Source: an uncultured virus (IMG/VR IMGVR_UViG_2795385499_000003)
Taxonomy: Duplodnaviria > Heunggongvirae > Uroviricota > Caudoviricetes
Reading direction: 5' to 3' (one strand)
IMG/VR virus record: IMGVR_UViG_2795385499_000003
Length of the DNA stretch: 64,000 nt
Notes under the pieces: model-generated
What the model saw: the letters and a program-made list of their open reading frames with translations, nothing else
The model's database searches: none
Told to the model about the DNA's origin: nothing
Shown here: in pieces, positions 1-64,000 of the stretch
Position numbering within the stretch: the stretch's first letter is position 1
Layout of the letters: each line of letters begins with the position of its first letter
Made by a program: the position numbers and the translations under genes

Positions 1-789
1 ATGACTACAACAGTTTATGACAGGATGGCAAAAGCTGTCACAAGTGATTCAAGATGGTCGTGTATACTGGATCCCATCGGGTATGAAGGTCACATTCTTT
101 ATGTCGATGATGTGGGATTTGGTAAGTTAGCCCTTCGCGAAGATACCGTTATGGTTTTGGCTGGGCATGGCTATCTGATTGAGTTGTGGAAAAAGTGGCT
201 CCTTGTTTCTGAGCTTGATCCTGAAGCAGAGATGCCCCCTACTCATATCGAAGGACAGATGCCGTTCACCATCTACATCATTGAGATGTCAACCAACAAG
301 GTTCTCTTTGATGAAGGGCATAAGCACACTATCTTTGATCAGGAAGCTAATGAAGTTTTAGCAGCCTTTTCTGGGTCCGGTAGCTCTTATGCTGCAGATA
401 ATTGGATCGAATCCACATGCGCACGAACTGCGATAGACTATGCTAAACGCATAGACCATTATTCAGGCGGGACTGTCAGGTTTGTAGATTTTGCAAGCGG
501 TAAGAATGACATCGAAACGCGCCTCGAAACCATTCAGGAAGTTGTGAACATCATGTTAGAGAGGGGATTTATTATGGACACTAAAAAGCCAGGTGCTGCC
601 CCAGTATCAATAAGTGCTCAGGAAGTTGCTGAAGTACGCCAGTTGCTTGCTAATGGAGCACTGACCCCATCAGCACCTGTTGGTAAAGGTGCGAAACCTT
701 GGGATGAAACTTCTAAAGAAAAGCTTAAAAGAGCTATTCAGCATATTCGTGACGCGGAAGCGAAGCGAAAAGAAGAAGCGGAAGCCTAA
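1..789 (+). CDS. Proteasome-beta/HslV-like Ntn-hydrolase fold protein (prophage moron)
   Basis: Begins MTTT; ...SDSRWS, GFGK, VLAGHG, FSGSGSSYA, D-HYSGG resemble HslV/proteasome beta motifs; followed by own terminator. Confidence 0.55.
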   Translation: MTTTVYDRMAKAVTSDSRWSCILDPIGYEGHILYVDDVGFGKLALREDTVMVLAGHGYLIELWKKWLLVSELDPEAEMPPTHIEGQMPFTIYIIEMSTNKVLFDEGHKHTIFDQEANEVLAAFSGSGSSYAADNWIESTCARTAIDYAKRIDHYSGGTVRFVDFASGKNDIETRLETIQEVVNIMLERGFIMDTKKPGAAPVSISAQEVAEVRQLLANGALTPSAPVGKGAKPWDETSKEKLKRAIQHIRDAEAKRKEEAEA

Positions 790-793
790 GTAC

Positions 794-818
794 AAGCCCG
801 GCGATAGCCGGGTTTTTT
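794..818 (+). terminator. Rho-independent terminator
   Basis: AAGCCCGGC-GATA-GCCGGGTT plus T run. Confidence 0.85.
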
Positions 819-860
819 ATGTCCACCAATTCCAGTATGACCATTATCTGAAATCTCTTT

Positions 861-1181
861 TTAAACCGGCCCTTCGTCACGCCAAACGCTCATGATTTCA
901 TATGTCACCTTGCCAAGCACAATAACATCATCAAGAGCCTCACCTGCTATCTTCTGTCCATCATCAGTGATGACGCACCGATCGCCCGTTCTTGCCAGCA
1001 TAGATATCCCTTCATGCACCAGGGCCACCCTATCACCCTTTCTAACCGGCGCAGACTGGTCAACAACCAGCATGCCTTCATCCCGTTCGATGAACAGAGT
1101 TGAGGCTGGGTTATGCACGACAAGATCGCTAACAGTTAGCCGACGCTCAATATAATCTTGGGCTGGAGACTGAAACCCCAT
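861..1181 (-). CDS. UmuD/HumD-like (S24-related) phage SOS protein
   Basis: N-terminus MGFQSPAQDYIERRL resembles UmuD GFPSPAADY; C-terminal VLGKVTY; downstream of LexA box. Confidence 0.7.
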   Translation of the reverse strand: MGFQSPAQDYIERRLTVSDLVVHNPASTLFIERDEGMLVVDQSAPVRKGDRVALVHEGISMLARTGDRCVITDDGQKIAGEALDDVIVLGKVTYEIMSVWRDEGPV

Positions 1182-1183
1182 GG

Positions 1184-1423
1184 TCAGATTCCTCCATTCG
1201 GATTGAATACCTGGAATGTTCTCTCTTCACCCTCTTTTGTAGAGACGTCTCGAAAGGTTGACGTGTAAATCTCAACCCAGCGGTTCGCCTCCTTCAGCGT
1301 GAGGTGCCAGTTCAGGCGCTCCAGCTCTGTGACAAAATCAACGGTGGTTACTGTGTACCGACCTTGTTGGTCTCGCTTAATGGCATTTCTAAAAGCTGTT
1401 TCTTTTTCATACTCGCGCGGCAT
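1184..1423 (-). CDS. Small phage SOS-operon protein (79 aa, MPREYEK...)
   Basis: ATG at 1423 with GGAGGG SD; first gene after LexA-boxed promoter. Confidence 0.7.
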   Translation of the reverse strand: MPREYEKETAFRNAIKRDQQGRYTVTTVDFVTELERLNWHLTLKEANRWVEIYTSTFRDVSTKEGEERTFQVFNPNGGI

Positions 1424-1444
1424 GCCAGATTCCCTCCAAAAAAA

Positions 1445-1485
1445 CTGTATATGCATACAGTAATATCAGCAGGGGTTTTTATCAA
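1445..1485 (-). promoter_or_regulatory. LexA (SOS) box 1445-1460 overlapping a sigma70 promoter
   Basis: CTG-TATATGCATA-CAG; minus-strand TTGATA-17bp-TACTGT. Confidence 0.85.
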
Positions 1486-1608
1486 GTTAGGGTGGTTCGG
1501 TTTTGCGATAGGCTTTATGAAGCAGGTTTTTGGAAGGTGTTAGGGTGAGTGACTAAGCTTTATACACCCCACCCCGTAGTTCACTGAAGATGGGCGCGGT
1601 ACATCTCT

Positions 1609-1630
1609 GCCCCGTCGCCGGGGCTTTTTT
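1609..1630 (+). terminator. Terminator-like hairpin just upstream of glucosyltransferase gene
   Basis: GCCCCG-TCGC-CGGGGC-TTTTTT. Confidence 0.7.
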
Positions 1631-1661
1631 ATGTTAGGATTTAGCTCATCAAACATTAAGG

Positions 1662-3149
1662 ATGGTAAAAGGGATGTTTTTTAGAAAGTTTGACTCTAGT
1701 CGTTATTACACCCGATCGAATGCGTATGTTTTTTTATCTGCTCTATTTTCATATATCTTCGTTTATGGTTTTGAACTCACTCACTTTACACTTTCAATCG
1801 ATGAGGAAGATGTAAACAATTTTGACCAAACTATAAGGTTTGGTAGGTGGGGGCATGCATACCTAAAGGATATTGTATTTCCTGAACCATATGTACCTTT
1901 TTATTCCCTTGCCCTAGGCATTTTATTTTTATCTGCATCTTCTTTTTTAGCGTCAAAATTCTTAAAGCTTGAAAAAACTCTGGCCATATCATTTGTTATA
2001 ATGCTTTCCGGCTTCCCTCAGATGGCATACCAATTTGAATTTAGTAATCAAGCTGAAACCATTTCTCTTGCAATACTTTTTTCGGTTTCATCTTTGTTTA
2101 TGCTTAACTCTATAACAACATCTAAAGCTATTGCATTTATAGTACTAAACATAATATCTCTTTCTATTTACCAGTCCGTATTTCTTTACTCTGCATCTTT
2201 ACTTCTTATATCTCTCACTTTACGTGCAGTAAAGGGCGAAGTGAACTTCAGGGAAAGCATAACAATTATAATTATATATACTATGCTTGCAGTAATTAGT
2301 ATTCTGATAAACTCTTTTTTGGCAAAAGCGATAGCGAACCATTATGGTTTTCAGGTTTCAAACCTATCTCAAATGGTTGGGTGGGGTAGAAAAACGCCCC
2401 ATGAAGTTATAGTAAACATTCTGATATTCATAAAAAGCTTTTTTAATGGAACAGCTAAGCATGGTCTGAACTCATTTGCATTTACATTGGTGCCTGTTGT
2501 CTTACTCACTGCACATGCCGTTAAATGCAAAAAAAACGTTCTTTTGGTGGTAACTCTATCTTTGGTAAGCATACTGTCTGCCTTCCTTCTGAGCATAGCA
2601 TTAGGTTCAGTTATGGCACCACGAACCCTGATTCAAATGCCTGTTATTTTTGCAGGATTGTTTGCATGCATGGCTTATGTGATAAAAAGCCGACATGCTG
2701 AGATTGGTATTTCAATCATTTTTCTATGCGTAGGCGCTTGCGCATCAAGTAAGTTATTTTATAGTGATTACATGGCAAGAGAGTCAGACAAAATAGTGGC
2801 GACTCAAATTGTGCAGACCATTTATAATAAATATCCAGAATTTGATGTCATGAACACCCCTGTGTTTTTTTACGGCAGCTACACACCTCCTAATAACTTT
2901 AGAACATCAGATTTCGATATTTTTGGAGTTTCATTTTTTTCTTGGGATGGTGGTAACAATAAAAGGATGTATAGATATTTTTCAGCTGCAAATATTGCAA
3001 ACCTAAAAAAACCTGATTCAAATCAGGTTGAGATGGCTAGGAGGGACGGTTCAACATTACCATCGTGGCCAAATAGAGGTTCTGTATCAATGGTTAATGG
3101 CGTAGTAATTGTTAAGCTTTCTGATCGGCTAAGCCCCTATAACCGATGA
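1662..3149 (+). CDS. GtrII-like (Glucos_trans_II) polytopic membrane glucosyltransferase; surface-antigen modification
   Basis: 495 aa, many TM segments, SIDEE and GRWG N-terminal motifs, LSIYQS, C-terminal P.WP..GSV...NG.VIVKLS; AT-rich, opposite strand to tail genes. Confidence 0.75.
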   Translation: MVKGMFFRKFDSSRYYTRSNAYVFLSALFSYIFVYGFELTHFTLSIDEEDVNNFDQTIRFGRWGHAYLKDIVFPEPYVPFYSLALGILFLSASSFLASKFLKLEKTLAISFVIMLSGFPQMAYQFEFSNQAETISLAILFSVSSLFMLNSITTSKAIAFIVLNIISLSIYQSVFLYSASLLLISLTLRAVKGEVNFRESITIIIIYTMLAVISILINSFLAKAIANHYGFQVSNLSQMVGWGRKTPHEVIVNILIFIKSFFNGTAKHGLNSFAFTLVPVVLLTAHAVKCKKNVLLVVTLSLVSILSAFLLSIALGSVMAPRTLIQMPVIFAGLFACMAYVIKSRHAEIGISIIFLCVGACASSKLFYSDYMARESDKIVATQIVQTIYNKYPEFDVMNTPVFFYGSYTPPNNFRTSDFDIFGVSFFSWDGGNNKRMYRYFSAANIANLKKPDSNQVEMARRDGSTLPSWPNRGSVSMVNGVVIVKLSDRLSPYNR

Positions 3150-3178
3150 ATAAAAGCCCGCCGAAGCGGGCTTTTATT
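3149..3178. terminator. Bidirectional terminator between gtr-like gene and late operon
   Basis: AATAAAAGCCCGC-CGAA-GCGGGCTTTTATT. Confidence 0.9.
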
Positions 3179-3607
3179 TCATGTTGAAGGTTGTTCCGGC
3201 CAGGTTATGGCTGCATCCGTGTTCGCATCAATGCGGTTAACTGCAACACGATATTGTTTCCACGCTTTCAAAGATGCGGCTTCCGAATCGGTTGCTTCGT
3301 CCAAATCTACTGCATCCTGAAGTGGAGCAATCGCAATCGTAGCTTGCGCAATAAGGCTTGCTTTTGTGGCTATGTTATTAGCAATCTTCTGGGATTTTTG
3401 TTCTTCAATCTCCTCATCAGTTAAAGGCGGGGCTGCAAAAGCCGTTCCATCATAGCTCCAGCCAATCGAAGGTAGGTTTCCGTCTTCATCTGGAATCTCT
3501 GCGTAGGTAACGCCTTTGCCAAATTCAACCGGTTCGGCATCAGGCCCTGCCCATAGGATCGTATTTGTTACAATGCCCTTTTCGATTAATGCGTATGCTT
3601 TAGTCAT
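3179..3607 (-). CDS. tfa: Tail fibre assembly protein (Tfa/Caudo_TAP)
   Basis: [15 protein letters not shown]...[13 protein letters not shown]...ITWPEQP motif. Confidence 0.9.
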
Positions 3608-4470
3608 TATGCCATCTCTCTGATAATACAAAGGCCCGGGCCTCCAGCTATGCCTGATTTGGCAGCTGTGTCTCCAGATGTGCTTCTTACGCCACTTCCT
3701 CCAGAACCATTCCCCACTGAGTCAGCTCCAGATGAGCCAACTGGCGAGGCGCCTCCTAGCCCAGGTGAACCACTGGTATTGTTAGATAAATACCCTGGAG
3801 AGCCTGCTTGGCCCCTTGATTTGGCTACAACAGTTACTGATGAAGAAATCGTAGCGTCGGCAGGAGAATTTGCACCCCCTGCATTGATTGCACTTGTAGC
3901 AGACGAATAACCGCTTCCAAGTCCACCGGGACATACAACCAACGACCCAAATGATGAGTTGCCACCTGCTCCTCCAATCCCGCCACCAGATGAGCCAGCA
4001 GCACCTGGCACGCCGATCGTTACAAGAACCCCGGAGGAAATCAAAGAGACCGGGATTCGGAATCTAACCCACGTCCCTGCCGAGGCGCCTCCTGCAATTG
4101 ATGCAGTGCCTCCAGAGTAAGCAGGAACCCCAGAACTACCTCCCCCAGGCGCATAAAGCTCGACTTCAACAAATTTTACTGCTGCTGAGCTCGGGGTGTA
4201 TGTTCCAGTTGAGGTCATGACGATCGGTGCGCCAATCTGGCGACCTGTAAATAAGGCCCTCATGGCAGTTAACAACTGCGTGTTCGTATCCTTTTTAAGT
4301 GTGATTCCAGCGGCTTCAATGACACCTGCGAGTTCTTCTTGAAGGGTATCGAAATAATCCGCATCAAGCGCTGTTGGAAGGACGCCGGTTTGCGGGTTAC
4401 CGCCCGTGAAGCCATTTTTACCCGAGCCGAATTTGTCCACCTGAGCAGTAGACGTGTCAATACGATGCAT
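3607..4470 (-). CDS. Short tail fibre protein, SfV-type N-terminus plus Gly-rich C-terminal domain
   Basis: [28 protein letters not shown]-terminus; position after ymfQ-like gene. Confidence 0.85.
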
Positions 4471-4473
4471 GGA

Positions 4474-5055
4474 TTACTCCGTGTATAAAAAGATTACGTA
4501 AGTGTGAGACGGGGCAAGCTTGTTGAGCACGCACTCAACCACGGTTTCGCCCCATGTGCGGATGGAGTCCGTACAGTTACTGATGCAGGTCATCGGGCTG
4601 ATTTGCGCTGCTGCAGGGATGTTAACGCGCCAGTAATAACGCCACTCATCGCTATATAAGGATTCTGTGCAGTCAGATACACAGGTGAAACTACTTTTGG
4701 GGTAGCGCGTTATCGTAGCGTCTGTATAACCCAGCGCATCCAGTTGTGCCCGATAAAATGCTTCGTTTATGCCACCAGCCAGATTTATCTTTGCATCAAG
4801 CCGCTGGCGGCGCTGCGGCAGCGTCTGCGTTCCCGAGGGAGTGCAGCTGTCAGGCAAGCCTGTGATGCCCTCGTAGCGGTCTATGAGTTCAGTCACTGAG
4901 CGCGGGTCAGTTTCCAGCATCAGTGCATCAGCGCGTTGGTGTACGCGAGACATAACGGGAGCGAATCCCAGCAGCAGCTGGTCTTCTCCGTCCCACGCTG
5001 GCCCACGCGGCAGCAGCGCGCCCAGCATCTGCTCGTACTGCGCTGTCAGGTCCAT
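4474..5055 (-). CDS. ymfQ: Baseplate wedge protein (YmfQ/DUF2313, Mu gp48-like)
   Basis: [23 protein letters not shown] motifs; synteny. Confidence 0.88.
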
Positions 5056-6113
5056 GTGAAGTCTCCCACTACGCCCACTTCACCTTTTGCGATTAACACC
5101 TCATCGGTTGGACTAACCAGAACGTGGCTGTATTCCCCGGTCGCCAGGCTGATGGCTTCACTTATTCGGGATGGCTCAAGCGCACCTTCAGGCACACCAT
5201 CGCGAAGATTCATCGCCCTTATCTCCGCTTCTACGGCCAGCCTGATTTCTTCGGTGTCGGGCGTCAGTCGGATGTGATAATCAACGACATGCGGCGTTGC
5301 GGCGAAGGCGTACACGTCCGATCCTGCTATCGGGGCAAGCGGTTCGATGTGCGCCTGAACTGCGGCCACAACAGACGTATCAGGTATCGGGTTATAGAGG
5401 TCGCTGTTTGCCAGCATGACGCCCACAGTGCCGCGACCTGACCAGTGCCGGTAGGTCCATGCGCGGGTTACGCCTGATACCTCTTTTGCCCATACCTCAT
5501 AATCGGCGTCTGCTCCACCCTGTGGTGTGTAATACCAGCGCTCAATGATTCTGGCGCGCCATACATCAAGGTCTTCGATATCAGTACCGCCCTGAATGGC
5601 GTCCGCTACTCCAGCCGAAGCCAGACCCGTTACCGGACTGGTGAGGCGCATTGTGATGCCGTCATCAGTATTTCCGGTGACGCCTGCCGTATCGCAGGTG
5701 ACTGGAACACGAAGTACGCCACCAGAAGGCGTAACGCTGGCAGTCGTGGTGAATGACACCAGATCATCACGCTGGATGGTTACGCCAGCATCAATGCCGG
5801 CACTGCCCGTTACGCCGTCCCAGCGAACATAGCCGCTCGCATATGTTGCTGCCTTGCGCGGAGCGCGCTTCATGTTCCCGTGCCGTATAAGCCAGTCTTC
5901 GTCCGCAAGGTCAGGAAGGAGATTCCGGGCAAGATAATCTATGTAGCCATATACGGTATGAACCGATGCGGCAATAACGCGGCTGTATACCTCGGCGTCT
6001 GTCCGGCGTAATTCGGCCAGGGTTGAATCAGCCGCAAGGCGGGTAAGAACATCGCTGCGTACTGCGGTGATCAGCTGCGGGAGTGTCGGGCGGGAAAATC
6101 CGCTGTCAGCCAT
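5046..6113 (-). CDS. Baseplate J-like protein (Mu gp47)
   Basis: [18 protein letters not shown] motif; ATG at 6113. Confidence 0.9.
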
Positions 6114-6519
6114 TGAGTTCACTCCATAAGTCATCAAAGGAAAGCGTCAGGGTTGTGCCGTCCTGTTTCTGGATAACCGCCGAAGCTGACATTGCGTTGA
6201 TGCCGAGCCTTTGCGCTGTCACATCCACCCGCGCGGCCACACCATCAGCCGTTAGCCACTGCAGCGCTTCTGTGATGTACTCGCGGGCCTTCAGCGGTGT
6301 CTGATTGGTCAGTTTTGAGCGCTTAAGTAAATAAAGGCGTGAACCGATTCGGTCATTCTGTACGGTTGGGTACGTGTCACCCCACCAGCCATTGACCTCT
6401 TCAGGCGCATCGTCTTGACCTGCTTTTCTCCAGGTGAAAAGTGAGATGACTACCGCGCGAGTAAGCGGGTCAGTCAACTGGTACACCGCCTGCTGCTTAC
6501 CATTTATCGTAAGGATCAT
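6106..6519 (-). CDS. Mu gp46-like baseplate protein
   Basis: RAVVISLFTWR, GWWGD, IGSRLYLL motifs. Confidence 0.9.
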   Translation of the reverse strand: MILTINGKQQAVYQLTDPLTRAVVISLFTWRKAGQDDAPEEVNGWWGDTYPTVQNDRIGSRLYLLKRSKLTNQTPLKAREYITEALQWLTADGVAARVDVTAQRLGINAMSASAVIQKQDGTTLTLSFDDLWSELNG

Positions 6520-7073
6520 GATCCGCCCATTTGTTGCAAGGTTGCATCCGTTGTGCCGCCACCATCACCGTTTTCTTTATGCTTATGACCGTTGTAAGTC
6601 ACGCGCATCTGGGCCATAGAAACGCCACCAGAATCACAGTTGTCGGTGATATTTCCGGTGGCCTCAATGTCCATTTCGAAACGGGCTTTAGGGGCATTTT
6701 TGAGGGTGATAAGTTTCCCGCCACCATCAACAACAATTCCTGACCGGGTGAGTGTTACTGACTTGGCTTCGTCGTCATAAATGGCAACCTCACCGTTCTT
6801 TAATCCTTTGAGGCGATAGCGACGGTCCGCCACCACCAGCACGACACCATGCGAGCGATCACCATCGAAGTAAGCCGCAACGGCCTCCGCGCCGCTCAGT
6901 GCAGCTGACGTAAACCCATAAGGCTCAAGATGTTCGATATCGCTTTTTCCTTCATTGCCCGGCATGCTGATTTCCAGCATCTGGCATTTACTGGCGGTGT
7001 CGATACCGCGTAATACCGCGCGGGCGATAACATTTGAAATAGCGCGATTAATCGCATTAAGTGGACCAGCCAT
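6516..7073 (-). CDS. Baseplate spike (Mu gp45/gpV-like)
   Basis: EPYGFTS, DRRYRL.GL..GEVAIYDD, C-terminal HxH motif. Confidence 0.9.
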   Translation of the reverse strand: MAGPLNAINRAISNVIARAVLRGIDTASKCQMLEISMPGNEGKSDIEHLEPYGFTSAALSGAEAVAAYFDGDRSHGVVLVVADRRYRLKGLKNGEVAIYDDEAKSVTLTRSGIVVDGGGKLITLKNAPKARFEMDIEATGNITDNCDSGGVSMAQMRVTYNGHKHKENGDGGGTTDATLQQMGGS

Positions 7074-8146
7074 CAGAAATCATCCTCCGCTGCGGCTTTT
7101 TTCTTACGCTTGCCGGGCTTGGCTGGCTCGGGCAGATAAGCATCTGCAGGGCCAACACGTAATTCACTGATGGTGCCGTTCTCATCCTGCTGATAAGTTA
7201 CCTCCGCGATCACCATTTCACGGTTATCAAAACCCAGTACGGGGTCGAATACGTTCACCAGCATGTTGGGCTGCCACAACTTACCGTCTCCCTGATGCCA
7301 CCCCTGAACGGTGTAAGTCACCTCGTCAGTTTTGGCCGCGCGCTGGCGCATCTCAAACTCGCTGCGCTCTGCGCAGGTTGCTGACGTGGCATTACCGGTC
7401 TGTCTGACCAGCAGCGGCCTGTAACGTGCAATGCCTGTATCTGTTGCCGTACCGCGAATGGCTGTTGTGGTTGCTTCGCCAAAATCATTGTTGTTTCCGG
7501 CGCGCATGCCTGATACCTGATAACTACTGAAGCGGTCTTTAATACTCTGCTCGCTGTCACAGGTCAGAATGTTTTCTCCCAGCACCAGCGCGGTTGTAGC
7601 TTTGACGGTACCTATCCCGCCAATAACTAAATCACCCGCTGCGTTGTCATAGGCCAGCGCCTGCTGCAGGCCAAGCATCTTATTCAGCACATCCATAACG
7701 GATTCACCCCGGTCTGCCTGCACGCCCTGCAGTACGCCGGACACGCCGCCCGCATCCACAACGTTTACGCTGAACGGTTTGGCGAGGTCTGCGGCAACCT
7801 GAACGATTGATCGTCCGTTGTACTGCGAGGGCGCAGCTGAGCAATCAACCAGGTCAGCCGTTTTACTGCGGCCAACAATACCCATTGAGATACTGTTAGC
7901 GTCATACCGAACAGGCGTTGCCTCCACCCATCCGGTGATAACAAGATCATCACCGATCAGCACTTCAACCTTATCTGCCTTCTTTATGCGGCTGCGCCGG
8001 CTTACCTGCGATTCATCACCCGGCCATAACCGGGTAATCTGGACGTTAAAATCCCTTGCGATACGCTCAATGCCGGCGGCAATACGGACAGAGGTCCATC
8101 CGCCCCACTCACGGCCATTAACGCGAAGAAGTACGGTTGTATTCAC
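7073..8146 (-). CDS. Baseplate hub / tail protein P (Mu gp44-like)
   Basis: VNGREWGGWTSVRI, GRSKTADLVDCS, LWQPN motifs. Confidence 0.9.
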   Translation of the reverse strand: MNTTVLLRVNGREWGGWTSVRIAAGIERIARDFNVQITRLWPGDESQVSRRSRIKKADKVEVLIGDDLVITGWVEATPVRYDANSISMGIVGRSKTADLVDCSAAPSQYNGRSIVQVAADLAKPFSVNVVDAGGVSGVLQGVQADRGESVMDVLNKMLGLQQALAYDNAAGDLVIGGIGTVKATTALVLGENILTCDSEQSIKDRFSSYQVSGMRAGNNNDFGEATTTAIRGTATDTGIARYRPLLVRQTGNATSATCAERSEFEMRQRAAKTDEVTYTVQGWHQGDGKLWQPNMLVNVFDPVLGFDNREMVIAEVTYQQDENGTISELRVGPADAYLPEPAKPGKRKKKAAAEDDF

Positions 8147-9474
8147 TGGACGGGCACTCTCAGGGTTTTAACCGGCACAAAGCCGGGGTGCCGAATGGCG
8201 TTGCGCGCGGTAATGTCATATTCACGCCCGGCATCGTCGTACCAGTCAGCAGCAAGCACGACTGCAGGTAAAACTTCGGGCGGTATGCGCTCAACCGTTC
8301 TGGAAGTTTGCTCAAGGCGCGCAGTGATATCTTCATTCAGCGCAGTGCGCACCTGACGGAGTGCGAGAAACAGTCCGTCATCGGTTACACGCACCATTTC
8401 CTGATCGATGGCCGTATTGAGCGTGTCGCGAACTTCAGTTAAATCATCCCAGGATGGGACCGTATCAGTTGCTGTAGAGGTGGTTACCCCCACGGCTGTA
8501 TCGTCTTCAAGCACATCATTAACGGCAGGATGTGAAACAATGACGGTTGCTGACGCTTGCTGGTCTGCTAACTTCGTTGTTGATGAGGTGGATTTGGGAA
8601 GGTTCGTTACCGTATTCACCGCCTCGCTGAGTGCTGACGTGCGAATGGCCTGCGCAACGTAATTGCGCTGCTCCGTTCTGGCCTGTGTACTGGTACTGTC
8701 TGTTTTCCACACCCCGCGCGGGGCAAGTCCCGTGTCGAGGCTAATACCACTGAGACCTTTAACCATTGTGATCAGGTCTGTGACATTACCAGTCAGTTTT
8801 GTGCCTGCCCGCCACATCGTCTGAAGCTGATTAACGAAATTCATGCCACTGGACGGTGGCATCAGCAATACAGACAAATCACCCTGCATCAGACGAGATG
8901 CTGCGCTAATACCAGAATCTACGTACTGCATGGCGTCAGTAACGGTATCGAACATCTCCGTTGCATCATCCAGTACGCCGTTTTGTGTGAAATCTGGCAG
9001 GCCGTCCAGCCCAAACGCTTCAAATGCTGATGACAGGAAATCATCCATCAGCGCTGCGGCGCCCGTCAGCTTCGCTCCGGTTGCAATGCCAGCTTTGGGG
9101 AATGACAACTCGCCCGACTCGATGAAGCTGAAGCTGACGCGGCACATGCGGCCTTCGTCTCTGGTATGGCTTACGCGGACTTCATCCGTAACGGTGACGG
9201 TCATTTCGCCGTAAAAAGGATGAACGAGTGTGCAGCTTCCGGGCTTCTCGACCGCTTCGATCAGCCTGTTGCGCTGCTCAAAATAGTCATCACCGACAAG
9301 ATACGCCTGAACACTAAAGCGTCGCGTTGCACGCCCTATATCTTCAGCCCATGGCTTATCGCGGTTGGGGTATTCATGGACCTGCACGCGTCTGCCGAAA
9401 GTAGCTTCATCCTCATCTACCTTAAACGGGACACCCCGCAACGAGGCATCCTGCAGATTATCAATCCAGCTCAT
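8143..9474 (-). CDS. DNA circularisation protein (Mu N-like)
   Basis: ASLRGVPF, GRRVQVHEYPNRDKPWAED, RHPGFVP motifs. Confidence 0.92.
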   Translation of the reverse strand: MSWIDNLQDASLRGVPFKVDEDEATFGRRVQVHEYPNRDKPWAEDIGRATRRFSVQAYLVGDDYFEQRNRLIEAVEKPGSCTLVHPFYGEMTVTVTDEVRVSHTRDEGRMCRVSFSFIESGELSFPKAGIATGAKLTGAAALMDDFLSSAFEAFGLDGLPDFTQNGVLDDATEMFDTVTDAMQYVDSGISAASRLMQGDLSVLLMPPSSGMNFVNQLQTMWRAGTKLTGNVTDLITMVKGLSGISLDTGLAPRGVWKTDSTSTQARTEQRNYVAQAIRTSALSEAVNTVTNLPKSTSSTTKLADQQASATVIVSHPAVNDVLEDDTAVGVTTSTATDTVPSWDDLTEVRDTLNTAIDQEMVRVTDDGLFLALRQVRTALNEDITARLEQTSRTVERIPPEVLPAVVLAADWYDDAGREYDITARNAIRHPGFVPVKTLRVPVQ

Positions 9475-9510
9475 GCGATCTCCGGGCTATAAAAAACCCG
9501 CCGGAGCGGG

Positions 9511-11346
9511 TTACTGGTTAGAGAAGCGGTTATATCCGACATCATAGTTAAGCCAGGGTAGTGAGTTACCCGCTGGCGCAACGCGCATGCCGGGCGGCGC
9601 ATTATCGAATGTTACCTTGAGCTCACCCTGCTGTGGCCGCGAAAGTGGCACCGCTGACTGATAGCCCGGCCCACCCTGCTGATTGTTATACCAGCCCCCG
9701 GCATTCCAGCGGTTTTTGAGGGATTGCCAGAAGGATGTTGTGCCGTCCTTTTCAGTAACTGCATCAGCGATATCGTTCAGCTTTTTGAAGATGTAAATCG
9801 CAACGCCGATGGACACTGTCAGCGCACCGAGTGATGCAATCTGCGCCAGCACGCCGGAAAGTGAAGTTGCTGTTGTGAGCGCGGTTTTCAGAGTGCCAAC
9901 GGTGCGCACGGTGAATACGCCTGCCATAACGGCGCTGACACCCTCAATTGTGCTCTTCCAGCCACCCATCGCTTCCACGACATCATTCACGTCTTGCCAT
10001 ACCGCTTTAATAACCGGACCAACCTGGTCCCAGTTGCTGACAATAAGGCTCCCACCCAGCACCAGCAGCGAAACCAGCTTGCCCATGGTGGACATCTTCA
10101 GCACGGTTTCAAACATCTTCACCGCCTTAACGGCAATTCCCACAGCAGAGGCAGTACCCAGCAATGTCAGGCCAAACTTAAAGGTACCGCGAACCATCTC
10201 GGGGTTGGCTTTGGTGAACTGCCTGAACTGTTCGACCATTGGCTGAACTTTCTGGGTCAGCCTCACGATATCGGGCAGAAACATATCCCCAATGGTTATG
10301 CTGGCAGCACTGAACTGGTTTTTAAGCAACTGAACAGAGTTCGCCGTTGTGGCCGCGCGCGACTCATACTCCTTCTGCATCGACCCTGCATACTGCTGCG
10401 CATCCGCAACGCGATTGAAGTTGGTGCGCAGTAAGTCCAGGTTCGTCAGCAGAGGTGCGATCGCACCAAGCGACTCCTTGCCAAACAGCGCATTCATGAC
10501 CGCTGCCTGTTTGTCTTTTGGTACCTTGGCCAGAGAATCCAGTACCTTCAGCATCGCGGCGCGGGAATCCTTCTGCATGTCAGCCGCTAACTGGCCTGGA
10601 TCAATCTTTATAAACTTCAGCGCTTTCTTCTGTGACGCCGTGGCTGACTTGCCGGAGGTAAGTGAAAGCATGAAGTTTTTAATGCCCGTTGCGGCTATCT
10701 CAGACTCAACGCCCATACCCGCGATAGTCGCGCCCATTGCGGCAATTTCACCTGACGCCACGCCTGCAACGCCACCAAGAGGACCGATGCGGGTAACGAT
10801 GTCGGAAATCTTTTGTGCATTGGCAGGGCCAGTGTTACCCAGGTAGTTAATTTTATCGGCAAGAACCACCACGCCATCCTGCGTCATTTTGAACGAGGTT
10901 CGCCACTGTGCCATCATCTGGCCAGACTCTTCTGCAGTCTGGTCAAATGCCACGCCCATCTTCACCGCGTCGCTTGCAAACTGCATCAGGTCATTACGCG
11001 CAATACCCGCCTGGCCGCCAGCCGCTACGATCTGCGCAATGCCGTTTGCAGCCATTGGTAACCGAGTCGAGAGTTTGAGCACATCCTCACTCATCTCTTT
11101 AAACTGTTGCGGGGTGTCAAAGTTGACGACTTTGCGAACGTCTGCCATCTGCGATTCGAAATCCATCGCCTGGCTGATGGGTACTGCAAACGCGGAGGTT
11201 AGCGCGACGCCCATAGCCGCCGCGTTGACCATGATATTTTTGGCTTCCTTCTGAAAGCCTTTAAGGTTTCTGCTCATCCCCTTCAGTGGACCTGAAAGCT
11301 GGTCTACTGCCGTGATGATCGCCTTCAGCTGAAAACTATCTGCCAC
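9511..11346 (-). CDS. Prophage tail tape measure protein (TP901 family)
   Basis: AMDFESQMADVRKVV, LADKINYLGN motifs; follows chaperone; GTG start. Confidence 0.92.
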   Translation of the reverse strand: MADSFQLKAIITAVDQLSGPLKGMSRNLKGFQKEAKNIMVNAAAMGVALTSAFAVPISQAMDFESQMADVRKVVNFDTPQQFKEMSEDVLKLSTRLPMAANGIAQIVAAGGQAGIARNDLMQFASDAVKMGVAFDQTAEESGQMMAQWRTSFKMTQDGVVVLADKINYLGNTGPANAQKISDIVTRIGPLGGVAGVASGEIAAMGATIAGMGVESEIAATGIKNFMLSLTSGKSATASQKKALKFIKIDPGQLAADMQKDSRAAMLKVLDSLAKVPKDKQAAVMNALFGKESLGAIAPLLTNLDLLRTNFNRVADAQQYAGSMQKEYESRAATTANSVQLLKNQFSAASITIGDMFLPDIVRLTQKVQPMVEQFRQFTKANPEMVRGTFKFGLTLLGTASAVGIAVKAVKMFETVLKMSTMGKLVSLLVLGGSLIVSNWDQVGPVIKAVWQDVNDVVEAMGGWKSTIEGVSAVMAGVFTVRTVGTLKTALTTATSLSGVLAQIASLGALTVSIGVAIYIFKKLNDIADAVTEKDGTTSFWQSLKNRWNAGGWYNNQQGGPGYQSAVPLSRPQQGELKVTFDNAPPGMRVAPAGNSLPWLNYDVGYNRFSNQ

Positions 11347-11506
11347 GGTTTATTTCCTCAGAGATGCGGACAGCCTCAGCTTCCATTTCCAGAAACTTGC
11401 TGAGGCTGACATTTTTCAGTTCAAGCGGATTTATGCGCCAGAAGTGGGCGGTGTTGTAGAGTCGCTTCCTGAACTCTCTCCCGCTTCCGACCCCGTAAAA
11501 AAACCC
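11336..11506 (-). other. Programmed -1 frameshift extension of tail chaperone (G-T/E-E' type)
   Basis: Slippery G GGT TTT TTT at 11497-11506; -1 frame stays open (YGVGSGREFRKRLYNTAHFWRINPLEL...GR*) to 11336, overlapping TMP start. Confidence 0.82.
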
Positions 11507-11754
11507 ACGATCGTCATTGACGCCATAAAGATATCCTTAAGCGCCATTTTGGCCGCCGAAGAACGAGGGATGGCCGCAAGCACCGGGATATATTTCAGCG
11601 TGACGCGTGAATCCAGCTTCATTTCACCGGACTCGTTGTAGCTGAAAGGGATACCAAACTGCTCAACTTCGTCGTAAGTTGGCTCGCGAATTTCCAGCAC
11701 ATGCAGCGTCTCATTTGCCGCCACAATAGGTTTAGAAAGCATCAATTCTTTCAC
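11431..11754 (-). CDS. Tail assembly chaperone (Mu gp41/gpE-like), short form
   Basis: Between tube and TMP; L.IREPT motif; slippery GGGTTTTTTT. Confidence 0.88.
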   Translation of the reverse strand: MKELMLSKPIVAANETLHVLEIREPTYDEVEQFGIPFSYNESGEMKLDSRVTLKYIPVLAAIPRSSAAKMALKDIFMASMTIVGFFTGSEAGESSGSDSTTPPTSGA

Positions 11755-12107
11755 TGGTAGAACCCTTCTGAGCCGTGGAATTCAAGGTCAACCGTGCCCT
11801 CTTCAGCGTTGTGGTTGGCCTCACCAAACAACCAGGCTTCGGTCAGGACATACACCTGACCGTTCGCCAGCTCCGCAGTACCGGTCATGCTGTCGGACTC
11901 TGTGATTTTGCTGAGCGGAAAACCCTTCGGCACTTTAAAAGTGCCTTTGATGTACGGGGCGCGGTGCGTTTCCTTACGGTCAACAGAACCATCAAGGCCG
12001 ATCACATCATCGTTTACCTTAGTGTTCATCGGCACTTCAATACCGCCAGTCAAAGAAAGCTGAAGGCCGTCGAGTTTGAAATACGTGGTACCAGCAATAC
12101 GGGCCAT
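11751..12107 (-). CDS. Tail tube protein (Mu-like)
   Basis: MARIAGT.YFK.DG motif; directly after sheath. Confidence 0.9.
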   Translation of the reverse strand: MARIAGTTYFKLDGLQLSLTGGIEVPMNTKVNDDVIGLDGSVDRKETHRAPYIKGTFKVPKGFPLSKITESDSMTGTAELANGQVYVLTEAWLFGEANHNAEEGTVDLEFHGSEGFYQ

Positions 12108-13603
12108 TATTCGCTCTCCTCGCTGTATTGCAGACGGAACTGATTAACCAGCGCAAACACACGCAGCTGATTAACGTAGTCAGGCGGGAACAGCACATCT
12201 ACGCGGTTTGGATTATCCGCATTGCGCTCAACCACCAGATAGATTTTGAACAGGTCAAAGTTTTCAACGATGGCTGACCGCTCCATCTGTTTGTAAACGG
12301 AGCACATCTCACCTTTGATAACCGCTGGCGTCACCACGGCCTGACCGTCACCGAAGCGGGTTCCGTCATTGGCCAGTTTATGGCGCGGGTACTTAGAAGT
12401 GATCACGCTCTTCAGCTCGCGCAGTACATAAGCGCTGGTATGCAGGGTTTCACTGTCGAGATAGCTGTTATCAGCCACGCCGTAACTGTTCTGCTGATAG
12501 GTTGTGATATCGCGCTGAATGCGCAGCACACCGCCTTCGGCATAGGATGTAGCAATCCCGTGCGTCAGCAGAGACTGCTGCTCAGATAGAATGAAGCGGC
12601 TCCCCTTTGGTGCCGGCAATGCCCCGGTCAGCTCACCGGTTTGCGTCGGGCGCGCAGGATCGTTACGGATAAATACTGCATTGCGTGCTGTACGCATCGC
12701 CACCAGCTCATCGCAGCAGGTTTGCGTGGCCACTTCATAACCTGCAACGGTGATATGCTGGTTGTTCATGGTGTCGCCAAAGGCAACCAGCTCGGACAAC
12801 GTACCGGTTTTAGCCGTATAAACGTGACCATATAGCTGACGCGCATAGCTCCAGCGGCCTGAACCGTCATTCATCTCCAGCGCCATCGTAGCGAGAGAAG
12901 CTGAATCGCTGAACGGAAGCCCGATGAAATCAAATGGCTCATCGCCCATAGCAGCAATGGTGTCGGTAAGGTCCGGTGAACCAGTGCCGCCAGCCAGCGC
13001 GGTGATGGTCACGGTAATGCCGTCAGGTGTAGTTTCACCGCCAACTGTGCCGTAATAATTCAGCATCAGCGGGATGTCGTTCCCGGTCAGCCCCTTATGG
13101 CGCGCTTTGACAGCAACTGTGCCGTCAGTAGCTGTCGCGGTTACAGGCAGGCTGGCATTCGCGTTGATAGCGGCTGCCAGCGTGGTGGCAACATCAGCAG
13201 CCTCATCGCCGATAACCACGGCGGCCTGCACGCGCTCAACCCCGATATACAGGCTTAGCGTCCCTGACGCCTGCGCGGTACCTGCAATCACTACTGAGCC
13301 TGCAGCCTGCGCCCCCGTTGATTCACCCACAGCCAGAATCCACAACTCACCAAAGGGGTCAATGGCACGATAGCGCTTGACCATACGGTGCAACTGGCTG
13401 CCGAAGCCGCAGATTTTACCGGCAAGATCGGCTGATGGCATGATAGTGAGCGTGTTCTTGACAATCGTGCCCGTGGTCGCCACGGTACCAATAAGCAGCG
13501 CCGGGCCGCCTGAACTCGCGCTGTTCGCCTGGCTGGCATCCATCTCAGCCCAGAACAGCGGCACGCGGATATCAGAAGGCACCTGATTAAAGCTGACAGT
13601 CAT
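12107..13603 (-). CDS. Tail sheath protein (Mu gpL-like)
   Basis: RVPLFWAEMD, DPARPTQTGEL, PPDYVNQLRVFA motifs. Confidence 0.95.
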   Translation of the reverse strand: MTVSFNQVPSDIRVPLFWAEMDASQANSASSGGPALLIGTVATTGTIVKNTLTIMPSADLAGKICGFGSQLHRMVKRYRAIDPFGELWILAVGESTGAQAAGSVVIAGTAQASGTLSLYIGVERVQAAVVIGDEAADVATTLAAAINANASLPVTATATDGTVAVKARHKGLTGNDIPLMLNYYGTVGGETTPDGITVTITALAGGTGSPDLTDTIAAMGDEPFDFIGLPFSDSASLATMALEMNDGSGRWSYARQLYGHVYTAKTGTLSELVAFGDTMNNQHITVAGYEVATQTCCDELVAMRTARNAVFIRNDPARPTQTGELTGALPAPKGSRFILSEQQSLLTHGIATSYAEGGVLRIQRDITTYQQNSYGVADNSYLDSETLHTSAYVLRELKSVITSKYPRHKLANDGTRFGDGQAVVTPAVIKGEMCSVYKQMERSAIVENFDLFKIYLVVERNADNPNRVDVLFPPDYVNQLRVFALVNQFRLQYSEESE

Positions 13604-13791
13604 CACTCGCCACCTTGTTTAATTGCGTCTTTTGCAGAGGTTTTGCTTTCTGCTTTGACTTCCGTAACATCTCCTGCCTTGATACGGCGGAGCCAGTAAG
13701 TGCTCATCTCGACGTTTCGCCCTTCTTTGGGCAATAGGTCGCCACGGGCTGGATCAGGAACTGATCGCCCGGCAACAGGTTTTAGTTTCAT
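13603..13791 (-). CDS. DUF2635 / Mu gp38-like protein
   Basis: GRSVPDPARG.LLP..G..V....YW.RR...GDV motif. Confidence 0.85.
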   Translation of the reverse strand: MKLKPVAGRSVPDPARGDLLPKEGRNVEMSTYWLRRIKAGDVTEVKAESKTSAKDAIKQGGE

Positions 13792-13794
13792 TGG

Positions 13795-14355
13795 TTACTC
13801 GCTGAGGTTGACCAGAAGTTTGTGTTCGATGATGCCGTCTGGTTTCTGGTCTTTGCCGATGAAGTCCACGTCGACACCAATTTCTCTGAATTCATCCAGA
13901 GCATTGAGATCGTCCTGCTGGCGCGTCATCTCGCCAGTAATTTCACGCGTCAGCATGAACTCAAACTGGTAATAGAGGCGGCCACGATCCATATCCAGAA
14001 GCTGGCCACCTGAATACGCCACCGGACCCGCGTCCTCATCCGGCTCCCAGCCCAGCAGGGCTTTCCAGATTTCGCCCCGGACATCATGCACCGCGTCATA
14101 GCCTGATGCCTGCCCGCGTTCGTCGCGGGTATTGTCCAGCACAACGACAACTGCAAAACCTTCGGTCACGTTCTGCCAGTAGTCGGTCAGTGACTTTTGT
14201 TCGGCAGTAACGTCTTCAGTGGGTACCACGTAAGCCGCGGGTAACTTCATTTTTCCGGTTTCAGGAATGGCTTTGAATTCCGCCGCGCCGGCCACGTTGC
14301 CTGCAAAGCGCGGACATCGCGCGCGAAGCGCAGCTATAACAAGAGACAGCTTCAT
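13795..14355 (-). CDS. Tail terminator/completion-like protein
   Basis: Position between neck genes and sheath; LPAAYVVP, WKALLGW. Confidence 0.7.
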   Translation of the reverse strand: MKLSLVIAALRARCPRFAGNVAGAAEFKAIPETGKMKLPAAYVVPTEDVTAEQKSLTDYWQNVTEGFAVVVVLDNTRDERGQASGYDAVHDVRGEIWKALLGWEPDEDAGPVAYSGGQLLDMDRGRLYYQFEFMLTREITGEMTRQQDDLNALDEFREIGVDVDFIGKDQKPDGIIEHKLLVNLSE

Positions 14356-14858
14356 TTCTTTTTCCTTTCAGGCCTGAGGGAGGTGCGCAGCGCCCTTCTG
14401 AGGACGTAACTCGTCCAGCTCTTTCGGGACTCAAGCACTTCCGCCATATAGTTCTTGCGCGGTGCAATACGCCATCCGTTACCGCCTGATTTACCTTTAT
14501 GATGGCTTTTAGCGCGCTTGGCTCCGCGCCTGACCCCATAGAAGAGAAACGCCGGATAGAAATCGCCGTCAATGAGCCGGTTGCCTTCGCCCCTCTTCTG
14601 GTTGGGCGCAATTCGAACCATCATGCCTGGACGATTTTTTGATGCCCGGGGAACGTAGTAACCGATTGAGCGCGCCAGCCGGCCAGTGCTATATCCCGGA
14701 TTCTCGCCCGGTGATGAACGACCACGACGCATCACCAGCCGGCGGGCGTCACGCATATGAACCTGGCCTATTTTCACGAAGGCCTTACGCATTTTGGCTC
14801 GGTTAAAAACGAGCTCTTTTGGCTGGTCGAAATCGACGTGCAGCAGCGGCTTAGCCAT
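14352..14858 (-). CDS. Neck/tail completion protein (HK97 gp10-like)
   Basis: Basic; S.PGE.P...TG.LARSI motif; synteny. Confidence 0.7.
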   Translation of the reverse strand: MAKPLLHVDFDQPKELVFNRAKMRKAFVKIGQVHMRDARRLVMRRGRSSPGENPGYSTGRLARSIGYYVPRASKNRPGMMVRIAPNQKRGEGNRLIDGDFYPAFLFYGVRRGAKRAKSHHKGKSGGNGWRIAPRKNYMAEVLESRKSWTSYVLRRALRTSLRPERKKK

Positions 14859-15240
14859 ACATCTCTCCATCACGCTCTACCGCGCCCAATTCTTCGCACT
14901 CCATCAGCAGATAACGGCCAGCTGAATTGAGATCGCGAAGGCGCTTGACCCGGTAGATGTTGCCGCCATACACCACCTCAAAATCCGAAGTGATGCCCTG
15001 GCGAAAACGGATCGTGATGTAATGGGTAATGATGTCATCAGCCTGAATGGATTCGTGATAGGTAGTGGCCCCCACCTGACGGACCTTTGCCCACACATCC
15101 TTTTCATTCTGATAAACCGGCTCCACGCCATAATCTGCGGCAGCCTGATCTATGCGCTGCCGCAGATGAATGCGCTTGTTGAGCTCACCAGGGTCGGGCA
15201 AAGTAAATACGGCGCTGGTATTTGATGAGCGTCGCTGCAT
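14851..15240 (-). CDS. Head closure (head-tail adaptor) protein
   Basis: PGELNKRI, THYITIR.R motifs. Confidence 0.85.
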   Translation of the reverse strand: MQRRSSNTSAVFTLPDPGELNKRIHLRQRIDQAAADYGVEPVYQNEKDVWAKVRQVGATTYHESIQADDIITHYITIRFRQGITSDFEVVYGGNIYRVKRLRDLNSAGRYLLMECEELGAVERDGEMYG

Positions 15241-15241
15241 G

Positions 15242-15571
15242 CTAATACCCCGACACCGGCAGACGCCGCGAATAGAGCAGGAACTCAAACGCCTGCGGCG
15301 TCTCCGTCATCTCCAGCTCTGACACTGAGCTGCGGTGTTCATACCAGTGACTGACCAGCATCAGCAGCGCAAGCCGGATATCTTCGGTAATCACCATGCC
15401 ATCGGTATCAAGCGGTGCAATATCTGCCACCGTTTTATAGAGATTACGGTTCAGGTAGGTCACCGCCTTTGCCTCGGCGGCCAGAGCGAAAAGCTCAAGC
15501 AGTCGATCTTCTTCCGTAAAGTCGCTCTCAAGGCGGCACTGCAGCCGGATTTCTTCAAGTGTCAGCAGCAT
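15242..15571 (-). CDS. Head-tail connector (gp6-like)
   Basis: LTLEEI..QCR, A.L.LVSHWYEHR motif. Confidence 0.9.
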   Translation of the reverse strand: MLLTLEEIRLQCRLESDFTEEDRLLELFALAAEAKAVTYLNRNLYKTVADIAPLDTDGMVITEDIRLALLMLVSHWYEHRSSVSELEMTETPQAFEFLLYSRRLPVSGY

Positions 15572-15580
15572 GACAACGCC

Positions 15581-15880
15581 TTATTTTTTGGCTTTTTCCT
15601 TCGCCTCAGCTGCCGCTTTCGCATTGGCTTCAGCTTCCGCTTTTTCCTGCGCTTCAGCAGCGGCCTTTGCTTTGGCCTCTTCTTCAGCCTTTGCAAGCGC
15701 CTGGGCTTCGGCTTTTTCCTTCGCCTCAGCTGCCGCTTTCTCTTCTGCGCTGTCATCGACCTCACTGGCATAGCCCAGCTTAATCAGCTCGCGACCATGC
15801 TGCTCGGTGGTCTCGATGGTATTGCCCTCAGAAACGACCGTGCCGCCGAAGTAGTTCGGTTTAATCAGAAGCAGTTTCAT
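15581..15880 (-). CDS. Small post-capsid protein with Ala/Glu/Lys-rich repeat tail
   Basis: ELIKLGYA N-domain plus KAAAEAKEKA repeats; 31-bp identical repeats at 15590 and 15710. Confidence 0.75.
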   Translation of the reverse strand: MKLLLIKPNYFGGTVVSEGNTIETTEQHGRELIKLGYASEVDDSAEEKAAAEAKEKAEAQALAKAEEEAKAKAAAEAQEKAEAEANAKAAAEAKEKAKK

Positions 15881-15921
15881 ATATAACTCCCGGGAAGGCG
15901 GCCCGGAGGCCGCCGTTGCTG

Positions 15922-17136
15922 TTACGCAGCTGCAGCAGGTGCGGTGAAGGAACCGTAAACGAACGCTTCAGGACGCTTAACGGCCAGCGCCAGACGCTCT
16001 TCACAACGGATTGAGATCATGTTTTTCTCAAAGTCGTCGGTGTTTTCGGTGGAGATGACCACGTTGGCATCTTCGCGATCGAAAATCTGCGCACCGGCAT
16101 TGAATGCGCCGGTCAGGAATTTACCCTGGAACGCAGCCGCTTCGGTCGCGACAACCGGCAGACCCCACAGGGTAGGACCGGTCAGCGCTGCCGGGTTCGC
16201 CAGAATATAACGGCCCAGCGAATCCTTAATCAGTTCGATCTTCGCCCAGTCGATGAAGTGCAGAACATGGCCGGAGGCCGGGAAGCGTGCCAGCTGCGCC
16301 TGCAGCATAGCCAATCGCAGATCATCGATACCGTTCTGATTCGCCACGGTGAAGGCGGCAGCGTATGCAGATGCCTGCGGCACGATACCATTCAGGTGCG
16401 TGCCGGTGCCGTCACCGAACAGAATTTCCTGCTCTTCAACGTACTTCAGGCCGTAACGCAGCTCGGCGTCAATCGTCGACTGCAGCTGCGGCATATCGTC
16501 CAGAATCTGCTTGGCGGCTTTGAACAGGTGCGCAATGGTACGGACCGGCGTAATTTTTTCCGCAAAAGTGATGCCGCTGTACGGCTTGGTGGTGTTCTCA
16601 GCTACAGTCGCGGCGTTATTGGTGAAGCCCGTTTGCTGAACCCAGTAAATGGTATTGGACTCAGTACGGCCCGGCGCAATCAGATCGCGAATAAACAGGC
16701 GCTGTTTAGGTTGCTGATCGATGCCCGGCAGGCGGTCAGGCGCAACAATCTGGCCCGGCACGTTGACGGACAGAAGCGCAGCCTTAACAGGGATGCTCAG
16801 CCGCTTGTTGCCTTCGATGCTCGCTGAAAAAGCTTTGAGAGCTTCGGAAGAGACAACCTGGCCGCCCACTGTTTCGATAACGTTTTTCGCATTCGCCAGC
16901 GGCATCTGTGCAACGTGCTGCTCCAGATCGCCCAGCGCCGCCTTAAGCGTTTTTTCTGCTTCACGCATGGCGTTAAGCTCACTCGCCATTTTATCCACTA
17001 CCGCTTTGGTTTCCGTGGACAGCGAACCTGATTTTCTTGCCTCGGTCAGCGCTTCTTCAGCCTTAGCGTTAAACTTTCCGCTGGCTTCGTTGATGCTGGC
17101 AGTAACCTGCTTCAGTACTTCATTTACTTCAGACAT
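15922..17136 (-). CDS. Major capsid protein, HK97 family
   Basis: RLFIRDLI, EEQEILFGDGTG, F.KNMISIRCEERLAL.V.RPEAF motifs. Confidence 0.95.
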   Translation of the reverse strand: MSEVNEVLKQVTASINEASGKFNAKAEEALTEARKSGSLSTETKAVVDKMASELNAMREAEKTLKAALGDLEQHVAQMPLANAKNVIETVGGQVVSSEALKAFSASIEGNKRLSIPVKAALLSVNVPGQIVAPDRLPGIDQQPKQRLFIRDLIAPGRTESNTIYWVQQTGFTNNAATVAENTTKPYSGITFAEKITPVRTIAHLFKAAKQILDDMPQLQSTIDAELRYGLKYVEEQEILFGDGTGTHLNGIVPQASAYAAAFTVANQNGIDDLRLAMLQAQLARFPASGHVLHFIDWAKIELIKDSLGRYILANPAALTGPTLWGLPVVATEAAAFQGKFLTGAFNAGAQIFDREDANVVISTENTDDFEKNMISIRCEERLALAVKRPEAFVYGSFTAPAAAA

Positions 17137-17145
17137 TGTTAATCC

Positions 17146-17994
17146 TTATTTGCCGAACGCGGCCAGCGCGTTTTTAAGTTGTGCAATATTTTCAGGGTTG
17201 ATTTCGTCGGTAGCGCCCGGCATACCTTCAGGGGTGGCAGCAGCGCCAGGCTTGCCGCCGGTTAATGCTTTAAGAAGTTTTCGACGTTCGGAGCGCGGCG
17301 CATCGGTTTTTGCCAGCATCGCGTCCAGCTTGCGCAGCGCAGCCTCGGGACTGTCGTCGCCGTCAGAAATCTCATCTGCCGTCAGCAGGCGATCCGCAAA
17401 ACCTTTTTCAACCGCATCGCTGCCGCCGATATAGGTTTCAGCATTCATCATCGCGTCGATGGTGGCGGCATCCAGACCGGTACGCGCGCCATAGATATCG
17501 TTCATTGCCTTATCAAAAGGCACCATGTCGGCCGCAATCTGCTGCAGGTCGTGACGGTTGCCCATCGCATACACCCAGCAGTTATGGATCATCAGGAAAG
17601 CACCCCGACCAATCTGGACCTCATCACCGGCCATCGCGATAATCGACGCAGCGGAAGCAGCCAGGCCAAGCACCTTTACGGTGACTTTCCCGTCGTATTC
17701 ACGCAGCAGGTTGTAAATCGCCAGGCCTTCAAACATGTCTCCGCCAGGCGAATTGATATTCACGGTCACGTCAGCACCGCCAATTGCGCGCAGCGCGGCA
17801 GCGATACGACTGGCGGTAACGCCGTCGCCGTACCAGTCAGCGCCAATAACGTCAAAGACTGAAATACTGTTGTCATCACTCTTTGCGGCTTTTATGCCGC
17901 CGTTCCAGCGCTGCATGGCAGAGGACGGCAGATCGCGATTTTCACGCGCAAAAGGCCGCCCCTCCGGCGCTGCCGGAAGACTTTTTACTGTCAT
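17146..17994 (-). CDS. ClpP-like head maturation protease
   Basis: INSPGGD, GLAASAAS, LMIHN motifs. Confidence 0.93.
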   Translation of the reverse strand: MTVKSLPAAPEGRPFARENRDLPSSAMQRWNGGIKAAKSDDNSISVFDVIGADWYGDGVTASRIAAALRAIGGADVTVNINSPGGDMFEGLAIYNLLREYDGKVTVKVLGLAASAASIIAMAGDEVQIGRGAFLMIHNCWVYAMGNRHDLQQIAADMVPFDKAMNDIYGARTGLDAATIDAMMNAETYIGGSDAVEKGFADRLLTADEISDGDDSPEAALRKLDAMLAKTDAPRSERRKLLKALTGGKPGAAATPEGMPGATDEINPENIAQLKNALAAFGK

Positions 17995-18005
17995 TGGGGT
18001 TGCTC

Positions 18006-19310
18006 CTACGCCGCCTGTTTAAGCGGTGATTTTTCGAAAGGGATATCCGGGAAAACAGCATCGTGGACTTCGCGCAGCAGCCTAGCGTTTACGGCTTTAC
18101 TGTTTTTTCGCAGGTCCTCAAGCGGGGTCAGGTTCAGCTGTACGGTATAAATATCACCACCCTCAATAGGCGGCAGGTTCTCCAGGCGGCGCACGTCATT
18201 GCGAGACATCCAGCCATTTTGCAGGGCAGTGGTGTAGTAGGCTGAGCGTCCGGCGCTGTCAGCACGCAGCAGACCTTCTACGGAGAACTCAGCAAATAGT
18301 TCTTCATCACTGTTGAGAAGGCAGCGTGAAATCTCCTGCTCGATATTCACCAGCATCGGGCGCAGCGTATTGGTCAGGAACAGAAGGTTCATGCCTTCGA
18401 CGCTTGAGGCCCAGCTGCTCTGCTTGTTAACGTGACCGACCATAAATGGTGGCACGCGGAACCAGCGGCAGATTTCCTCAATGCTGAATGACCGTGACTC
18501 CAGCATCTGAGCATCTTCGGGGTTAAGGGTAATACCCTGATAGGACATATCACCCTCAAGCACCATCACCTTACCGGCGTTTTTCGAACCGACGAACCGG
18601 TTAAGGTTTTCGCGGTTTTTCTGGCGCTGCTCTTTGGTCAGCAGGTTCTTTGAGAGAAAGAAGCCTGACGTCTGAATACCGTTTTCAAAAATTTTGGCGG
18701 CTGATTCCTCAACCGCCATCGCCGCGCCAAATACGTCACGCCCGGTGCGCATCGGCATCATTCCGCAGACGCCATCCAGACCAAACCCACGGATGTGCAT
18801 CATGTTTTTAACCGGGATAATGCGCGGCACGCCCTTCTCTGTGTATGTGTACTGTAGTTCGCCGCTGTCCAGCCGCTCCACCTTCATGCACTGAGGAAGG
18901 AGCGGCACCAGAGAGACCAACTTCTGGCCGATCATCTTTTTCTCAACGTAGGCATTACCGCGCAGGCAGATGCTGGCAACAACCATCAGCATGAATCGTG
19001 ATGGCGTCATTTCGCTGTTAGGCCGGCGGCACAGCAGCTGATAAGCTGGGTGATTCAACGCCAGTTTGCGGGAGCCGTCAGCAGCCCTTTCGTATACCTT
19101 CATTGGCAGCGTTGAAACCGACTCGCTCAGCAGGCGCACACAGGCCCAGACCGAGGCCAGCGCCAGCGCTTTCTCTGCTGTCACGACCTTGCCGCTGCTG
19201 CTTGTTCCGTACCACTCCTGCCAGAACGCGGCATCATTAAGTCCAATCGACTCACCAAGCCAGTTAACAATCGCGCTCTTAATGCGACCCGGCCGTTTTT
19301 TTTCCTTCAT
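18006..19310 (-). CDS. Portal protein, HK97 family
   Basis: VWACVRLLSE, EEICRWFRVPP, GLLRAD motifs. Confidence 0.95.
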   Translation of the reverse strand: MKEKKRPGRIKSAIVNWLGESIGLNDAAFWQEWYGTSSSGKVVTAEKALALASVWACVRLLSESVSTLPMKVYERAADGSRKLALNHPAYQLLCRRPNSEMTPSRFMLMVVASICLRGNAYVEKKMIGQKLVSLVPLLPQCMKVERLDSGELQYTYTEKGVPRIIPVKNMMHIRGFGLDGVCGMMPMRTGRDVFGAAMAVEESAAKIFENGIQTSGFFLSKNLLTKEQRQKNRENLNRFVGSKNAGKVMVLEGDMSYQGITLNPEDAQMLESRSFSIEEICRWFRVPPFMVGHVNKQSSWASSVEGMNLLFLTNTLRPMLVNIEQEISRCLLNSDEELFAEFSVEGLLRADSAGRSAYYTTALQNGWMSRNDVRRLENLPPIEGGDIYTVQLNLTPLEDLRKNSKAVNARLLREVHDAVFPDIPFEKSPLKQAA

Positions 19311-21055
19311 CAGATACCTACCATGATCGGATCATCAAAAAAGTCATCAGGATCGCCGCTGTCCACCAGCACCGCATCCTCTGCTGCACCAATCGCCATA
19401 GCGGAAGCCACAACACCATCGATGCGGCCGGTACTTTTCTTTTTGGCAAATATGCGGTTGTCCTTCTGGTCAGCCTCAAGCACCGCAGAGGCGGCATTCC
19501 AGCGCAGGCAGGGATTGGGTCGGATAACCAGCACCCGGTTATTAAGATGCTCCTCAAACAGTTCGATAGAGCGCGGCATCCACAGCCCGGACTCCTGAGC
19601 CTTGTAAAAGCCCTGACCGTGCGGAACAAGGTCAACGCTCACAGACTCGCTTTCCAGCTCGGGCTCCAGATACTTAATGCGGTACTGGTCAAACGCAATG
19701 CACTTAATATCGTATCTGGCCGCCAGCTCACCGATGCGCACCGCGACAAAACCGTAGTTGACCGCCTTGCCCGGCGGCGCGTGAATGAAGCCGTTACGCA
19801 GCCAGGCATCATAGGGAACGTGGTCAGTCTTCGCGCGCTCAAGCAGAGAATCTTTTGGCGTCCAGAATTCAACTAAAAGCTTTTTGGACTTCGGGAAGTA
19901 AAGCGCCAGCGCCGTAAGGTCGCGTGAACCGGACAGGTCCAGACCGCCATAGCACTCTTCACCCGCCAAATCTTCGGGATCAAAGTCCTGCTCGCAGTTC
20001 ATCCATGTGTCGCTGTCAATCCACGGGTCGGACGCCTCCACCCACTGGCAGAAGTTAAGACGGCGCACGATGCTCTCTTTCGATGGCATGCCCCGCGCCT
20101 GCGTCACCTGCTCCCGCAGATATTTATCAGTGAATGTCTGTCCCAGCGACGGGTTAGCTTTGCCCCAGCAGGATTCGTCCTTAAACGGGTCGTCGCCCTC
20201 ATCCAGAGAACAGATGAAGCTGAAAAAGCTATCGTCCTCCAGGTCACCCGCAGCAACCTTGCGCCCGTACTCATGGTATTCATAACAGACGCTTGTTTTA
20301 TCGTGACCGCTGTTGGTGATCAGGAACATCAGCGCCTGACGGCGGCCTTTTGTACCGGCGCGCATCATCTCAACAACGGCATTTGTTTTGTGCTCATGCA
20401 CTTCGTCAATCAGTGCGCCATGCGGGCGCGGCCCTGACTGACCATCATCGGAGCTGATGGGCTTGAAGAAAGAGCCCGTCTGCAGGAACGCGAGGTTCCA
20501 CACGTTCAGGCCGGTGCCGGATTTGGTAATGCGCTGCGCCAGCGCGGGCGACTGATCGACCATTGTTACCGCATCGCGGAACAGGATCATCGCCTGGTCT
20601 TTTTTTGTGGCCGCAGCGTACACTTCGGCGCGGGGCTCTTTATCCGCCATTAGCAGGTACAGGCCAACGCCACCCGCTAATGGTGACTTCCCTGAACCCT
20701 TGCCGGATTCGATATAACTCATACGAAAGCGGCGCGTGCCGTCTTCCGCCTTCCAGCCGAACAGAGAACCGACGATGAAGCACTGCCACGGCAGCAGGAT
20801 AAAAGGCTTTCCCTCATGCTCACCGCCGTTGAGCTTCAGAACCTGAGCGAAGAAATTAACGACGCGCGTTACAGCTTCAACATCCCAGAACAGTCCACGC
20901 TTCGGACCCTCTTCCAGATCACGGAGGTGGCGGGCGCATGCCGCGCGGATGTCTGGCCCGGCAATAACCGCGCCGCTGGTAACGTCCATTGCATACTGCG
21001 TCGCCGGGTCAACCGAAGAACTGGTTGAGCGGGTCTTCTTCTTTTTCTCCACCAT
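19310..21055 (-). CDS. terL: Terminase large subunit
   Basis: Walker A GKGSGKS, Walker B LIDEVHE, GGLDLS, RIDGVVA. Confidence 0.95.
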   Translation of the reverse strand: MVEKKKKTRSTSSSVDPATQYAMDVTSGAVIAGPDIRAACARHLRDLEEGPKRGLFWDVEAVTRVVNFFAQVLKLNGGEHEGKPFILLPWQCFIVGSLFGWKAEDGTRRFRMSYIESGKGSGKSPLAGGVGLYLLMADKEPRAEVYAAATKKDQAMILFRDAVTMVDQSPALAQRITKSGTGLNVWNLAFLQTGSFFKPISSDDGQSGPRPHGALIDEVHEHKTNAVVEMMRAGTKGRRQALMFLITNSGHDKTSVCYEYHEYGRKVAAGDLEDDSFFSFICSLDEGDDPFKDESCWGKANPSLGQTFTDKYLREQVTQARGMPSKESIVRRLNFCQWVEASDPWIDSDTWMNCEQDFDPEDLAGEECYGGLDLSGSRDLTALALYFPKSKKLLVEFWTPKDSLLERAKTDHVPYDAWLRNGFIHAPPGKAVNYGFVAVRIGELAARYDIKCIAFDQYRIKYLEPELESESVSVDLVPHGQGFYKAQESGLWMPRSIELFEEHLNNRVLVIRPNPCLRWNAASAVLEADQKDNRIFAKKKSTGRIDGVVASAMAIGAAEDAVLVDSGDPDDFFDDPIMVGI

Positions 21056-21473
21056 TCACGTTCACCTTTGACCGGGCAGCCGGAGTCAGGCCGAACTCTA
21101 CCAGGTAGCTTTTAAACCGCCGGTCTGCATCAGCCAGCATTGAAACAGCCGGATTGGCCTTTATCAGAAATCCACCTTCAGTCTGGACCGTGTAGGTTCT
21201 GCCCTCATCAACAATTGTGATCCGCAGCTGAAGAATATCAGCGTAGATATCGCAGAGCCTTTCCAGCGCGAGAACGTCGGCGACGGTTAGCACGCCCATT
21301 CCATCGAGTAGAACGGTCAGTTTTCCCCACGCCACCTTCCCCCAGTCAGTGAGATGTGACGGCGGGCTCGGGATTTCTCTTGCGGGTGAAGGCTCTTTGT
21401 CGTTGAGTTTTCGCTTGCCCGGATTGCCGGTAACGACCTTAAGGTGGGTCGGTTTTGGTCGTCTACCGGCCAT
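21009..21473 (-). CDS. terS: Terminase small subunit, P27 family
   Basis: GRRPKPT.LK...GNPGKR, EFGLTPAARS motifs. Confidence 0.93.
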   Translation of the reverse strand: MAGRRPKPTHLKVVTGNPGKRKLNDKEPSPAREIPSPPSHLTDWGKVAWGKLTVLLDGMGVLTVADVLALERLCDIYADILQLRITIVDEGRTYTVQTEGGFLIKANPAVSMLADADRRFKSYLVEFGLTPAARSKVNVNGGEKEEDPLNQFFG

Positions 21474-21590
21474 AAAAACCTCCCAGAAAAAAACTTTTCA
21501 TTTCGCGGTTGTGCATAAAAAGGGGGGCGGGCGGTCAGGAAGGCGATAGCCCTTGAACTCTTTATCCGCCCCTCCCCGTGTGTCTGAGTT
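21474..21590 (-). other. Probable cos region (GC-rich ACCGCCCGCCCC near 21522-21536)
   Basis: Intergenic between HNH and terS as in HK97-like cos phages; exact cut site not determinable. Confidence 0.5.
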
Positions 21591-21932
21591 CTATCCCCTG
21601 CGCCAGTGCGACTGTGGGTCCAGTGGTAGGCCGTTCTCATCGCACCCAATCACGTGACCGCGCTTTTCTTCGCGCTGCTTAGTGGAGTCGTGGTGCTGCT
21701 TACAGAGGGGTTGCCAGTTTGCTTTATCCCAAAAGAGCTTTTGAGCCTTTGCTATCTCATCCTGTTTGCCGCCATTGATGGCTTCTTTCAGCCTGTGTGG
21801 TTTGATGTGGTCAACGACAGTTGCGGCTACCGCTCTGCCCTGCCGATGGCACATAACGCAGAGAGGATGTGATTTCAGAAATGAGAGCCTGGCTTTGTCC
21901 CAGCGGCTGTTATAGATACGTGGCTCTGACAT
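21591..21932 (-). CDS. Packaging-associated HNH endonuclease (HK97 gp74-like)
   Basis: CxxC, VVDHIKPH, NWQPLC..HH motifs next to terS. Confidence 0.9.
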   Translation of the reverse strand: MSEPRIYNSRWDKARLSFLKSHPLCVMCHRQGRAVAATVVDHIKPHRLKEAINGGKQDEIAKAQKLFWDKANWQPLCKQHHDSTKQREEKRGHVIGCDENGLPLDPQSHWRRG

Positions 21933-22074
21933 CAGAGTTTCCTGCTGGCTGGGTGTGTTTATCCCTCGGCAATGGTGAGACCACCAGCCGATGATTCAGT
22001 GTCTTTATGCTGAAAATTGAACTCAGCAAGCTCAGTTTTCAGAACAAAATAAAACCGCCCGTAGGCGGCCTGTA

Positions 22075-22320
22075 TTAATCGCTACCGCAATTACCACCGC
22101 TATCTGACGAACTGCCAGAGTCGTAGCCGCCACTGCATGAATCAGATCTGCTTAAACTGCTGTAGTCGTTACCCACGTAAATCGGGCTGATGGGGTTAAG
22201 CGGATTCATCAGGTCGCTGCCTGCGCCAGTTGTGCCAGTCATGCGACGACGGTGTTCTTCATCACGGCGGCGGCGACTTTCCGCGCGGCGACGTAATTCT
22301 GCATCAGATAAATAGCTCAT
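22075..22320 (-). CDS. Hypothetical Arg-rich / Ser-Gly-rich small protein
   Basis: 81-aa ORF in late-operon orientation followed by hairpin. Confidence 0.55.
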   Translation of the reverse strand: MSYLSDAELRRRAESRRRRDEEHRRRMTGTTGAGSDLMNPLNPISPIYVGNDYSSLSRSDSCSGGYDSGSSSDSGGNCGSD

Positions 22321-22374
22321 AGCTTTTTCTCTCTGTAGTGCCGGGTTCGCGACGCTTCACTGCGTGGCTAACCG

Positions 22375-22614
22375 TTATCCCTTGTCGGAGGATTCAATAG
22401 GCTTCACGTGCGAGAACATGAAGCCGTCATAGGGCATCGGAAGGTTACACACCATCCAGTTAACGAGATCAAAGAACCATTCAGGCACGCCATTAGCCGC
22501 GCATACTTCAGGCTCCCCTGATTCGATATCCCTGATGTAAACCGGTACGATATTGGCGAACAGGCCAGTGTGCTCCCACTCGCTCTTTTTAACTCTGCCG
22601 AACAGTAATGCCAT
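22375..22614 (-). CDS. Hypothetical protein after Rz
   Basis: ATG 22614 with GAGG SD, right after Rz stop. Confidence 0.6.
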   Translation of the reverse strand: MALLFGRVKKSEWEHTGLFANIVPVYIRDIESGEPEVCAANGVPEWFFDLVNWMVCNLPMPYDGFMFSHVKPIESSDKG

Positions 22615-22616
22615 GC

Positions 22617-23060
22617 TTACCTCAAACATTGCTCTCTGATGTACTGCTGAAGACCGGCTATTTGCTTTCCGGCGAGTTCGATTCGACTTCTGAGGATGAA
22701 ATAATCCCGTTCAGCGGTGTCAGTAAGTCCGGGGCTGGCTGCATCATCCATGCCGGCGGCGCCGGTGGCGGATTGCTTCGTGCAGGTAGCGTTGAGCTGC
22801 AACCGGCGCTTGCCAGAAGCAACGTCACGCTCAAGCTGGTCGATAGTTGCTTGAGCATTGGCTAATTCCTTTGTGTATTTGGCGTCGAGCGCGGCAACAT
22901 CGCGCTGGCGGACCTGCATATCGTCAATCGTCTGCTGGCGCTCGGTAGCCAGGCTGTCAGCAGTAACGTATTTCCCGTGGTAAAGAATTGCTACCCGGCA
23001 GACCACAATGAGCGCCACCAGCAGCAGGCCGATAATTAATGTTCGCCAGCTAAAGGTCAT
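22617..23060 (-). CDS. Rz: i-spanin Rz
   Basis: N-terminal TM; RQRDVAALDAKYTKELA, GLQQYIREQC. Confidence 0.92.
   Translation of the reverse strand: MTFSWRTLIIGLLLVALIVVCRVAILYHGKYVTADSLATERQQTIDDMQVRQRDVAALDAKYTKELANAQATIDQLERDVASGKRRLQLNATCTKQSATGAAGMDDAASPGLTDTAERDYFILRSRIELAGKQIAGLQQYIREQCLR
22658..22858 (-). CDS. Rz1: o-spanin Rz1 embedded in Rz
   Basis: Lipobox LASAGC, Pro-rich PPPAPPAWMMQP, alternate frame. Confidence 0.88.
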   Translation of the reverse strand: MLKQLSTSLSVTLLLASAGCSSTLPARSNPPPAPPAWMMQPAPDLLTPLNGIISSSEVESNSPESK

Positions 23061-23553
23061 AGGGACCATCCGCCAGGCACATTGAGCGTTCCATGTCGCG
23101 CCGGTTCATCAGCCCCCTGAATTTCATGCCTCCGGCATAGACCCAGCGACGCAGCTCTTCGCATGCTCCTTCCTGATCGCCCGCATTCAGCTTTTTAAGA
23201 AGTGTCGATTTAGAGAAAGCGCCGGAGCCTACGTTGTAGGTGAAGCTGTAGAGCGAAGCGCGTTGATATTCATTCAGCGGAACCTTAACCAGACCATCAA
23301 CCGTTTGCTTTACCGGCTTCAGGTCATTCCACAGTAGGCGATCACATTCGCGGTCGGTATACTTCTTACCTTTAATAATGTCGTTGCCTGTATGTCCATC
23401 ACAGACCGTCCAGACACCAGCCACATCTTTGTAAGGCTCGTATACGCGTCCCTCTACGCCGTCTTTACCACCGATGAAGAGCGAGGCGATAAGCATTGAG
23501 CCGCCGCCCGCTGCGGCTATCAGTTTGTTACGCAGGCTGGCTGACATAGCCAT
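23050..23553 (-). CDS. SAR endolysin (GH24 lysozyme)
   Basis: Gly/Ala-rich N-terminal SAR; EG....YKD..GVWTVC.GHT catalytic motif. Confidence 0.93.
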   Translation of the reverse strand: MAMSASLRNKLIAAAGGGSMLIASLFIGGKDGVEGRVYEPYKDVAGVWTVCDGHTGNDIIKGKKYTDRECDRLLWNDLKPVKQTVDGLVKVPLNEYQRASLYSFTYNVGSGAFSKSTLLKKLNAGDQEGACEELRRWVYAGGMKFRGLMNRRDMERSMCLADGPYDL

Positions 23554-23555
23554 AA

Positions 23556-23807
23556 TTATTCCTCTCCCAGCTTATCGGACGGGATATAGCCGCGCTGCTC
23601 CAGCGCCCTTATCTGAGCGAGAGATACTTTGCGCTTAAAATACGCGTTGATAGCAAACGTCAGCAGGGCCAGAACAATACCGGCAATAACGCCTACCGCA
23701 CTCCATTCATCCGGGCTGAGTCGCGTTAGCACGCCATTGGCTACAGCCGATCCTGCCGCGCCGTATGCCGCTCCTGATGCTAGTTTGCTCATATGGTTGA
23801 TACTCAT
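23556..23807 (-). CDS. Class II (pin)holin, phage 21 S-like, possible dual start (Met 23807 / Met 23792)
   Basis: SGAAYG, LSP.EW.AVGV..GI, N.YFK motifs; GGAGG SD. Confidence 0.88.
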   Translation of the reverse strand: MSINHMSKLASGAAYGAAGSAVANGVLTRLSPDEWSAVGVIAGIVLALLTFAINAYFKRKVSLAQIRALEQRGYIPSDKLGEE

Positions 23808-23984
23808 GGTCACCTCCGTGATTACGGTCGGTGCTGTCTGTAGTCATTAGAAAATGGCGACCCTCCCCACACAGCAACGGGGAAATATCAAAGTTTTTGG
23901 GAGGACGCCAAAAGAGGACCGGGAATTTCCGGCTAATTAGAATTCTTTCTGTCAAAGGCACCCGCAGATGCCTTTTGCACAAAG

Positions 23985-24137
23985 CTATTTGGTGGCTTTA
24001 AACAGCGGCCAGAGAAGAGCAATCACCACAAAGATGATTGCGCCATCAGCCAGGATAGACATCATTCGACTTGTGAAGTCGATGGCGACAACCAGAAACA
24101 GCAGTACAGCTATCGCCAGCCAACGCAAATGGGCCAT
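23985..24137 (-). CDS. DUF3927-like small membrane protein (50 aa; not in ORF track)
   Basis: MAHLRWLAIAVLLFLVVAIDFTSRMMSILADGA...; start overlaps terB-like stop. Confidence 0.7.
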   Translation of the reverse strand: MAHLRWLAIAVLLFLVVAIDFTSRMMSILADGAIIFVVIALLWPLFKATK

Positions 24138-24565
24138 TACAGATGGTTTTCCAATCGCAGGCCGAGAACATTGGCGATCTCTTCCAGCACCTTGCGTTCT
24201 TCCGGCTCTACTTCGCCGTCTGCTTCAGCGATCGCTACAGCGACATCGAGCACATCTTCTGCTTCGCGCGTATCGTGCTTAACGTCTTCGATTTCACGAA
24301 GTGCTGCGCGCCGCCCGATTTTGAAGTTAGTATCGAGCTGGCCGACGATCGTGGCGCTGATGGAGTTGATTTCAGAAGTGAACGCCGCCAGAGCTGGCTG
24401 ATTGCGAAGTACCTGCTCAATCTTCGCCTTCTCAGAGGCCTCACACTCACCATCGGCATACGCCACCAGATACGCAGCATTAACTACGGCCTGCGCAAGA
24501 TCGCGTTTCTCAAACTTCTTAATATCGCTGACTGCCTTACGTGCTTTTTTACCGAAACCAAACAT
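24137..24565 (-). CDS. TerB-family protein (phage moron)
   Basis: LVAYADGECE..E and AIAEADGEVEPEE..VL..IA..LGL repeats. Confidence 0.85.
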   Translation of the reverse strand: MFGFGKKARKAVSDIKKFEKRDLAQAVVNAAYLVAYADGECEASEKAKIEQVLRNQPALAAFTSEINSISATIVGQLDTNFKIGRRAALREIEDVKHDTREAEDVLDVAVAIAEADGEVEPEERKVLEEIANVLGLRLENHL

Positions 24566-25032
24566 AGTGACTTTCCTTTTAGCGGGTGAGCCAGCGCTCA
24601 GGAGTAGTCAGCCCACAGAGATAGTCACACTGACCATCACTCTGGCTCACCCCTGAAAGGCTCTGTGGTGTAATGCGCCGAGCGTGGCGCGGGAATAAAA
24701 AAGGCCCGCCGAAGCGAGCCTTTGTAAATTTGCTTTTCGATTTAATTGGTTAGCACTTTTTGCATAAAACCAAAAGTCATGACTACTACATTAGCACTGT
24801 CAATCCTTGAAAGTTGACAGAGTGAAACTTGAATTTTTACCCGCTTACTGTTGCTTCCCCTTCGGTATGCGGGCTTTTTTTTGGCCCCTGACGCAAATCG
24901 CGGTAACTGCCTTGCTCGTCGGCAACAGGGTTAATCTTGCTGTACTTATCACAATATGAAAGGCGCTACGGGTTTGCAGTCCCGGACAGACCTTATAAGC
25001 GTCTGCGCTCAGCGCCTTTGGTATTGTGTGGA

Positions 25033-25139
25033 AATAAAAAACCCCACCGGGCGGCGAGGCTTACTGATGATGGTAGTGAGCGTCGTGTATAGAAAGCCCA
25101 CTATGGGAAAGATATTAATCCATTTTACGACAAAATCAA
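25033..25139 (-). promoter_or_regulatory. Candidate late promoter pR' and terminator tR'
   Basis: TTGATT-16bp-TAATAT just downstream of Q, then hairpin plus T run at 25033-25062. Confidence 0.6.
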
Positions 25140-25164
25140 CTCTTTTATTTACTCACATGGATAA

Positions 25165-25932
25165 TCAGTATCGAGTCACTGACTTGAAGGCTGCGTCCGC
25201 GTGGCTCTCTTCCATTTCCAGCTTTGAAACCAGCGCGTCGAAGAAAGGTTTCCAGTTGCGCTCCCACGTCCTGACATGCAAATCCGGGACGATCACACTG
25301 ACGACTTTATAGGCCTTACTGGATGGTTTTCGCCTGTACCCTTTACCGCTACAGCGATCGCATTCTTTTTCAACCGGGCAACCGCTGAGCTTTGACTGTT
25401 CGAGGTCGCGAACGCGGCCAGTTCCGTTACAACGACAGCGCGCGCTGATGAATCCTTTCCCGTGACATGTCACGCACTGATGCTCTGTTGTCTCGAGTCG
25501 GTATTTAGGCGGGGTATTTTCACCGCAGCCAGGATGAACCATCACATTAGCCAGACCGTTGGTAATGCCTCGGCCATCACAATCAGGGCAGGTGTGCTGA
25601 GAAGCAGCGGAGCGGGTATATTCTTCAAAGGCGAGCTTGCACATCACGGTCAGGCAAGGAAGCAACTTAGCGCCTGCACCTTTAATGATCAGGCGGGGAA
25701 CCGAGCTACGCGCATAAGCCAGTAAATAATTAACTGCGCGCGTTTTGTCCTCTTCGCCCAGCCCTGCTTTAGCCAGGACGGCCGCCACCCCTAACGGGGA
25801 TTTTGACTGGCACATGCCGAAGGCGCCCATCACGTCAGTACCCGTCAGCGCTTCAGATGCCGTAGCGCGCGAGGTATCGCTGATGTTCATAGTCTTTGGG
25901 CTGAAATGCTTTAACGCCGATTCAATTTTCAT
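25165..25932 (-). CDS. Q: Late antitermination protein Q (Cys-rich type)
   Basis: KHFSPK, LTGTDVMGA.G, RSAAS..CxxCxGxG repeats; upstream of lysis cassette. Confidence 0.85.
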   Translation of the reverse strand: MKIESALKHFSPKTMNISDTSRATASEALTGTDVMGAFGMCQSKSPLGVAAVLAKAGLGEEDKTRAVNYLLAYARSSVPRLIIKGAGAKLLPCLTVMCKLAFEEYTRSAASQHTCPDCDGRGITNGLANVMVHPGCGENTPPKYRLETTEHQCVTCHGKGFISARCRCNGTGRVRDLEQSKLSGCPVEKECDRCSGKGYRRKPSSKAYKVVSVIVPDLHVRTWERNWKPFFDALVSKLEMEESHADAAFKSVTRY

Positions 25933-25953
25933 GCTAATCCTTCTCCACACCCT

Positions 25954-26970
25954 TTATTTTTTATCTGCCCCGATAACGCCGACTGCAATTGCGTGATCGA
26001 GGAACCTGAACAGCAGCTCAATCTGGCTGCCATATTTGCTTTCAAACTCCCTCATGTCCCGGTGCAGCTCATCGTGATGCGCTCTGCAAAGCGGTATCAC
26101 AAATAAGTCATGCGCCTTCGTTCCCATTCCTCCCTGTCCGTGTCCGATGATGTGGTGCGGATCGTCTGCCTGCTTTCCGCAGCATGCACACTTTTGCGAC
26201 TTTACCCAGCGCGTATACTTCTCGCTTTCCCAGCGCTTACGCTTTGGACGAAGCATAAACGATTCCGGCGACTCTGGGTCTGCCACCAGGCTGATAACCT
26301 TCTTCACGACTTCCCCGGCCTCTAGCAAAACCTCCCGGCCCGGACGTTCTGGCGTAATCAGTGATTCCTTCAGCGTGCCGGTAGCCACCTGCTCTGCCTT
26401 CATCTTCAGAACGCGGCGCGCCGGCGCTTCGGGGATAAGGTCGATTACGTCTTTGATGGATGCCCACCAGCACAATTCGGGCAAGGTCAGCGTATGGTTA
26501 GCATGCAGGCCCATATCGAGACAGGCGCTGTGAATGATCCACGCGGCGACGTTCGCGGCAGCAACCTTCTCCATTTCACCTGATACGCCGTTATTGCGCA
26601 GCTTGTTGTCATGGTGGTAACAGAGCGACAGCACGCCGTCTTCTGTTTCAAGCGTGGTCATTTCGTGGAAGTGGAAGCCGTCACCGTCATCGCATTGGCA
26701 TGCGTTAATCATGGCTACCCAGACAGTAAGATCGGGAAAGCCACCAGCTGCGGCAATAACGCGCTCATGGCGGAAAAAAGAATTCAGCAGCGGCTCATCC
26801 AGTAAGGGCTGATTGCCATCGTTGATTTTCCCTGATGGCAGGTCAGCCATATCACCAGTCGGCGTACTGATGAGTACGCGCCCACGAAACAGGCTCATCA
26901 GTTCTGAGCCGGGCTTGAACAGGACTATCCCCGTTCGCGGAGCCACTTCCGGTGTGAGAAGCGCCCTCAT
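25954..26970 (-). CDS. DUF968/YdfU-like protein with C-terminal HNH-like domain
   Basis: MRALLTPE, LPELCWW, CACCG..ADDPHH, PLCR.HHDELH. Confidence 0.88.
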   Translation of the reverse strand: MRALLTPEVAPRTGIVLFKPGSELMSLFRGRVLISTPTGDMADLPSGKINDGNQPLLDEPLLNSFFRHERVIAAAGGFPDLTVWVAMINACQCDDGDGFHFHEMTTLETEDGVLSLCYHHDNKLRNNGVSGEMEKVAAANVAAWIIHSACLDMGLHANHTLTLPELCWWASIKDVIDLIPEAPARRVLKMKAEQVATGTLKESLITPERPGREVLLEAGEVVKKVISLVADPESPESFMLRPKRKRWESEKYTRWVKSQKCACCGKQADDPHHIIGHGQGGMGTKAHDLFVIPLCRAHHDELHRDMREFESKYGSQIELLFRFLDHAIAVGVIGADKK

Positions 26971-27848
26971 GCGTTGCCCGCCAGTTCTTTGTCATGGGTA
27001 AACTCACCATTCCAGGACTGTTTCATTGGCAGTTGCCCTTTCAGATAGCGGCGATAAAGCCACACTGCGCCCTCACGCAGCAGAACGGGCTGGTAGCTGG
27101 TGAAGCTGGCCGCCGATGACGGGTTTATCTGGCTGCTCTTCTCTGTGAGGTATTTATCGCGCGCCTGAGAACGTACGCGCCAGTGAGCATGATTCCCGTT
27201 AGGGTTGTCGTCATATAGCCAGTTCGACTCCTGCAGGTATGCGCTCACCCTGCTGGCGTTCACGCCGTTCAGACGTTTGCAGAACTGGACAGGAGAAAGC
27301 CCATCGCTAAACAGGTTCTCAAGGTGATCTATATATTGCGCCTGACGATGGGTCAGTACTTCCGCCTGTTGTTTCGCTTCCATAGCATCAGCCCATGCGC
27401 GCGCCAGCTTAATCGGATCGTTCATGTCCGGCAGCAGAAGCCCGCCGACCGCTCTGAGACGAAAATAACTGTCCTCCAGCCCTTCAAAGAAGGTCCATGC
27501 CTCATCCGTATCGACGATTTTGGACATGCGCGCGGCGCCCTTCTCTGTCCATAGCGTCAGGCTTCTGGCTTTGGATGAAATTTGTGCGTGACTATTAGTC
27601 ACTCGCAAATCGCGTAGCTCGTCACCATCCACGGTGAAGATATGAATCCCCTCGACAAAACGACCAACGTTGCGTGAAAGGTTTTTACGGATGTTGGCTT
27701 CGTCAGTGCCATAGCCTCTGGCTAATAGCTCAGTGGTGATCACACGCTGATCGCGATACATGAGAACGGGAACGCTAACTGAAGCGTTCGAAGAGATAAC
27801 TACGGGGTTTACGCCAGACGCAGCTGCGCCCAGTACCTGATTAGGCAT
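26967..27848 (-). CDS. ORF6N-domain antirepressor-like protein (KilA-C-like C-terminus)
   Basis: RVITTELLA..YG, LWTEKGAARMSK, DP...ARAWAD. Confidence 0.82.
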   Translation of the reverse strand: MPNQVLGAAASGVNPVVISSNASVSVPVLMYRDQRVITTELLARGYGTDEANIRKNLSRNVGRFVEGIHIFTVDGDELRDLRVTNSHAQISSKARSLTLWTEKGAARMSKIVDTDEAWTFFEGLEDSYFRLRAVGGLLLPDMNDPIKLARAWADAMEAKQQAEVLTHRQAQYIDHLENLFSDGLSPVQFCKRLNGVNASRVSAYLQESNWLYDDNPNGNHAHWRVRSQARDKYLTEKSSQINPSSAASFTSYQPVLLREGAVWLYRRYLKGQLPMKQSWNGEFTHDKELAGNA

Positions 27849-28048
27849 ATTTTACTCTCCACACCATTTGTTTTATCCGGTCCCGCCCCCTCATCTGCAA
27901 ATGAACGGGACCAACCTTTGCCGGCAGCGTCTGCAAACGCTTATCTGCATAACCATCATAATGGTTCAAAAATAAATTTCACGACTTAAGTGTATTCACC
28001 GATTTTTATATGCGAAGCCAACGTCCTAAGGCAACAAGGCTATACCTT

Positions 28049-28090
28049 AATCAAGACGCTCATTCTTCAATCAAGACGCTCATTCTTCAA
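28049..28090 (+). repeat. Perfect 20-bp tandem duplication
   Basis: TCAAGACGCTCATTCTTCAA x2. Confidence 0.95.
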
Positions 28091-28486
28091 AACAAGGGTT
28101 ACCTGACCGAGCCACTTACCAAAAAGTGCTGAATTTTTGAATACATAATATTATGCAACGTGTGTATTTTAACTCAACTAGTACCATTCTTGGTAAACTA
28201 AAAAAATGAAACATTAACTAATTAATGCTTTAACTAACGGAAATTTAAAGGATTGAGCAATCACACTGAAGAACATTGCACGCCAAGTTCAATTTTTTTG
28301 ATTTATTGGCTGTTAGTTTATTTCACATGTATCTAAAAATGGAAATGTAAAAATCGTCAAATCCAGCTTATCGCTATTTTTTAATTTTATCACTTTAGCT
28401 TAGAGCATATGTTCTGTAAAAAAAATATTTGTCTAATCTTGAGTTATGCTTGAAAATAGCCACATATTAACAGAGGGAACTTTAAT

Positions 28487-28845
28487 ATGAGTCAGGACTT
28501 AAAGGTTGGAGCTTTAGCAGTGCTGGGTGTTTTTTTCTTTTAGGGGGTATTAACGCTTACTCGAAAAAGCAAAGCGCAATTAATGAAATTAGTTCATGTG
28601 CAACTATAAATACAAGCAATGCAGTATCTAATGTCGAAAGAGACTTATTGGGCAGACATGACACAAGCTTGTTTGGAGAGGAATTTATTACTCTTGATTC
28701 CATCCTCTTCCATAATGAAACGATTGGCAAACAAGGCACAAGGGTCATCGTCCCTTTCACTCTGATTCGCTCTCAAGGTCAAAGTGAATATGAGGCTGAA
28801 GTAAGATGCTCTGACTTGAATATCATTAAATACATAAAATTATAA
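28487..28845 (+). pseudogene. YebF/colicin M immunity (Cmi)-like exported protein, frameshifted in T7 tract
   Basis: One extra T at 28530-28536 gives 119 aa with hydrophobic N-terminus and C..V.RD..VPFT..Y...V.C pattern. Confidence 0.65.
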
Positions 28846-28950
28846 ATCTAAAACGATTTCAAAATATCTGCTTCTGCAATCACAATAACTTTAATGCACT
28901 TAATTTATCTTTGAAATTCTCAAAGACTCACACAGCAATCAGGTGATTAT

Positions 28951-29277
28951 ATGTTAAAACCCTTGAAATACTACGTTGGCAAGGACAGGTCAAATAACCT
29001 CCTTTTACATTGCGAAGATTGCAAACATTTGCCCACTTCAGATTTCCGCACCTTTATTGGTAGTTTTTACACGCCGAATCAGGCATTTTCATTAGCGGCT
29101 AGGAAATTTTCATCTCTAGAGCACTGTACCTTCTGCCAAGATGAATCGAAACATTACATAAATGATGAAACACGTTTTCCATATGTATATTTCGACTCTA
29201 CGATTTCATTAAACAAAGGCAAGAAAACATTAAAACCAGTACATCATTCCCCCCCTACTAAGAAACCCAAATTTTGA
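28951..29277 (+). CDS. Small Cys/His-containing hypothetical protein (AT-rich moron)
   Basis: H...C..LP...FIG.F...CxxC; AGGTG SD. Confidence 0.65.
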   Translation: MLKPLKYYVGKDRSNNLLLHCEDCKHLPTSDFRTFIGSFYTPNQAFSLAARKFSSLEHCTFCQDESKHYINDETRFPYVYFDSTISLNKGKKTLKPVHHSPPTKKPKF

Positions 29278-29382
29278 TTTTCTTTATTTTAACCTGAAAG
29301 CGCCCGAAGGCGCTAATTTCTTAAATGCAGACTGAAAAAAAATATCACTAATTGTACATTATCAGAAACGGCAGAATTAACT

Positions 29383-30705
29383 TTACCCCGTTTCTCCCAT
29401 ATCTGGGATCGTCATCTGTCCCGCCAGTTCAGCGACAGCGGCGCGGAGCATGCGGATGTTTTCCCAAGTTGATTTATCGGCACGTTCCACCAGGGCGATA
29501 AACTCTGCCATGGTCATTTCCGTCTTTAGACGGGTCTCTATAGCTACTGAACTGAAGCGATTGAACTTCTCCATTAACCCTGCATCGTCCAGATCGGGAT
29601 ACTTAGCGGCCACCCAAACTTTCAGCTCCGCGTTTTCCAGCTTTTTCTGCTTCAGGCGCTGTGCTTTGGCAAGAATCTCCGTCGGCACTACCACTACAGC
29701 TGGATTTTCGAAAGAGTCTGCAGCCCAGGTGTGGGCATATCGGGATTCCTGAAACGTGTAAATGTCTTTATCGCCAAACATCGCAGCGGCGCAGGCCCAG
29801 ACCTCAATACCGCTTTGCTCAAGGATGCCAGCGCGGGTTAGCGGCATGTTTTCGTCATACTGGCTATCAGCGTTTACGGCAGGCTGCGCCGCGCCGACGG
29901 GGATTCCTGAGCGGTATTCGGTGATGATGGCCATAACTTCTTCAATACGGCTCAGGTCGATAAGCAGCGCGCCTTTCCCCTCTTCGGCTTCTCCTTTCTG
30001 AGCGTCACACAGCAGTTCCACCAGGCGGCGGGCGCGCGCGGCGCTGAACTGCGGCATCGCATCGGCCTTGGTCAGCTTCTTCTTGCCAGTCGCCTTCGCC
30101 TTATCCAGCTGCGTTCTGGCTACACTCCCAGCCTTCACCCCATGCTCACGCACCAGCGCCACTGCAGTAGTCGCCGCGACCTCTCTGTTTTTCACCATGG
30201 CGATCAGCTCATCACCGGAGGTAAGCAGCTGCAGGTGATGCTCCACGTCAGCAATAGAGCGCTTCACCTTCTTCGCTATCTCTGCCGGTTCCATACCCTG
30301 ATTGCTCATGCGCTGATAGGCTGCTGCGCGCTCCAGCGGTTCCAGCGCGCGCCCCTGGCTGCTCGTGACCATGAAGGCGATGCGATCGGCCTCGGACCCT
30401 ACGAAATCTTTGCACTCCAGGCGGATGTCATAGCCAGCTTCTTTCGCCAGCAGAGCGCCGTGGTAACGATGATGACCGTCGATGATCTTAATGCCCTGCT
30501 CAGTGACCTGCACAGCGAGCGGAGGCACATGCTCGCCAGCGATGAAGGCATCGCGGAATTCTTCGACGTGCGTCTGGTCAATTTCACGGATGTTGTAACC
30601 ACTTTCGACATACAGCTCATCAACGCCCAGCAGGTAAGTTTTGCGGGTAGTGATGTTGGTTTCGGTCTTTGCTTTGTTGTCGTAAATTCTTGCTAAGTTA
30701 GTCAT
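29383..30705 (-). CDS. ParB/Srx-like N-terminal domain protein
   Basis: YNIRE, VPPLAV, IIDGHHRY, HTH-like AEIAKKVKRS; ATG at 30705. Confidence 0.82.
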   Translation of the reverse strand: MTNLARIYDNKAKTETNITTRKTYLLGVDELYVESGYNIREIDQTHVEEFRDAFIAGEHVPPLAVQVTEQGIKIIDGHHRYHGALLAKEAGYDIRLECKDFVGSEADRIAFMVTSSQGRALEPLERAAAYQRMSNQGMEPAEIAKKVKRSIADVEHHLQLLTSGDELIAMVKNREVAATTAVALVREHGVKAGSVARTQLDKAKATGKKKLTKADAMPQFSAARARRLVELLCDAQKGEAEEGKGALLIDLSRIEEVMAIITEYRSGIPVGAAQPAVNADSQYDENMPLTRAGILEQSGIEVWACAAAMFGDKDIYTFQESRYAHTWAADSFENPAVVVVPTEILAKAQRLKQKKLENAELKVWVAAKYPDLDDAGLMEKFNRFSSVAIETRLKTEMTMAEFIALVERADKSTWENIRMLRAAVAELAGQMTIPDMGETG

Positions 30706-30824
30706 TTGTTTGCCAGCTCCCAGGACAGGGTAACGATCAGCGCGGCGATCATCAGGGCCGCAGTGCGAATGCTTTGGTAAAAAATCACGTTGCGCTCGTA
30801 ATGGCGCAGCACACGGGCTTTCAT
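30702..30824 (-). CDS. Small hydrophobic protein (40 aa)
   Basis: MKARVLRHYERN... with TM-like C-terminus; coupled to ParB-like start. Confidence 0.45.
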   Translation of the reverse strand: MKARVLRHYERNVIFYQSIRTAALMIAALIVTLSWELANK

Positions 30825-30835
30825 CAGATGCCACC

Positions 30836-31222
30836 CTATGCGTCGGCGCTCGGCTTCGGCCTTAATGCCTTTGCTTTCTGCATGCACATCCGCCGGCGCG
30901 CTACAGCCTGATCACGAAAGCGAGGCTTAGCCGTGGCGTCCATCGCGTTCAGCCATACCGTTGCCGCTCGGCTCCAGCAGTTGCGAGCCTGAAGGGACAT
31001 AGCCAGTTTGCTCAGGCGCGCGTATTCAGCGTCTACAGCTGTTGCTTCTTCAACCAGGTAGTAGCGGAACTTTATGTCCATGTAGACTTCGCCCATTGCT
31101 AGCAGAGTTTTCCCTGCTTCGCGTACAGTTCGCACGTTCGCCTTCATCCCCTTCGCCAGTTCGGAAGCTGTCAGGCCCGGATGCTCTTTCAGGTACGCCA
31201 GAATCATTTGCTCAGTATTCAT
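30836..31222 (-). CDS. HTH plus PerC-like transcriptional regulator
   Basis: N-terminal HTH (PGLTASELA); A..LQARNCWSRAATVWL PerC-like motif. Confidence 0.7.
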   Translation of the reverse strand: MNTEQMILAYLKEHPGLTASELAKGMKANVRTVREAGKTLLAMGEVYMDIKFRYYLVEEATAVDAEYARLSKLAMSLQARNCWSRAATVWLNAMDATAKPRFRDQAVARRRMCMQKAKALRPKPSADA

Positions 31223-31236
31223 CGTTGCGTCTCCTG

Positions 31237-32124
31237 TTAAGCGCCACGGAAGCCAGGCGGGATTGCGTAATCAGCAGATGGCACGGCAGTGATGTCACGC
31301 TGTCCACCAGCTTTGGGTAGGTCGTTAGCGCGATCTTCCTTGACGGCCAGATAGCAGCGCTCGGTAATCAGGTAATCGAAATTCTTTTTGCGCCAGGTAC
31401 GCCCTGATGCGTTATCTGCTCTGTTTTCACACATCCAGCGGCAGTTCTTCGCGATATAACGCAGGTAAGCAACCCAGCGTTCTTGAGTGAAATCGAACTT
31501 ACGCCAGAACGTGCGCAGCTTGTCTCGGCGGCCTTTAGTTAAGTCAGCTACCGGTGGCATTTCTGGGAGGATTTGGTGATAAGCGCCCAAAACAGACTGG
31601 TAATCCAGAGGCGGCTGGGCAGGCGAAGCCTGTCTAACAGTCTCTGTTGTAATCTCTGTAGTAATCTCTGTTGTATTCTCTGTAAGAGCAGTGCAATTTG
31701 CCCCTATGGATGGGTTTAAGTTGCCCTTTTCGACTGGTGCAGCCTGCCCTTTTCGATGAGTGCAAGTTGCACCCTTCGATGAGTGCAAATTGCCCTCATC
31801 GGTGAGCAGTGGGTTTTTGTGGTTGATTGCGTAAAAATTAGTACGGTCGTGCTGAGACTTTTTCAATTGCTCAACATAGATGAGACCGCTCTTTTTAAGC
31901 GAAGTCAGGGCGCGCTTAACAGTATCAGAAGACCAAAACGGGAATTGCTCATTCCATTCGTCAATGGTGTTATAAACCCATCGACGACCGTCATGCTCTA
32001 CGCCAGAGTTGGTGTCTTCCAGCCAGTAACAGATTTGCTGAAGCACTATGGCTTCATTCAGGCCGATCCGGCATGCCAGCACAGGGCTGATGACTAGCGG
32101 CTTTACTTTCAGAAGTAGACTCAT
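31237..32124 (-). CDS. Phage replication initiation protein (O-like)
   Basis: IGLNEAIVLQQI.YWL, WVYNT..W..QFPFWS..T.KR; internal iterons. Confidence 0.88.
   Translation of the reverse strand: MSLLLKVKPLVISPVLACRIGLNEAIVLQQICYWLEDTNSGVEHDGRRWVYNTIDEWNEQFPFWSSDTVKRALTSLKKSGLIYVEQLKKSQHDRTNFYAINHKNPLLTDEGNLHSSKGATCTHRKGQAAPVEKGNLNPSIGANCTALTENTTEITTEITTETVRQASPAQPPLDYQSVLGAYHQILPEMPPVADLTKGRRDKLRTFWRKFDFTQERWVAYLRYIAKNCRWMCENRADNASGRTWRKKNFDYLITERCYLAVKEDRANDLPKAGGQRDITAVPSADYAIPPGFRGA
31691..31805. repeat. Prophage origin: five 23-bp iterons inside rep gene
   Basis: GTGCAA.TTGCCC..TTCGATGA-like units at 31691, 31714, 31737, 31760, 31783. Confidence 0.8.
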
Positions 32125-32296
32125 GCTCGGCACCTACTTCCCTGAAATTGCGCTGAAATTGGTCAAGTGGACTGAAGCACTCACCATGTTCATAGTTGTC
32201 GCGCAGGTAGATAACGCGGTTTGTTTCAGGCTCCCAGCGAACGACACGGACGATAACGCCGCGCTTGTCTTTAAACCTTCGGTTGAGCTCGCGCAT
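32054..32296 (-). CDS. DUF4222 domain protein overlapping ymfM-like gene
   Basis: F.D.RG..VRV.......RVIYLR..YEH.C..P...F...F motif. Confidence 0.65.
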   Translation of the reverse strand: MRELNRRFKDKRGVIVRVVRWEPETNRVIYLRDNYEHGECFSPLDQFQRNFREVGAEHESTSESKAASHQPCAGMPDRPE

Positions 32297-32478
32297 TTGG
32301 TTAACCCCAGTTGACGGTGTGACTCACCCACAGCCCACTCTACAAAGCTGTGGTTCACCTCTTCGCTGCATCCGGGTACATTAAGCACATACCGCAGCGG
32401 CTCCTGATTGAAACGGCCACCAGCCGACGGCAGGCACCTAAATTGCGGAACAGGATGGAATCTGTTTAAATTGACCAT
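32134..32478 (-). CDS. ymfM: YmfM-like protein (e14 cell-division inhibitor family)
   Basis: NVPG..E.V.HSF.EWAVG...RQ motif; follows ymfL-like gene. Confidence 0.65.
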   Translation of the reverse strand: MVNLNRFHPVPQFRCLPSAGGRFNQEPLRYVLNVPGCSEEVNHSFVEWAVGESHRQLGLTKCASSTEGLKTSAALSSVSFAGSLKQTALSTCATTMNMVSASVHLTNFSAISGK

Positions 32479-32482
32479 GCGA

Positions 32483-33031
32483 TTATTTCTCCACACCAAG
32501 TGATTTGGTCGCAACTGAACGCTCCGGGCTGCAACCTGGGGCGTTCGCCTTATCTGGCGGGCAAAAAACGCGATACAGCAGCGTCAGATGCTCCTGCCAC
32601 TTAGCCATTACCTGATAGCTGTTCTCCTCAATCTGCTCCCTTTCAGCCGCATCAATTACGCCGTCCTCTGTGGCTTTACGCAGATAGGCGGAATGCTTGC
32701 CGATCCACTCAACCGACTCCATTAGGCGCTCGTTGATGTCGGCGTTATCAACATCCTCGATCTCAACCATCGGGACATTTACGCTGTTCGACTGCCGCGA
32801 AACCGCGTCAGCGATGTATTTCGTGCCGCTGGCCTGTTGAAGAACCATCGCCCAGCCCATAGGGAATATTTGGTCGCCCTCAAGGCGCAGGCGGTTAAAG
32901 AGCGCGTTCTCTGTGATGCCCAGCCATTCAGCTGCTTCTGCATAACCGCCAGGCATACTGGTTATGGTTTTACGGATCGCAGCCACAAGCCAGGCTGGTT
33001 GCTTTTCTATTTGCCACTCAGGTTTACCCAC
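32483..33031 (-). CDS. ymfL: YmfL-like putative regulator (CII position)
   Basis: KQPAWLVAAI.KTI...PGGYAEAAEWL, ALFNRLR..GDQIFP. Confidence 0.85.
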   Translation of the reverse strand: MGKPEWQIEKQPAWLVAAIRKTITSMPGGYAEAAEWLGITENALFNRLRLEGDQIFPMGWAMVLQQASGTKYIADAVSRQSNSVNVPMVEIEDVDNADINERLMESVEWIGKHSAYLRKATEDGVIDAAEREQIEENSYQVMAKWQEHLTLLYRVFCPPDKANAPGCSPERSVATKSLGVEK

Positions 33032-33044
33032 GGCTAAGCCCTCT

Positions 33045-33299
33045 CTACTGTGGTTTCGCTACGGATGGCGTAGCTGTTAAAGTCTCGGTGCTGGTCAGGT
33101 AGCGCTTGGGATAAAGAATTTCCAGCTCGCTGATCTCGCCTTTAAAGAACAAAGCCAGGCGCTCTGCTACATCCAGTGATGCCACCTGCAGACCGCGCTC
33201 AATACGGCTCAGGTTGCCTACATCCAGATGGATGGCGCCGGCTACTTCACTTAGTGTTTTTCCTTGCGATTTACGCAAGTTTCGTAACGGTGAAGACAT
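33045..33299 (-). CDS. cro: Cro-like HTH repressor
   Basis: SPLR.LRK....TL..VA......GNLSRIERG; divergent from cI. Confidence 0.88.
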   Translation of the reverse strand: MSSPLRNLRKSQGKTLSEVAGAIHLDVGNLSRIERGLQVASLDVAERLALFFKGEISELEILYPKRYLTSTETLTATPSVAKPQ

Positions 33300-33314
33300 T
33301 TTTAACCCCCTTAG

Positions 33315-33391
33315 TTGCGTAATTCGCATATTATTTCATGCTAGCGGATTGCGCAAGTTAATTTGCGTTTCATGCAAACCAGCCATTAAAT
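33315..33391. promoter_or_regulatory. OR region: three operators plus pR and pRM
   Basis: W-TGC-N7-GCA-W sites at 33315, 33342 (1 mismatch), 33363; pR TTGCGC-17-TAATAT (minus); pRM TTGCGT-17-TTAAAT placing +1 near cI ATG. Confidence 0.7.
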
Positions 33392-33397
33392 AGGCAC

Positions 33398-34093
33398 ATG
33401 AACATAGGAAATCGAATCAGAGAACTGCGGCTTGCGCGCGGGCTTACAATGAACGATCTGGCTGATGCCGTAGGCGTTGACCAGGCGAACATTTCACGCC
33501 TTGAGACAGGAAAGCAAAAATCCTTTACCGAGCAATCGCTTAATAAAATAGCTAATGCGCTAAATGTGAGCCTCGGTGAATTATTTATTCCCTCCGATCC
33601 AAAAAATACTGTATATAATAACAGTAAGGATATGGTTAAGGTTATACAAGGGGGGGATGTGTATCGTGTGGATTTGCTTGATGTAAATGTAAGTGCTGGC
33701 CCAGGAGCCTTTGTTGGTAGTGACATAATTGATATCATTCGCTCTATTGAGTACAACACAGAGCACGCCAAGAACTTCTTCGGCGGTAAACCTGCGACTA
33801 CGGTCAAGATGGTTAATGTCCGCGGTGACAGTATGTCGGGCACTATCGAGCCAGGAGATCTGGTTTTCGTGGATGTTTCAGTGAATCAGTTTGATGGTGA
33901 TGGGATTTATGTGTTTGGTTTTGATGGAAAGATTCACATAAAGCGCTTACAGATGGTTCCCGATAAAATCGTCGTCATTTCTGACAATACCCGATATCGT
34001 GACTGGTTCATTGATGAATCGAATGAGCACCGCTTTTATATTTTCGGCAAGGTCATGATCAGCCAGTCGCAATCCTTCAAACGACACGGCTAA
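33398..34093 (+). CDS. cI: CI repressor (XRE HTH plus S24 autopeptidase)
   Basis: HTH; VSAG cleavage site; VRGDSM and IKRL catalytic motifs. Confidence 0.95.
   Translation: MNIGNRIRELRLARGLTMNDLADAVGVDQANISRLETGKQKSFTEQSLNKIANALNVSLGELFIPSDPKNTVYNNSKDMVKVIQGGDVYRVDLLDVNVSAGPGAFVGSDIIDIIRSIEYNTEHAKNFFGGKPATTVKMVNVRGDSMSGTIEPGDLVFVDVSVNQFDGDGIYVFGFDGKIHIKRLQMVPDKIVVISDNTRYRDWFIDESNEHRFYIFGKVMISQSQSFKRHG
33609..33624. promoter_or_regulatory. LexA box inside cI linker
   Basis: TACTG-TATATAATAA-CAGTA containing TATAAT. Confidence 0.7.
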
Positions 34094-34113
34094 CCCTTCC
34101 TAACAAACCTGAT

Positions 34114-34138
34114 AAGCCCGGTTCTGCCGGGCTTTTTT
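34114..34138 (+). terminator. Terminator after cI
   Basis: AAGCCCGG-TTCTG-CCGGGCTTTTTT. Confidence 0.88.
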
Positions 34139-34158
34139 GCGTCTTTAACATTTATCGT

Positions 34159-34210
34159 TTGCAAATAGCGCATTTTATTACTTGCGTTATATGCATATCC
34201 GCATTATTGT
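34159..34210 (+). promoter_or_regulatory. OL operators and pL
   Basis: TGC-N7-GCA sites at 34159 and 34182; TTGCGT-17-TATTGT. Confidence 0.7.
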
Positions 34211-34243
34211 TTTCCTCATCAGCGGTTACTTACGGATTTTGAG

Positions 34244-34399
34244 ATGAGAATGGTCAAGAACATGAGCAACACTAAGTTTTGGGACCTGATCACTTTTCTT
34301 TACCTGTTCCCGGATGCCGAACTGGTTTGCGATGGGGATGTGGGGATCGTGTTGTTGGAGTGCTGTGTCGATAGTCCGGCAGCGAAGCCGGTTTTTTGA
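34244..34399 (+). CDS. Small early-left ORF (51 aa; not in track)
   Basis: MRMVKNMSNTKFWDLITFLYLFPDAELVCDGD...; first ORF after pL. Confidence 0.45.
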   Translation: MRMVKNMSNTKFWDLITFLYLFPDAELVCDGDVGIVLLECCVDSPAAKPVF

Positions 34400-35086
34400 T
34401 GGAAGACGGTGTGTTGTTTGGCGGTTTCTTCAGTTCGCAATCTGATTTAACCGCCCTCTTTTTTCACAACGAAAAGGGCGTTTGCAAAGCGGGTGTTTTC
34501 GAACGCTTTAGAGACGTGGAGTGAATGCCCTTCTCGTTGTGGAGATACAGTTAATGCGGAACAGTTCGGCGCTAAGCGCCAGCATGGCCTACAGGAACCC
34601 ATAGAACGGCGGGGAATCGCATAGGCCTGTGAACACAACAAGCGGGGGCAGCACCGTAAAAGTCTGCCAGTTCGTAAACCACGTGATTGCGTGTTACCCG
34701 AACCAAGCTGGCTGGGAGGTCAGCACACAACGGTAAGAGCATTGGCGGTGAACGGGCCAGCACACAAGCCGTAAACCGATCCGGAGGCAAAAGCCGGCCG
34801 TATCAATGCTCTTTCCGTTGTGGTGAATGCGGCTAGCGCACGCGGAGAGCTGGCATCCTGATTATCGTGCGATGCTCAGAGTTTAAAGGTCACCGCTCTG
34901 GAGTTCGCCAGCTTGGCCAGAGCACCGGGAGGCACCCGGCACCACAATACCCTTCGATGTTTCGGTGTGGAGAAATCAGGCTGTGGGTTATTGCAGTAAC
35001 CCACCAGCCCTTTAAGCGAATCCCTCAGTTTTTTATTGCCGTCACTGGCAAGGGATTCATGCAATCAAAAATCGTGTGGAGAACAT

Positions 35087-35245
35087 ATGCAGAAGCCTAA
35101 CGACGACATCAGAGTCGGGATCATCATCTTTCCCTACTCCAGCATTTTACGCGGCTGGATCGCCCCGGATGGAGAGCTGGTAAAGAACCCGATTAAAGCT
35201 CAGCGCATGGCTGAGGAAATGTACCGAAACATCACCATCCACTGA
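35087..35245 (+). CDS. Small early protein (DUF1317-like)
   Basis: D.IRVG.I.FPYS..LRGW..PDG....NP..AQR.AE; GTGTGGAGA SD. Confidence 0.6.
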   Translation: MQKPNDDIRVGIIIFPYSSILRGWIAPDGELVKNPIKAQRMAEEMYRNITIH

Positions 35246-35255
35246 GGCGACCAAC

Positions 35256-35693
35256 ATGCTCAACGCAAAATCGAATAAAGAAATTGTTGCCGCTGGCCAT
35301 TCCTTTGCCAAAAACCTCTCAGCCGATACCGGCCTGATGGATATGGCCAAGATGGTAAGCGAGCTCGCTACACGTCTCGACGTCGCGAACGCGCGCGCCA
35401 GTGTGATGGCAGGTGAAGTCCTGCGCATTAACAGCATCATGCCGGACGCTATCGCCGCGCTGAATGCCACCGGCAACCATATGAGCCTCGTTGCCAACCT
35501 TAACTCCGCCATGGTGACACCAGCCGCTAACGAGTGGATTAAGGCGCTACAGGCTGAAGCAGTCGTGCAGACGCGGAAATACGTCCAGACCATGACCAAC
35601 CACCAGCAGCCAGGCGTATCTCACGTTATTAACCTCATCTCGAAGCTGGAGATGGATATGTTGCGCACCAGTGCCAGTAAGGATGGTGAGTGA
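35256..35693 (+). CDS. Early-region coiled-coil hypothetical protein (Ea22/Ead-like position)
   Basis: K.V.ELAT.LDV, TPA...W...LQA motifs. Confidence 0.6.
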   Translation: MLNAKSNKEIVAAGHSFAKNLSADTGLMDMAKMVSELATRLDVANARASVMAGEVLRINSIMPDAIAALNATGNHMSLVANLNSAMVTPAANEWIKALQAEAVVQTRKYVQTMTNHQQPGVSHVINLISKLEMDMLRTSASKDGE

Positions 35694-36448
35694 TGATCCA
35701 CTATCACGGCGGGCCTATCACGCCTGACCTTGCTGCGCTGAAAGCCTGGCGCGGCAGGCACGCCTTTATCTCGTTCGCCCATCCAGAGCAGCTTGGGCTG
35801 GCGTCTGAAGCATGCCAGTCCTTTGCGCTGGACAACGGCGCGTTTACGGCGTGGAAAGCAGCTGGCCGCAACAAAATAGAATGGGCCGATTATTACGAGT
35901 TCGTAGCGCGCTGGAAAAATCATCCAGGCTTCGATTTTGCGATCATCCCTGACGTAATCGACGGCGGAGAAGCGGAGAACGAGGCGCTACTGGATGAGTG
36001 GCCACATGGCGATTTCTACGGCGTACCTGTATGGCATATGAACGAGAGCGACGAACGTTTTATTCGACTTTGCAATGAGTATCCGCGGGTAGCGATTGGC
36101 AGCTGCGGCGAGTATGACGTTAAACGGCCAAACCTTGCTGTCGCACGGATGAAAGACCTCATTCGCCATGTGACCGACGCTCACGGTCAGCCAATCGCTA
36201 AATTGCACGGGCTTCGCATGCTCAACCCGCAGATTTTCACAAAGCTCCCGCTGGCTAGCGCTGACAGTACAAACGTCGCGCGCAACATCGGTATCGATAA
36301 AGCATGGTCTGGAGCATACGCGCCAGCATCCAAAGAGACCCGCGCGGCATTGTTGGTTGAGCGTATTGAATCGCATAACAGCCCCGGCTCACTCGTCTAT
36401 TGCGAGCAACGAGACCGTATTTCGCTGCAAATGGCGCTGGAGGTGTAG
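35690..36448 (+). CDS. TGT/DpdA-like (queuine tRNA-ribosyltransferase-like barrel) protein
   Basis: LDNGAF, IPDVI, PVWH, VAIG, LHGL, SADS motifs in TGT-family order. Confidence 0.55.
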   Translation: MMIHYHGGPITPDLAALKAWRGRHAFISFAHPEQLGLASEACQSFALDNGAFTAWKAAGRNKIEWADYYEFVARWKNHPGFDFAIIPDVIDGGEAENEALLDEWPHGDFYGVPVWHMNESDERFIRLCNEYPRVAIGSCGEYDVKRPNLAVARMKDLIRHVTDAHGQPIAKLHGLRMLNPQIFTKLPLASADSTNVARNIGIDKAWSGAYAPASKETRAALLVERIESHNSPGSLVYCEQRDRISLQMALEV

Positions 36449-36450
36449 CA

Positions 36451-36777
36451 ATGAGTAACGTTCTAGCCCTGAAATTTAGTAATGCAGAGCCGGACCAGCT
36501 GCTCGGAACTCTGTCAGTTGAAGAGGTGATGGAGGTTCTTAAAGAAAGGGTTCGCTCTGAGGTTGAGGAAGAGGTGCGCGGCGATTATCAAGGGCAAATA
36601 GATGACCTGGAATGCCAGCTCGATGAGGAAGGAGACTGGAGAAACGATGCCGAAAGCTGGGAATGCGATGCTATCGGTCTCTATCGTGCTATCGAAGCTG
36701 CTATTGAACTTCCCTGGACCGAAGGGTTACCACTTCTGCGCCAGGCGATGGCTGACTACGGGAAGGATATCGACTGA
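36451..36777 (+). CDS. Highly acidic hypothetical protein (108 aa)
   Basis: ATG 36451 with GGAGG SD; about 28 D/E residues. Confidence 0.65.
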   Translation: MSNVLALKFSNAEPDQLLGTLSVEEVMEVLKERVRSEVEEEVRGDYQGQIDDLECQLDEEGDWRNDAESWECDAIGLYRAIEAAIELPWTEGLPLLRQAMADYGKDID

Positions 36778-37121
36778 TGCCTAAATCCCCCGCAGAACGC
36801 AAAGCCGCCCAGCGTGCCAGACAGGCCGCTGCCGGTGAGCAGAAATTAGAACTGGTGCTGGATAGCCAGGAACTGGAGATGCTGGCGCAGAACTGCGCCG
36901 CTCGGCGCCCCGGCCGCGAGCCGTATGAGCTGAACGAGTACATCACGATGCTTATCCGCAAGGACGCGGCTGAGCTGGCGCAGCAGATGAAAGCGCTAGC
37001 GAAGCGTCAGTGCAGGAAGTGTGGGGATCGTCTGCCTGTCAGCGCGTGCCCCTGCCAGGGTGATTCGCAGTGCTGGGCCACCAGCGGCTGGCTTGAGACA
37101 AAATTAAACATCATGCCGTGA
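36777..37121 (+). CDS. Conserved phage protein with C-terminal Cys cluster
   Basis: KS.AERKAAQRAR, CxxC...CPC...C. Confidence 0.75.
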   Translation: MPKSPAERKAAQRARQAAAGEQKLELVLDSQELEMLAQNCAARRPGREPYELNEYITMLIRKDAAELAQQMKALAKRQCRKCGDRLPVSACPCQGDSQCWATSGWLETKLNIMP

Positions 37122-37167
37122 CATGTCACGGATGCTTAACCTGTTGCAGCAGGAGTGGAGAAAATAA

Positions 37168-37349
37168 TGAATTCAGATTTTATGAGCGAGCAGGAAGTGA
37201 TGCAGGAGATCGGAAAAGCACGGACAGCACTCTGGCGGCTACGTAAATGCCACGGCTTCCCGTCACCAGTTCTTACCCATCCGGCGCGTTACAGTCGCAA
37301 AGCTGTGCAGCGTTGGATCGAGTCAGGCGGCGTTAACCGAGCTGTTTGA
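37168..37349 (+). CDS. xis: Excisionase / AlpA-like DNA-binding protein
   Basis: RT.LWRL....GFP.PV...V..WI; converges on and overlaps int. Confidence 0.75.
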
Positions 37350-38502
37350 CATGCCAGAATATCTTATCAGCGTAGAGCTCATAGGCTTTACGCTGCTCTT
37401 CTAACCAGTCGTGCTTGTTGTATACCGCCATCACCCCGCCCAGTTCATGCCCCAGCATCTTCTCCGTAACATGAGGCATCACCCCTTCGCTGGATAAATT
37501 AGTCACAAGGGAGCGCCGGAAATCATGAGTGCGCCATTCGGGTATTTCAATCCCGCTGCGTAACTTCTTCATGTAGAGGTTAGATGACGATCTGTCTATC
37601 GCCTTATCTAACTCCTGCCCCGGAAAAAGCACGTTATTTTTTGTGGCCAGCAGCTGCTCGATGTAAGGCCTCACCTGTTCGAATATTGGGCGCCGAATAA
37701 CATTCCCCATCTTCGAATGTGCGGCCGGCGTGGTCCAAATCAGGTCGTCCATATTGAACTCTGACGCCGTTGCCAAGCGTAGTTCTGATAGCCTCGCACC
37801 CCAAAGCAACAGCAGCTGATGAAGCACGCGGTTTGAGGTCACGATTTTGCTGTTATCAAGCGCCAGCCAGATTTTTGCAAGCTCGGTATAAGTCAGCACG
37901 CGATCACCTACATCAGGCTTTTTCCCGATGTTTTTCACGCTTAGCTTTGTGAGTTCACATGAGGGAATCAGCTGCCGGCTGATGCACCAGTTGATGACAG
38001 ATCTCAGCTGAAGCAAAAGAACGCGCGCCTTTTTCTTATTTAGCTTTTCCTGCTTATCGAAGAACAGGACCCATTGTGAGACAGGAACATTGGCCACAGG
38101 CATATCTTTAAATTCTGTGTACATGGTGTTGTACACGACGGATTTGTACAAGATGCGGGTGTTTTGTTTTAGCCCTTCGACGTACTTTTCCCACCACTGA
38201 TCGAGACACTCCTGAAGCGTCAGCTCACCCTTACTACTGGCAAAGTAGGTTTTAGGGTGGATGCCCTTCGTGTACAATCCGCGCATCTCGCCGACAATGA
38301 CGCGCGCGTCTTTGAGTGTGGTTCCCGGATAGCGGCCAACAGTGAGGCGTACAGGCTTGCCGTTCCAGCGAAAACGGAACTGAAATGAGATCGTGCCGGT
38401 AGGTGTAATGCGTGCGCTCAGACCATCCCCATCGGTTACTTCAGCTGGGCCGGTATAGGGTTTGCCGTTAATGCTTCTGAGTTTGGTATCGCTGAGCGCC
38501 AC
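37333..38502 (-). CDS. int: Prophage tyrosine integrase
   Basis: Arm-binding ALSDTKLR...DGDGL; R (GARLSE), HDFRR, LGH, catalytic Y (AVYN); GTG start 38502. Confidence 0.95.
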   Translation of the reverse strand: MALSDTKLRSINGKPYTGPAEVTDGDGLSARITPTGTISFQFRFRWNGKPVRLTVGRYPGTTLKDARVIVGEMRGLYTKGIHPKTYFASSKGELTLQECLDQWWEKYVEGLKQNTRILYKSVVYNTMYTEFKDMPVANVPVSQWVLFFDKQEKLNKKKARVLLLQLRSVINWCISRQLIPSCELTKLSVKNIGKKPDVGDRVLTYTELAKIWLALDNSKIVTSNRVLHQLLLLWGARLSELRLATASEFNMDDLIWTTPAAHSKMGNVIRRPIFEQVRPYIEQLLATKNNVLFPGQELDKAIDRSSSNLYMKKLRSGIEIPEWRTHDFRRSLVTNLSSEGVMPHVTEKMLGHELGGVMAVYNKHDWLEEQRKAYELYADKIFWHVKQLG

Positions 38503-38697
38503 TACCTTATGTCCTGTACACATTGGTCTAACGCATTCTGTACTCAATGTGTACGCAAAGGCAAGTGAACGAACCTATTTCAAGATGGTTTACATTGAAA
38601 CAAAGTAAGATGAAGTGAAAGGTAAAGGTTGTTAAAAACTCAGGTTTTCCGGTAGTATAGAAACCAGTTCGAACATCGTTGAACTCGTCGAAACGAT

Positions 38698-38772
38698 GTC
38701 CCCTTAGTTAAATGGATATAACGAGCCCCTCCTAAGGGCTAGTTGCAGGTTCGATTCCTGCAGGGGACACCA
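38698..38772 (+). tRNA. argW: tRNA-Arg (anticodon CCT)
   Basis: 75-nt cloverleaf GTCCCCT...AGGGGACACCA; anticodon arm AGCCC-CTCCTAA-GGGCT; GTTCGATTC T-loop; encoded CCA. Confidence 0.97.
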
Positions 38773-38885
38773 TTCGAACATCTCCCACCGTCTTCTCAAG
38801 TCTACAAAACCCAGTAAATACAGCCACCCTAGCCCAAACTCATTATCTCAACGTCTATTAACGTCTATTGAAATCTACTCACACA

Positions 38886-38905
38886 TGGGGGTACATTTGG
38901 GGGTA
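38886..38905 (+). repeat. Integrase arm-type site (left)
   Basis: TGGGGGTACATTTGGGGGTA, 19/20 identical to 60039-60058. Confidence 0.8.
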
Positions 38906-38938
38906 GATGCCTGTTCAATGAAAAGAGATACCCCCAAT

Positions 38939-40153
38939 ATGAAACTCAACGCCCGCCAGGTGGATACTGCCAAGGGAAAGGATAAGCCTTATAAGCTCTC
39001 TGATGGCGGTGGCCTGTATCTACTGGTTAACCCCAATGGCTCCCGTTACTGGCGACTAAAGTACCGTGCTGCAGGCAAAGAAAAGCTTCTGGCCGTCGGG
39101 GTATATCCTGATGTGTCACTTGCTGATGCGCGAAGAAAGCGCGACGAAGCAAAAAAGGTGATCGCTGCTGGTGGCGATCCGGGGGTATTAAAGCAGGAAG
39201 AAAAGCGAGAGAAGGAGCGGGCTGTCGTAACTACTTTCAAATCGGTGGCTTTAGAATGGCACGCTTATAAATCTGCCAAGTGGACGGAAGAGTATGCCGA
39301 TTCAATGCTGGCATGTCTTGAAATGGACGTATTCCCTTTTATTGGTAGAGCAGATATTACCAGCCTTACCCCTACCGATATGCTTGGTGTGCTGCAAAGG
39401 ATGGAAGCGCGCAACGTTCTTCACAAGCTGAAAAAAGTCAGGCAGGCGTGTAAGCAGATTTACACCTTTGCCATCATTACTGGCAAGGCTCAGCTAAACC
39501 CGGTTTCTGACTTGTCTGGAGCGCTGCTAACTCCAAAACAAAACCACTTCCCTCACCTTAACGTTGACCAGATGCCGGCATTCCTATCCTCGTTAAATGA
39601 TTACAGCGGTAGTTTGCTGACTCGTAACGGCGCACGTTTGTTGATGCTCACCGGATTGCGTACGATTGAGCTACGCGCCTCAGAGTGGACCGATATCGAT
39701 TTCGAAAAAGGCGTCTGGCAGATCCCCGCCGAACGAATGAAGATGAGACGCCCTCACCTTGTACCCCTTTCCAGGCAAGCTAAATCACTCTTAGAAGAAA
39801 TCCACCAGCTCACCGGGCGTGGGAAGTATGTCTTTCCTGGCAGAAACGATGCCGGGAAGCCAATGAGTGAGGCCAGCATCAATCAGGTGATCAAACGTAT
39901 CGGGTATGACGGCAAAGCCACCGGGCATGGTTTCCGGCACACCATGAGTACCATCCTGCACGAACAGGGATACAACACAGCTTGGATTGAAACGCAGCTT
40001 GCTCACGTTGATAAAAACAGCATTCGCGGCACCTACAACCACGCCCAATATCTGGACGGACGCAGGGAAATGCTTCAATGGTATGCCGACTATATGGATG
40101 CGCTGGAAAAGGGTGAAAATGTGGTTCATGGCACGTTTGGTAAGCGAGCGTAA
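38939..40153 (+). CDS. int: P4-family tyrosine integrase
   Basis: MKLNARQV..AK...KPYKL.DGGGLYL; TGLRT.E, HGFRH, QLAH, YNHA.Y. Confidence 0.96.
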   Translation: MKLNARQVDTAKGKDKPYKLSDGGGLYLLVNPNGSRYWRLKYRAAGKEKLLAVGVYPDVSLADARRKRDEAKKVIAAGGDPGVLKQEEKREKERAVVTTFKSVALEWHAYKSAKWTEEYADSMLACLEMDVFPFIGRADITSLTPTDMLGVLQRMEARNVLHKLKKVRQACKQIYTFAIITGKAQLNPVSDLSGALLTPKQNHFPHLNVDQMPAFLSSLNDYSGSLLTRNGARLLMLTGLRTIELRASEWTDIDFEKGVWQIPAERMKMRRPHLVPLSRQAKSLLEEIHQLTGRGKYVFPGRNDAGKPMSEASINQVIKRIGYDGKATGHGFRHTMSTILHEQGYNTAWIETQLAHVDKNSIRGTYNHAQYLDGRREMLQWYADYMDALEKGENVVHGTFGKRA

Positions 40154-40893
40154 AAACACTGGAAAAGTAAACAGTAGTGATCTATATTGCACATCAGTAG
40201 ATGATTTATTGTTCTTTAAAAGCTCGCTCTGAGTAAGAGCTTTGTTCTTTAAAAAAGGCTTTAGCCTACGTCGTTGAAAAACGAATCGTGTTTTCGTGAA
40301 TATGACTTCAAACGTTCATCACTTCGCTCTTTTATAATCTGAATTCTTTGCCTAATGCCGAAAAGGTGTCTGGCCAAATCCATGAATATCGTTTTGTATG
40401 TTAAATATGGGTTTAGACGCTTCTTCATGCTGCAAAGAATTTAGGCTCTTTTAAAGCCGCGGCACTCCGGAATACCGGAAAGATCATCGAAATATGATCA
40501 ATGTTCACCCGATAATGGGCAAGGACAGTAATAATGGCACTGTCAGAACATAGCCATGCACTTTAAAATCATGCGCCCGCTCTCCGCCCTTCTGGAGACT
40601 CCATTTGTTATCGGAGAGGGTATTAGTTCTTCAAAATATGGCGCACATTTATGAAACCCTTTGGTTTCATTTATACAAGCTGCTGCCAAATGGTTTGGGA
40701 TGTTTCGTCCCTTCGTATAATAGCTACCGCAATCGGTAACTAATCAGCATTAGTCGCCAAAAATCAATCTAAATCAATAAATTACCGCACATGTTTATCA
40801 TGTTGTGGCTTTTACCATTTATAAAATCTGGAAATAAAAAAGCCCTTTCTTATTAGATGGGGCTTTTTTTATGCCCAAAGAAAAGGAAATGTC

Positions 40894-41097
40894 ATGACTC
40901 CATCTAAAAAGTTAGTTCGTCTATCAGAGGTTTTAAGTAGAACTGGTTACAGCCGAGCATGGATTTATAAACTTATTTCACAAGGCCGTTTCCCTCCATC
41001 AGTAAAGATTGGTTCGCGCTCAATTGCCTTCGTCGAAAGTGAGATAGATGAGTGGATTGATCAGCGCATCGCTGATTCACGTGATGAGGTAGCCTGA
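40894..41097 (+). CDS. alpA: AlpA-family regulator/excisionase
   Basis: RL.EV..RTGYSRAWIY.LI..G.FP..VKIG.R.IAF.ESEIDEWI. Confidence 0.93.
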   Translation: MTPSKKLVRLSEVLSRTGYSRAWIYKLISQGRFPPSVKIGSRSIAFVESEIDEWIDQRIADSRDEVA

Positions 41098-41516
41098 TGG
41101 AAATGAAAAACCGCCAATTACAGGCGGCTAATCAGGATGGTGACAGCCCTGATATTAAGCCAGCCAAAATCATTAAGCCATCACCCAAGAAACACCGAGC
41201 TCGCGTCTACATGATGCGCACGGGCGTTAACGGCTTCACTGAGAATGAGATCCTCCGTTATTGCCGCTTGTCCAGCGCTAGAAACTATGCGACTGAGCTG
41301 GAAAGAAGGCTTGATATACGCCTAGAGCGCCTCGACGAGCCCAATGGCGACGGCATTGGTAGCCACTTCCGCTATCGCATTACCTGCCGCGCCGACGTGA
41401 TGCGAGTGATTCAGCTAGTTAATCAAAACGCTGCCGCTGGTGGGTATACCGGTCTTTCCACGCTCGAGGTTAACGACATTCTTTCTCTCTACCCTGACGC
41501 ATTCAACGCCGCTTAA
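41097..41516 (+). CDS. Conserved satellite hypothetical (winged-helix-like) protein
   Basis: TENEIL..CRLSS.RNY.TELER, GIG.H.RY; coupled to alpA. Confidence 0.65.
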   Translation: MEMKNRQLQAANQDGDSPDIKPAKIIKPSPKKHRARVYMMRTGVNGFTENEILRYCRLSSARNYATELERRLDIRLERLDEPNGDGIGSHFRYRITCRADVMRVIQLVNQNAAAGGYTGLSTLEVNDILSLYPDAFNAA

Positions 41517-41528
41517 CGGAGCCTAAAA

Positions 41529-42338
41529 ATGAGAACTGAAAAAAGCAGATTAATTTCTGAGGCCTCCCCTCAACCCACCACCAGCATCAACGATATTTCT
41601 GGCAACGACTTTGCCGCTATTGTCCCGGTGATTCCCGGCCAGATTGGCGGACGAGAAAGCAATATTGTGAGCGGAACATCGTTACATAAAGCGCTGGGGG
41701 TAGAAACCAGAATGACCGACTGGATCAAGCGCCGCATCAGTGAGTATGGATTTAAGGAGGGTACGGATTACATCATTGCTGAAACTTTGCGCTCCTCAAA
41801 TTTGAGTAGCTCAAAATCTCGCCGACAAGTCAGCCATGAATATTTGACCACGTTGAATATGGCCAAAGAGCTGGCAATGGTAGAGCGCAGCGAGCAGGGT
41901 CGCGCCGTGCGCCGTTACTTCATCCAGTGTGAAGAGGCATTACAGCTCAGCGTGCCGGAAATTGCCGCACAGTATCGCCGCCAGCTTAAAGCTCGCCTGA
42001 GTGCCGCGAATATGTTTAAACCGATGTGCGCCGCTCTGGATGCTGCCCGTGCTGAACAGGGTAAACAGACTTTACACCGTCATTACAGCAACGAAAGCAA
42101 CATGATTGCCCGCATCGTGCTGGGTGGACTAACAGCCAAACAGTGGGCGCAGGTTAACGGAATAGATGGTGAGCCACGTGACGGCATGAATTCTGCCCAG
42201 CTCGAGCACCTAACCTATCTCGAAAGCACCAACATCACGCTGATTGATATGGGCATGGCATACGACCAACGCAAAGCAGAACTAATGCGGCTTTCTCAGC
42301 GTTGGTTGTCCAAACGTCTGGAGGCTGCACATGACTAA
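41529..42338 (+). CDS. AntA/AntB antirepressor family protein
   Basis: LH..LGV.....WI..RI..YGF.EG.DY, MAKELAMVER...GR..RRYFI.CE. Confidence 0.88.
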   Translation: MRTEKSRLISEASPQPTTSINDISGNDFAAIVPVIPGQIGGRESNIVSGTSLHKALGVETRMTDWIKRRISEYGFKEGTDYIIAETLRSSNLSSSKSRRQVSHEYLTTLNMAKELAMVERSEQGRAVRRYFIQCEEALQLSVPEIAAQYRRQLKARLSAANMFKPMCAALDAARAEQGKQTLHRHYSNESNMIARIVLGGLTAKQWAQVNGIDGEPRDGMNSAQLEHLTYLESTNITLIDMGMAYDQRKAELMRLSQRWLSKRLEAAHD

Positions 42339-42510
42339 ACCAACCAGCCAACCAGAACCCAATCAGCGTTATCAGGACGCCAGCGGCGCCATAGTGAAAG
42401 TACACAGTGTGCTATCTAATCGCGTGACGTTCTATAGGACCGGGTATGAGTCTCCATGCACATACTCAGTTGAGCGTTTCATCCGGGAGTTCACGGAGGT
42501 GGCTCAATGA
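42331..42510 (+). CDS. DUF4222 protein (59 aa; not in track)
   Basis: P.PNQRYQD..G..V.V......RVTF.R.GY..PC......F.REF. Confidence 0.7.
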   Translation: MTKPTSQPEPNQRYQDASGAIVKVHSVLSNRVTFYRTGYESPCTYSVERFIREFTEVAQ

Positions 42511-43223
42511 ATGCTGCGTCATGGTGTGGATCACAGCTGCGTGCAAAGCCGCATTTGGGCTTAGCCAAACTTAGCCAGACCTTAACCAATCTTAACGGCT
42601 ACTCAGCCATAGATTCGGCTGAAAACCTGTCAAAACCTGACATGCCGAGCCGTAAGACATGGTCTTACGTTAGTTATGCCTGCTATCACAATCCGTCAAA
42701 AAACAGCTTGCTCAGGTCACAATATTCGGACTATGCTCAACCTTCACCGGCAAAATCCGGTGACAGGATTGGCGTCCTGGTTATGTTATCGGCGACATAT
42801 GACGCGCCTAGCGTCTTTTTTTATGTCGTTAATCTAACTCACCCATTTTTCAGCGATGCGGTTATAATCCGTGCCGCTCACGAAGTAATGGTGGGCTGGA
42901 TGGGGGCGGAGAAATCCGCGCCGGTTTCCGATAACGCCGGTTACGCCAACCCTGTTCAGTCCACCACCAGTGAAATTGGCGTTTCCGGTGGTGGTATCAA
43001 ATACCAGTTATCGGAGGCTGCCATCATGGCTACTGCCCTCACCCAAGTCACACCCAATTTTGAGTTTCGTTTTCTGGCTCTGTCACGCGCTGACATGAAG
43101 GCCAAGCCTTGCCGCGTATCTGTTGAGGCCATCAGCGAGAAAGAAGCTCGCCGCGTTCTGGCCCCTCATTTCATCCTGTCATTAGCCGCACGCCTGCCAG
43201 TTCAGGAGGTGGCGCATGTTTAA
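42507..43223 (+). CDS. Ash/Eta-like ORF spanning the immunity region
   Basis: AKSG.RIG, MVGWMGA.K.APV...GYANP motifs. Confidence 0.6.
   Translation: MNAASWCGSQLRAKPHLGLAKLSQTLTNLNGYSAIDSAENLSKPDMPSRKTWSYVSYACYHNPSKNSLLRSQYSDYAQPSPAKSGDRIGVLVMLSATYDAPSVFFYVVNLTHPFFSDAVIIRAAHEVMVGWMGAEKSAPVSDNAGYANPVQSTTSEIGVSGGGIKYQLSEAAIMATALTQVTPNFEFRFLALSRADMKAKPCRVSVEAISEKEARRVLAPHFILSLAARLPVQEVAHV
42889..42966 (+). ncRNA. C4/CI-type antisense immunity RNA
   Basis: Cloverleaf TGGTGGGCTGGA...TTCAGTCCACCA; loop ACGCCAA complementary to TTGGCGT at 42769 and 42976; loop CCGATAAC complementary to GTTATCGG at 42785 and 43007. Confidence 0.85.
43026..43223 (+). CDS. icd: Icd/Kil-like host cell division inhibitor
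   Basis: GGAGG SD overlapped by antisense target; F.F.AL.R...A.SE.EARR.L......AARLP. Confidence 0.75.
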   Translation: MATALTQVTPNFEFRFLALSRADMKAKPCRVSVEAISEKEARRVLAPHFILSLAARLPVQEVAHV

Positions 43224-43425
43224 TCCCGTTTATGAAATTACCCTCAAGCAAGCCGCCGAGCGTGCTCACCAGGCAGAAATTATCTCCCGCTTAATCGAAC
43301 TCAGCTCAGACGAGATCGGGGAAGGTGATTTAACAGCAATTTCAACACTGTTGCGCCAACTTACAGGTGACGTGGCCGCGTTTCTCGTTGAAATGGTTGC
43401 TGAAGAGGAGAGCCGCAATGCGTAA
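43216..43425 (+). CDS. Satellite hypothetical protein
   Basis: Overlapping start/stop chain with GGAGG SD. Confidence 0.65.
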   Translation: MFNPVYEITLKQAAERAHQAEIISRLIELSSDEIGEGDLTAISTLLRQLTGDVAAFLVEMVAEEESRNA

Positions 43426-43591
43426 CCCGATCGAACTCATTGACGCCATGAATAAAATCGAGAGCCTGGTCATTGCTGCGCAGTTCCTCACATCAAATGA
43501 CGACGAGCGTAAAACGCAAAGCGAGCTGCTGAACATCATCGAAGATATTGCCCGAAATGCTCAAAAGAGCCTGGAGGGTGACCATGCGTAG
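43418..43591 (+). CDS. Satellite hypothetical protein
   Basis: ATG 43418, GAGGAG SD, coupled. Confidence 0.6.
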   Translation: MRNPIELIDAMNKIESLVIAAQFLTSNDDERKTQSELLNIIEDIARNAQKSLEGDHA

Positions 43592-43763
43592 TTACTTCCA
43601 GATTCAAGCGCGCGGACTCAACCGCCGTGGCGATACCGTAGCGATAAATTATCAGGTGATTACCTCCTCAAGCGCTTATGCCAAAGCCCACGCGCTGAAA
43701 AAAGCACGCCTTGATGGGCTGAAGCAACCTCACATCAGTCATGCACGGGAGGTGTTGGCATGA
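43584..43763 (+). CDS. Satellite hypothetical protein
   Basis: ATG 43584, GGAGG SD, coupled. Confidence 0.6.
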   Translation: MRSYFQIQARGLNRRGDTVAINYQVITSSSAYAKAHALKKARLDGLKQPHISHAREVLA

Positions 43764-43945
43764 AAGCACAGTTAATCGAATTAAGTGACGTTATGTGCCG
43801 CATCCAGCAAGCCCAAACAGTGCTTACTGTCTGGCTGAAAACAATGACCACAGATGATGGCCTCGTGCCCGATATGGTTGATTCCGTTCTCACGATTCTG
43901 GACGGCTTGCCTGACGCTATTGCTCAGCAGATGGAGGAAAAGTAA
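43760..43945 (+). CDS. Satellite hypothetical protein
   Basis: ATGA overlap, GGAGG SD. Confidence 0.6.
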   Translation: MKAQLIELSDVMCRIQQAQTVLTVWLKTMTTDDGLVPDMVDSVLTILDGLPDAIAQQMEEK

Positions 43946-44172
43946 TGGCTATTTCATTCGCTGAAATTGACTCACAGGCCGCCAATCTGAAGAAGGCACG
44001 CGCCGTTCTATCAATCCTGCTTGAGACGATGCCAGGCAACGACGTTAACGAGGATTACACCTGGCTCATCAATCTCGCCCACGGCACCGTTCACGACACC
44101 ATTAAGGCGCTGGAGGCAGCAGTTGATGCCGATCTTAATTCTCGTGGTAAAGGAGCGCCGGCCAAACCATGA
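43945..44172 (+). CDS. Satellite hypothetical protein
   Basis: TAATG overlap, GGAGG SD. Confidence 0.6.
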   Translation: MAISFAEIDSQAANLKKARAVLSILLETMPGNDVNEDYTWLINLAHGTVHDTIKALEAAVDADLNSRGKGAPAKP

Positions 44173-44780
44173 ATAACATTCTTAAATTCTCGAAAATGCC
44201 GGAGAAATCCGGCTCTTTCTCAGCCGAGGCCACCCCTGATGGGGTGCGCATTGGCAGCCGGCTTATAGGTTTCTCATCCATCATTCGACAATTGGATGAA
44301 GGGCGCTTCGATAAGCCGATTTCGGAGGGTTTTGGTGTGATTGCCGAGTTATCTCTTGCTGAAATCCGTGGCTGGTTTCAACCCAGCATAGAGCAGCAGG
44401 TTAACGTCTGGCGCTGGATGGTGGCAGGCGTATTTATCGTTGAGCAGATGCAAGCCAATGGCACCGTCGAAGTGGATCAGGGTGACGGCACAACGGCTTA
44501 TGCGGTGCGTTACGTGGGTGAGCATGGTGGCATCGTAGTTTATCCGGCAACCGAGCGATTCTCTCTGACGAGAAATATTGAGGAACTGGCGTTTGAGCAG
44601 TTCACCCATGACAACCCTCACCAGAAAGCCCTGATGATTTACCAATCCATGCTGGAAGCAGCCCCAGATGGCGGCATGACGTTATCCACGTGGGGCCGTG
44701 ATGCTATGACAATGCTCCACGACGGATTTATCGAAATGCTGAATACCGAAGGTATGCCAGCCGCACCGATAGCGCACTAA
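44169..44780 (+). CDS. Satellite hypothetical protein
   Basis: 203-aa ORF in coupled operon. Confidence 0.7.
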   Translation: MNNILKFSKMPEKSGSFSAEATPDGVRIGSRLIGFSSIIRQLDEGRFDKPISEGFGVIAELSLAEIRGWFQPSIEQQVNVWRWMVAGVFIVEQMQANGTVEVDQGDGTTAYAVRYVGEHGGIVVYPATERFSLTRNIEELAFEQFTHDNPHQKALMIYQSMLEAAPDGGMTLSTWGRDAMTMLHDGFIEMLNTEGMPAAPIAH

Positions 44781-44791
44781 GGGAGATAGTC

Positions 44792-45148
44792 ATGACAATT
44801 ATCACTAAAAACTTCCGACTTAATGCGCTGGCCAACCAGTATTCAGCGGCCATTTATAACCATGTCAGGCAGCTGAACGGGGGCGACTGGTTCCCGATGG
44901 AAATCAGCGGGCGGAGGATTGAGGTTGCTATTGTGGATGGTTCATCCGGTATCAGGTTGCTGGTGGACAGCTTTCTGCTGGAGGCATTGAAGCAGGAACA
45001 TCCACGCTGGGAGGCTCTGGCTGTCAATCTGTTGCCCCTCTGTATAGAGGGCGCCGAACTGAGCGAGCGAGGGGAAAATATCTGGCAAGGCATGATTAAC
45101 GACATGAGCGCCACCCTCTCGAATAAAGGGAGTAACTTCAATGCGTAA
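44792..45148 (+). CDS. Satellite hypothetical protein preceding primase
   Basis: 118-aa ORF overlapping primase start. Confidence 0.7.
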   Translation: MTIITKNFRLNALANQYSAAIYNHVRQLNGGDWFPMEISGRRIEVAIVDGSSGIRLLVDSFLLEALKQEHPRWEALAVNLLPLCIEGAELSERGENIWQGMINDMSATLSNKGSNFNA

Positions 45149-47924
45149 TTATGACCTTATCCGGGAGACGACAAGCGCAGCGGCTAACCGCTGGCCGCTG
45201 GTGCTGAGCCAGTTGGGAATTAAAGTCCCCCGCTCGCCCCGCCAGCACGCGCCCTGCCCGGCCTGCGGTGGTGTTGACCGCTTTCGCTTCGATGACAAAG
45301 GGCGTGGCAGCTTCTTCTGCAATCAATGCGGTGCGGGTGATGGCTTAGACCTGATCCAGAAAGTTAACGAGTGCGGGGTAACTGAGGCCGCACGCATGGC
45401 TGCTGATGTGCTGGGTATTGATTACCGGGCAACAGAAACTGACCAGAAAGCAGCCAGCCAGAGAAGGCAGCAGCTTGATGAGCAGCGCCACCAGCAGGAG
45501 CAGGAGCGCCAGCAGAAAGAGTCAGCTGAGGCCGCACACCGTCGCGATAATTTTGTGAGCCACTACCAGAGGCTGGCAGAGCAATCCACTCTACGTGAAA
45601 GCGAATACCTGATTGCCAAAGGGCTCGACGCCTTCACCCTGCCGTGCCTGCCCGATGGATCAATTCTGCTTTCGCTGGTGGATGAATCCGGCGATGTAGC
45701 AGCAGCTCAGACCATTACGCCTCAGGGCGAAAAAAAGGTGCTCTATGGCTCTGCAAAGCGCGGGGCGTGGCACCTCGTTAACCAGCCGCAGGACGTAAGC
45801 GAAATCATCATTGGTGAAGGTCTGGCTACGACGCTCACCGCTCACCAGATACGCCCCACAGCGCTCGCTGTCGTGGCTCTTGATGCCGGTAACCTGCTGC
45901 CCGTCGCTCAAGCTATGCGCCAGCGGTACCCGGAAGCCTCAATCATCATCGCCGGCGATAACGACTGGCATGAACCGGGTGAGCTCGACGACCACGGCAG
46001 GCCGAAAGTTAACGGGGGAAAGATATTCGCCCTAAAAGCTGCTGAAGCCGTTAATGGCTCTGTCTCATTACCCCCCACCAGCTACAAGGCTGACTGGGAT
46101 GATTACCGCCAGCAAAACGGGCTGGATAACACCACTACAGCATTTAACGAATCATTGTACCAACCGCAGGGGGAAAGCATGGGCGCTCAACTGGAAGTGA
46201 TTGAAGGCGGCAAAGCAACAGCGCCGGATCGCGACTCGCTAAAACCCCGGATTGAAAGCCGTCAGGATGGTGTGTATTGGGTTGAGCCAAACACCGATAA
46301 GCAGACCGGGGAAATCATCAACCGTGAAAGCTGGTTGTGCTCTCCTCTGCAGGTGATCGGTACCGGGCGCGATGACAAAGACCAGTACCTGATACTTCGC
46401 TGGCTGGCGTGGGGTTCAGACAGCGAAACCACACAGGCTATTCCGCTTGCTGACATTGGTGAGCGAGAAGGATGGAGAACGCTCAAAGCTGGTGGCGTGA
46501 ACGTAACAACTAAAAGCGGCCTGAGAGCAATTCTGGCGGACTGGCTACAGCGGAACGGGTCAAAGGAGGTCTGGAGAGTGGCGCACGCTACAGGGTGGCA
46601 GTGCGGCGCTTATATCATGCCTGACGGGGAGATCATCGGTGCGCCTGATAAGCCGGTACTGTTCAATGGCCGCAGTTCTGCCGCAGCCGGTTACACCAGC
46701 AGGGGAAGCGCTGAAAGCTGGCGCCAAAGCGTTGGAGCGCTGGCCGCCGGTAACTATTCAATGATGACTGGCGTTGCTGCGGCGCTGGCTGCCCCGCTGA
46801 TTGGCCTGGCGGGTGCTGATGGCTTCGGCATTCACTTCTACGAGCAATCAAGCGCCGGTAAAACCACCACCGCCAATGTGGCCAGCAGCCTCTACGGTAA
46901 TCCTGACCAGCTGCGCCTGACGTGGTACGGCACCGCGTTAGGCCTGGCTAACGAAGCTGCCGCCCATAATGATGCGCTGATGCCACTGGATGAGGTGGGG
47001 CAAGGCGCTGATCCGGTTAGCGTCTCACAGTCAGCCTATGCGCTCTTTAACGGCGTGGGGAAACTGCAGGGAGCCAAAGAAGGCGGTAACCGTGACCTGA
47101 AGCGCTGGCGCACAGTGGCGATCAGCACCGGCGAGATGGATTTAGAAACCTTCATCGCTATGGCGGGCCGTAAAGCGAAGGCCGGGCAACTGGTCAGGCT
47201 GCTGAATATCCCACTGAGTAAGGCTGTGAGATTCCACCAGCACGAGAACGGCAAGCAGCACGCCGACGCGCTGAAGGATGCCTGGCAGAATCACCACGGC
47301 GTAGCAGGCCGGGAGTGGATTAAATGGCTAGCCGGCAATCAACAGCAGGCTACTGAAACAGTCAGAGAGGCAGAGGCGCGCTGGCGCGGTCTGATACCGG
47401 CAGAATATGGCGAGCAGGTTCATCGCGTAGGCGCACGCTTCGCCATTCTTGAGGCTGCGCTACTGCTGGGCCGCGTTATCACTGGATGGGACGAGCAGAC
47501 GTGCCGCGACGCCGTTCAGCACAGCTATAACGCCTGGGTGAGAGAGTTTGGTACCGGCAACAAAGAACATCAGCAGATCATCGCCCAGTGTGAAGCGTTT
47601 TTAAACGCCAATGGCTACAGCCGGTTTGCCCCTTTCCCGTATGACCCTCAATCGCTTCCTATCCGCGATATGGCTGGCTATCGCGCCAGCGGCAACCATG
47701 ACGATGATCCGATCGTCTTTTACACCTTCCCGGCAACGTTCGAGCAGGAGATAGCCAGTGGATTCAACCCCAAGCAGTTCGCCCGGGTGCTGGCAGAGAG
47801 CGGCATGCTGACACCACCGACCAGCGGCAGAGGATTCCAGCGTAAGTCTCCGCGGATTAACAAACGTCAGTACAACGTCTATGTAATCCAGTACCGGCCA
47901 GAGGATGAGGCTCAGGAAGAGTAA
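45141..47924 (+). CDS. Primase-helicase (Zn finger + TOPRIM + DUF927/Cch-like ATPase)
   Basis: CPACGG.DRFRFDD...CNQCG.GDG; IGEG.AT, IAGDND; SSAGKTT Walker A, LDEVG Walker B. Confidence 0.93.
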   Translation: MRNYDLIRETTSAAANRWPLVLSQLGIKVPRSPRQHAPCPACGGVDRFRFDDKGRGSFFCNQCGAGDGLDLIQKVNECGVTEAARMAADVLGIDYRATETDQKAASQRRQQLDEQRHQQEQERQQKESAEAAHRRDNFVSHYQRLAEQSTLRESEYLIAKGLDAFTLPCLPDGSILLSLVDESGDVAAAQTITPQGEKKVLYGSAKRGAWHLVNQPQDVSEIIIGEGLATTLTAHQIRPTALAVVALDAGNLLPVAQAMRQRYPEASIIIAGDNDWHEPGELDDHGRPKVNGGKIFALKAAEAVNGSVSLPPTSYKADWDDYRQQNGLDNTTTAFNESLYQPQGESMGAQLEVIEGGKATAPDRDSLKPRIESRQDGVYWVEPNTDKQTGEIINRESWLCSPLQVIGTGRDDKDQYLILRWLAWGSDSETTQAIPLADIGEREGWRTLKAGGVNVTTKSGLRAILADWLQRNGSKEVWRVAHATGWQCGAYIMPDGEIIGAPDKPVLFNGRSSAAAGYTSRGSAESWRQSVGALAAGNYSMMTGVAAALAAPLIGLAGADGFGIHFYEQSSAGKTTTANVASSLYGNPDQLRLTWYGTALGLANEAAAHNDALMPLDEVGQGADPVSVSQSAYALFNGVGKLQGAKEGGNRDLKRWRTVAISTGEMDLETFIAMAGRKAKAGQLVRLLNIPLSKAVRFHQHENGKQHADALKDAWQNHHGVAGREWIKWLAGNQQQATETVREAEARWRGLIPAEYGEQVHRVGARFAILEAALLLGRVITGWDEQTCRDAVQHSYNAWVREFGTGNKEHQQIIAQCEAFLNANGYSRFAPFPYDPQSLPIRDMAGYRASGNHDDDPIVFYTFPATFEQEIASGFNPKQFARVLAESGMLTPPTSGRGFQRKSPRINKRQYNVYVIQYRPEDEAQEE

Positions 47925-47947
47925 GCCTCACATGTGAGGATTTTAGT

Positions 47948-48058
47948 GTTGGTTCAGTTAGTTCAGTTGGTTCAATTCCTCGTCACCTTTGATTTATAAG
48001 GAATTTAAATTTAAAAGTGAACCAACACTGAACCAACAAAGGGCTGTTTTGAACCAAC
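47948..48058. repeat. Iteron cluster 1 (putative satellite ori)
   Basis: 3 abutting GTT(G/A)GTTCA, 43-bp AT-rich spacer, 3 spaced TGAACCAAC. Confidence 0.8.
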
Positions 48059-48075
48059 ATCCTCAGCGGAAAAAC

Positions 48076-48405
48076 ATGCTTTTCAAGACGGTACAGATGG
48101 TGAATGACAAGATAGCTGAAGAACTTGAGGCGAAAGGCCTCTACAGCAGGGCAGCTTCTCGCTGGCTGGAGGTGTTCGACAATTGCGACTCAGAAGCAGG
48201 CCGAGAGTGACTCAGATCCCGCCGCAATCAGTGTCTGGCGAAGCGTGTTCGCCCCACTGTGCTTATTGACACCTTTGGAGATGTGACCAAGGCCGCAGTC
48301 GATACACAGCGCAGAATGGGGTTAGCCAAACCAGACGGCGAGGCCTTCAGGTTGAAAGATGAAGTGAGTTATCAATCAAGGAAGGTCGGAAAACAAAGAA
48401 AGTAA
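48076..48405 (+). pseudogene. PerC-family activator with in-frame TGA at 48208
   Basis: D..AEELEAKGLY.RAA.RWL motif; frame stays open beyond stop to 48405. Confidence 0.7.
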
Positions 48406-48471
48406 CAACAATTGCAATGTTAATAATTATTGATAGGATGTTTCCGATTGCAATCAATGGAAATATAAAAA

Positions 48472-48828
48472 ATGAAAAAGGTTTTGGCAGTGGCGCTTGG
48501 GGCGTTGTTACTTTCAGGATGTACTGTGCGTGTCGCTGATATGACTGTCGCAAGCACCAAAAACTACAACTTGAACGCAGCTAAGTTTGAGAAAGGTGCT
48601 CGCGTGACCGGCGAAGATAAAGCGCCAATCGTAATTTTCCCTTTAGGTATTCCGAACGTTAAAACGGCTATGGATCACGCTATTGAGAAAGATAAGTGTG
48701 CAGTTGGCTTGAGCGATGTGGTTATCTACCAGTTAAACCACGCCTTCCTCTTCGGCACATACGGTTTCCGTGTTGAGGGTACGCAAATTATCGACAAATC
48801 ACAGATGGGATGTGAAAACCACATCTGA
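48472..48828 (+). CDS. Small lipoprotein (possible superinfection exclusion)
   Basis: Lipobox LLSGC; own terminator 48833-48857. Confidence 0.75.
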   Translation: MKKVLAVALGALLLSGCTVRVADMTVASTKNYNLNAAKFEKGARVTGEDKAPIVIFPLGIPNVKTAMDHAIEKDKCAVGLSDVVIYQLNHAFLFGTYGFRVEGTQIIDKSQMGCENHI

Positions 48829-48871
48829 TAGCAAGCCACCTTCGGGTGGCTTTTTTCTAGGGGGCAAGGAA

Positions 48872-50011
48872 ATGAAAAAGTCTATTCTGGCATGTTTTAT
48901 ATCTGTGTTCATTTTGACAGGATGTGGTCCAAAAGAGCTTTCTCCGGAAGAGAAACAAAAAGTAGAACAACTCAAGGTGGAATTATCACAAACAGAAAGT
49001 GAGATTTCATCTGCGAATGCCGCCAATCAGAACTACTCTGGCGGGCTGATCAAGACTTTAATCAGCGCCAGAGTTGAGATTCTCAAAACAAACCAGGCGC
49101 TGATTAAGCAGCGAATTGATGGTATTGAGTCAGGCGCAAAAATAACAATGGATGTACCCGGAACAAAGCCGGATGAGGTGGCGGCTGAGTCAGTTAAGAG
49201 CGAAATAGATGCGTTAAATGCTCAGATTTCTCAGGCTAAAGCAGAAGCCAACCAATATAGCGGTGGCCTGGTTCTTGCGATGAAACTGGCAGCAATCGCA
49301 ACTCAGGAGCAAACCATGGCGATGCTTCAACAACGATATTTGTCAGCCAAGTATGGACTTGCTAACGCTATGCCATCTGATTTGAAGCAGAGCAACGTTG
49401 CTGAAGCAAAGCAAATCGAGAAGCCAGCCCAGGCTAGCAATAGCCAGCCATTGCTTCCGCCGGGAGATGGGCCATTTGGCCTGGAGTCAGGTTTAAGCAA
49501 AAAGAATATCGAAGATATGACCGGTGAAGAGCTTAAGCCTTATGAGGGCGTGCCGAATCTCTACACGATAAAATCGCCACCGAAAAAGAACGCTGAATTT
49601 GAGGGTTTTGGTCTACTCATTTCTCCAAAATCTGGCCTATGCCAAATTAGAGCGTTAGGTAAAAACATTGATACAGACAGCTATGGACTTGCGCTCCAAT
49701 CAAAATTCAAAGAGCTCTTAGATTCTCTATCTTCAATCTATGGCAAACCTAAAAGTACCGATTTTTTACTTTCAGGCTCAATCTGGAAAGAACCTCAAGA
49801 CTGGATGATGGCGCTGAACAAAAAGGAACGTTTCCTCTCAGCCCAATGGGGAGGATCTCCCGCAACACCTCTTAAAAACAAGCTTGCATCAGTATCTATG
49901 GAAGCAAGAGCCAATGGCTCTAGCGAGGGATATGTTTTCCTTCAGTATGACTTTGACAACATAGATGCTTGCAACGCAGAAATTGAAGAAGCTAAGAAAA
50001 GCTCGTTATAA
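48872..50011 (+). CDS. Lipoprotein with duplicated coiled-coil (YSGGL) N-domain
   Basis: ATG 48872 with AAGGA SD, lipobox ILTGC; GPFGL C-domain; terminator ~50061-50083. Confidence 0.78.
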   Translation: MKKSILACFISVFILTGCGPKELSPEEKQKVEQLKVELSQTESEISSANAANQNYSGGLIKTLISARVEILKTNQALIKQRIDGIESGAKITMDVPGTKPDEVAAESVKSEIDALNAQISQAKAEANQYSGGLVLAMKLAAIATQEQTMAMLQQRYLSAKYGLANAMPSDLKQSNVAEAKQIEKPAQASNSQPLLPPGDGPFGLESGLSKKNIEDMTGEELKPYEGVPNLYTIKSPPKKNAEFEGFGLLISPKSGLCQIRALGKNIDTDSYGLALQSKFKELLDSLSSIYGKPKSTDFLLSGSIWKEPQDWMMALNKKERFLSAQWGGSPATPLKNKLASVSMEARANGSSEGYVFLQYDFDNIDACNAEIEEAKKSSL

Positions 50012-50198
50012 ACCTTTCCTCTATATTGCTATATAAACGCTTATAAAATTTTGTAACCACACCTCGCTCCGGCGAGGTTTTTTATGAGCAAAATATTCGA
50101 TCAAAACGATCCAATCATCATTTCATAAATCGGCATATAAATAGAGATCGTTTCACTTTTTGCAATTATAATCACTGTATATTTATCAGGAGGTGGTT

Positions 50199-50372
50199 AT
50201 GCAAAAGTGCACAGTAAAAACAGTCCTCATTAAAGTCGAACAGTATGAAGAACTCCGTAAATTACAGGAAAAAGAGCGAGCAAAATCCCCTCTAGGTGTT
50301 GCCCCAACAATTCACGTTATCGCTCGCGGCCTGATGGATAAGGCATTGGCTCAACTTGCTCAGGAGGCGTAA
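50199..50372 (+). CDS. Small RHH-like protein heading late operon (57 aa; not in track)
   Basis: AGGAGG SD; LR.LQE.ER.KSPLG.APTIH.IARGL.DKAL; TAATG overlap with next gene. Confidence 0.7.
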   Translation: MQKCTVKTVLIKVEQYEELRKLQEKERAKSPLGVAPTIHVIARGLMDKALAQLAQEA

Positions 50373-50698
50373 TGGAACAATTACAACGCCTGGCCGAAGC
50401 TGTTGCGGACGCTTACCTTCGTAATCGGCTCCGAGAGCATGGGAATACTCAGTTTTCGCATGACGGAAAAACAGGTGAAATTCGCCGTGATTTACTGGCG
50501 TCCGGGCTGGTGGATAACTGCGTTTATGCTGCCCGAAATAGCGGCAAGGCCGATTATGAACAGGAGGCATACTCAATGCTAATGGAGATGATTTCTCTGG
50601 ACGGCAGAGAGTACCGGGTAACAGACCACGGCCTGAACGTAATCGAACATATGCATCGCATAGCGCTGGTTAAAGCCACGCCCCGCGTCAATCATTAA
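50372..50698 (+). CDS. Hypothetical protein
   Basis: 108-aa coupled ORF. Confidence 0.7.
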   Translation: MEQLQRLAEAVADAYLRNRLREHGNTQFSHDGKTGEIRRDLLASGLVDNCVYAARNSGKADYEQEAYSMLMEMISLDGREYRVTDHGLNVIEHMHRIALVKATPRVNH

Positions 50699-50707
50699 GG
50701 GGGATGA

Positions 50708-53281
50708 ATGGCTGATACCAAATTAGGGGGCGTCTATTACGAAGTTGATATTGATCTGGAGAAGGCCCTTGAAGCAAATCAGCAACTCAAGCGAGAGCTG
50801 AAGGCACTAAGTGACAATGCCAAGAACTCCGCAGGTGGAATCAAAACGCTTGAGACACAGGCCAAAACCACTGCCACAGCGGTCAACCAAGCCACTAAAG
50901 CAGGAGGCGCTTTCCGCAGCCAGTTCCAGCAAGCCGGTTATCAGATTCAGGATTTCATCGTACAGGTTCAGGGCGGACAATCTGCACTGGTCGCTTTCAG
51001 TCAGCAAGGTTCTCAATTGGCGGGAGCATTTGGCCCAGGTGGTGCCATTGTGGGCGCGGTGATTGCTTTGGGTACAGTAATCGCAGGCACGTTAATTACC
51101 GCTTTAAACGGCGGTAAAAACGCAATGGATGCTCTCCGAGAAGCAGCAGACGCAATGGATAAGGTGATCACCATTTCACAAAATGGGGTAGCCGCGCTGT
51201 CAGATAAGTATGCAAATCTTGCCAGGGTAAACGCAGAAGTTGCCACGCTGATGAGAAATCAGGTGCTGCTGGAATACAACCAGGCAATGACGAAGGTTTC
51301 AAAGACTATATCTGATACCACCAGCGAGTTTTTCTCCTTTGGCGATACAGCTAAAGCCGCACTGTCTGGCGGCACAGTCAGTGTTAAGTTGCTTAGCACT
51401 ATCCTTGACGCCGCTGAAGTCAAAACCAATAACTTCACCGATGCGTTCAATGAGATAAGCAAAAGCAGCATTGCGAACGAAGCGACTATCTCAACATTTA
51501 CAAACACCGTTGGGGCATTATCTTCCCGGCTGGGTATTACTGATCAAGCTGCTTTTGAACTGGCAAAACAGCTGAATGACCTAAGTAAAAACCCTTCTCC
51601 ACAGGCATTAACTACCTTAGCTATTCGCCTGCAAAATATGACCTCATCTAGCAAGGAGGGACAGGAACAAATCACCAGTCTGTCTAAGACGTTAGTAGGA
51701 TTAGCTGTAGAAGCTACCAACGCTAAATTAAACATGGATAGCCTCAAGCGCACCACTGACAACCTAACTGACGGGCAGAAAAACCTGTTAAAGCAGGCAG
51801 AACGAAACCTCTCGCTGTCAAAACTTCAGGGAGAAGCTCGCGCCCGACTCGCAGCCCAATATGCTGCTGAAGATGCAGGATTTGCTAAAGACGACCCTCA
51901 CGCCAAAAAGACGGAAGATGATGCGGCCGCCACTTATAAAAATTTAGAAGCGACGAAGCAGCTTAACTCTGAGCAGAAGAAATCAGCCGGCCAGGCATCC
52001 CGTAATGCTCAGGTACTGGAACAGTATCGGCAAAAGGCCGAGCTTTCTGCTGATTCGGTTGATGGACTATCCCGTGCTCAGGCAGTTCTTCAGGCACGTC
52101 AGAAACTGGTAAACCCTACACCAGCTCAAATAGCGCAGGTAGAGAAGGATGCTGGCGCAGCGTGGGATAAAGCCGCCGCAATACGCGCTCAGGCAGCGGC
52201 TATGAAGCTAATCCCGGAGCAGGCAGAGAACACTCGATACAAACAAGATGTTGCCGATCTCAAAACCGCCCTGGAACAAAAGACCATCACACAGAAGCAG
52301 CACGACACGGCTGCCGAGCAGATGGAGCAACAGCACCAGGTAAATTTAGCCCGAATAAGGGCCACGCAGAACGTCGGAGTTACCCCACTGCAGGAAGCAC
52401 AAGGCGCTATCGATCCTGTTCAGGCAATGGCTAATGAGAACGCCAAAAAGCTCGCATTAATACAGGAGTTCGAAACCGCTAAGGGGCAAATCACCCTCAA
52501 TGGTCTGGCATTGATGAATGCTGCTAACACGCAGTATGAGCAACAGCGCATCGCTGCTCAGTGGGAGATATACCGCAACCAGAGCGCCGCTAACAGCCTG
52601 CTGGCTGACGCGGTTGATTCTCTTCAAGGTGGCGCGACAAATGCCATTACCGGCCTTCTGAATGGCACTCAGAGCCTTAGTGAAGCATTCGCCAACATCG
52701 GAAGCACGATCCTCAACAGCGTTGTGAGTGGGCTGGTGGAGATGGGCCTACAGTATGTGAAAAACATGGTTATGGGGCAGGTGGCGGCATCAGCGGCACT
52801 TGGAGCAACAGCAACTCAGGCTACTGCCGCTGCGGGCATGTGGGGACCAGCAGCTGTGAGCGCCTCTATCGCCACTATGGGTACAGCCTCAACTGTTGGC
52901 ACAACGGCCTACTCAACCGCATTGATGGCTTCCAAAGGGCTGGCAGTAGCTGGAGCCCGTGAGCATGGCGGGCCTGTTCTGGCTAACTCAATGTACCGGG
53001 TAGGTGAAGGCGGTAAGCCCGAAATCTTCAAGGCGTCTAACGGCAGCCAGTACATGATCCCGGGTGATAACGGCTCTGTTATCAGCAATAAGGATATTGG
53101 CAACGCTAATGGTAGTGGTGGTGTGAGCCTGGAAGTCAATTTCAACATCACTACCACTAACGGTATTGATGAAGCCACACAGAAGCAAATGGCCCAGCAA
53201 ATGGAAATAGTTGCCCTGAAAGTCGCGCGGGAGCAAAGCACGCGTGATGGGGGCTTTCTTCAAAAGCGGATTAGGAAGTAA
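50708..53281 (+). CDS. Tail tape measure protein (lambdoid/siphoviral type) in satellite
   Basis: 857 aa Ala/Gln-rich helical; GYQIQD..VQ..GGQ......QQGSQL motif, TM stretch, C-terminal ARE.GGPV...YRVGE.G.PE. Confidence 0.88.
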   Translation: MADTKLGGVYYEVDIDLEKALEANQQLKRELKALSDNAKNSAGGIKTLETQAKTTATAVNQATKAGGAFRSQFQQAGYQIQDFIVQVQGGQSALVAFSQQGSQLAGAFGPGGAIVGAVIALGTVIAGTLITALNGGKNAMDALREAADAMDKVITISQNGVAALSDKYANLARVNAEVATLMRNQVLLEYNQAMTKVSKTISDTTSEFFSFGDTAKAALSGGTVSVKLLSTILDAAEVKTNNFTDAFNEISKSSIANEATISTFTNTVGALSSRLGITDQAAFELAKQLNDLSKNPSPQALTTLAIRLQNMTSSSKEGQEQITSLSKTLVGLAVEATNAKLNMDSLKRTTDNLTDGQKNLLKQAERNLSLSKLQGEARARLAAQYAAEDAGFAKDDPHAKKTEDDAAATYKNLEATKQLNSEQKKSAGQASRNAQVLEQYRQKAELSADSVDGLSRAQAVLQARQKLVNPTPAQIAQVEKDAGAAWDKAAAIRAQAAAMKLIPEQAENTRYKQDVADLKTALEQKTITQKQHDTAAEQMEQQHQVNLARIRATQNVGVTPLQEAQGAIDPVQAMANENAKKLALIQEFETAKGQITLNGLALMNAANTQYEQQRIAAQWEIYRNQSAANSLLADAVDSLQGGATNAITGLLNGTQSLSEAFANIGSTILNSVVSGLVEMGLQYVKNMVMGQVAASAALGATATQATAAAGMWGPAAVSASIATMGTASTVGTTAYSTALMASKGLAVAGAREHGGPVLANSMYRVGEGGKPEIFKASNGSQYMIPGDNGSVISNKDIGNANGSGGVSLEVNFNITTTNGIDEATQKQMAQQMEIVALKVAREQSTRDGGFLQKRIRK

Positions 53282-53362
53282 TTGAACGGTCGCAGGGACG
53301 CGATCATGTTGAGTTTGGTCAAGGTGAAACGGGTATGAGAAATAGCGAAAGGTGGCAGACAG

Positions 53363-53797
53363 ATGCCTGACAGCACGAAAGAACAGGCCAGCCGTGATAA
53401 AGGCGGCAAATGGAAGAAAGGCGCATCGGGTAATCCCGGTGGGCGCAGCAGCAAAGCAGCTGAACTGAGGCGTGTGCTGGAAGGTGGCGCTGATGATGCT
53501 GTGAAAACCATCATGGACGCGGCTAAAGAAGGCGATATGGCTGCTTGTCGCCTCATCCTGGACAGAGTTGTCCCGCCGAGTAAGCCGGTTTATCAGCCTG
53601 TTTCGTTTGAGCTGGACGACAGCGATTTACCTGCAGCAGCCCGTTCGGTAATTAAGGCGATAGCCGCGGGAGAACTGCCGGCCGACCAAGGGAAAATGAT
53701 TCTGGATGGCCTGGCGAACATGGCGAAGATTATCGAAATTACAGAACTGGCTGAGCGTGTAGCTGAGCTGGAGAAAGCACAGGAGAGCGGACAATGA
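53363..53797 (+). CDS. DUF5681 / terminase small subunit-like protein
   Basis: RD..GKWKKG.SGNPGGR N-terminus; A..GD..A..L.LDR..P. Confidence 0.7.
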   Translation: MPDSTKEQASRDKGGKWKKGASGNPGGRSSKAAELRRVLEGGADDAVKTIMDAAKEGDMAACRLILDRVVPPSKPVYQPVSFELDDSDLPAAARSVIKAIAAGELPADQGKMILDGLANMAKIIEITELAERVAELEKAQESGQ

Positions 53798-54012
53798 GCC
53801 TGTTAAGACGAATTGAAGCACTGGAAGCCACCAGCAGCGCCCAGACCAACAGCGGCGGCCCTGATGAAATATGGTTAATCGGTGTTAGCCCTGACGGTTC
53901 ACGCGAGTGTAGGGGCGGCTGGGTCAAGGATGAAGGGCTTTTCCGCAACGCCACAGCTGAAGAAGCACAGCGACATAATCAGCTTATCCTGCAGTGGGAT
54001 CATCATGGGTAG
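53794..54012 (+). CDS. Small protein with N-terminal RhxxhE coiled-coil
   Basis: MSLLRRIEALE; ATGA overlap. Confidence 0.65.
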   Translation: MSLLRRIEALEATSSAQTNSGGPDEIWLIGVSPDGSRECRGGWVKDEGLFRNATAEEAQRHNQLILQWDHHG

Positions 54013-54223
54013 CCTGCTGGCGCGACTGAACCGGCTGGAAAAGACCATGACGCCCAAGGATGGCGATACACAGGTGATTTCAGCCCTGATGGATGAGTTA
54101 GCAGGCAATGCCCCTGCAGGAGTGTATGAGAGGGCCATAGAGCGCCTGTCACTGCGCGGGCATAACTTCCCGCAGTCACCAGAACTGAGAGTGTTGCTAA
54201 TGGGCGGTAACGATGAACATTAA
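54005..54223 (+). CDS. Small protein with N-terminal RhxxhE coiled-coil
   Basis: MGSLLARLNRLEK; ATG 54005. Confidence 0.6.
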   Translation: MGSLLARLNRLEKTMTPKDGDTQVISALMDELAGNAPAGVYERAIERLSLRGHNFPQSPELRVLLMGGNDEH

Positions 54224-54437
54224 AGCTCGCCTGGCTGCGCTGGAGAAGGTAGCTAGAGATAAAGGCAGCAAATCCATTGACGGGCCACAGCCACCCGTCA
54301 GAGCGGACTATGTGCGCGAGGATGGCACCTTTGATCATGTTGGTTACAGAGCGGCGACTGACCAATGGAGCATCGAGGTATTTGGCAAGCCGTTGGCGCT
54401 GGTGGCCGAAGAGATCGCAGAAGCTGAGGATTTCTAA
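54213..54437 (+). CDS. Small protein with N-terminal RhxxhE coiled-coil
   Basis: MNIKARLAALEK. Confidence 0.62.
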   Translation: MNIKARLAALEKVARDKGSKSIDGPQPPVRADYVREDGTFDHVGYRAATDQWSIEVFGKPLALVAEEIAEAEDF

Positions 54438-54442
54438 CTGAC

Positions 54443-55117
54443 ATGACACCATTGAAAGAGATTGGCGAATGCCTGGTAATTGACGGCGATGATGAATACT
54501 TTTTCCGTCCGTCCCTGATAGCCATGTCGAGTATTGGTGAGCCCGGCGAGATTGTTTCAACGTTCCATGCGCTACACAGCAACGAGGCAACGACATTACT
54601 GCGCCGAGCCTATGATGCTTATGGAGCCATTCCCCACTGGGTGACCGAGTACGCTAAGCGGCCTGAGTTCACCAAGCCAGCAATATATGCCGCTATGGAT
54701 GTGTTAACCGCCTGCTGTAATCGTGACGCTTCACCGCTGGTGGGTGTGCTGGTGCCGAGCAAAACCAAAAAGCGAACCTTCCTGCATCGTCGCGGAAAGA
54801 TGCCAGCCACAGACATGATTATCTTTGCGCAGTCCCTGATGATACACGGCATTATCGGCAAGGCTAAAGTGCGCCGGCTTCAGCGCCATGAGGACGGGCA
54901 GACCACCAGCGAATTCAACGCATTCGAGTACATCAGCGCCGCTCGTAATCACTTTGGTATGAGCAGAGATGAAGCGGAACAGCTTACCATGACCGAGTTC
55001 ACCATGCTGCTGGCGGCCAAGTATCCTGATCAGAAGGGCTTTACGCGGGAAGAGTACGAGCAGGTAGCTGATGATTATTTCGAGCGAAAGGCACGGAAGC
55101 TGGCCAAGGCTGCGTAA
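54443..55117 (+). CDS. DUF6246-like phage tail-region protein (putative tail assembly chaperone)
   Basis: TPLKEIGEC, YFFRPS..AM..IG.P.EIV, AARNHFG....EA..LTMTEF...L.AKYP motifs. Confidence 0.7.
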   Translation: MTPLKEIGECLVIDGDDEYFFRPSLIAMSSIGEPGEIVSTFHALHSNEATTLLRRAYDAYGAIPHWVTEYAKRPEFTKPAIYAAMDVLTACCNRDASPLVGVLVPSKTKKRTFLHRRGKMPATDMIIFAQSLMIHGIIGKAKVRRLQRHEDGQTTSEFNAFEYISAARNHFGMSRDEAEQLTMTEFTMLLAAKYPDQKGFTREEYEQVADDYFERKARKLAKAA

Positions 55118-55216
55118 GAAGTCAGTTGCTCTCGGGATGCCATGAAAAATACAAACGCAACAAGATGACCACTCCACCCAAAAGGTAGCGCCATCGGTGT
55201 TGATGGCGCATATATA

Positions 55217-55459
55217 TTACGCTGGCTTACCGTTGAAAGCCTTATTGCCAGCAATCGCAGCTTTGGCTTTAGCTTTTGGCAGAGGCTTACTAGCAATTAC
55301 AGGAACGCGATTAAGGATGAAGCGAACATCATCAGCATTCAGGGGAATCCCATTGTCTTGAAAAGTCCCGGCAATAGCGTTTGCCCCCATTCCTTCGCCA
55401 TCCATTTCAACAATACGATTAACATTGCCATGGAAAAAGATACTTTCTTTAACTTTCAT
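55217..55459 (-). CDS. Hypothetical protein
   Basis: Short ORF with GAGG SD, opposite strand. Confidence 0.45.
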   Translation of the reverse strand: MKVKESIFFHGNVNRIVEMDGEGMGANAIAGTFQDNGIPLNADDVRFILNRVPVIASKPLPKAKAKAAIAGNKAFNGKPA

Positions 55460-55757
55460 AGGTAGCACCTCGTTGAGAGTGTCATGGGAGTAAGAGCGCC
55501 TTACTCATACTAAATAAAAATGCGCTAAAGTGTACGAGTGTTTAAAATCCACACGATTAATTAATTTCTTTATAAGTGAATATCAATGAGTTACGAGGTT
55601 AATTACTAGTTTTTGGATAGTTAGTGCGCTGACACTGGTAGCCACATTCAGCATAAAGAGTGCCTGAACATTCACTGTAAACTGATGAGTACACAACCCT
55701 TGAACGATAGACGATCGAGATGGCACCATAGCAGATTACCATTCAGACTATGAGCTC

Positions 55758-55814
55758 TTGTGTTCGTAGTTATATGCTGTATATTTAAACAGTATTAACT
55801 GTTTAAACGATCAG
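55758..55814 (+). promoter_or_regulatory. Two tandem LexA boxes over a putative promoter
   Basis: CTG-TATATTTAAA-CAG (55777-55792) and CTG-TTTAAACGAT-CAG (55799-55814); TTGTGT-16-TATATT. Confidence 0.7.
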
Positions 55815-55876
55815 TAACCAAATCTCTGCAAAAGATATTACATTAGGATTTTTCATATTAAACCGGATGTCTATCT

Positions 55877-56920
55877 ATGCTATCGGAAAAGGCAGTTATT
55901 ACTTTTTATAATATCAATAAAGCTGGTTATTACGCACAAGGTAGTAAGCAACCAGCTTTTGGCGGTGTGTTGGAGACGCTGAGTGATTTGCAACGCTGGG
56001 CGAAGCCTAAAAAGTTAAAGCAGACAAAAACTTACGAGGCTAATGAAGAACGATATCCTTGCTATCTTGTGGATGCGAAAAAGAACGGTGATGACTGGGC
56101 TCTTCTGATGTGGAATGAAATTCCTTCTAATGGTCAACAGGTGCCTTCAATAAGTGAAACAGCTCAATTCGGAGCTGATCCTGAAGTTATTCTGAACCCT
56201 TTACAGCAGGGCAGCATTCCCGGCTACGCCACTTATTTCTGGTTGCTTCCAGACAAGAACCTTTTGGCAACGGTACGACTTCATAACAAACTAACTTCGC
56301 AGGCTTCCCTGCAGTATTACCTTCAGTGTTTTCTTAAACAGTCCTCTCAGCATGTTGTGTCTAAACCCTTCACGAATGAAGACGGAAGCGTTGAAGTCCA
56401 GATAACAGGATACAAAAGCGACCCTTCAGATCCTGATGAAGAGAAAAAGCACTACAACCCCAGATTTAGTTCCAGCTTGGTTAGGAATGGAGGAAAGCAT
56501 GAGGTCATACGACAGAATGCCGAGAAAATTAAGAAAATTGAGAGGGTTGTTGAGCTTGACTTAGCTAAACCAGAGCAGCTTGGCTTATGGCAAAAAATGC
56601 TTCAGGTTGTCCATTTAGATGCCCCTCAAGGTGCAGGGATCAGTACTAAAGTCAGATATACAGTAGCACCAGACATCACGCTCAAAGATGTCAACGCAAT
56701 GATTGACGACTGGGAAGCTGACCCAAGCGAGGTTAACGATTACGGCTTCTATTTCGAAGGTGAAACCAATAAGCCATACTGGTTAAGTAAATCGCTTGCC
56801 CGTATGGATTTTGAGCTAGAGCTTGAGCGAGAAAACGTAGAATTTGTACAGCTGGAATCTCTGCTGAACGATTTAGTGAAGAAGAAAAATACTATCTTAA
56901 AAGGTGCCGGATTGTTATGA
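55877..56920 (+). CDS. Soluble hypothetical protein (candidate defence component)
   Basis: 347 aa, AT-rich, ATGA-coupled to membrane protein. Confidence 0.8.
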   Translation: MLSEKAVITFYNINKAGYYAQGSKQPAFGGVLETLSDLQRWAKPKKLKQTKTYEANEERYPCYLVDAKKNGDDWALLMWNEIPSNGQQVPSISETAQFGADPEVILNPLQQGSIPGYATYFWLLPDKNLLATVRLHNKLTSQASLQYYLQCFLKQSSQHVVSKPFTNEDGSVEVQITGYKSDPSDPDEEKKHYNPRFSSSLVRNGGKHEVIRQNAEKIKKIERVVELDLAKPEQLGLWQKMLQVVHLDAPQGAGISTKVRYTVAPDITLKDVNAMIDDWEADPSEVNDYGFYFEGETNKPYWLSKSLARMDFELELERENVEFVQLESLLNDLVKKKNTILKGAGLL

Positions 56921-57423
56921 ATTTAAAAGCGGTCATAGGATTAACATGTATAGCAATTGTGCTTCTTGCGGGATACCTAGGAAGAAACGTTGCCTTTGTA
57001 CTCCAATGGCCGCTATTTGAAGCACTTAGGACGACAGCATCAATTATTTTTGCTGTGGTAGGCGCTTGGTTTGCAATCATCTACCCTGAAAGGTTAAAAA
57101 AATCTTTTCGGGGAGGTACAGCTGAAAATAGTGGACCAGGCATACATAGACTATTCACTCCGATTGTTCACTCAACTGCGATCCTAGCCACAGTTCTAGT
57201 TACAGGCGTTGTGGCACCTTTGCTCAAACAATTTGATTGGGTATTGTCGCACCGAGAAATATTCCGAGGGCTATCCTATGGACTGCTGGTTTTTTTGACT
57301 TTATGGCAGCTTTTAACGGTTTTGTTTAGCTTAATCGGTCCAGACATGGTTAAACGTCATGTCTCGAAACAAGATCGGGCAGATGAGGCTGCAAATTCCG
57401 TATTGCCGGCCAAGAAGGAATAA
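56917..57423 (+). CDS. Four-TM membrane protein (candidate defence effector)
   Basis: Four hydrophobic segments; coupled to 347-aa gene. Confidence 0.8.
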   Translation: MNLKAVIGLTCIAIVLLAGYLGRNVAFVLQWPLFEALRTTASIIFAVVGAWFAIIYPERLKKSFRGGTAENSGPGIHRLFTPIVHSTAILATVLVTGVVAPLLKQFDWVLSHREIFRGLSYGLLVFLTLWQLLTVLFSLIGPDMVKRHVSKQDRADEAANSVLPAKKE

Positions 57424-57472
57424 AAATTATTGGTTCGTAATTTTGAGGCAAAACCTGCTTTTTTTCTTCCAA

Positions 57473-57622
57473 GCGCTATAAATATCCTTATCCTATGCCT
57501 TACCTGTCTTAGTCTGTAAACCAGCCTCATTAAGCCGTTCAGCGATGATGCGATCATTGTCAAAGCCTTGTGCGATTGTCTCTTTCACCACACTGATCAC
57601 CGCCTGTTCATCGTATGGCAAA
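57473..57622 (-). pseudogene. Remnant paralog of 59217-59651 gene
   Basis: Ungapped diverged direct repeat of 59275-59424; Trp codon changed to TAG. Confidence 0.75.
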
Positions 57623-57648
57623 GTTGCGCTGACAGTGTGGCAGTAGTA

Positions 57649-58083
57649 CTAATTTTTTCCTTTAAAGAGATCGTATTCATCCCATGCTGCAAAGCCTATT
57701 GGTCTCTTGGGCTCCTCAGGATTTAAACGCTTTTTCTTTATCAACAAAACATTAATCTGGCTGACGTGCTGTACTAGTTCAACAGGGCTACCATCTTCAA
57801 GTTGGCCTATGAAAGAAATAAGAGAGGGGTTCCAGTAGCCGATATCTGTAAAGTGGAATTCAATACTTCTGCCAAAGCTAGCTAATTGGCCGCCTACCTC
57901 GTGCTCGTTATCGAGGTCACGGTGAAAGTCGTTTATCCAGCATATCAATCGACGGTGAAACTCATCTGCAAGATTGTGATTTTTAGGTGGGTGAATTACT
58001 GGGAGCCTGTTCATGTTGTCCATTATGGCTTGCATGTTTTCTAGGCCGGCGCTAGACAAGCCAAAAAGATTTTTATCAGTCAT
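57649..58083 (-). CDS. DUF6173-like protein
   Basis: ADEFHRRLI.WI.DF...LD..HEVG..L.SFG, IGYWNPSLI.F.G, VEL.QHVSQI. Confidence 0.72.
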   Translation of the reverse strand: MTDKNLFGLSSAGLENMQAIMDNMNRLPVIHPPKNHNLADEFHRRLICWINDFHRDLDNEHEVGGQLASFGRSIEFHFTDIGYWNPSLISFIGQLEDGSPVELVQHVSQINVLLIKKKRLNPEEPKRPIGFAAWDEYDLFKGKN

Positions 58084-58360
58084 CGCTCATCCTTATCAGA
58101 GTATAGAAGGGAACTCATTAATACAAAGAGATGTCCTGCCGCGAGCACCCTATTGATTTGAACGCCACGCTAGCGGCTATCGGGCTGGTTACAGTGAAAA
58201 GACCGCACCGATTATCGCATACAGAACCCCATAAAACCTAATTTACAGGAGCGGATTGCACAACCAAAAGCTGAATGTAATGATCGCTAGTAGATTGACG
58301 CCACCAGCAGCATTTAGCATAAAAAAGGCCTGACGTTTACTGTAAACAGGCGGGTTAGAA

Positions 58361-58579
58361 ATGATTGACCGACGTACTATTGAGATGACGCTGCTACAGA
58401 TTGCCCACCAGAATGGAGAGCCGTTGGACAGGCACACGCTTTACACAATCCGAAACGGAGTAGCACAGGCCCTACAGGCGAAAGAGCGCCACCGTCAAAG
58501 GATGGCAGCGTCAGAGTTCAAATGGCAGAAACCGGCTGGAAGAAGAAATATTAAGCGTCAGGGTGCAGATGATTATTGA
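58361..58579 (+). CDS. Hypothetical protein
   Basis: 72-aa ORF, helical. Confidence 0.55.
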   Translation: MIDRRTIEMTLLQIAHQNGEPLDRHTLYTIRNGVAQALQAKERHRQRMAASEFKWQKPAGRRNIKRQGADDY

Positions 58580-59174
58580 GCGTCTTAATTAGAAGGACAG
58601 CTGTGTTCCCCAAGGAACCAATATCTGAAATCTGGTGTGCTTGGAAGGTTGTTAACTTGCCGATATTCATGGTTAGGGAAACATCAATACCATCGAGAAC
58701 CAGCATAGACGTGGCATGGCTCTGTGAAGCTAAAGCTAGGGACAACTTCTCTATTTTGCTTGAATCCGCATCGCTAATGGTAACCGTTAAAGATTCAGGC
58801 TCAGAACCAATGCGCCTTACGTAGGTATATGAAAGGGCATTTCCTGTAATTGAATAGTATTCCTGTTGATTGAATGGCGCCGAGGTTAGATCAAGCCTAA
58901 GCCATTCATTCTGCTTTGATAATGGATAGTTCCTGCGGTTTTTCTCGGCTTCCTTTTTGTCTAATCTGTAAAAGTTATAGCCAGCCAGAGTTAAGGCACA
59001 AATAAGCGATATTCCCCCTCCGCTTCCTACGCCGCCATGGTGTGAGCAAGCTCCCTGTATACCAATTGAAGGTGACTGCCAGCCATCTGAACACCCACCA
59101 CCCAATAAAGCTTTCATTCCAAAAAACACAGTAACAAACACAATACCTGGAACTAGCCAAAAGCGTTTTTTCAT
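58551..59174 (-). CDS. Membrane protein with DUF3761-like motif
   Basis: Two TM segments flanking C.DG..S......GACSHHGGV. Confidence 0.68.
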   Translation of the reverse strand: MKKRFWLVPGIVFVTVFFGMKALLGGGCSDGWQSPSIGIQGACSHHGGVGSGGGISLICALTLAGYNFYRLDKKEAEKNRRNYPLSKQNEWLRLDLTSAPFNQQEYYSITGNALSYTYVRRIGSEPESLTVTISDADSSKIEKLSLALASQSHATSMLVLDGIDVSLTMNIGKLTTFQAHQISDIGSLGNTAVLLIKTLNNHLHPDA

Positions 59175-59216
59175 TTTTCATCCATGCAACATCAATAAGC
59201 CTACCCGTTCAGGTTA

Positions 59217-59651
59217 CTAATTTCTGAGCATGGCCGCATCGACTTTAGCTTTATGGTCTGCCTGACGTTTCCATGCGCTATATATATCTTTAGTCCACGC
59301 CTTACCAGCTTTCGTCTGATAGCCTGCATCGTTAAGTCGTTCTGCGATGATGCGACCATTGTCAAAGCCCTGATTGATAGTCTCTGCAATGATGCGGATC
59401 ACCTCCTGTTCATCGTATGGCAAACCCGGCACACCCTGCTTACCGATGATAAGAGCAGCCGCGGCCACTTCCATACGTTCCACCAGCGACATTAAGCGAG
59501 CGTTAGGATTAGTCTCTGGCAGGCTCATCTTCTGCCGAATAGCATCGACCAGCCATGCTGTTTTATCACCACCAGCAGCGCTAACAGCATCAGTAAAAGC
59601 TTCGCTTAGTTCGGCTGGTACACGGAAAGTAACGGAAAGGGATTTGCTCAT
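59217..59651 (-). CDS. DNA-binding protein (RHH-like N-terminus, recombinase-like HTH C-terminus)
   Basis: VTFRVP.EL; IAERLN..GY.TK.GK.W; next to iteron cluster 2. Confidence 0.7.
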   Translation of the reverse strand: MSKSLSVTFRVPAELSEAFTDAVSAAGGDKTAWLVDAIRQKMSLPETNPNARLMSLVERMEVAAAALIIGKQGVPGLPYDEQEVIRIIAETINQGFDNGRIIAERLNDAGYQTKAGKAWTKDIYSAWKRQADHKAKVDAAMLRN

Positions 59652-59718
59652 AGGTCACCAGCATCAGGGGAGAAGTGAGCATTTTAGCATCGTAAGACAG
59701 TGTAAGACATGAAAAATT

Positions 59719-59838
59719 GTTGGTTCATACTGTCCCGTTGTTGGTTCAATTGGGGGCTGTGTTGGTTCACTTTTTCCAAAATAAACCTTACAAAACAAGA
59801 ATCTTTACAAATTGAACCAACTGAACCAACTGAACTAC
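59719..59838. repeat. Iteron cluster 2 (mirror image of cluster 1)
   Basis: GTTGGTTCA at 59719, 59740, 59761; 43-bp spacer; abutting TGAACCAAC x2 plus TGAACTAC. Confidence 0.8.
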
Positions 59839-60038
59839 ATGTTTTTGCATATATATAACGCAAGCGCGGCCTAAGGCTCATCATGCGCTTTCCTATTTGA
59901 TGATCCAGATCTTTCAGTATCTATAAGACATATCAAAACATCTGGATCAGCTATCTAGGTCAGCGTCAAAGTAGAAGTGTGACGCAGTCATTAATCGCTG
60001 TTTAAAAAATGGGCTGACTTTGAGGTCATAAAAACATT

Positions 60039-60058
60039 TGGGGGTACTTTTGGGGGTA
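60039..60058 (+). repeat. Integrase arm-type site (right)
   Basis: TGGGGGTACTTTTGGGGGTA. Confidence 0.8.
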
Positions 60059-60114
60059 TGTGGAATTATATAATGCATAAAAAACATTATATAACATATA
60101 CATATGTTTTATTA

Positions 60115-60134
60115 TTCAATCCTGCAGGGCGCCA
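60115..60134 (+). other. Degenerate attR (tRNA 3'-end copy)
   Basis: TTCAATCCTGCAGGGCGCCA versus tRNA TTCGATTCCTGCAGGGGACACCA. Confidence 0.65.
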
Positions 60135-60313
60135 TATGTTAGCCCACCTAAGTATTTTAAAGTCCAGTCAACTCTTCAACTTCAAATACTTACCTTCCTT
60201 TTGTAGCCCGTTAACGTACACCGTCATATTTCAAAACCCACGCTGTTTTGTTGGTACCTGTGTTGGTATTTTAAGTTCGAAAATGCAGATACCATCAGAA
60301 GATGGGTTTTAGT

Positions 60314-60875
60314 ATGGCGCTCACTGAGTTAACAATAAGAAATACAAAGCCTTCTGATAAACCTGTCAAATTGACAGACGGTAATGGTATGCATCATTCC
60401 CGGAAAGCGACAACCTATGAAGGGGGTAAAATATTCTGCAAGAGGGGCAAAGATGAAAACCCCACATCTGGCTCCACTAAGCACTCAAGCTAAAGCGCTC
60501 CTGGAAGAGCTTCACTCGATCAGTAGTGATAAAGAACTTATGTTCAATAGTTTTACCAGGGACGACAAACTTGTCAGTGCAAACACCCTCAACAAAGCAC
60601 TCAGGACGATGGGCTACGATACGAAAGCAGAAGCCTGCGGGCATGGTGTCAGGACTATAGCGTGTGCCTTAATCGAATCGGGGTTATGGTCGAGAGATGC
60701 TGTGGAAAGACAAATCAGCCACCAGGAACGCAACAGTGTCCGAGCTGCATACATACATCAAGCGGAGCATTTGGAAGAACGGAGACTTATGTTGCAATGG
60801 TGGGCTGACTACCTCGAAGCATGTAAAAAAGGGGCACTAACACCTTTCTCCTTTTCAAAAGGTTCAGGATTTTGA
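60314..60875 (+). pseudogene. Internally deleted P4-like integrase of an older island
   Basis: MALTELTIRNTKP..KP.KLTDG.GM joined out of frame to HGVR...ERQISH..R..VRAAY; arm-like TGTTGGTA repeats at 60249-60269. Confidence 0.88.
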
Positions 60876-61130
60876 GACGGATAATTATCCTGTAAACAGG
60901 AACTTCTTGAGATTTACATTCTAAATAAATTTCTTATCTATTGATTCACTTTGTCCAAAAGCAAAGCGCAATTGATAAAGAATAGTTGCTTACTTGTTAA
61001 GGCACTCTACTTTGATGGGAAAAACGCCATAACCTTTTCGAATAACTGAACGTTAAGGAAAATATTAATTTCAGGATTGCGGTAAAATTGTATGATAGTT
61101 ACTTATTTAACTGAAAGGGATTGATTTGGA

Positions 61131-61934
61131 ATGAAAGGAATCGATAAAAGACTAATCATCTTCACCACAAAAAAAAGATTCAATGACAGAAATGCCGATG
61201 ACATGCAAAGTGGCGACATGGATGTTGATACACTGAAAAAGCATTATCATCTTGGACAAGTATCAACTTTCATAGACTGGAATACTTTTGGTCCCTCTTA
61301 TCAGCATCCCGCTACTAACTCCATCCGGCCAGTTAGTAGAGAAAGAGCCATAGGGATGTTATACGATGAACTGAGATCTCAGGGCTATGTCTTTTCTTTC
61401 CGAGGACCATACCAGGGCTTGATCATAGATCTTTTCAATCATATGCAGCGCAGTAATGGAAAAGATTATCAGCATCCGACTATGAACAATGCCTACAGAA
61501 ATCTCATTTTGAGTGACAACTCTGCCGATAGCACATTATCCATAATTAAAAACACTATCGAGCAATTTGATTTCAACAAGTCCGAATTGACGAAAGAACA
61601 TTCTTCAGCTGTGTTATCTAAAAGCCATTTACCTAAATACACAAGATGGAAAGATTTCATCAATGGTATGGGGATTACCGTCCATGACATAAACAGCACA
61701 GAAATTTCTATCGAAAGCTTGACCTTCCAGGGAAATAAATATACTGCGGTTGTCAAATACAGAGCACAAGACCATTTTGGCTTAGATAAAGAAGATATAT
61801 TAAAGGCTAAATTCAACTCTATTACTTTCTTTAGAATATGGTTCGTTTTACAGAGGGCTAAGCATTTGACTCAAAAGCCATTTTTCACAAATTTCGAAGC
61901 CACTATAACATTGACAGGAGAAAACAATGTTTAA
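61131..61934 (+). CDS. DUF3289 (YPO3983-like) family protein
   Basis: ADDM..GD, NGMGITVHD, QDHFGLD, FRIWFVLQR. Confidence 0.8.
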   Translation: MKGIDKRLIIFTTKKRFNDRNADDMQSGDMDVDTLKKHYHLGQVSTFIDWNTFGPSYQHPATNSIRPVSRERAIGMLYDELRSQGYVFSFRGPYQGLIIDLFNHMQRSNGKDYQHPTMNNAYRNLILSDNSADSTLSIIKNTIEQFDFNKSELTKEHSSAVLSKSHLPKYTRWKDFINGMGITVHDINSTEISIESLTFQGNKYTAVVKYRAQDHFGLDKEDILKAKFNSITFFRIWFVLQRAKHLTQKPFFTNFEATITLTGENNV

Positions 61935-62379
61935 CTATAAAAGGATTGGAGTAATTTTAGTTTCTTTAATAATAGCATACTGCATATGGATTATTATAAG
62001 ACCAGCTAAAATAGTCAGAATTGATAATGGTGCGGTTTTTGTAGAACATTTACCGATGACTACAGAAGGGAAACTAAACTGGTGGTTGAAAAACAGAGAG
62101 TTACTTGAGAATAAATATCACATCTTCAATACCCCTAATAACTTCACAGTTACCGTCATGAATTTCGGTGGTTATGAAAAATTACCAACCGGAACCAGAG
62201 ATGGTTCAATTGATGACTATACTTGCTTTAATGATACTAATGGCGAGCATAAGAAATGTGTTTATAACAGCATAGCGTTAGTCGTTAGGGGTAGCCTAAA
62301 TGGTAAAGTTTTTATAACAATAGACGGTAAAACTTATCTTCAAACCGGTAATGATAAAGCTATAATTTATAAAAAGTAA
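61927..62379 (+). CDS. DUF943-family membrane-anchored protein
   Basis: N-terminal TM, P.T..GK..WW..N, CF.D.....C. Confidence 0.75.
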   Translation: MFNYKRIGVILVSLIIAYCIWIIIRPAKIVRIDNGAVFVEHLPMTTEGKLNWWLKNRELLENKYHIFNTPNNFTVTVMNFGGYEKLPTGTRDGSIDDYTCFNDTNGEHKKCVYNSIALVVRGSLNGKVFITIDGKTYLQTGNDKAIIYKK

Positions 62380-62400
62380 GCCATGTAATCCAAGGCACAA

Positions 62401-62640
62401 TTGAAAATAAAAAATACTTTTAGCATTAATGCTTTTTACTCCTTTATCATTTGCCGATTCTAATGTTAAAGGTGCGGAAACAGCCGCGCTGAATTTCAAC
62501 AAAGGGTATGTTGATTAGCTTATGCAGGATAAATCTCATCTGACTGATTACTCATCCATTTCAAAATATGTAACAAGTGACACGATCAGTACTTTGAAGA
62601 AGCTATACTGCGGGGATAGCAATGATGTAGAACGCCAGCG
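62401..62640 (+). pseudogene. Truncated exported protein (DUF3828/YbjP-like) with internal TAG
   Basis: Signal peptide, A...A..FN..Y, KYV...T...LK; stop at 62515. Confidence 0.45.
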
Positions 62641-63023
62641 CCACCAGCACAGGATATGACGTATGGCGGTCAGGTGCAGTTACAGGCAGCGGCCAGCAAT
62701 CCGATTGCCTCCATGACCAGCAACGCTATCAGCAATTCATCCCGGCAGGTTTCACAGCGTACCGGCGTGCGGATCGACAATATCGAGATCCAGACGCAGG
62801 CCACTGATGCGAAAGTTATAGCGCAGGAGATTCCCGGAAATCTTAAAGATGCCACATGGTATTTTAATGTTGGCCTGAGAGCGTAAAGCGACCACTATCC
62901 CCCTGCCTGGAATCTGCAAAAAAATTACGGGCAGAGGCTGTACAATGTTTACACTCTGACCTTTCACCGCGTATTATTCCCTGTGAGGAACTCCACGGAC
63001 GATAACACAAGGAATGTGTCACG

Positions 63024-63875
63024 ATGACCGGGCTACAGTTTCCCTGCACCCTATTTAAAACCCAGAAGTGGATGGACGACTACAGCGCCAGTGATATGCG
63101 CTGCGGCGATCTGACCGAGGCACAGTTAAAATCATATTACCGCCTGGATTACATTTCTGACCGGGTTGACCCTTATACACTGACCCGGCGTTCTCCAATG
63201 GATCGTCCTCAGTCCATGTTCTGCTGTAATCTGCGTCCAGCAGGTGAGAAAATTACCCGCCAGCAGTGTGCCGCTATCCTGTTTGATGAGTTTCGTCAGC
63301 TATCCCGCCTGTTTTCGGTATATGGGCCATACCGCCATCTGAACGAAAAGATGATCACTCACATGCAGAACGGCAATAGTACGCCCTTCCGGGATATGGC
63401 ACTGGACAGGGCATTGAAAGAGCATATTCTTAATGACAGGACAAAAAATAGCACACGTTTGTTATTGAAAGAAGCATTTAATACCTATATCGATTGGGAA
63501 CGTAAATTCTTTCCAGCAGAGGAGAAAGACAGGCTAAGAAAAGTCATTCTGGATGGCAGATTACCCAAATTTGACAGGTTCCAGGATAATTTCAACGGCA
63601 TGGGTATTACCGTTCATGATACCTGGGCAACGCATATCACTATAAATTCACTGCACATTGAAAATGATTGATACCGGGCAGTGGTGCATTACAAGGTGCA
63701 GGATCACTTCGGCCTCGACAGCGATGATATACTGAAAACAAAATTCAGCCAGTTTCATTTCTTCCGCATCTGGTTTGTACTCCAGCGATACAATCAGTTC
63801 GGTTTTAAACCTTTTATGACCAATATGGAAGCAACCGTAGAAATCACAGGGGGGCGAAATGACAGTAATAAATAA
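63024..63875 (+). pseudogene. Second DUF3289 paralog with in-frame TGA at 63669
   Basis: ORFs 63024-63671 and 63681-63875 are in the same frame and jointly match 61131 protein. Confidence 0.82.
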
Positions 63876-64000
63876 AAAAATGCTTTATTCTCTGTTACTG
63901 ATTGGCTGCGCCCTGTTGGGCGTCTTCCTGTGGCTGTCGTTACGTTCGGTAGAGGTTGTAGCGGTTCATGAGGATGGGGAGTTTAGCTCTGTTCTTGTAA
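63859..64000 (+). CDS. Second DUF943-like gene (partial, runs off window)
   Basis: MTVINKK...LWLSLR.VE.VAVH; overlaps DUF3289 stop as in first pair. Confidence 0.7.
   Translation, partial: MTVINKKMLYSLLLIGCALLGVFLWLSLRSVEVVAVHEDGEFSSVLV

Follow-up and report, generated by a model that had tools for sequence, protein, structure and literature searches.

P4-like satellites of Enterobacterales carry a tRNA-site tyrosine integrase, an AlpA-type regulator, a large primase-helicase and cargo hotspots with defence genes, and their helpers are P2-like myophages. To our knowledge, P4 has neither a TerS-like gene nor a tape measure protein (TMP). AlpA-type PICIs (e.g. EcCICFT073) are small, follow the order int-alpA-primase/replicase and have no head genes, and we know of no classical PICI with a tail structural gene. 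In SaPI-type PICIs with their own TerS, an island-encoded small-terminase-type protein redirects packaging.

The island described here occupies about 21.4 kb of a 64,000-nucleotide window, the whole stretch analysed (IMG/VR record IMGVR_UViG_2795385499_000003). It resembles P4-like satellites in its integrase, regulator, alpha-type primase-helicase and defence cargo, AlpA-type PICIs in gene order and lack of head genes, and SaPI-type PICIs in a small-terminase-type protein predicted to redirect packaging. It differs from P4-like satellites in that none of its 28 ORFs, some of them small and of no known family, matched Sid, Psu or Delta/Ogr (Pfam and PHROGs), and from PICIs in encoding a TMP together with a DUF6246 protein of the chaperone slot and in its length, which at ~21 kb exceeds most PICIs (typically 10-20 kb).

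The earlier note placed satellite TMPs mainly in the Vibrio PLEs, a view that proved too narrow: available accounts also report them in Mycolicibacterium EPIPs, in E. coli SUSP1 satellites and in some cf-PICIs. Experimental proof that a satellite substitutes its own TMP into tails exists only for PLE11 of Vibrio cholerae, whose TMP was located in chimeric tails by western blot, mass spectrometry and EM (Nature 2026, available text of PMC12987554). As presented there, PLE11 encodes a TMP and a tail assembly chaperone with no tube or tip genes of its own, its TMP differs in sequence from that of the helper, and a chimeric tail is the working model. PLEs are parasites of myophage ICP1 and also encode a baseplate hub, and PLE11 adds an 80-aa inhibitor, Rta. 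The island differs from them in its siphophage-type TMP, its int/alpA/primase backbone, an unrelated 108-aa partner protein and a TerS-like gene after the TMP; the likeness would be one of mechanism only.

By the available description (bioRxiv, PMC12822802), EPIPs are alike in pairing TerS with a TMP and in having a tail length unlike that of the helper, but they use a serine integrase, carry capsid, scaffold and connector genes and live in an actinobacterial host. The 'F5' satellites of E. coli phage SUSP1 are enterobacterial and, in the available text (bioRxiv 10.64898/2026.10.15.759431), have tail genes including a TMP as their sole structural genes; they differ in combining the TMP with a baseplate protein and in using SUSP1 as helper. 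Putative tmp genes are displayed for some cf-PICIs (PMC12987554, Extended Data Fig. 10), but these make their own capsids from major capsid, portal, protease and connector genes, none of which matched in the island.

Borders, backbone and cargo of the island

The island lies between tRNA-Arg(CCT) (38698-38772, plus strand, located by ARAGORN), whose 3' end is the attL core, and attR (60113-60134, plus strand), a degenerate copy of that 3' end which forms the island's right end, in agreement with the tRNA integration claimed earlier. In three metagenome contigs an intact tRNA 3' end is fused straight to position 60132 onward, an island-free junction; the empty site is thus present in other samples, and the island is a discrete element with both attachment sites.

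Early genes, all on the plus strand, comprise a tyrosine integrase (38885-40153; Pfam Phage_integrase 7.7e-29, Arm-DNA-bind_3 and Phage_int_M), an AlpA-type excisionase/regulator (40894-41097; Phage_AlpA 1.6e-20), AntA antirepressor-like, DUF4222 and Ash-family proteins (41529-43223; Pfam and PHROGs) and a primase-helicase with Zn ribbon, Toprim and DUF927 domains (45141-47924; Pfam; phrog_1139 4.3e-178). The primase-helicase is 47-93% identical among related islands where the alignment is full-length, with a dN/dS of 0.07 (window versus L005). Pfam thus recovered every int, alpA and DUF927 primase assignment of the earlier note; its 'icd' label was not confirmed, that ORF having matched no family.

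A repeat search found two iteron clusters. Cluster A (47947-48059) contains three direct and three inverted copies of TGTTGGTTCA and has inverted homology to 59717-59835; cluster B (59717-59830) contains TGTTGGTTCA three times at 21-nt spacing, plus inverted copies. The two clusters may resemble the ori and crr of P4. Adjoining cluster B, on the minus strand, is a gene for a conserved 144-aa protein (59217-59651), possibly a regulator, which was 54-85% identical in 8 of 14 related island loci and had a match in 26 of 39 IMG/VR loci.

A variable cargo slot (48472-50011, plus strand) here holds two lipoprotein genes (118 aa; 379 aa from 48872), recognised by the lipobox in their translations. 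The slot is missing in L005-L008 and is occupied by different genes in other islands. A single 'head protease' match (phrog_530, E 5.8e-4) is weak and falls on a coiled-coil lipoprotein missing from relatives. Further cargo at 55877-57423 (plus strand) is PDC-M18 A+B, a candidate anti-phage defence pair (PADLOC 2.6e-139 and 2.7e-72); the same pair was seen in L028, in its other cargo slot.

Scans of the 28 island ORFs of at least 40 aa (Pfam E<=0.01, PHROGs E<=0.001) matched no capsid, portal, TerL, tube, Sid, Psu or Delta family, as the earlier note had read from the sequence, and the island has no M/L/K/I/J tail-tip genes.

The late operon and its conserved unit

Positions 50199-55117 form a tightly packed operon encoding, in the order and at the coordinates first described, proteins of 57 and 108 aa, an 857-aa TMP, a DUF5681 protein, three small ORFs and a DUF6246 protein. 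Upstream, a terminator hairpin (50061-50078) is followed by a conserved control region (50061-50198 in all, plus strand) with two pairs of direct repeats, CGATC(A/C)AAA and ATC(A/G)TTTCA, a Shine-Dalgarno AGGAGG and a perfect -10 TATAAT at 50167-50172. No -35 accompanies the -10, suggesting that the promoter probably requires an activator. A bidirectional terminator-like hairpin at 55188-55209 ends the operon.

The first gene (50199-50372, plus strand; alternative start 50193) has its ATG at 50199 preceded by AGGAGGTG. By tblastn, 12 of the 14 related island loci encode a homologue of its 57-aa product at 49-97% identity; 31 of the 39 IMG/VR loci also gave a match, and dN/dS was 0.02-0.11. An 'RHH-like' label given to it previously was not upheld by any match in Pfam, PHROG, NCBIfam or PADLOC. 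The 108-aa gene (50372-50698, plus strand; phrog_19131 and alignment) overlaps the stop of the 57-aa gene. The AF2 model of its product had a pLDDT of 89.6, a PDB search gave no fold match, and dN/dS was 0.18 (window versus L005). Throughout the island family this protein is the TMP's constant companion on the upstream side. Of 50,697 phage records a single one contained its gene, which argues against the 57aa-108aa-TMP unit being simply a piece of phage.

The TMP (50708-53281, plus strand) had no Pfam family and matched phrog_1538 over residues 4-842 (E 2.4e-165) and phrog_1107 (E 3.7e-149). It is 54-63% identical to TMPs of siphophages with lambda-like tails; residues 5-853 aligned with a prophage ORF of 866 aa in L009 and residues 5-854 with one of 868 aa in L010, at 61-63% identity. 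The end-to-end match bears out the earlier description of an intact TMP of lambdoid/siphoviral type. Of 37 invariant alignment columns, 36 lie within the C-terminal half. The gene stands outside the usual chaperone/tail-tip setting, with the TerS-like gene and small ORFs downstream. In a tree of TMP C-domains, island and prophage sequences were interleaved, and the island label required five changes, at least two of them forced by well-supported branches. Genome G096 carries both an island and a siphoprophage, and their TMPs, of 1086 and 1066 aa respectively, share 59% identity across 1077 aa.

The 57aa-108aa-TMP unit was found in four genome_contigs species, in 10 genomes out of a sample of 400 from the GTDB family and at 39 IMG/VR loci. 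Six loci were found in genome_contigs, four syntenic islands and two prophages; these four islands and the 10 from the genome sample make up the 14 related island loci, with one species in both sets. All 10 homologues of the 108-aa protein in the 400 genomes lay within int/alpA/primase islands, followed by a TMP of 903-1245 aa in nine and by a shortened 210-aa piece in one. In IMG/VR, the ORF after the 108-aa homologue was TMP-like and no shorter than 857 aa at 38 of 39 loci, the 39th ending at a contig edge. Cassette dN/dS was 0.16-0.22 at dS 0.66-2.1. The earlier note would have given up its reading had the cassette been unique and decaying; instead it recurs in many genomes, and the TMP has a dN/dS of 0.16 (window versus L005). 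Megablast against E. coli complete genomes gave no match to the cassettes of the window or L091.

Genes downstream of the tape measure protein

The DUF5681 protein (53363-53797, plus strand, 144 aa) matched Pfam at E 9.4e-7 with a score of 29.8 bits (cut-off 27.5). Its homologues lie immediately 5' of TerL in three of three phages (Salmonella phage seszw, Vibrio phage 1.276.O and Escherichia phage Bas79), at only 29-40% identity. As first proposed, it is a putative small-terminase-like protein, and we call it TerS-like by gene position alone. Its AF2 model was poor (pLDDT 60, pTM 0.32) and gave no Foldseek match at E<=0.001; a PDB profile search returned nothing relevant. Its dN/dS was 0.04 (window versus L005). 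Only 1 of the 39 IMG/VR loci was found to have the gene, against 6 of the 14 related islands from genome collections, a patchiness suggesting that packaging may differ in mode across the island family.

Three small ORFs follow (72 aa, 53794-54012; 113 aa or shorter, 53882-54223; 74 aa, 54213-54437; plus strand, from translations), two of which overlap in different frames. None matched a family. Each has an N-terminal RLxALE-type helix motif, and the ORFs are kept in L005, L006 and L008.

The 224-aa DUF6246 protein (54443-55117, plus strand; Pfam 3.3e-77) is a probable tail assembly chaperone, judging from the slot of its homologues, which lie between the tube gene and the TMP in seven of seven phages (L001, L002, L009, L010, L065, L066 and L107). 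An Atlas lead to Phage_TAC_6 was weak (score 0.85). In these phage settings a moron slot often precedes the TMP. The DUF6246 assignment made from the sequence was confirmed, but not as a conserved part of the family: among the window and the 14 related loci the protein is full-length only in the window and L008 (dN/dS 0.065 between them), fragments occur in L005 and L025, and none of the 39 IMG/VR loci has it. DUF6246 is accessory in the island family. The TMP, DUF6246 and DUF5681 proteins all have homologues in one phage group, that of Salmonella phage seszw, genus Skatevirus.

Helper, particle and the role of the tape measure protein

The operon at 50199-55117 is best explained as the virion-hijacking module of a satellite. 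Head genes are lacking, yet an intact TMP and a packaging subunit are present, so the island most likely spreads by helper hijack. With modest confidence, we favour a P4/PICI-like helper-dependent satellite that would redirect packaging and itself supply the TMP of helper tails. The cycle would start with infection by, or induction of, a siphophage helper whose tail tip is lambda-like, after which the island would excise and replicate. Its late operon would be turned on from the conserved promoter, probably by an activator, and the DUF5681 TerS-like protein may steer the helper large terminase to island DNA, which would enter helper capsids. The full-length island TMP, made alongside the 108-aa protein (and here also the DUF6246 chaperone), would replace the helper TMP in tails whose tube and tip proteins are otherwise helper-made.

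The TMP might instead be mainly a weapon, a competitor in helper tail assembly that yields defective or tailless helper particles and protects the host population, like the tail-targeting defences Tai, Tab or Rta, and dispensable for the island's own transfer. Tail-assembly interference is described as common in PICIs and P4-like satellites (available text of PMC11364771), the island bears other defence cargo in PDC-M18, and a full-length TMP is compatible with tail poisoning too. The island's own genome (99.9% complete) contained no second member of the TMP, DUF6246 or DUF5681 families, and no resident helper was found there. We consider this role unlikely: a short fragment would suffice as a poison, whereas 13 of the 15 islands (the one described here and its 14 relatives) and 38 of the 39 IMG/VR loci keep a TMP of phage-like length, 857-1245 aa, under purifying selection. 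The presence of chaperone and TerS-like genes in the same operon likewise points to the building of particles. PLE11 uses as its weapon the separate 80-aa protein, distinct from the TMP (PMC12987554, available text).

Hijack of a siphophage, as favoured above, leaves the adjacent prophage (window 1-38547) aside. That element has a contractile tail with sheath and baseplate genes, a 611-aa TMP (phrog_28) and a TerS of phrog_83. One tRNA gene is common to both elements, and the PLE11 TMP is reported to be only about 20% identical to that of its helper ICP1 (PMC12987554, available text), so that replacement of the 611-aa TMP by the island TMP despite low similarity can be imagined. We regard it as improbable, since both myophage proteins belong to families other than those of the island, the island TMP, DUF6246 and DUF5681 proteins all have relatives in siphophages whose tail tips are of the lambda-like M/L/K/I/J type, and related islands occur in genomes and sites without this myophage. 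The suggestion that the helper is probably another phage therefore holds.

That the cassette is a mere passenger, a piece of siphophage tail module caught by recombination and without a role for the island, would fit the DUF6246 remnants, the exchange between island and phage TMPs and a TMP broken in two relatives (split into 584 and 315 aa in L006, shortened to 210 aa in L027), but is very improbable given the low dN/dS at high dS, the near absence of the 108-aa gene from phage records, and a gene order, promoter region and position common to more than 50 loci in many genera.

Island anatomy and the late operon

The island begins at the 3' end of a tRNA-Arg(CCT) gene (38698-38772), which forms attL. 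It carries, on the plus strand, genes for a tyrosine integrase (38885-40153), AlpA (40894-41097), AntA-, DUF4222- and Ash-family proteins followed by several small ORFs, and a 927-aa Zn-ribbon/Toprim/DUF927 primase-helicase (45141-47924). A degenerate attR, a copy of the tRNA 3' end (TTCAATCCTGCAGGGCGCCA), lies at about 60113-60134. Three contigs of one phyllosphere metagenome run showed the intact tRNA 3' end fused directly to sequence from 60132 on, and this island-free junction therefore sets the island length at about 21.4 kb. The 10-mer TGTTGGTTCA occurs in direct and inverted copies in two clusters, of which one (47947-48059) closely follows the primase gene and the other (59717-59830) is close to the right end; we take these two iteron clusters to be reminiscent of P4 ori and crr.

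The operon opens with a 57-aa protein (50199-50372; ATG preceded by AGGAGGTG), a 108-aa protein (50372-50698; phrog_19131) and an 857-aa tape measure protein, or TMP (50708-53281; phrog_1538, E 2.4e-165). These are followed by a 144-aa small terminase (TerS)-like protein (53363-53797) that matched Pfam DUF5681 (29.8 bits, cut-off 27.5), three small ORFs with no family match (53794-54437) and a 224-aa DUF6246 protein (54443-55117; Pfam, E 3.3e-77). A terminator-like hairpin (55188-55209) ends the operon. The gene map of operon and island in the earlier note was borne out by the ORF listing and by Pfam and PHROGs scans of 28 island ORFs, none of which matched a capsid, portal, large terminase (TerL), tube, Sid, Psu or Delta family, again as that note had claimed. 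Nothing in Pfam, PHROGs, PADLOC or NCBIfam backed its labels 'RHH-like' and 'icd'; NCBIfam gave 0 matches among 17 island proteins, and PADLOC matched none of the operon proteins. The only head-related match, a weak one of a 413-aa ORF to a 'head protease' (phrog_530, E 5.8e-4), was put down to its coiled coil and rejected; the ORF encodes a lipoprotein and is missing from the related islands L005-L008.

The 140 bp 5' of the operon are conserved across islands and include a terminator and two pairs of direct repeats. Because this control region holds a perfect TATAAT (50167-50172) without a -35 element, its sequence suggests an operon promoter dependent on an activator.

A single metagenome contig (run X6) joined 50201 to 53330 and so skipped the 108-aa and TMP genes, running from where the 57-aa gene starts to a point shortly 5' of the TerS-like gene; this joint is weak, with one side of 36 nt. 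At comparison locus L032 (1798-2449) a 57-aa-like gene is followed directly by a TerS-like gene, apart from the TMP. The 108-aa and TMP genes may form a separable cassette. A joint of 47327 to 52163 was likewise seen in one contig only, and both joints are too weak to build on.

Islands have two variable cargo slots, one ahead of the operon and one behind it. In the window these slots contain two lipoprotein genes and a candidate defence pair, PDC-M18. This pair (A and B, 55877-57423; PADLOC E 2.6e-139 and 2.7e-72) lies 3' of the operon, and relatives with 58% and 69% identity occupy the opposite slot, ahead of the operon, at locus L028 (8952-10510). A 156-nt direct repeat of 78% identity (57467-57622 and 59269-59424) stems from the 3' part of the conserved 144-aa gene at 59217-59651, which is partly duplicated in the cargo region. 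Right after attR lies the N-terminus of a truncated second integrase (60302-60493, then 60384-60875; region 60240-60875), with TGTTGGTA-type repeats beside it at 60250-60270; it may be what is left of a second island in tandem.

Upstream of the island is a contractile-tailed prophage (1-38547) with sheath, baseplate, TerS, TerL and integrase genes and its own TMP of 611 aa (phrog_28). This prophage, about 39 kb long, occupies that tRNA-Arg gene at its 5' half and spans window positions 1-38721 plus 285 bases upstream of the window. A 24-nt repeat of the tRNA 5' end borders it, and the original tRNA promoter region is retained at the upstream copy of this repeat. A phage and a satellite thereby share a single tRNA gene, one on either side.

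Distribution of the island family and selection on its genes

A TMP search of the genome contig collection returned six loci: two full prophages and four syntenic islands, in Pantoea sp. KPR_PJ, Lonsdalea britannica, Pantoea sp. 1.19 and an Erwinia MAG. Synteny in these four ran from alpA through the primase gene to 57aa-108aa-TMP and the TerS-like gene. A 108-aa homologue was present in 10 of 400 genomes of the same GTDB family, in all ten within an int/alpA/primase island. In nine of them a TMP-family ORF (903-1245 aa) came after it; the TMP of the tenth (L027) was cut to 210 aa. One related island, L006, had a split TMP (584+315 aa). IMG/VR held 39 loci with a 108-aa homologue, 38 of them with a downstream ORF of 857 aa or more that has TMP homology and the remaining one stopping at the contig edge; a primase gene was visible in 33 of the 39. 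Cassette 31-mers were present in 20 sequencing runs (18 studies), with at least half of the words in 14 runs, four of these 14 being possible sources, and one run covered 20 kb with zero differences. Among complete E. coli genomes, megablast, which is sensitive to near-identical DNA only, matched neither the window cassette nor that of island L091.

The earlier note had allowed for a cassette unique to this genome and decaying. More than 50 loci were found, and TMP dN/dS was 0.16 (dS 0.66; Nei-Gojobori, window against L005). Values obtained in the same way against L005 were 0.18 for the 108-aa protein, 0.04 for the TerS-like protein, 0.02 for the 57-aa protein and 0.07 for the primase; DUF6246, compared with L008, gave 0.065. 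Three rows whose internal stops revealed wrong coordinates (L009 TMP, L010 TMP and L006 TerS) were left out. This comparative evidence backs the proposal of a satellite, and a predicted tail-directed late operon is well supported. The island belongs to a conserved int/alpA/primase satellite family whose members occur in enteric genera, Erwinia, Pantoea and Lonsdalea among them. It follows that an 'orphan' TMP gene in a small island is better not labelled as debris of a prophage.

The family core is 57aa-108aa-TMP, and the 108-aa protein accompanies the TMP in more than 50 islands. Where the earlier note had paired TMP with DUF6246, TMP proved widespread and DUF6246 did not: it was full-length only in the window and L008, fragmentary in L005 and L025, and found at 0 of the 39 IMG/VR loci. 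The DUF5681 gene was present in the window, L005, L006, L008, L024, L030 and L032, and at one of the 39 IMG/VR loci. Post-TMP genes of other islands included TerS-labelled phrog_1206 (L026) and phrog_13702 (L028, L071) genes and a 122-123-aa 'tail completion/Neck1' protein (phrog_5; L029, L031, L091, L101).

Phage relatives of the DUF5681 protein were distant (29-40% identity) and lay immediately 5' of TerL in all three contexts examined. PDB profile searches with DUF5681 and DUF6246 returned nothing relevant; the predicted fold of the TerS-like protein was poor, and the Foldseek outcome on that model carries no meaning. The TerS-like protein (53363-53797) was 97-98% identical to those of related islands, and dS of its gene was 0.20-0.33 versus 0.62-0.66 for primase or TMP in the same islands. 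Such low dS would fit either an internal cis-acting packaging site or recent exchange. The three small ORFs (53794-54437) start with an RLxALE(K)-type helix motif similar to the one in which the TerS-like protein ends (…ELAERVAELEKAQ); the Bas79 homologue retains this C-terminus as well (…ELAARLERLEKLL; L067, 670-1113). The motif is short and amphipathic; the small ORFs might mimic the partner-contacting part of TerS. A DUF5681-like gene with small ORFs was also seen in an unverified 8.66-kb virome scaffold (L034; MT836812.1, 1-8660), which further encodes an 825-aa protein weakly matching TMPs, a tail-completion-like protein (phrog_5) and a weak tube candidate (phrog_8985). This scaffold may be a different kind of small element bearing tail genes.

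Kinship of the tape measure protein with phages

The TMP matched 446 phage records, with siphophages of Klebsiella, Hafnia and Enterobacter as the best (54-57% identity). Prophages L009 (866-aa ORF) and L010 (868-aa ORF) were 61-63% identical to it end to end, and phages with a related TMP carry lambda-like tail tips (M, L, K, I, J). Its C-terminal domain (residues 460-857) was found in 43 of 400 other genomes. The best 30 of these loci comprised 7 islands (the window's own included), 22 prophages with downstream M/L/K homologues, one of these assignments being weak, and 1 further prophage called from full context.

In a maximum-likelihood tree of 37 rows, from which the short rows L052 and L060 were omitted, island TMPs fell into several groups amid prophage TMPs. 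The island label required five changes, at least two of them forced by well-supported branches, and the window TMP clustered with L008, L036, L005 and L037. N-terminal TMP halves have been exchanged between islands. Repeated exchange of TMPs with phages is a distinctive feature of the family. In one genome, G096, the island TMP (1086 aa) and that of a co-resident lambda-like siphoprophage (1066 aa) were 59% identical over 1077 aa, and this island and prophage are a possible satellite-helper pair.

In all seven phages examined, the DUF6246 homologue immediately followed the tube gene, often separated from the TMP by a moron slot. The closest relative was that of Erwinia phage Midgardsormr38 (66.5%). 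Salmonella phage seszw (Skatevirus) has relatives of the TMP, DUF6246 and DUF5681 genes.

The 108-aa protein and possible uses of the tape measure

One of 50,697 phage records, Klebsiella phage ST101-KPC2phi6.1, carries the 108-aa gene, just 5' of its TMP. This homologue (L001; MK448231.1, 4466-8891), with 37% identity, lies at the end of an insertion of about 4.5 kb between the DUF6246 gene and the TMP; the insertion may reflect satellite-phage traffic. ORFs just 5' of the TMP in prophages L009 and L010 were rejected as homologues (hhalign probability 0.2; lipoprotein-like). An AlphaFold2 model from 14 sequences gave a confident alpha/beta fold (pLDDT 89.6). Foldseek against the PDB returned nothing for it at E<=0.001, and the top Z from VIA-align against 48,161 chains was 5.6, a value within noise, with winged-helix-like rows (MCM, ORC, Stl N-terminus) recurring at Z of about 5. 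An Atlas lookup of the protein returned unnamed clusters only. The protein could be a TMP-specific chaperone, a selector, a helper-TMP inhibitor or a regulator.

To our knowledge, experimental proof of a satellite-supplied tape measure dates from 2025-2026 and concerns the Vibrio PLE/ICP1 system only. Passages of PMC12987554 describe PLE11 as having its own TMP, TAC and baseplate hub and forming chimeric tails, with an 80-aa protein, Rta, that blocks the ICP1 TMP; according to a figure legend there, PLE-like elements and certain cf-PICIs have putative tmp genes. Parts of other reports describe TerS and TMP with altered tail length in Mycolicibacterium EPIPs (PMC12822802), TMP and a baseplate protein as the sole structural genes of E. 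coli SUSP1 satellites (bioRxiv 10.64898/2026.10.15.759431), and Tai tail-assembly inhibitors in PICIs and P4-like satellites (PMC11364771). Our literature search, covering mainly open-access papers, found no description of this 57aa-108aa-TMP island family. The family extends the recently established kind of satellite that encodes a TMP. Like the Vibrio PLE it would supply its own tape measure; it differs in its siphophage-type TMP, P4/PICI backbone and family-specific 108-aa partner.

The island probably uses its TMP in a chimeric tail, as a poison of helper tails or both. We consider it unlikely that the TMP has diverged for entry into helper lysogens with the 108-aa protein as specificity factor. 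On that reading, the island would keep its own TMP because this is the siphophage tail part that decides DNA passage through the envelope; the TMP would also be a target of helper superinfection exclusion and of tail-targeting defences. Particles with a diverged TMP could enter cells carrying the helper prophage, the island's best hosts, and the 108-aa protein would load the island TMP into tails or block the helper TMP, as Rta does. The family offers a tractable enterobacterial model for the choice between satellite and helper TMP, for the TMP in DNA entry and exclusion, and for the role of the 108-aa protein.

Moron slots between DUF6246 and TMP were delimited in L009 (8544-9932), L010 (8574-9932), Midgardsormr38 (L107; 10441-13807) and L065 (9548-11533). 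Lipoprotein or signal-peptide genes occupied the first three, and three ORFs that of L065. Such genes 5' of the TMP fit TMP-linked exclusion genes at this position. The Midgardsormr38 slot additionally held an Arc/antirepressor (immI-like) block.
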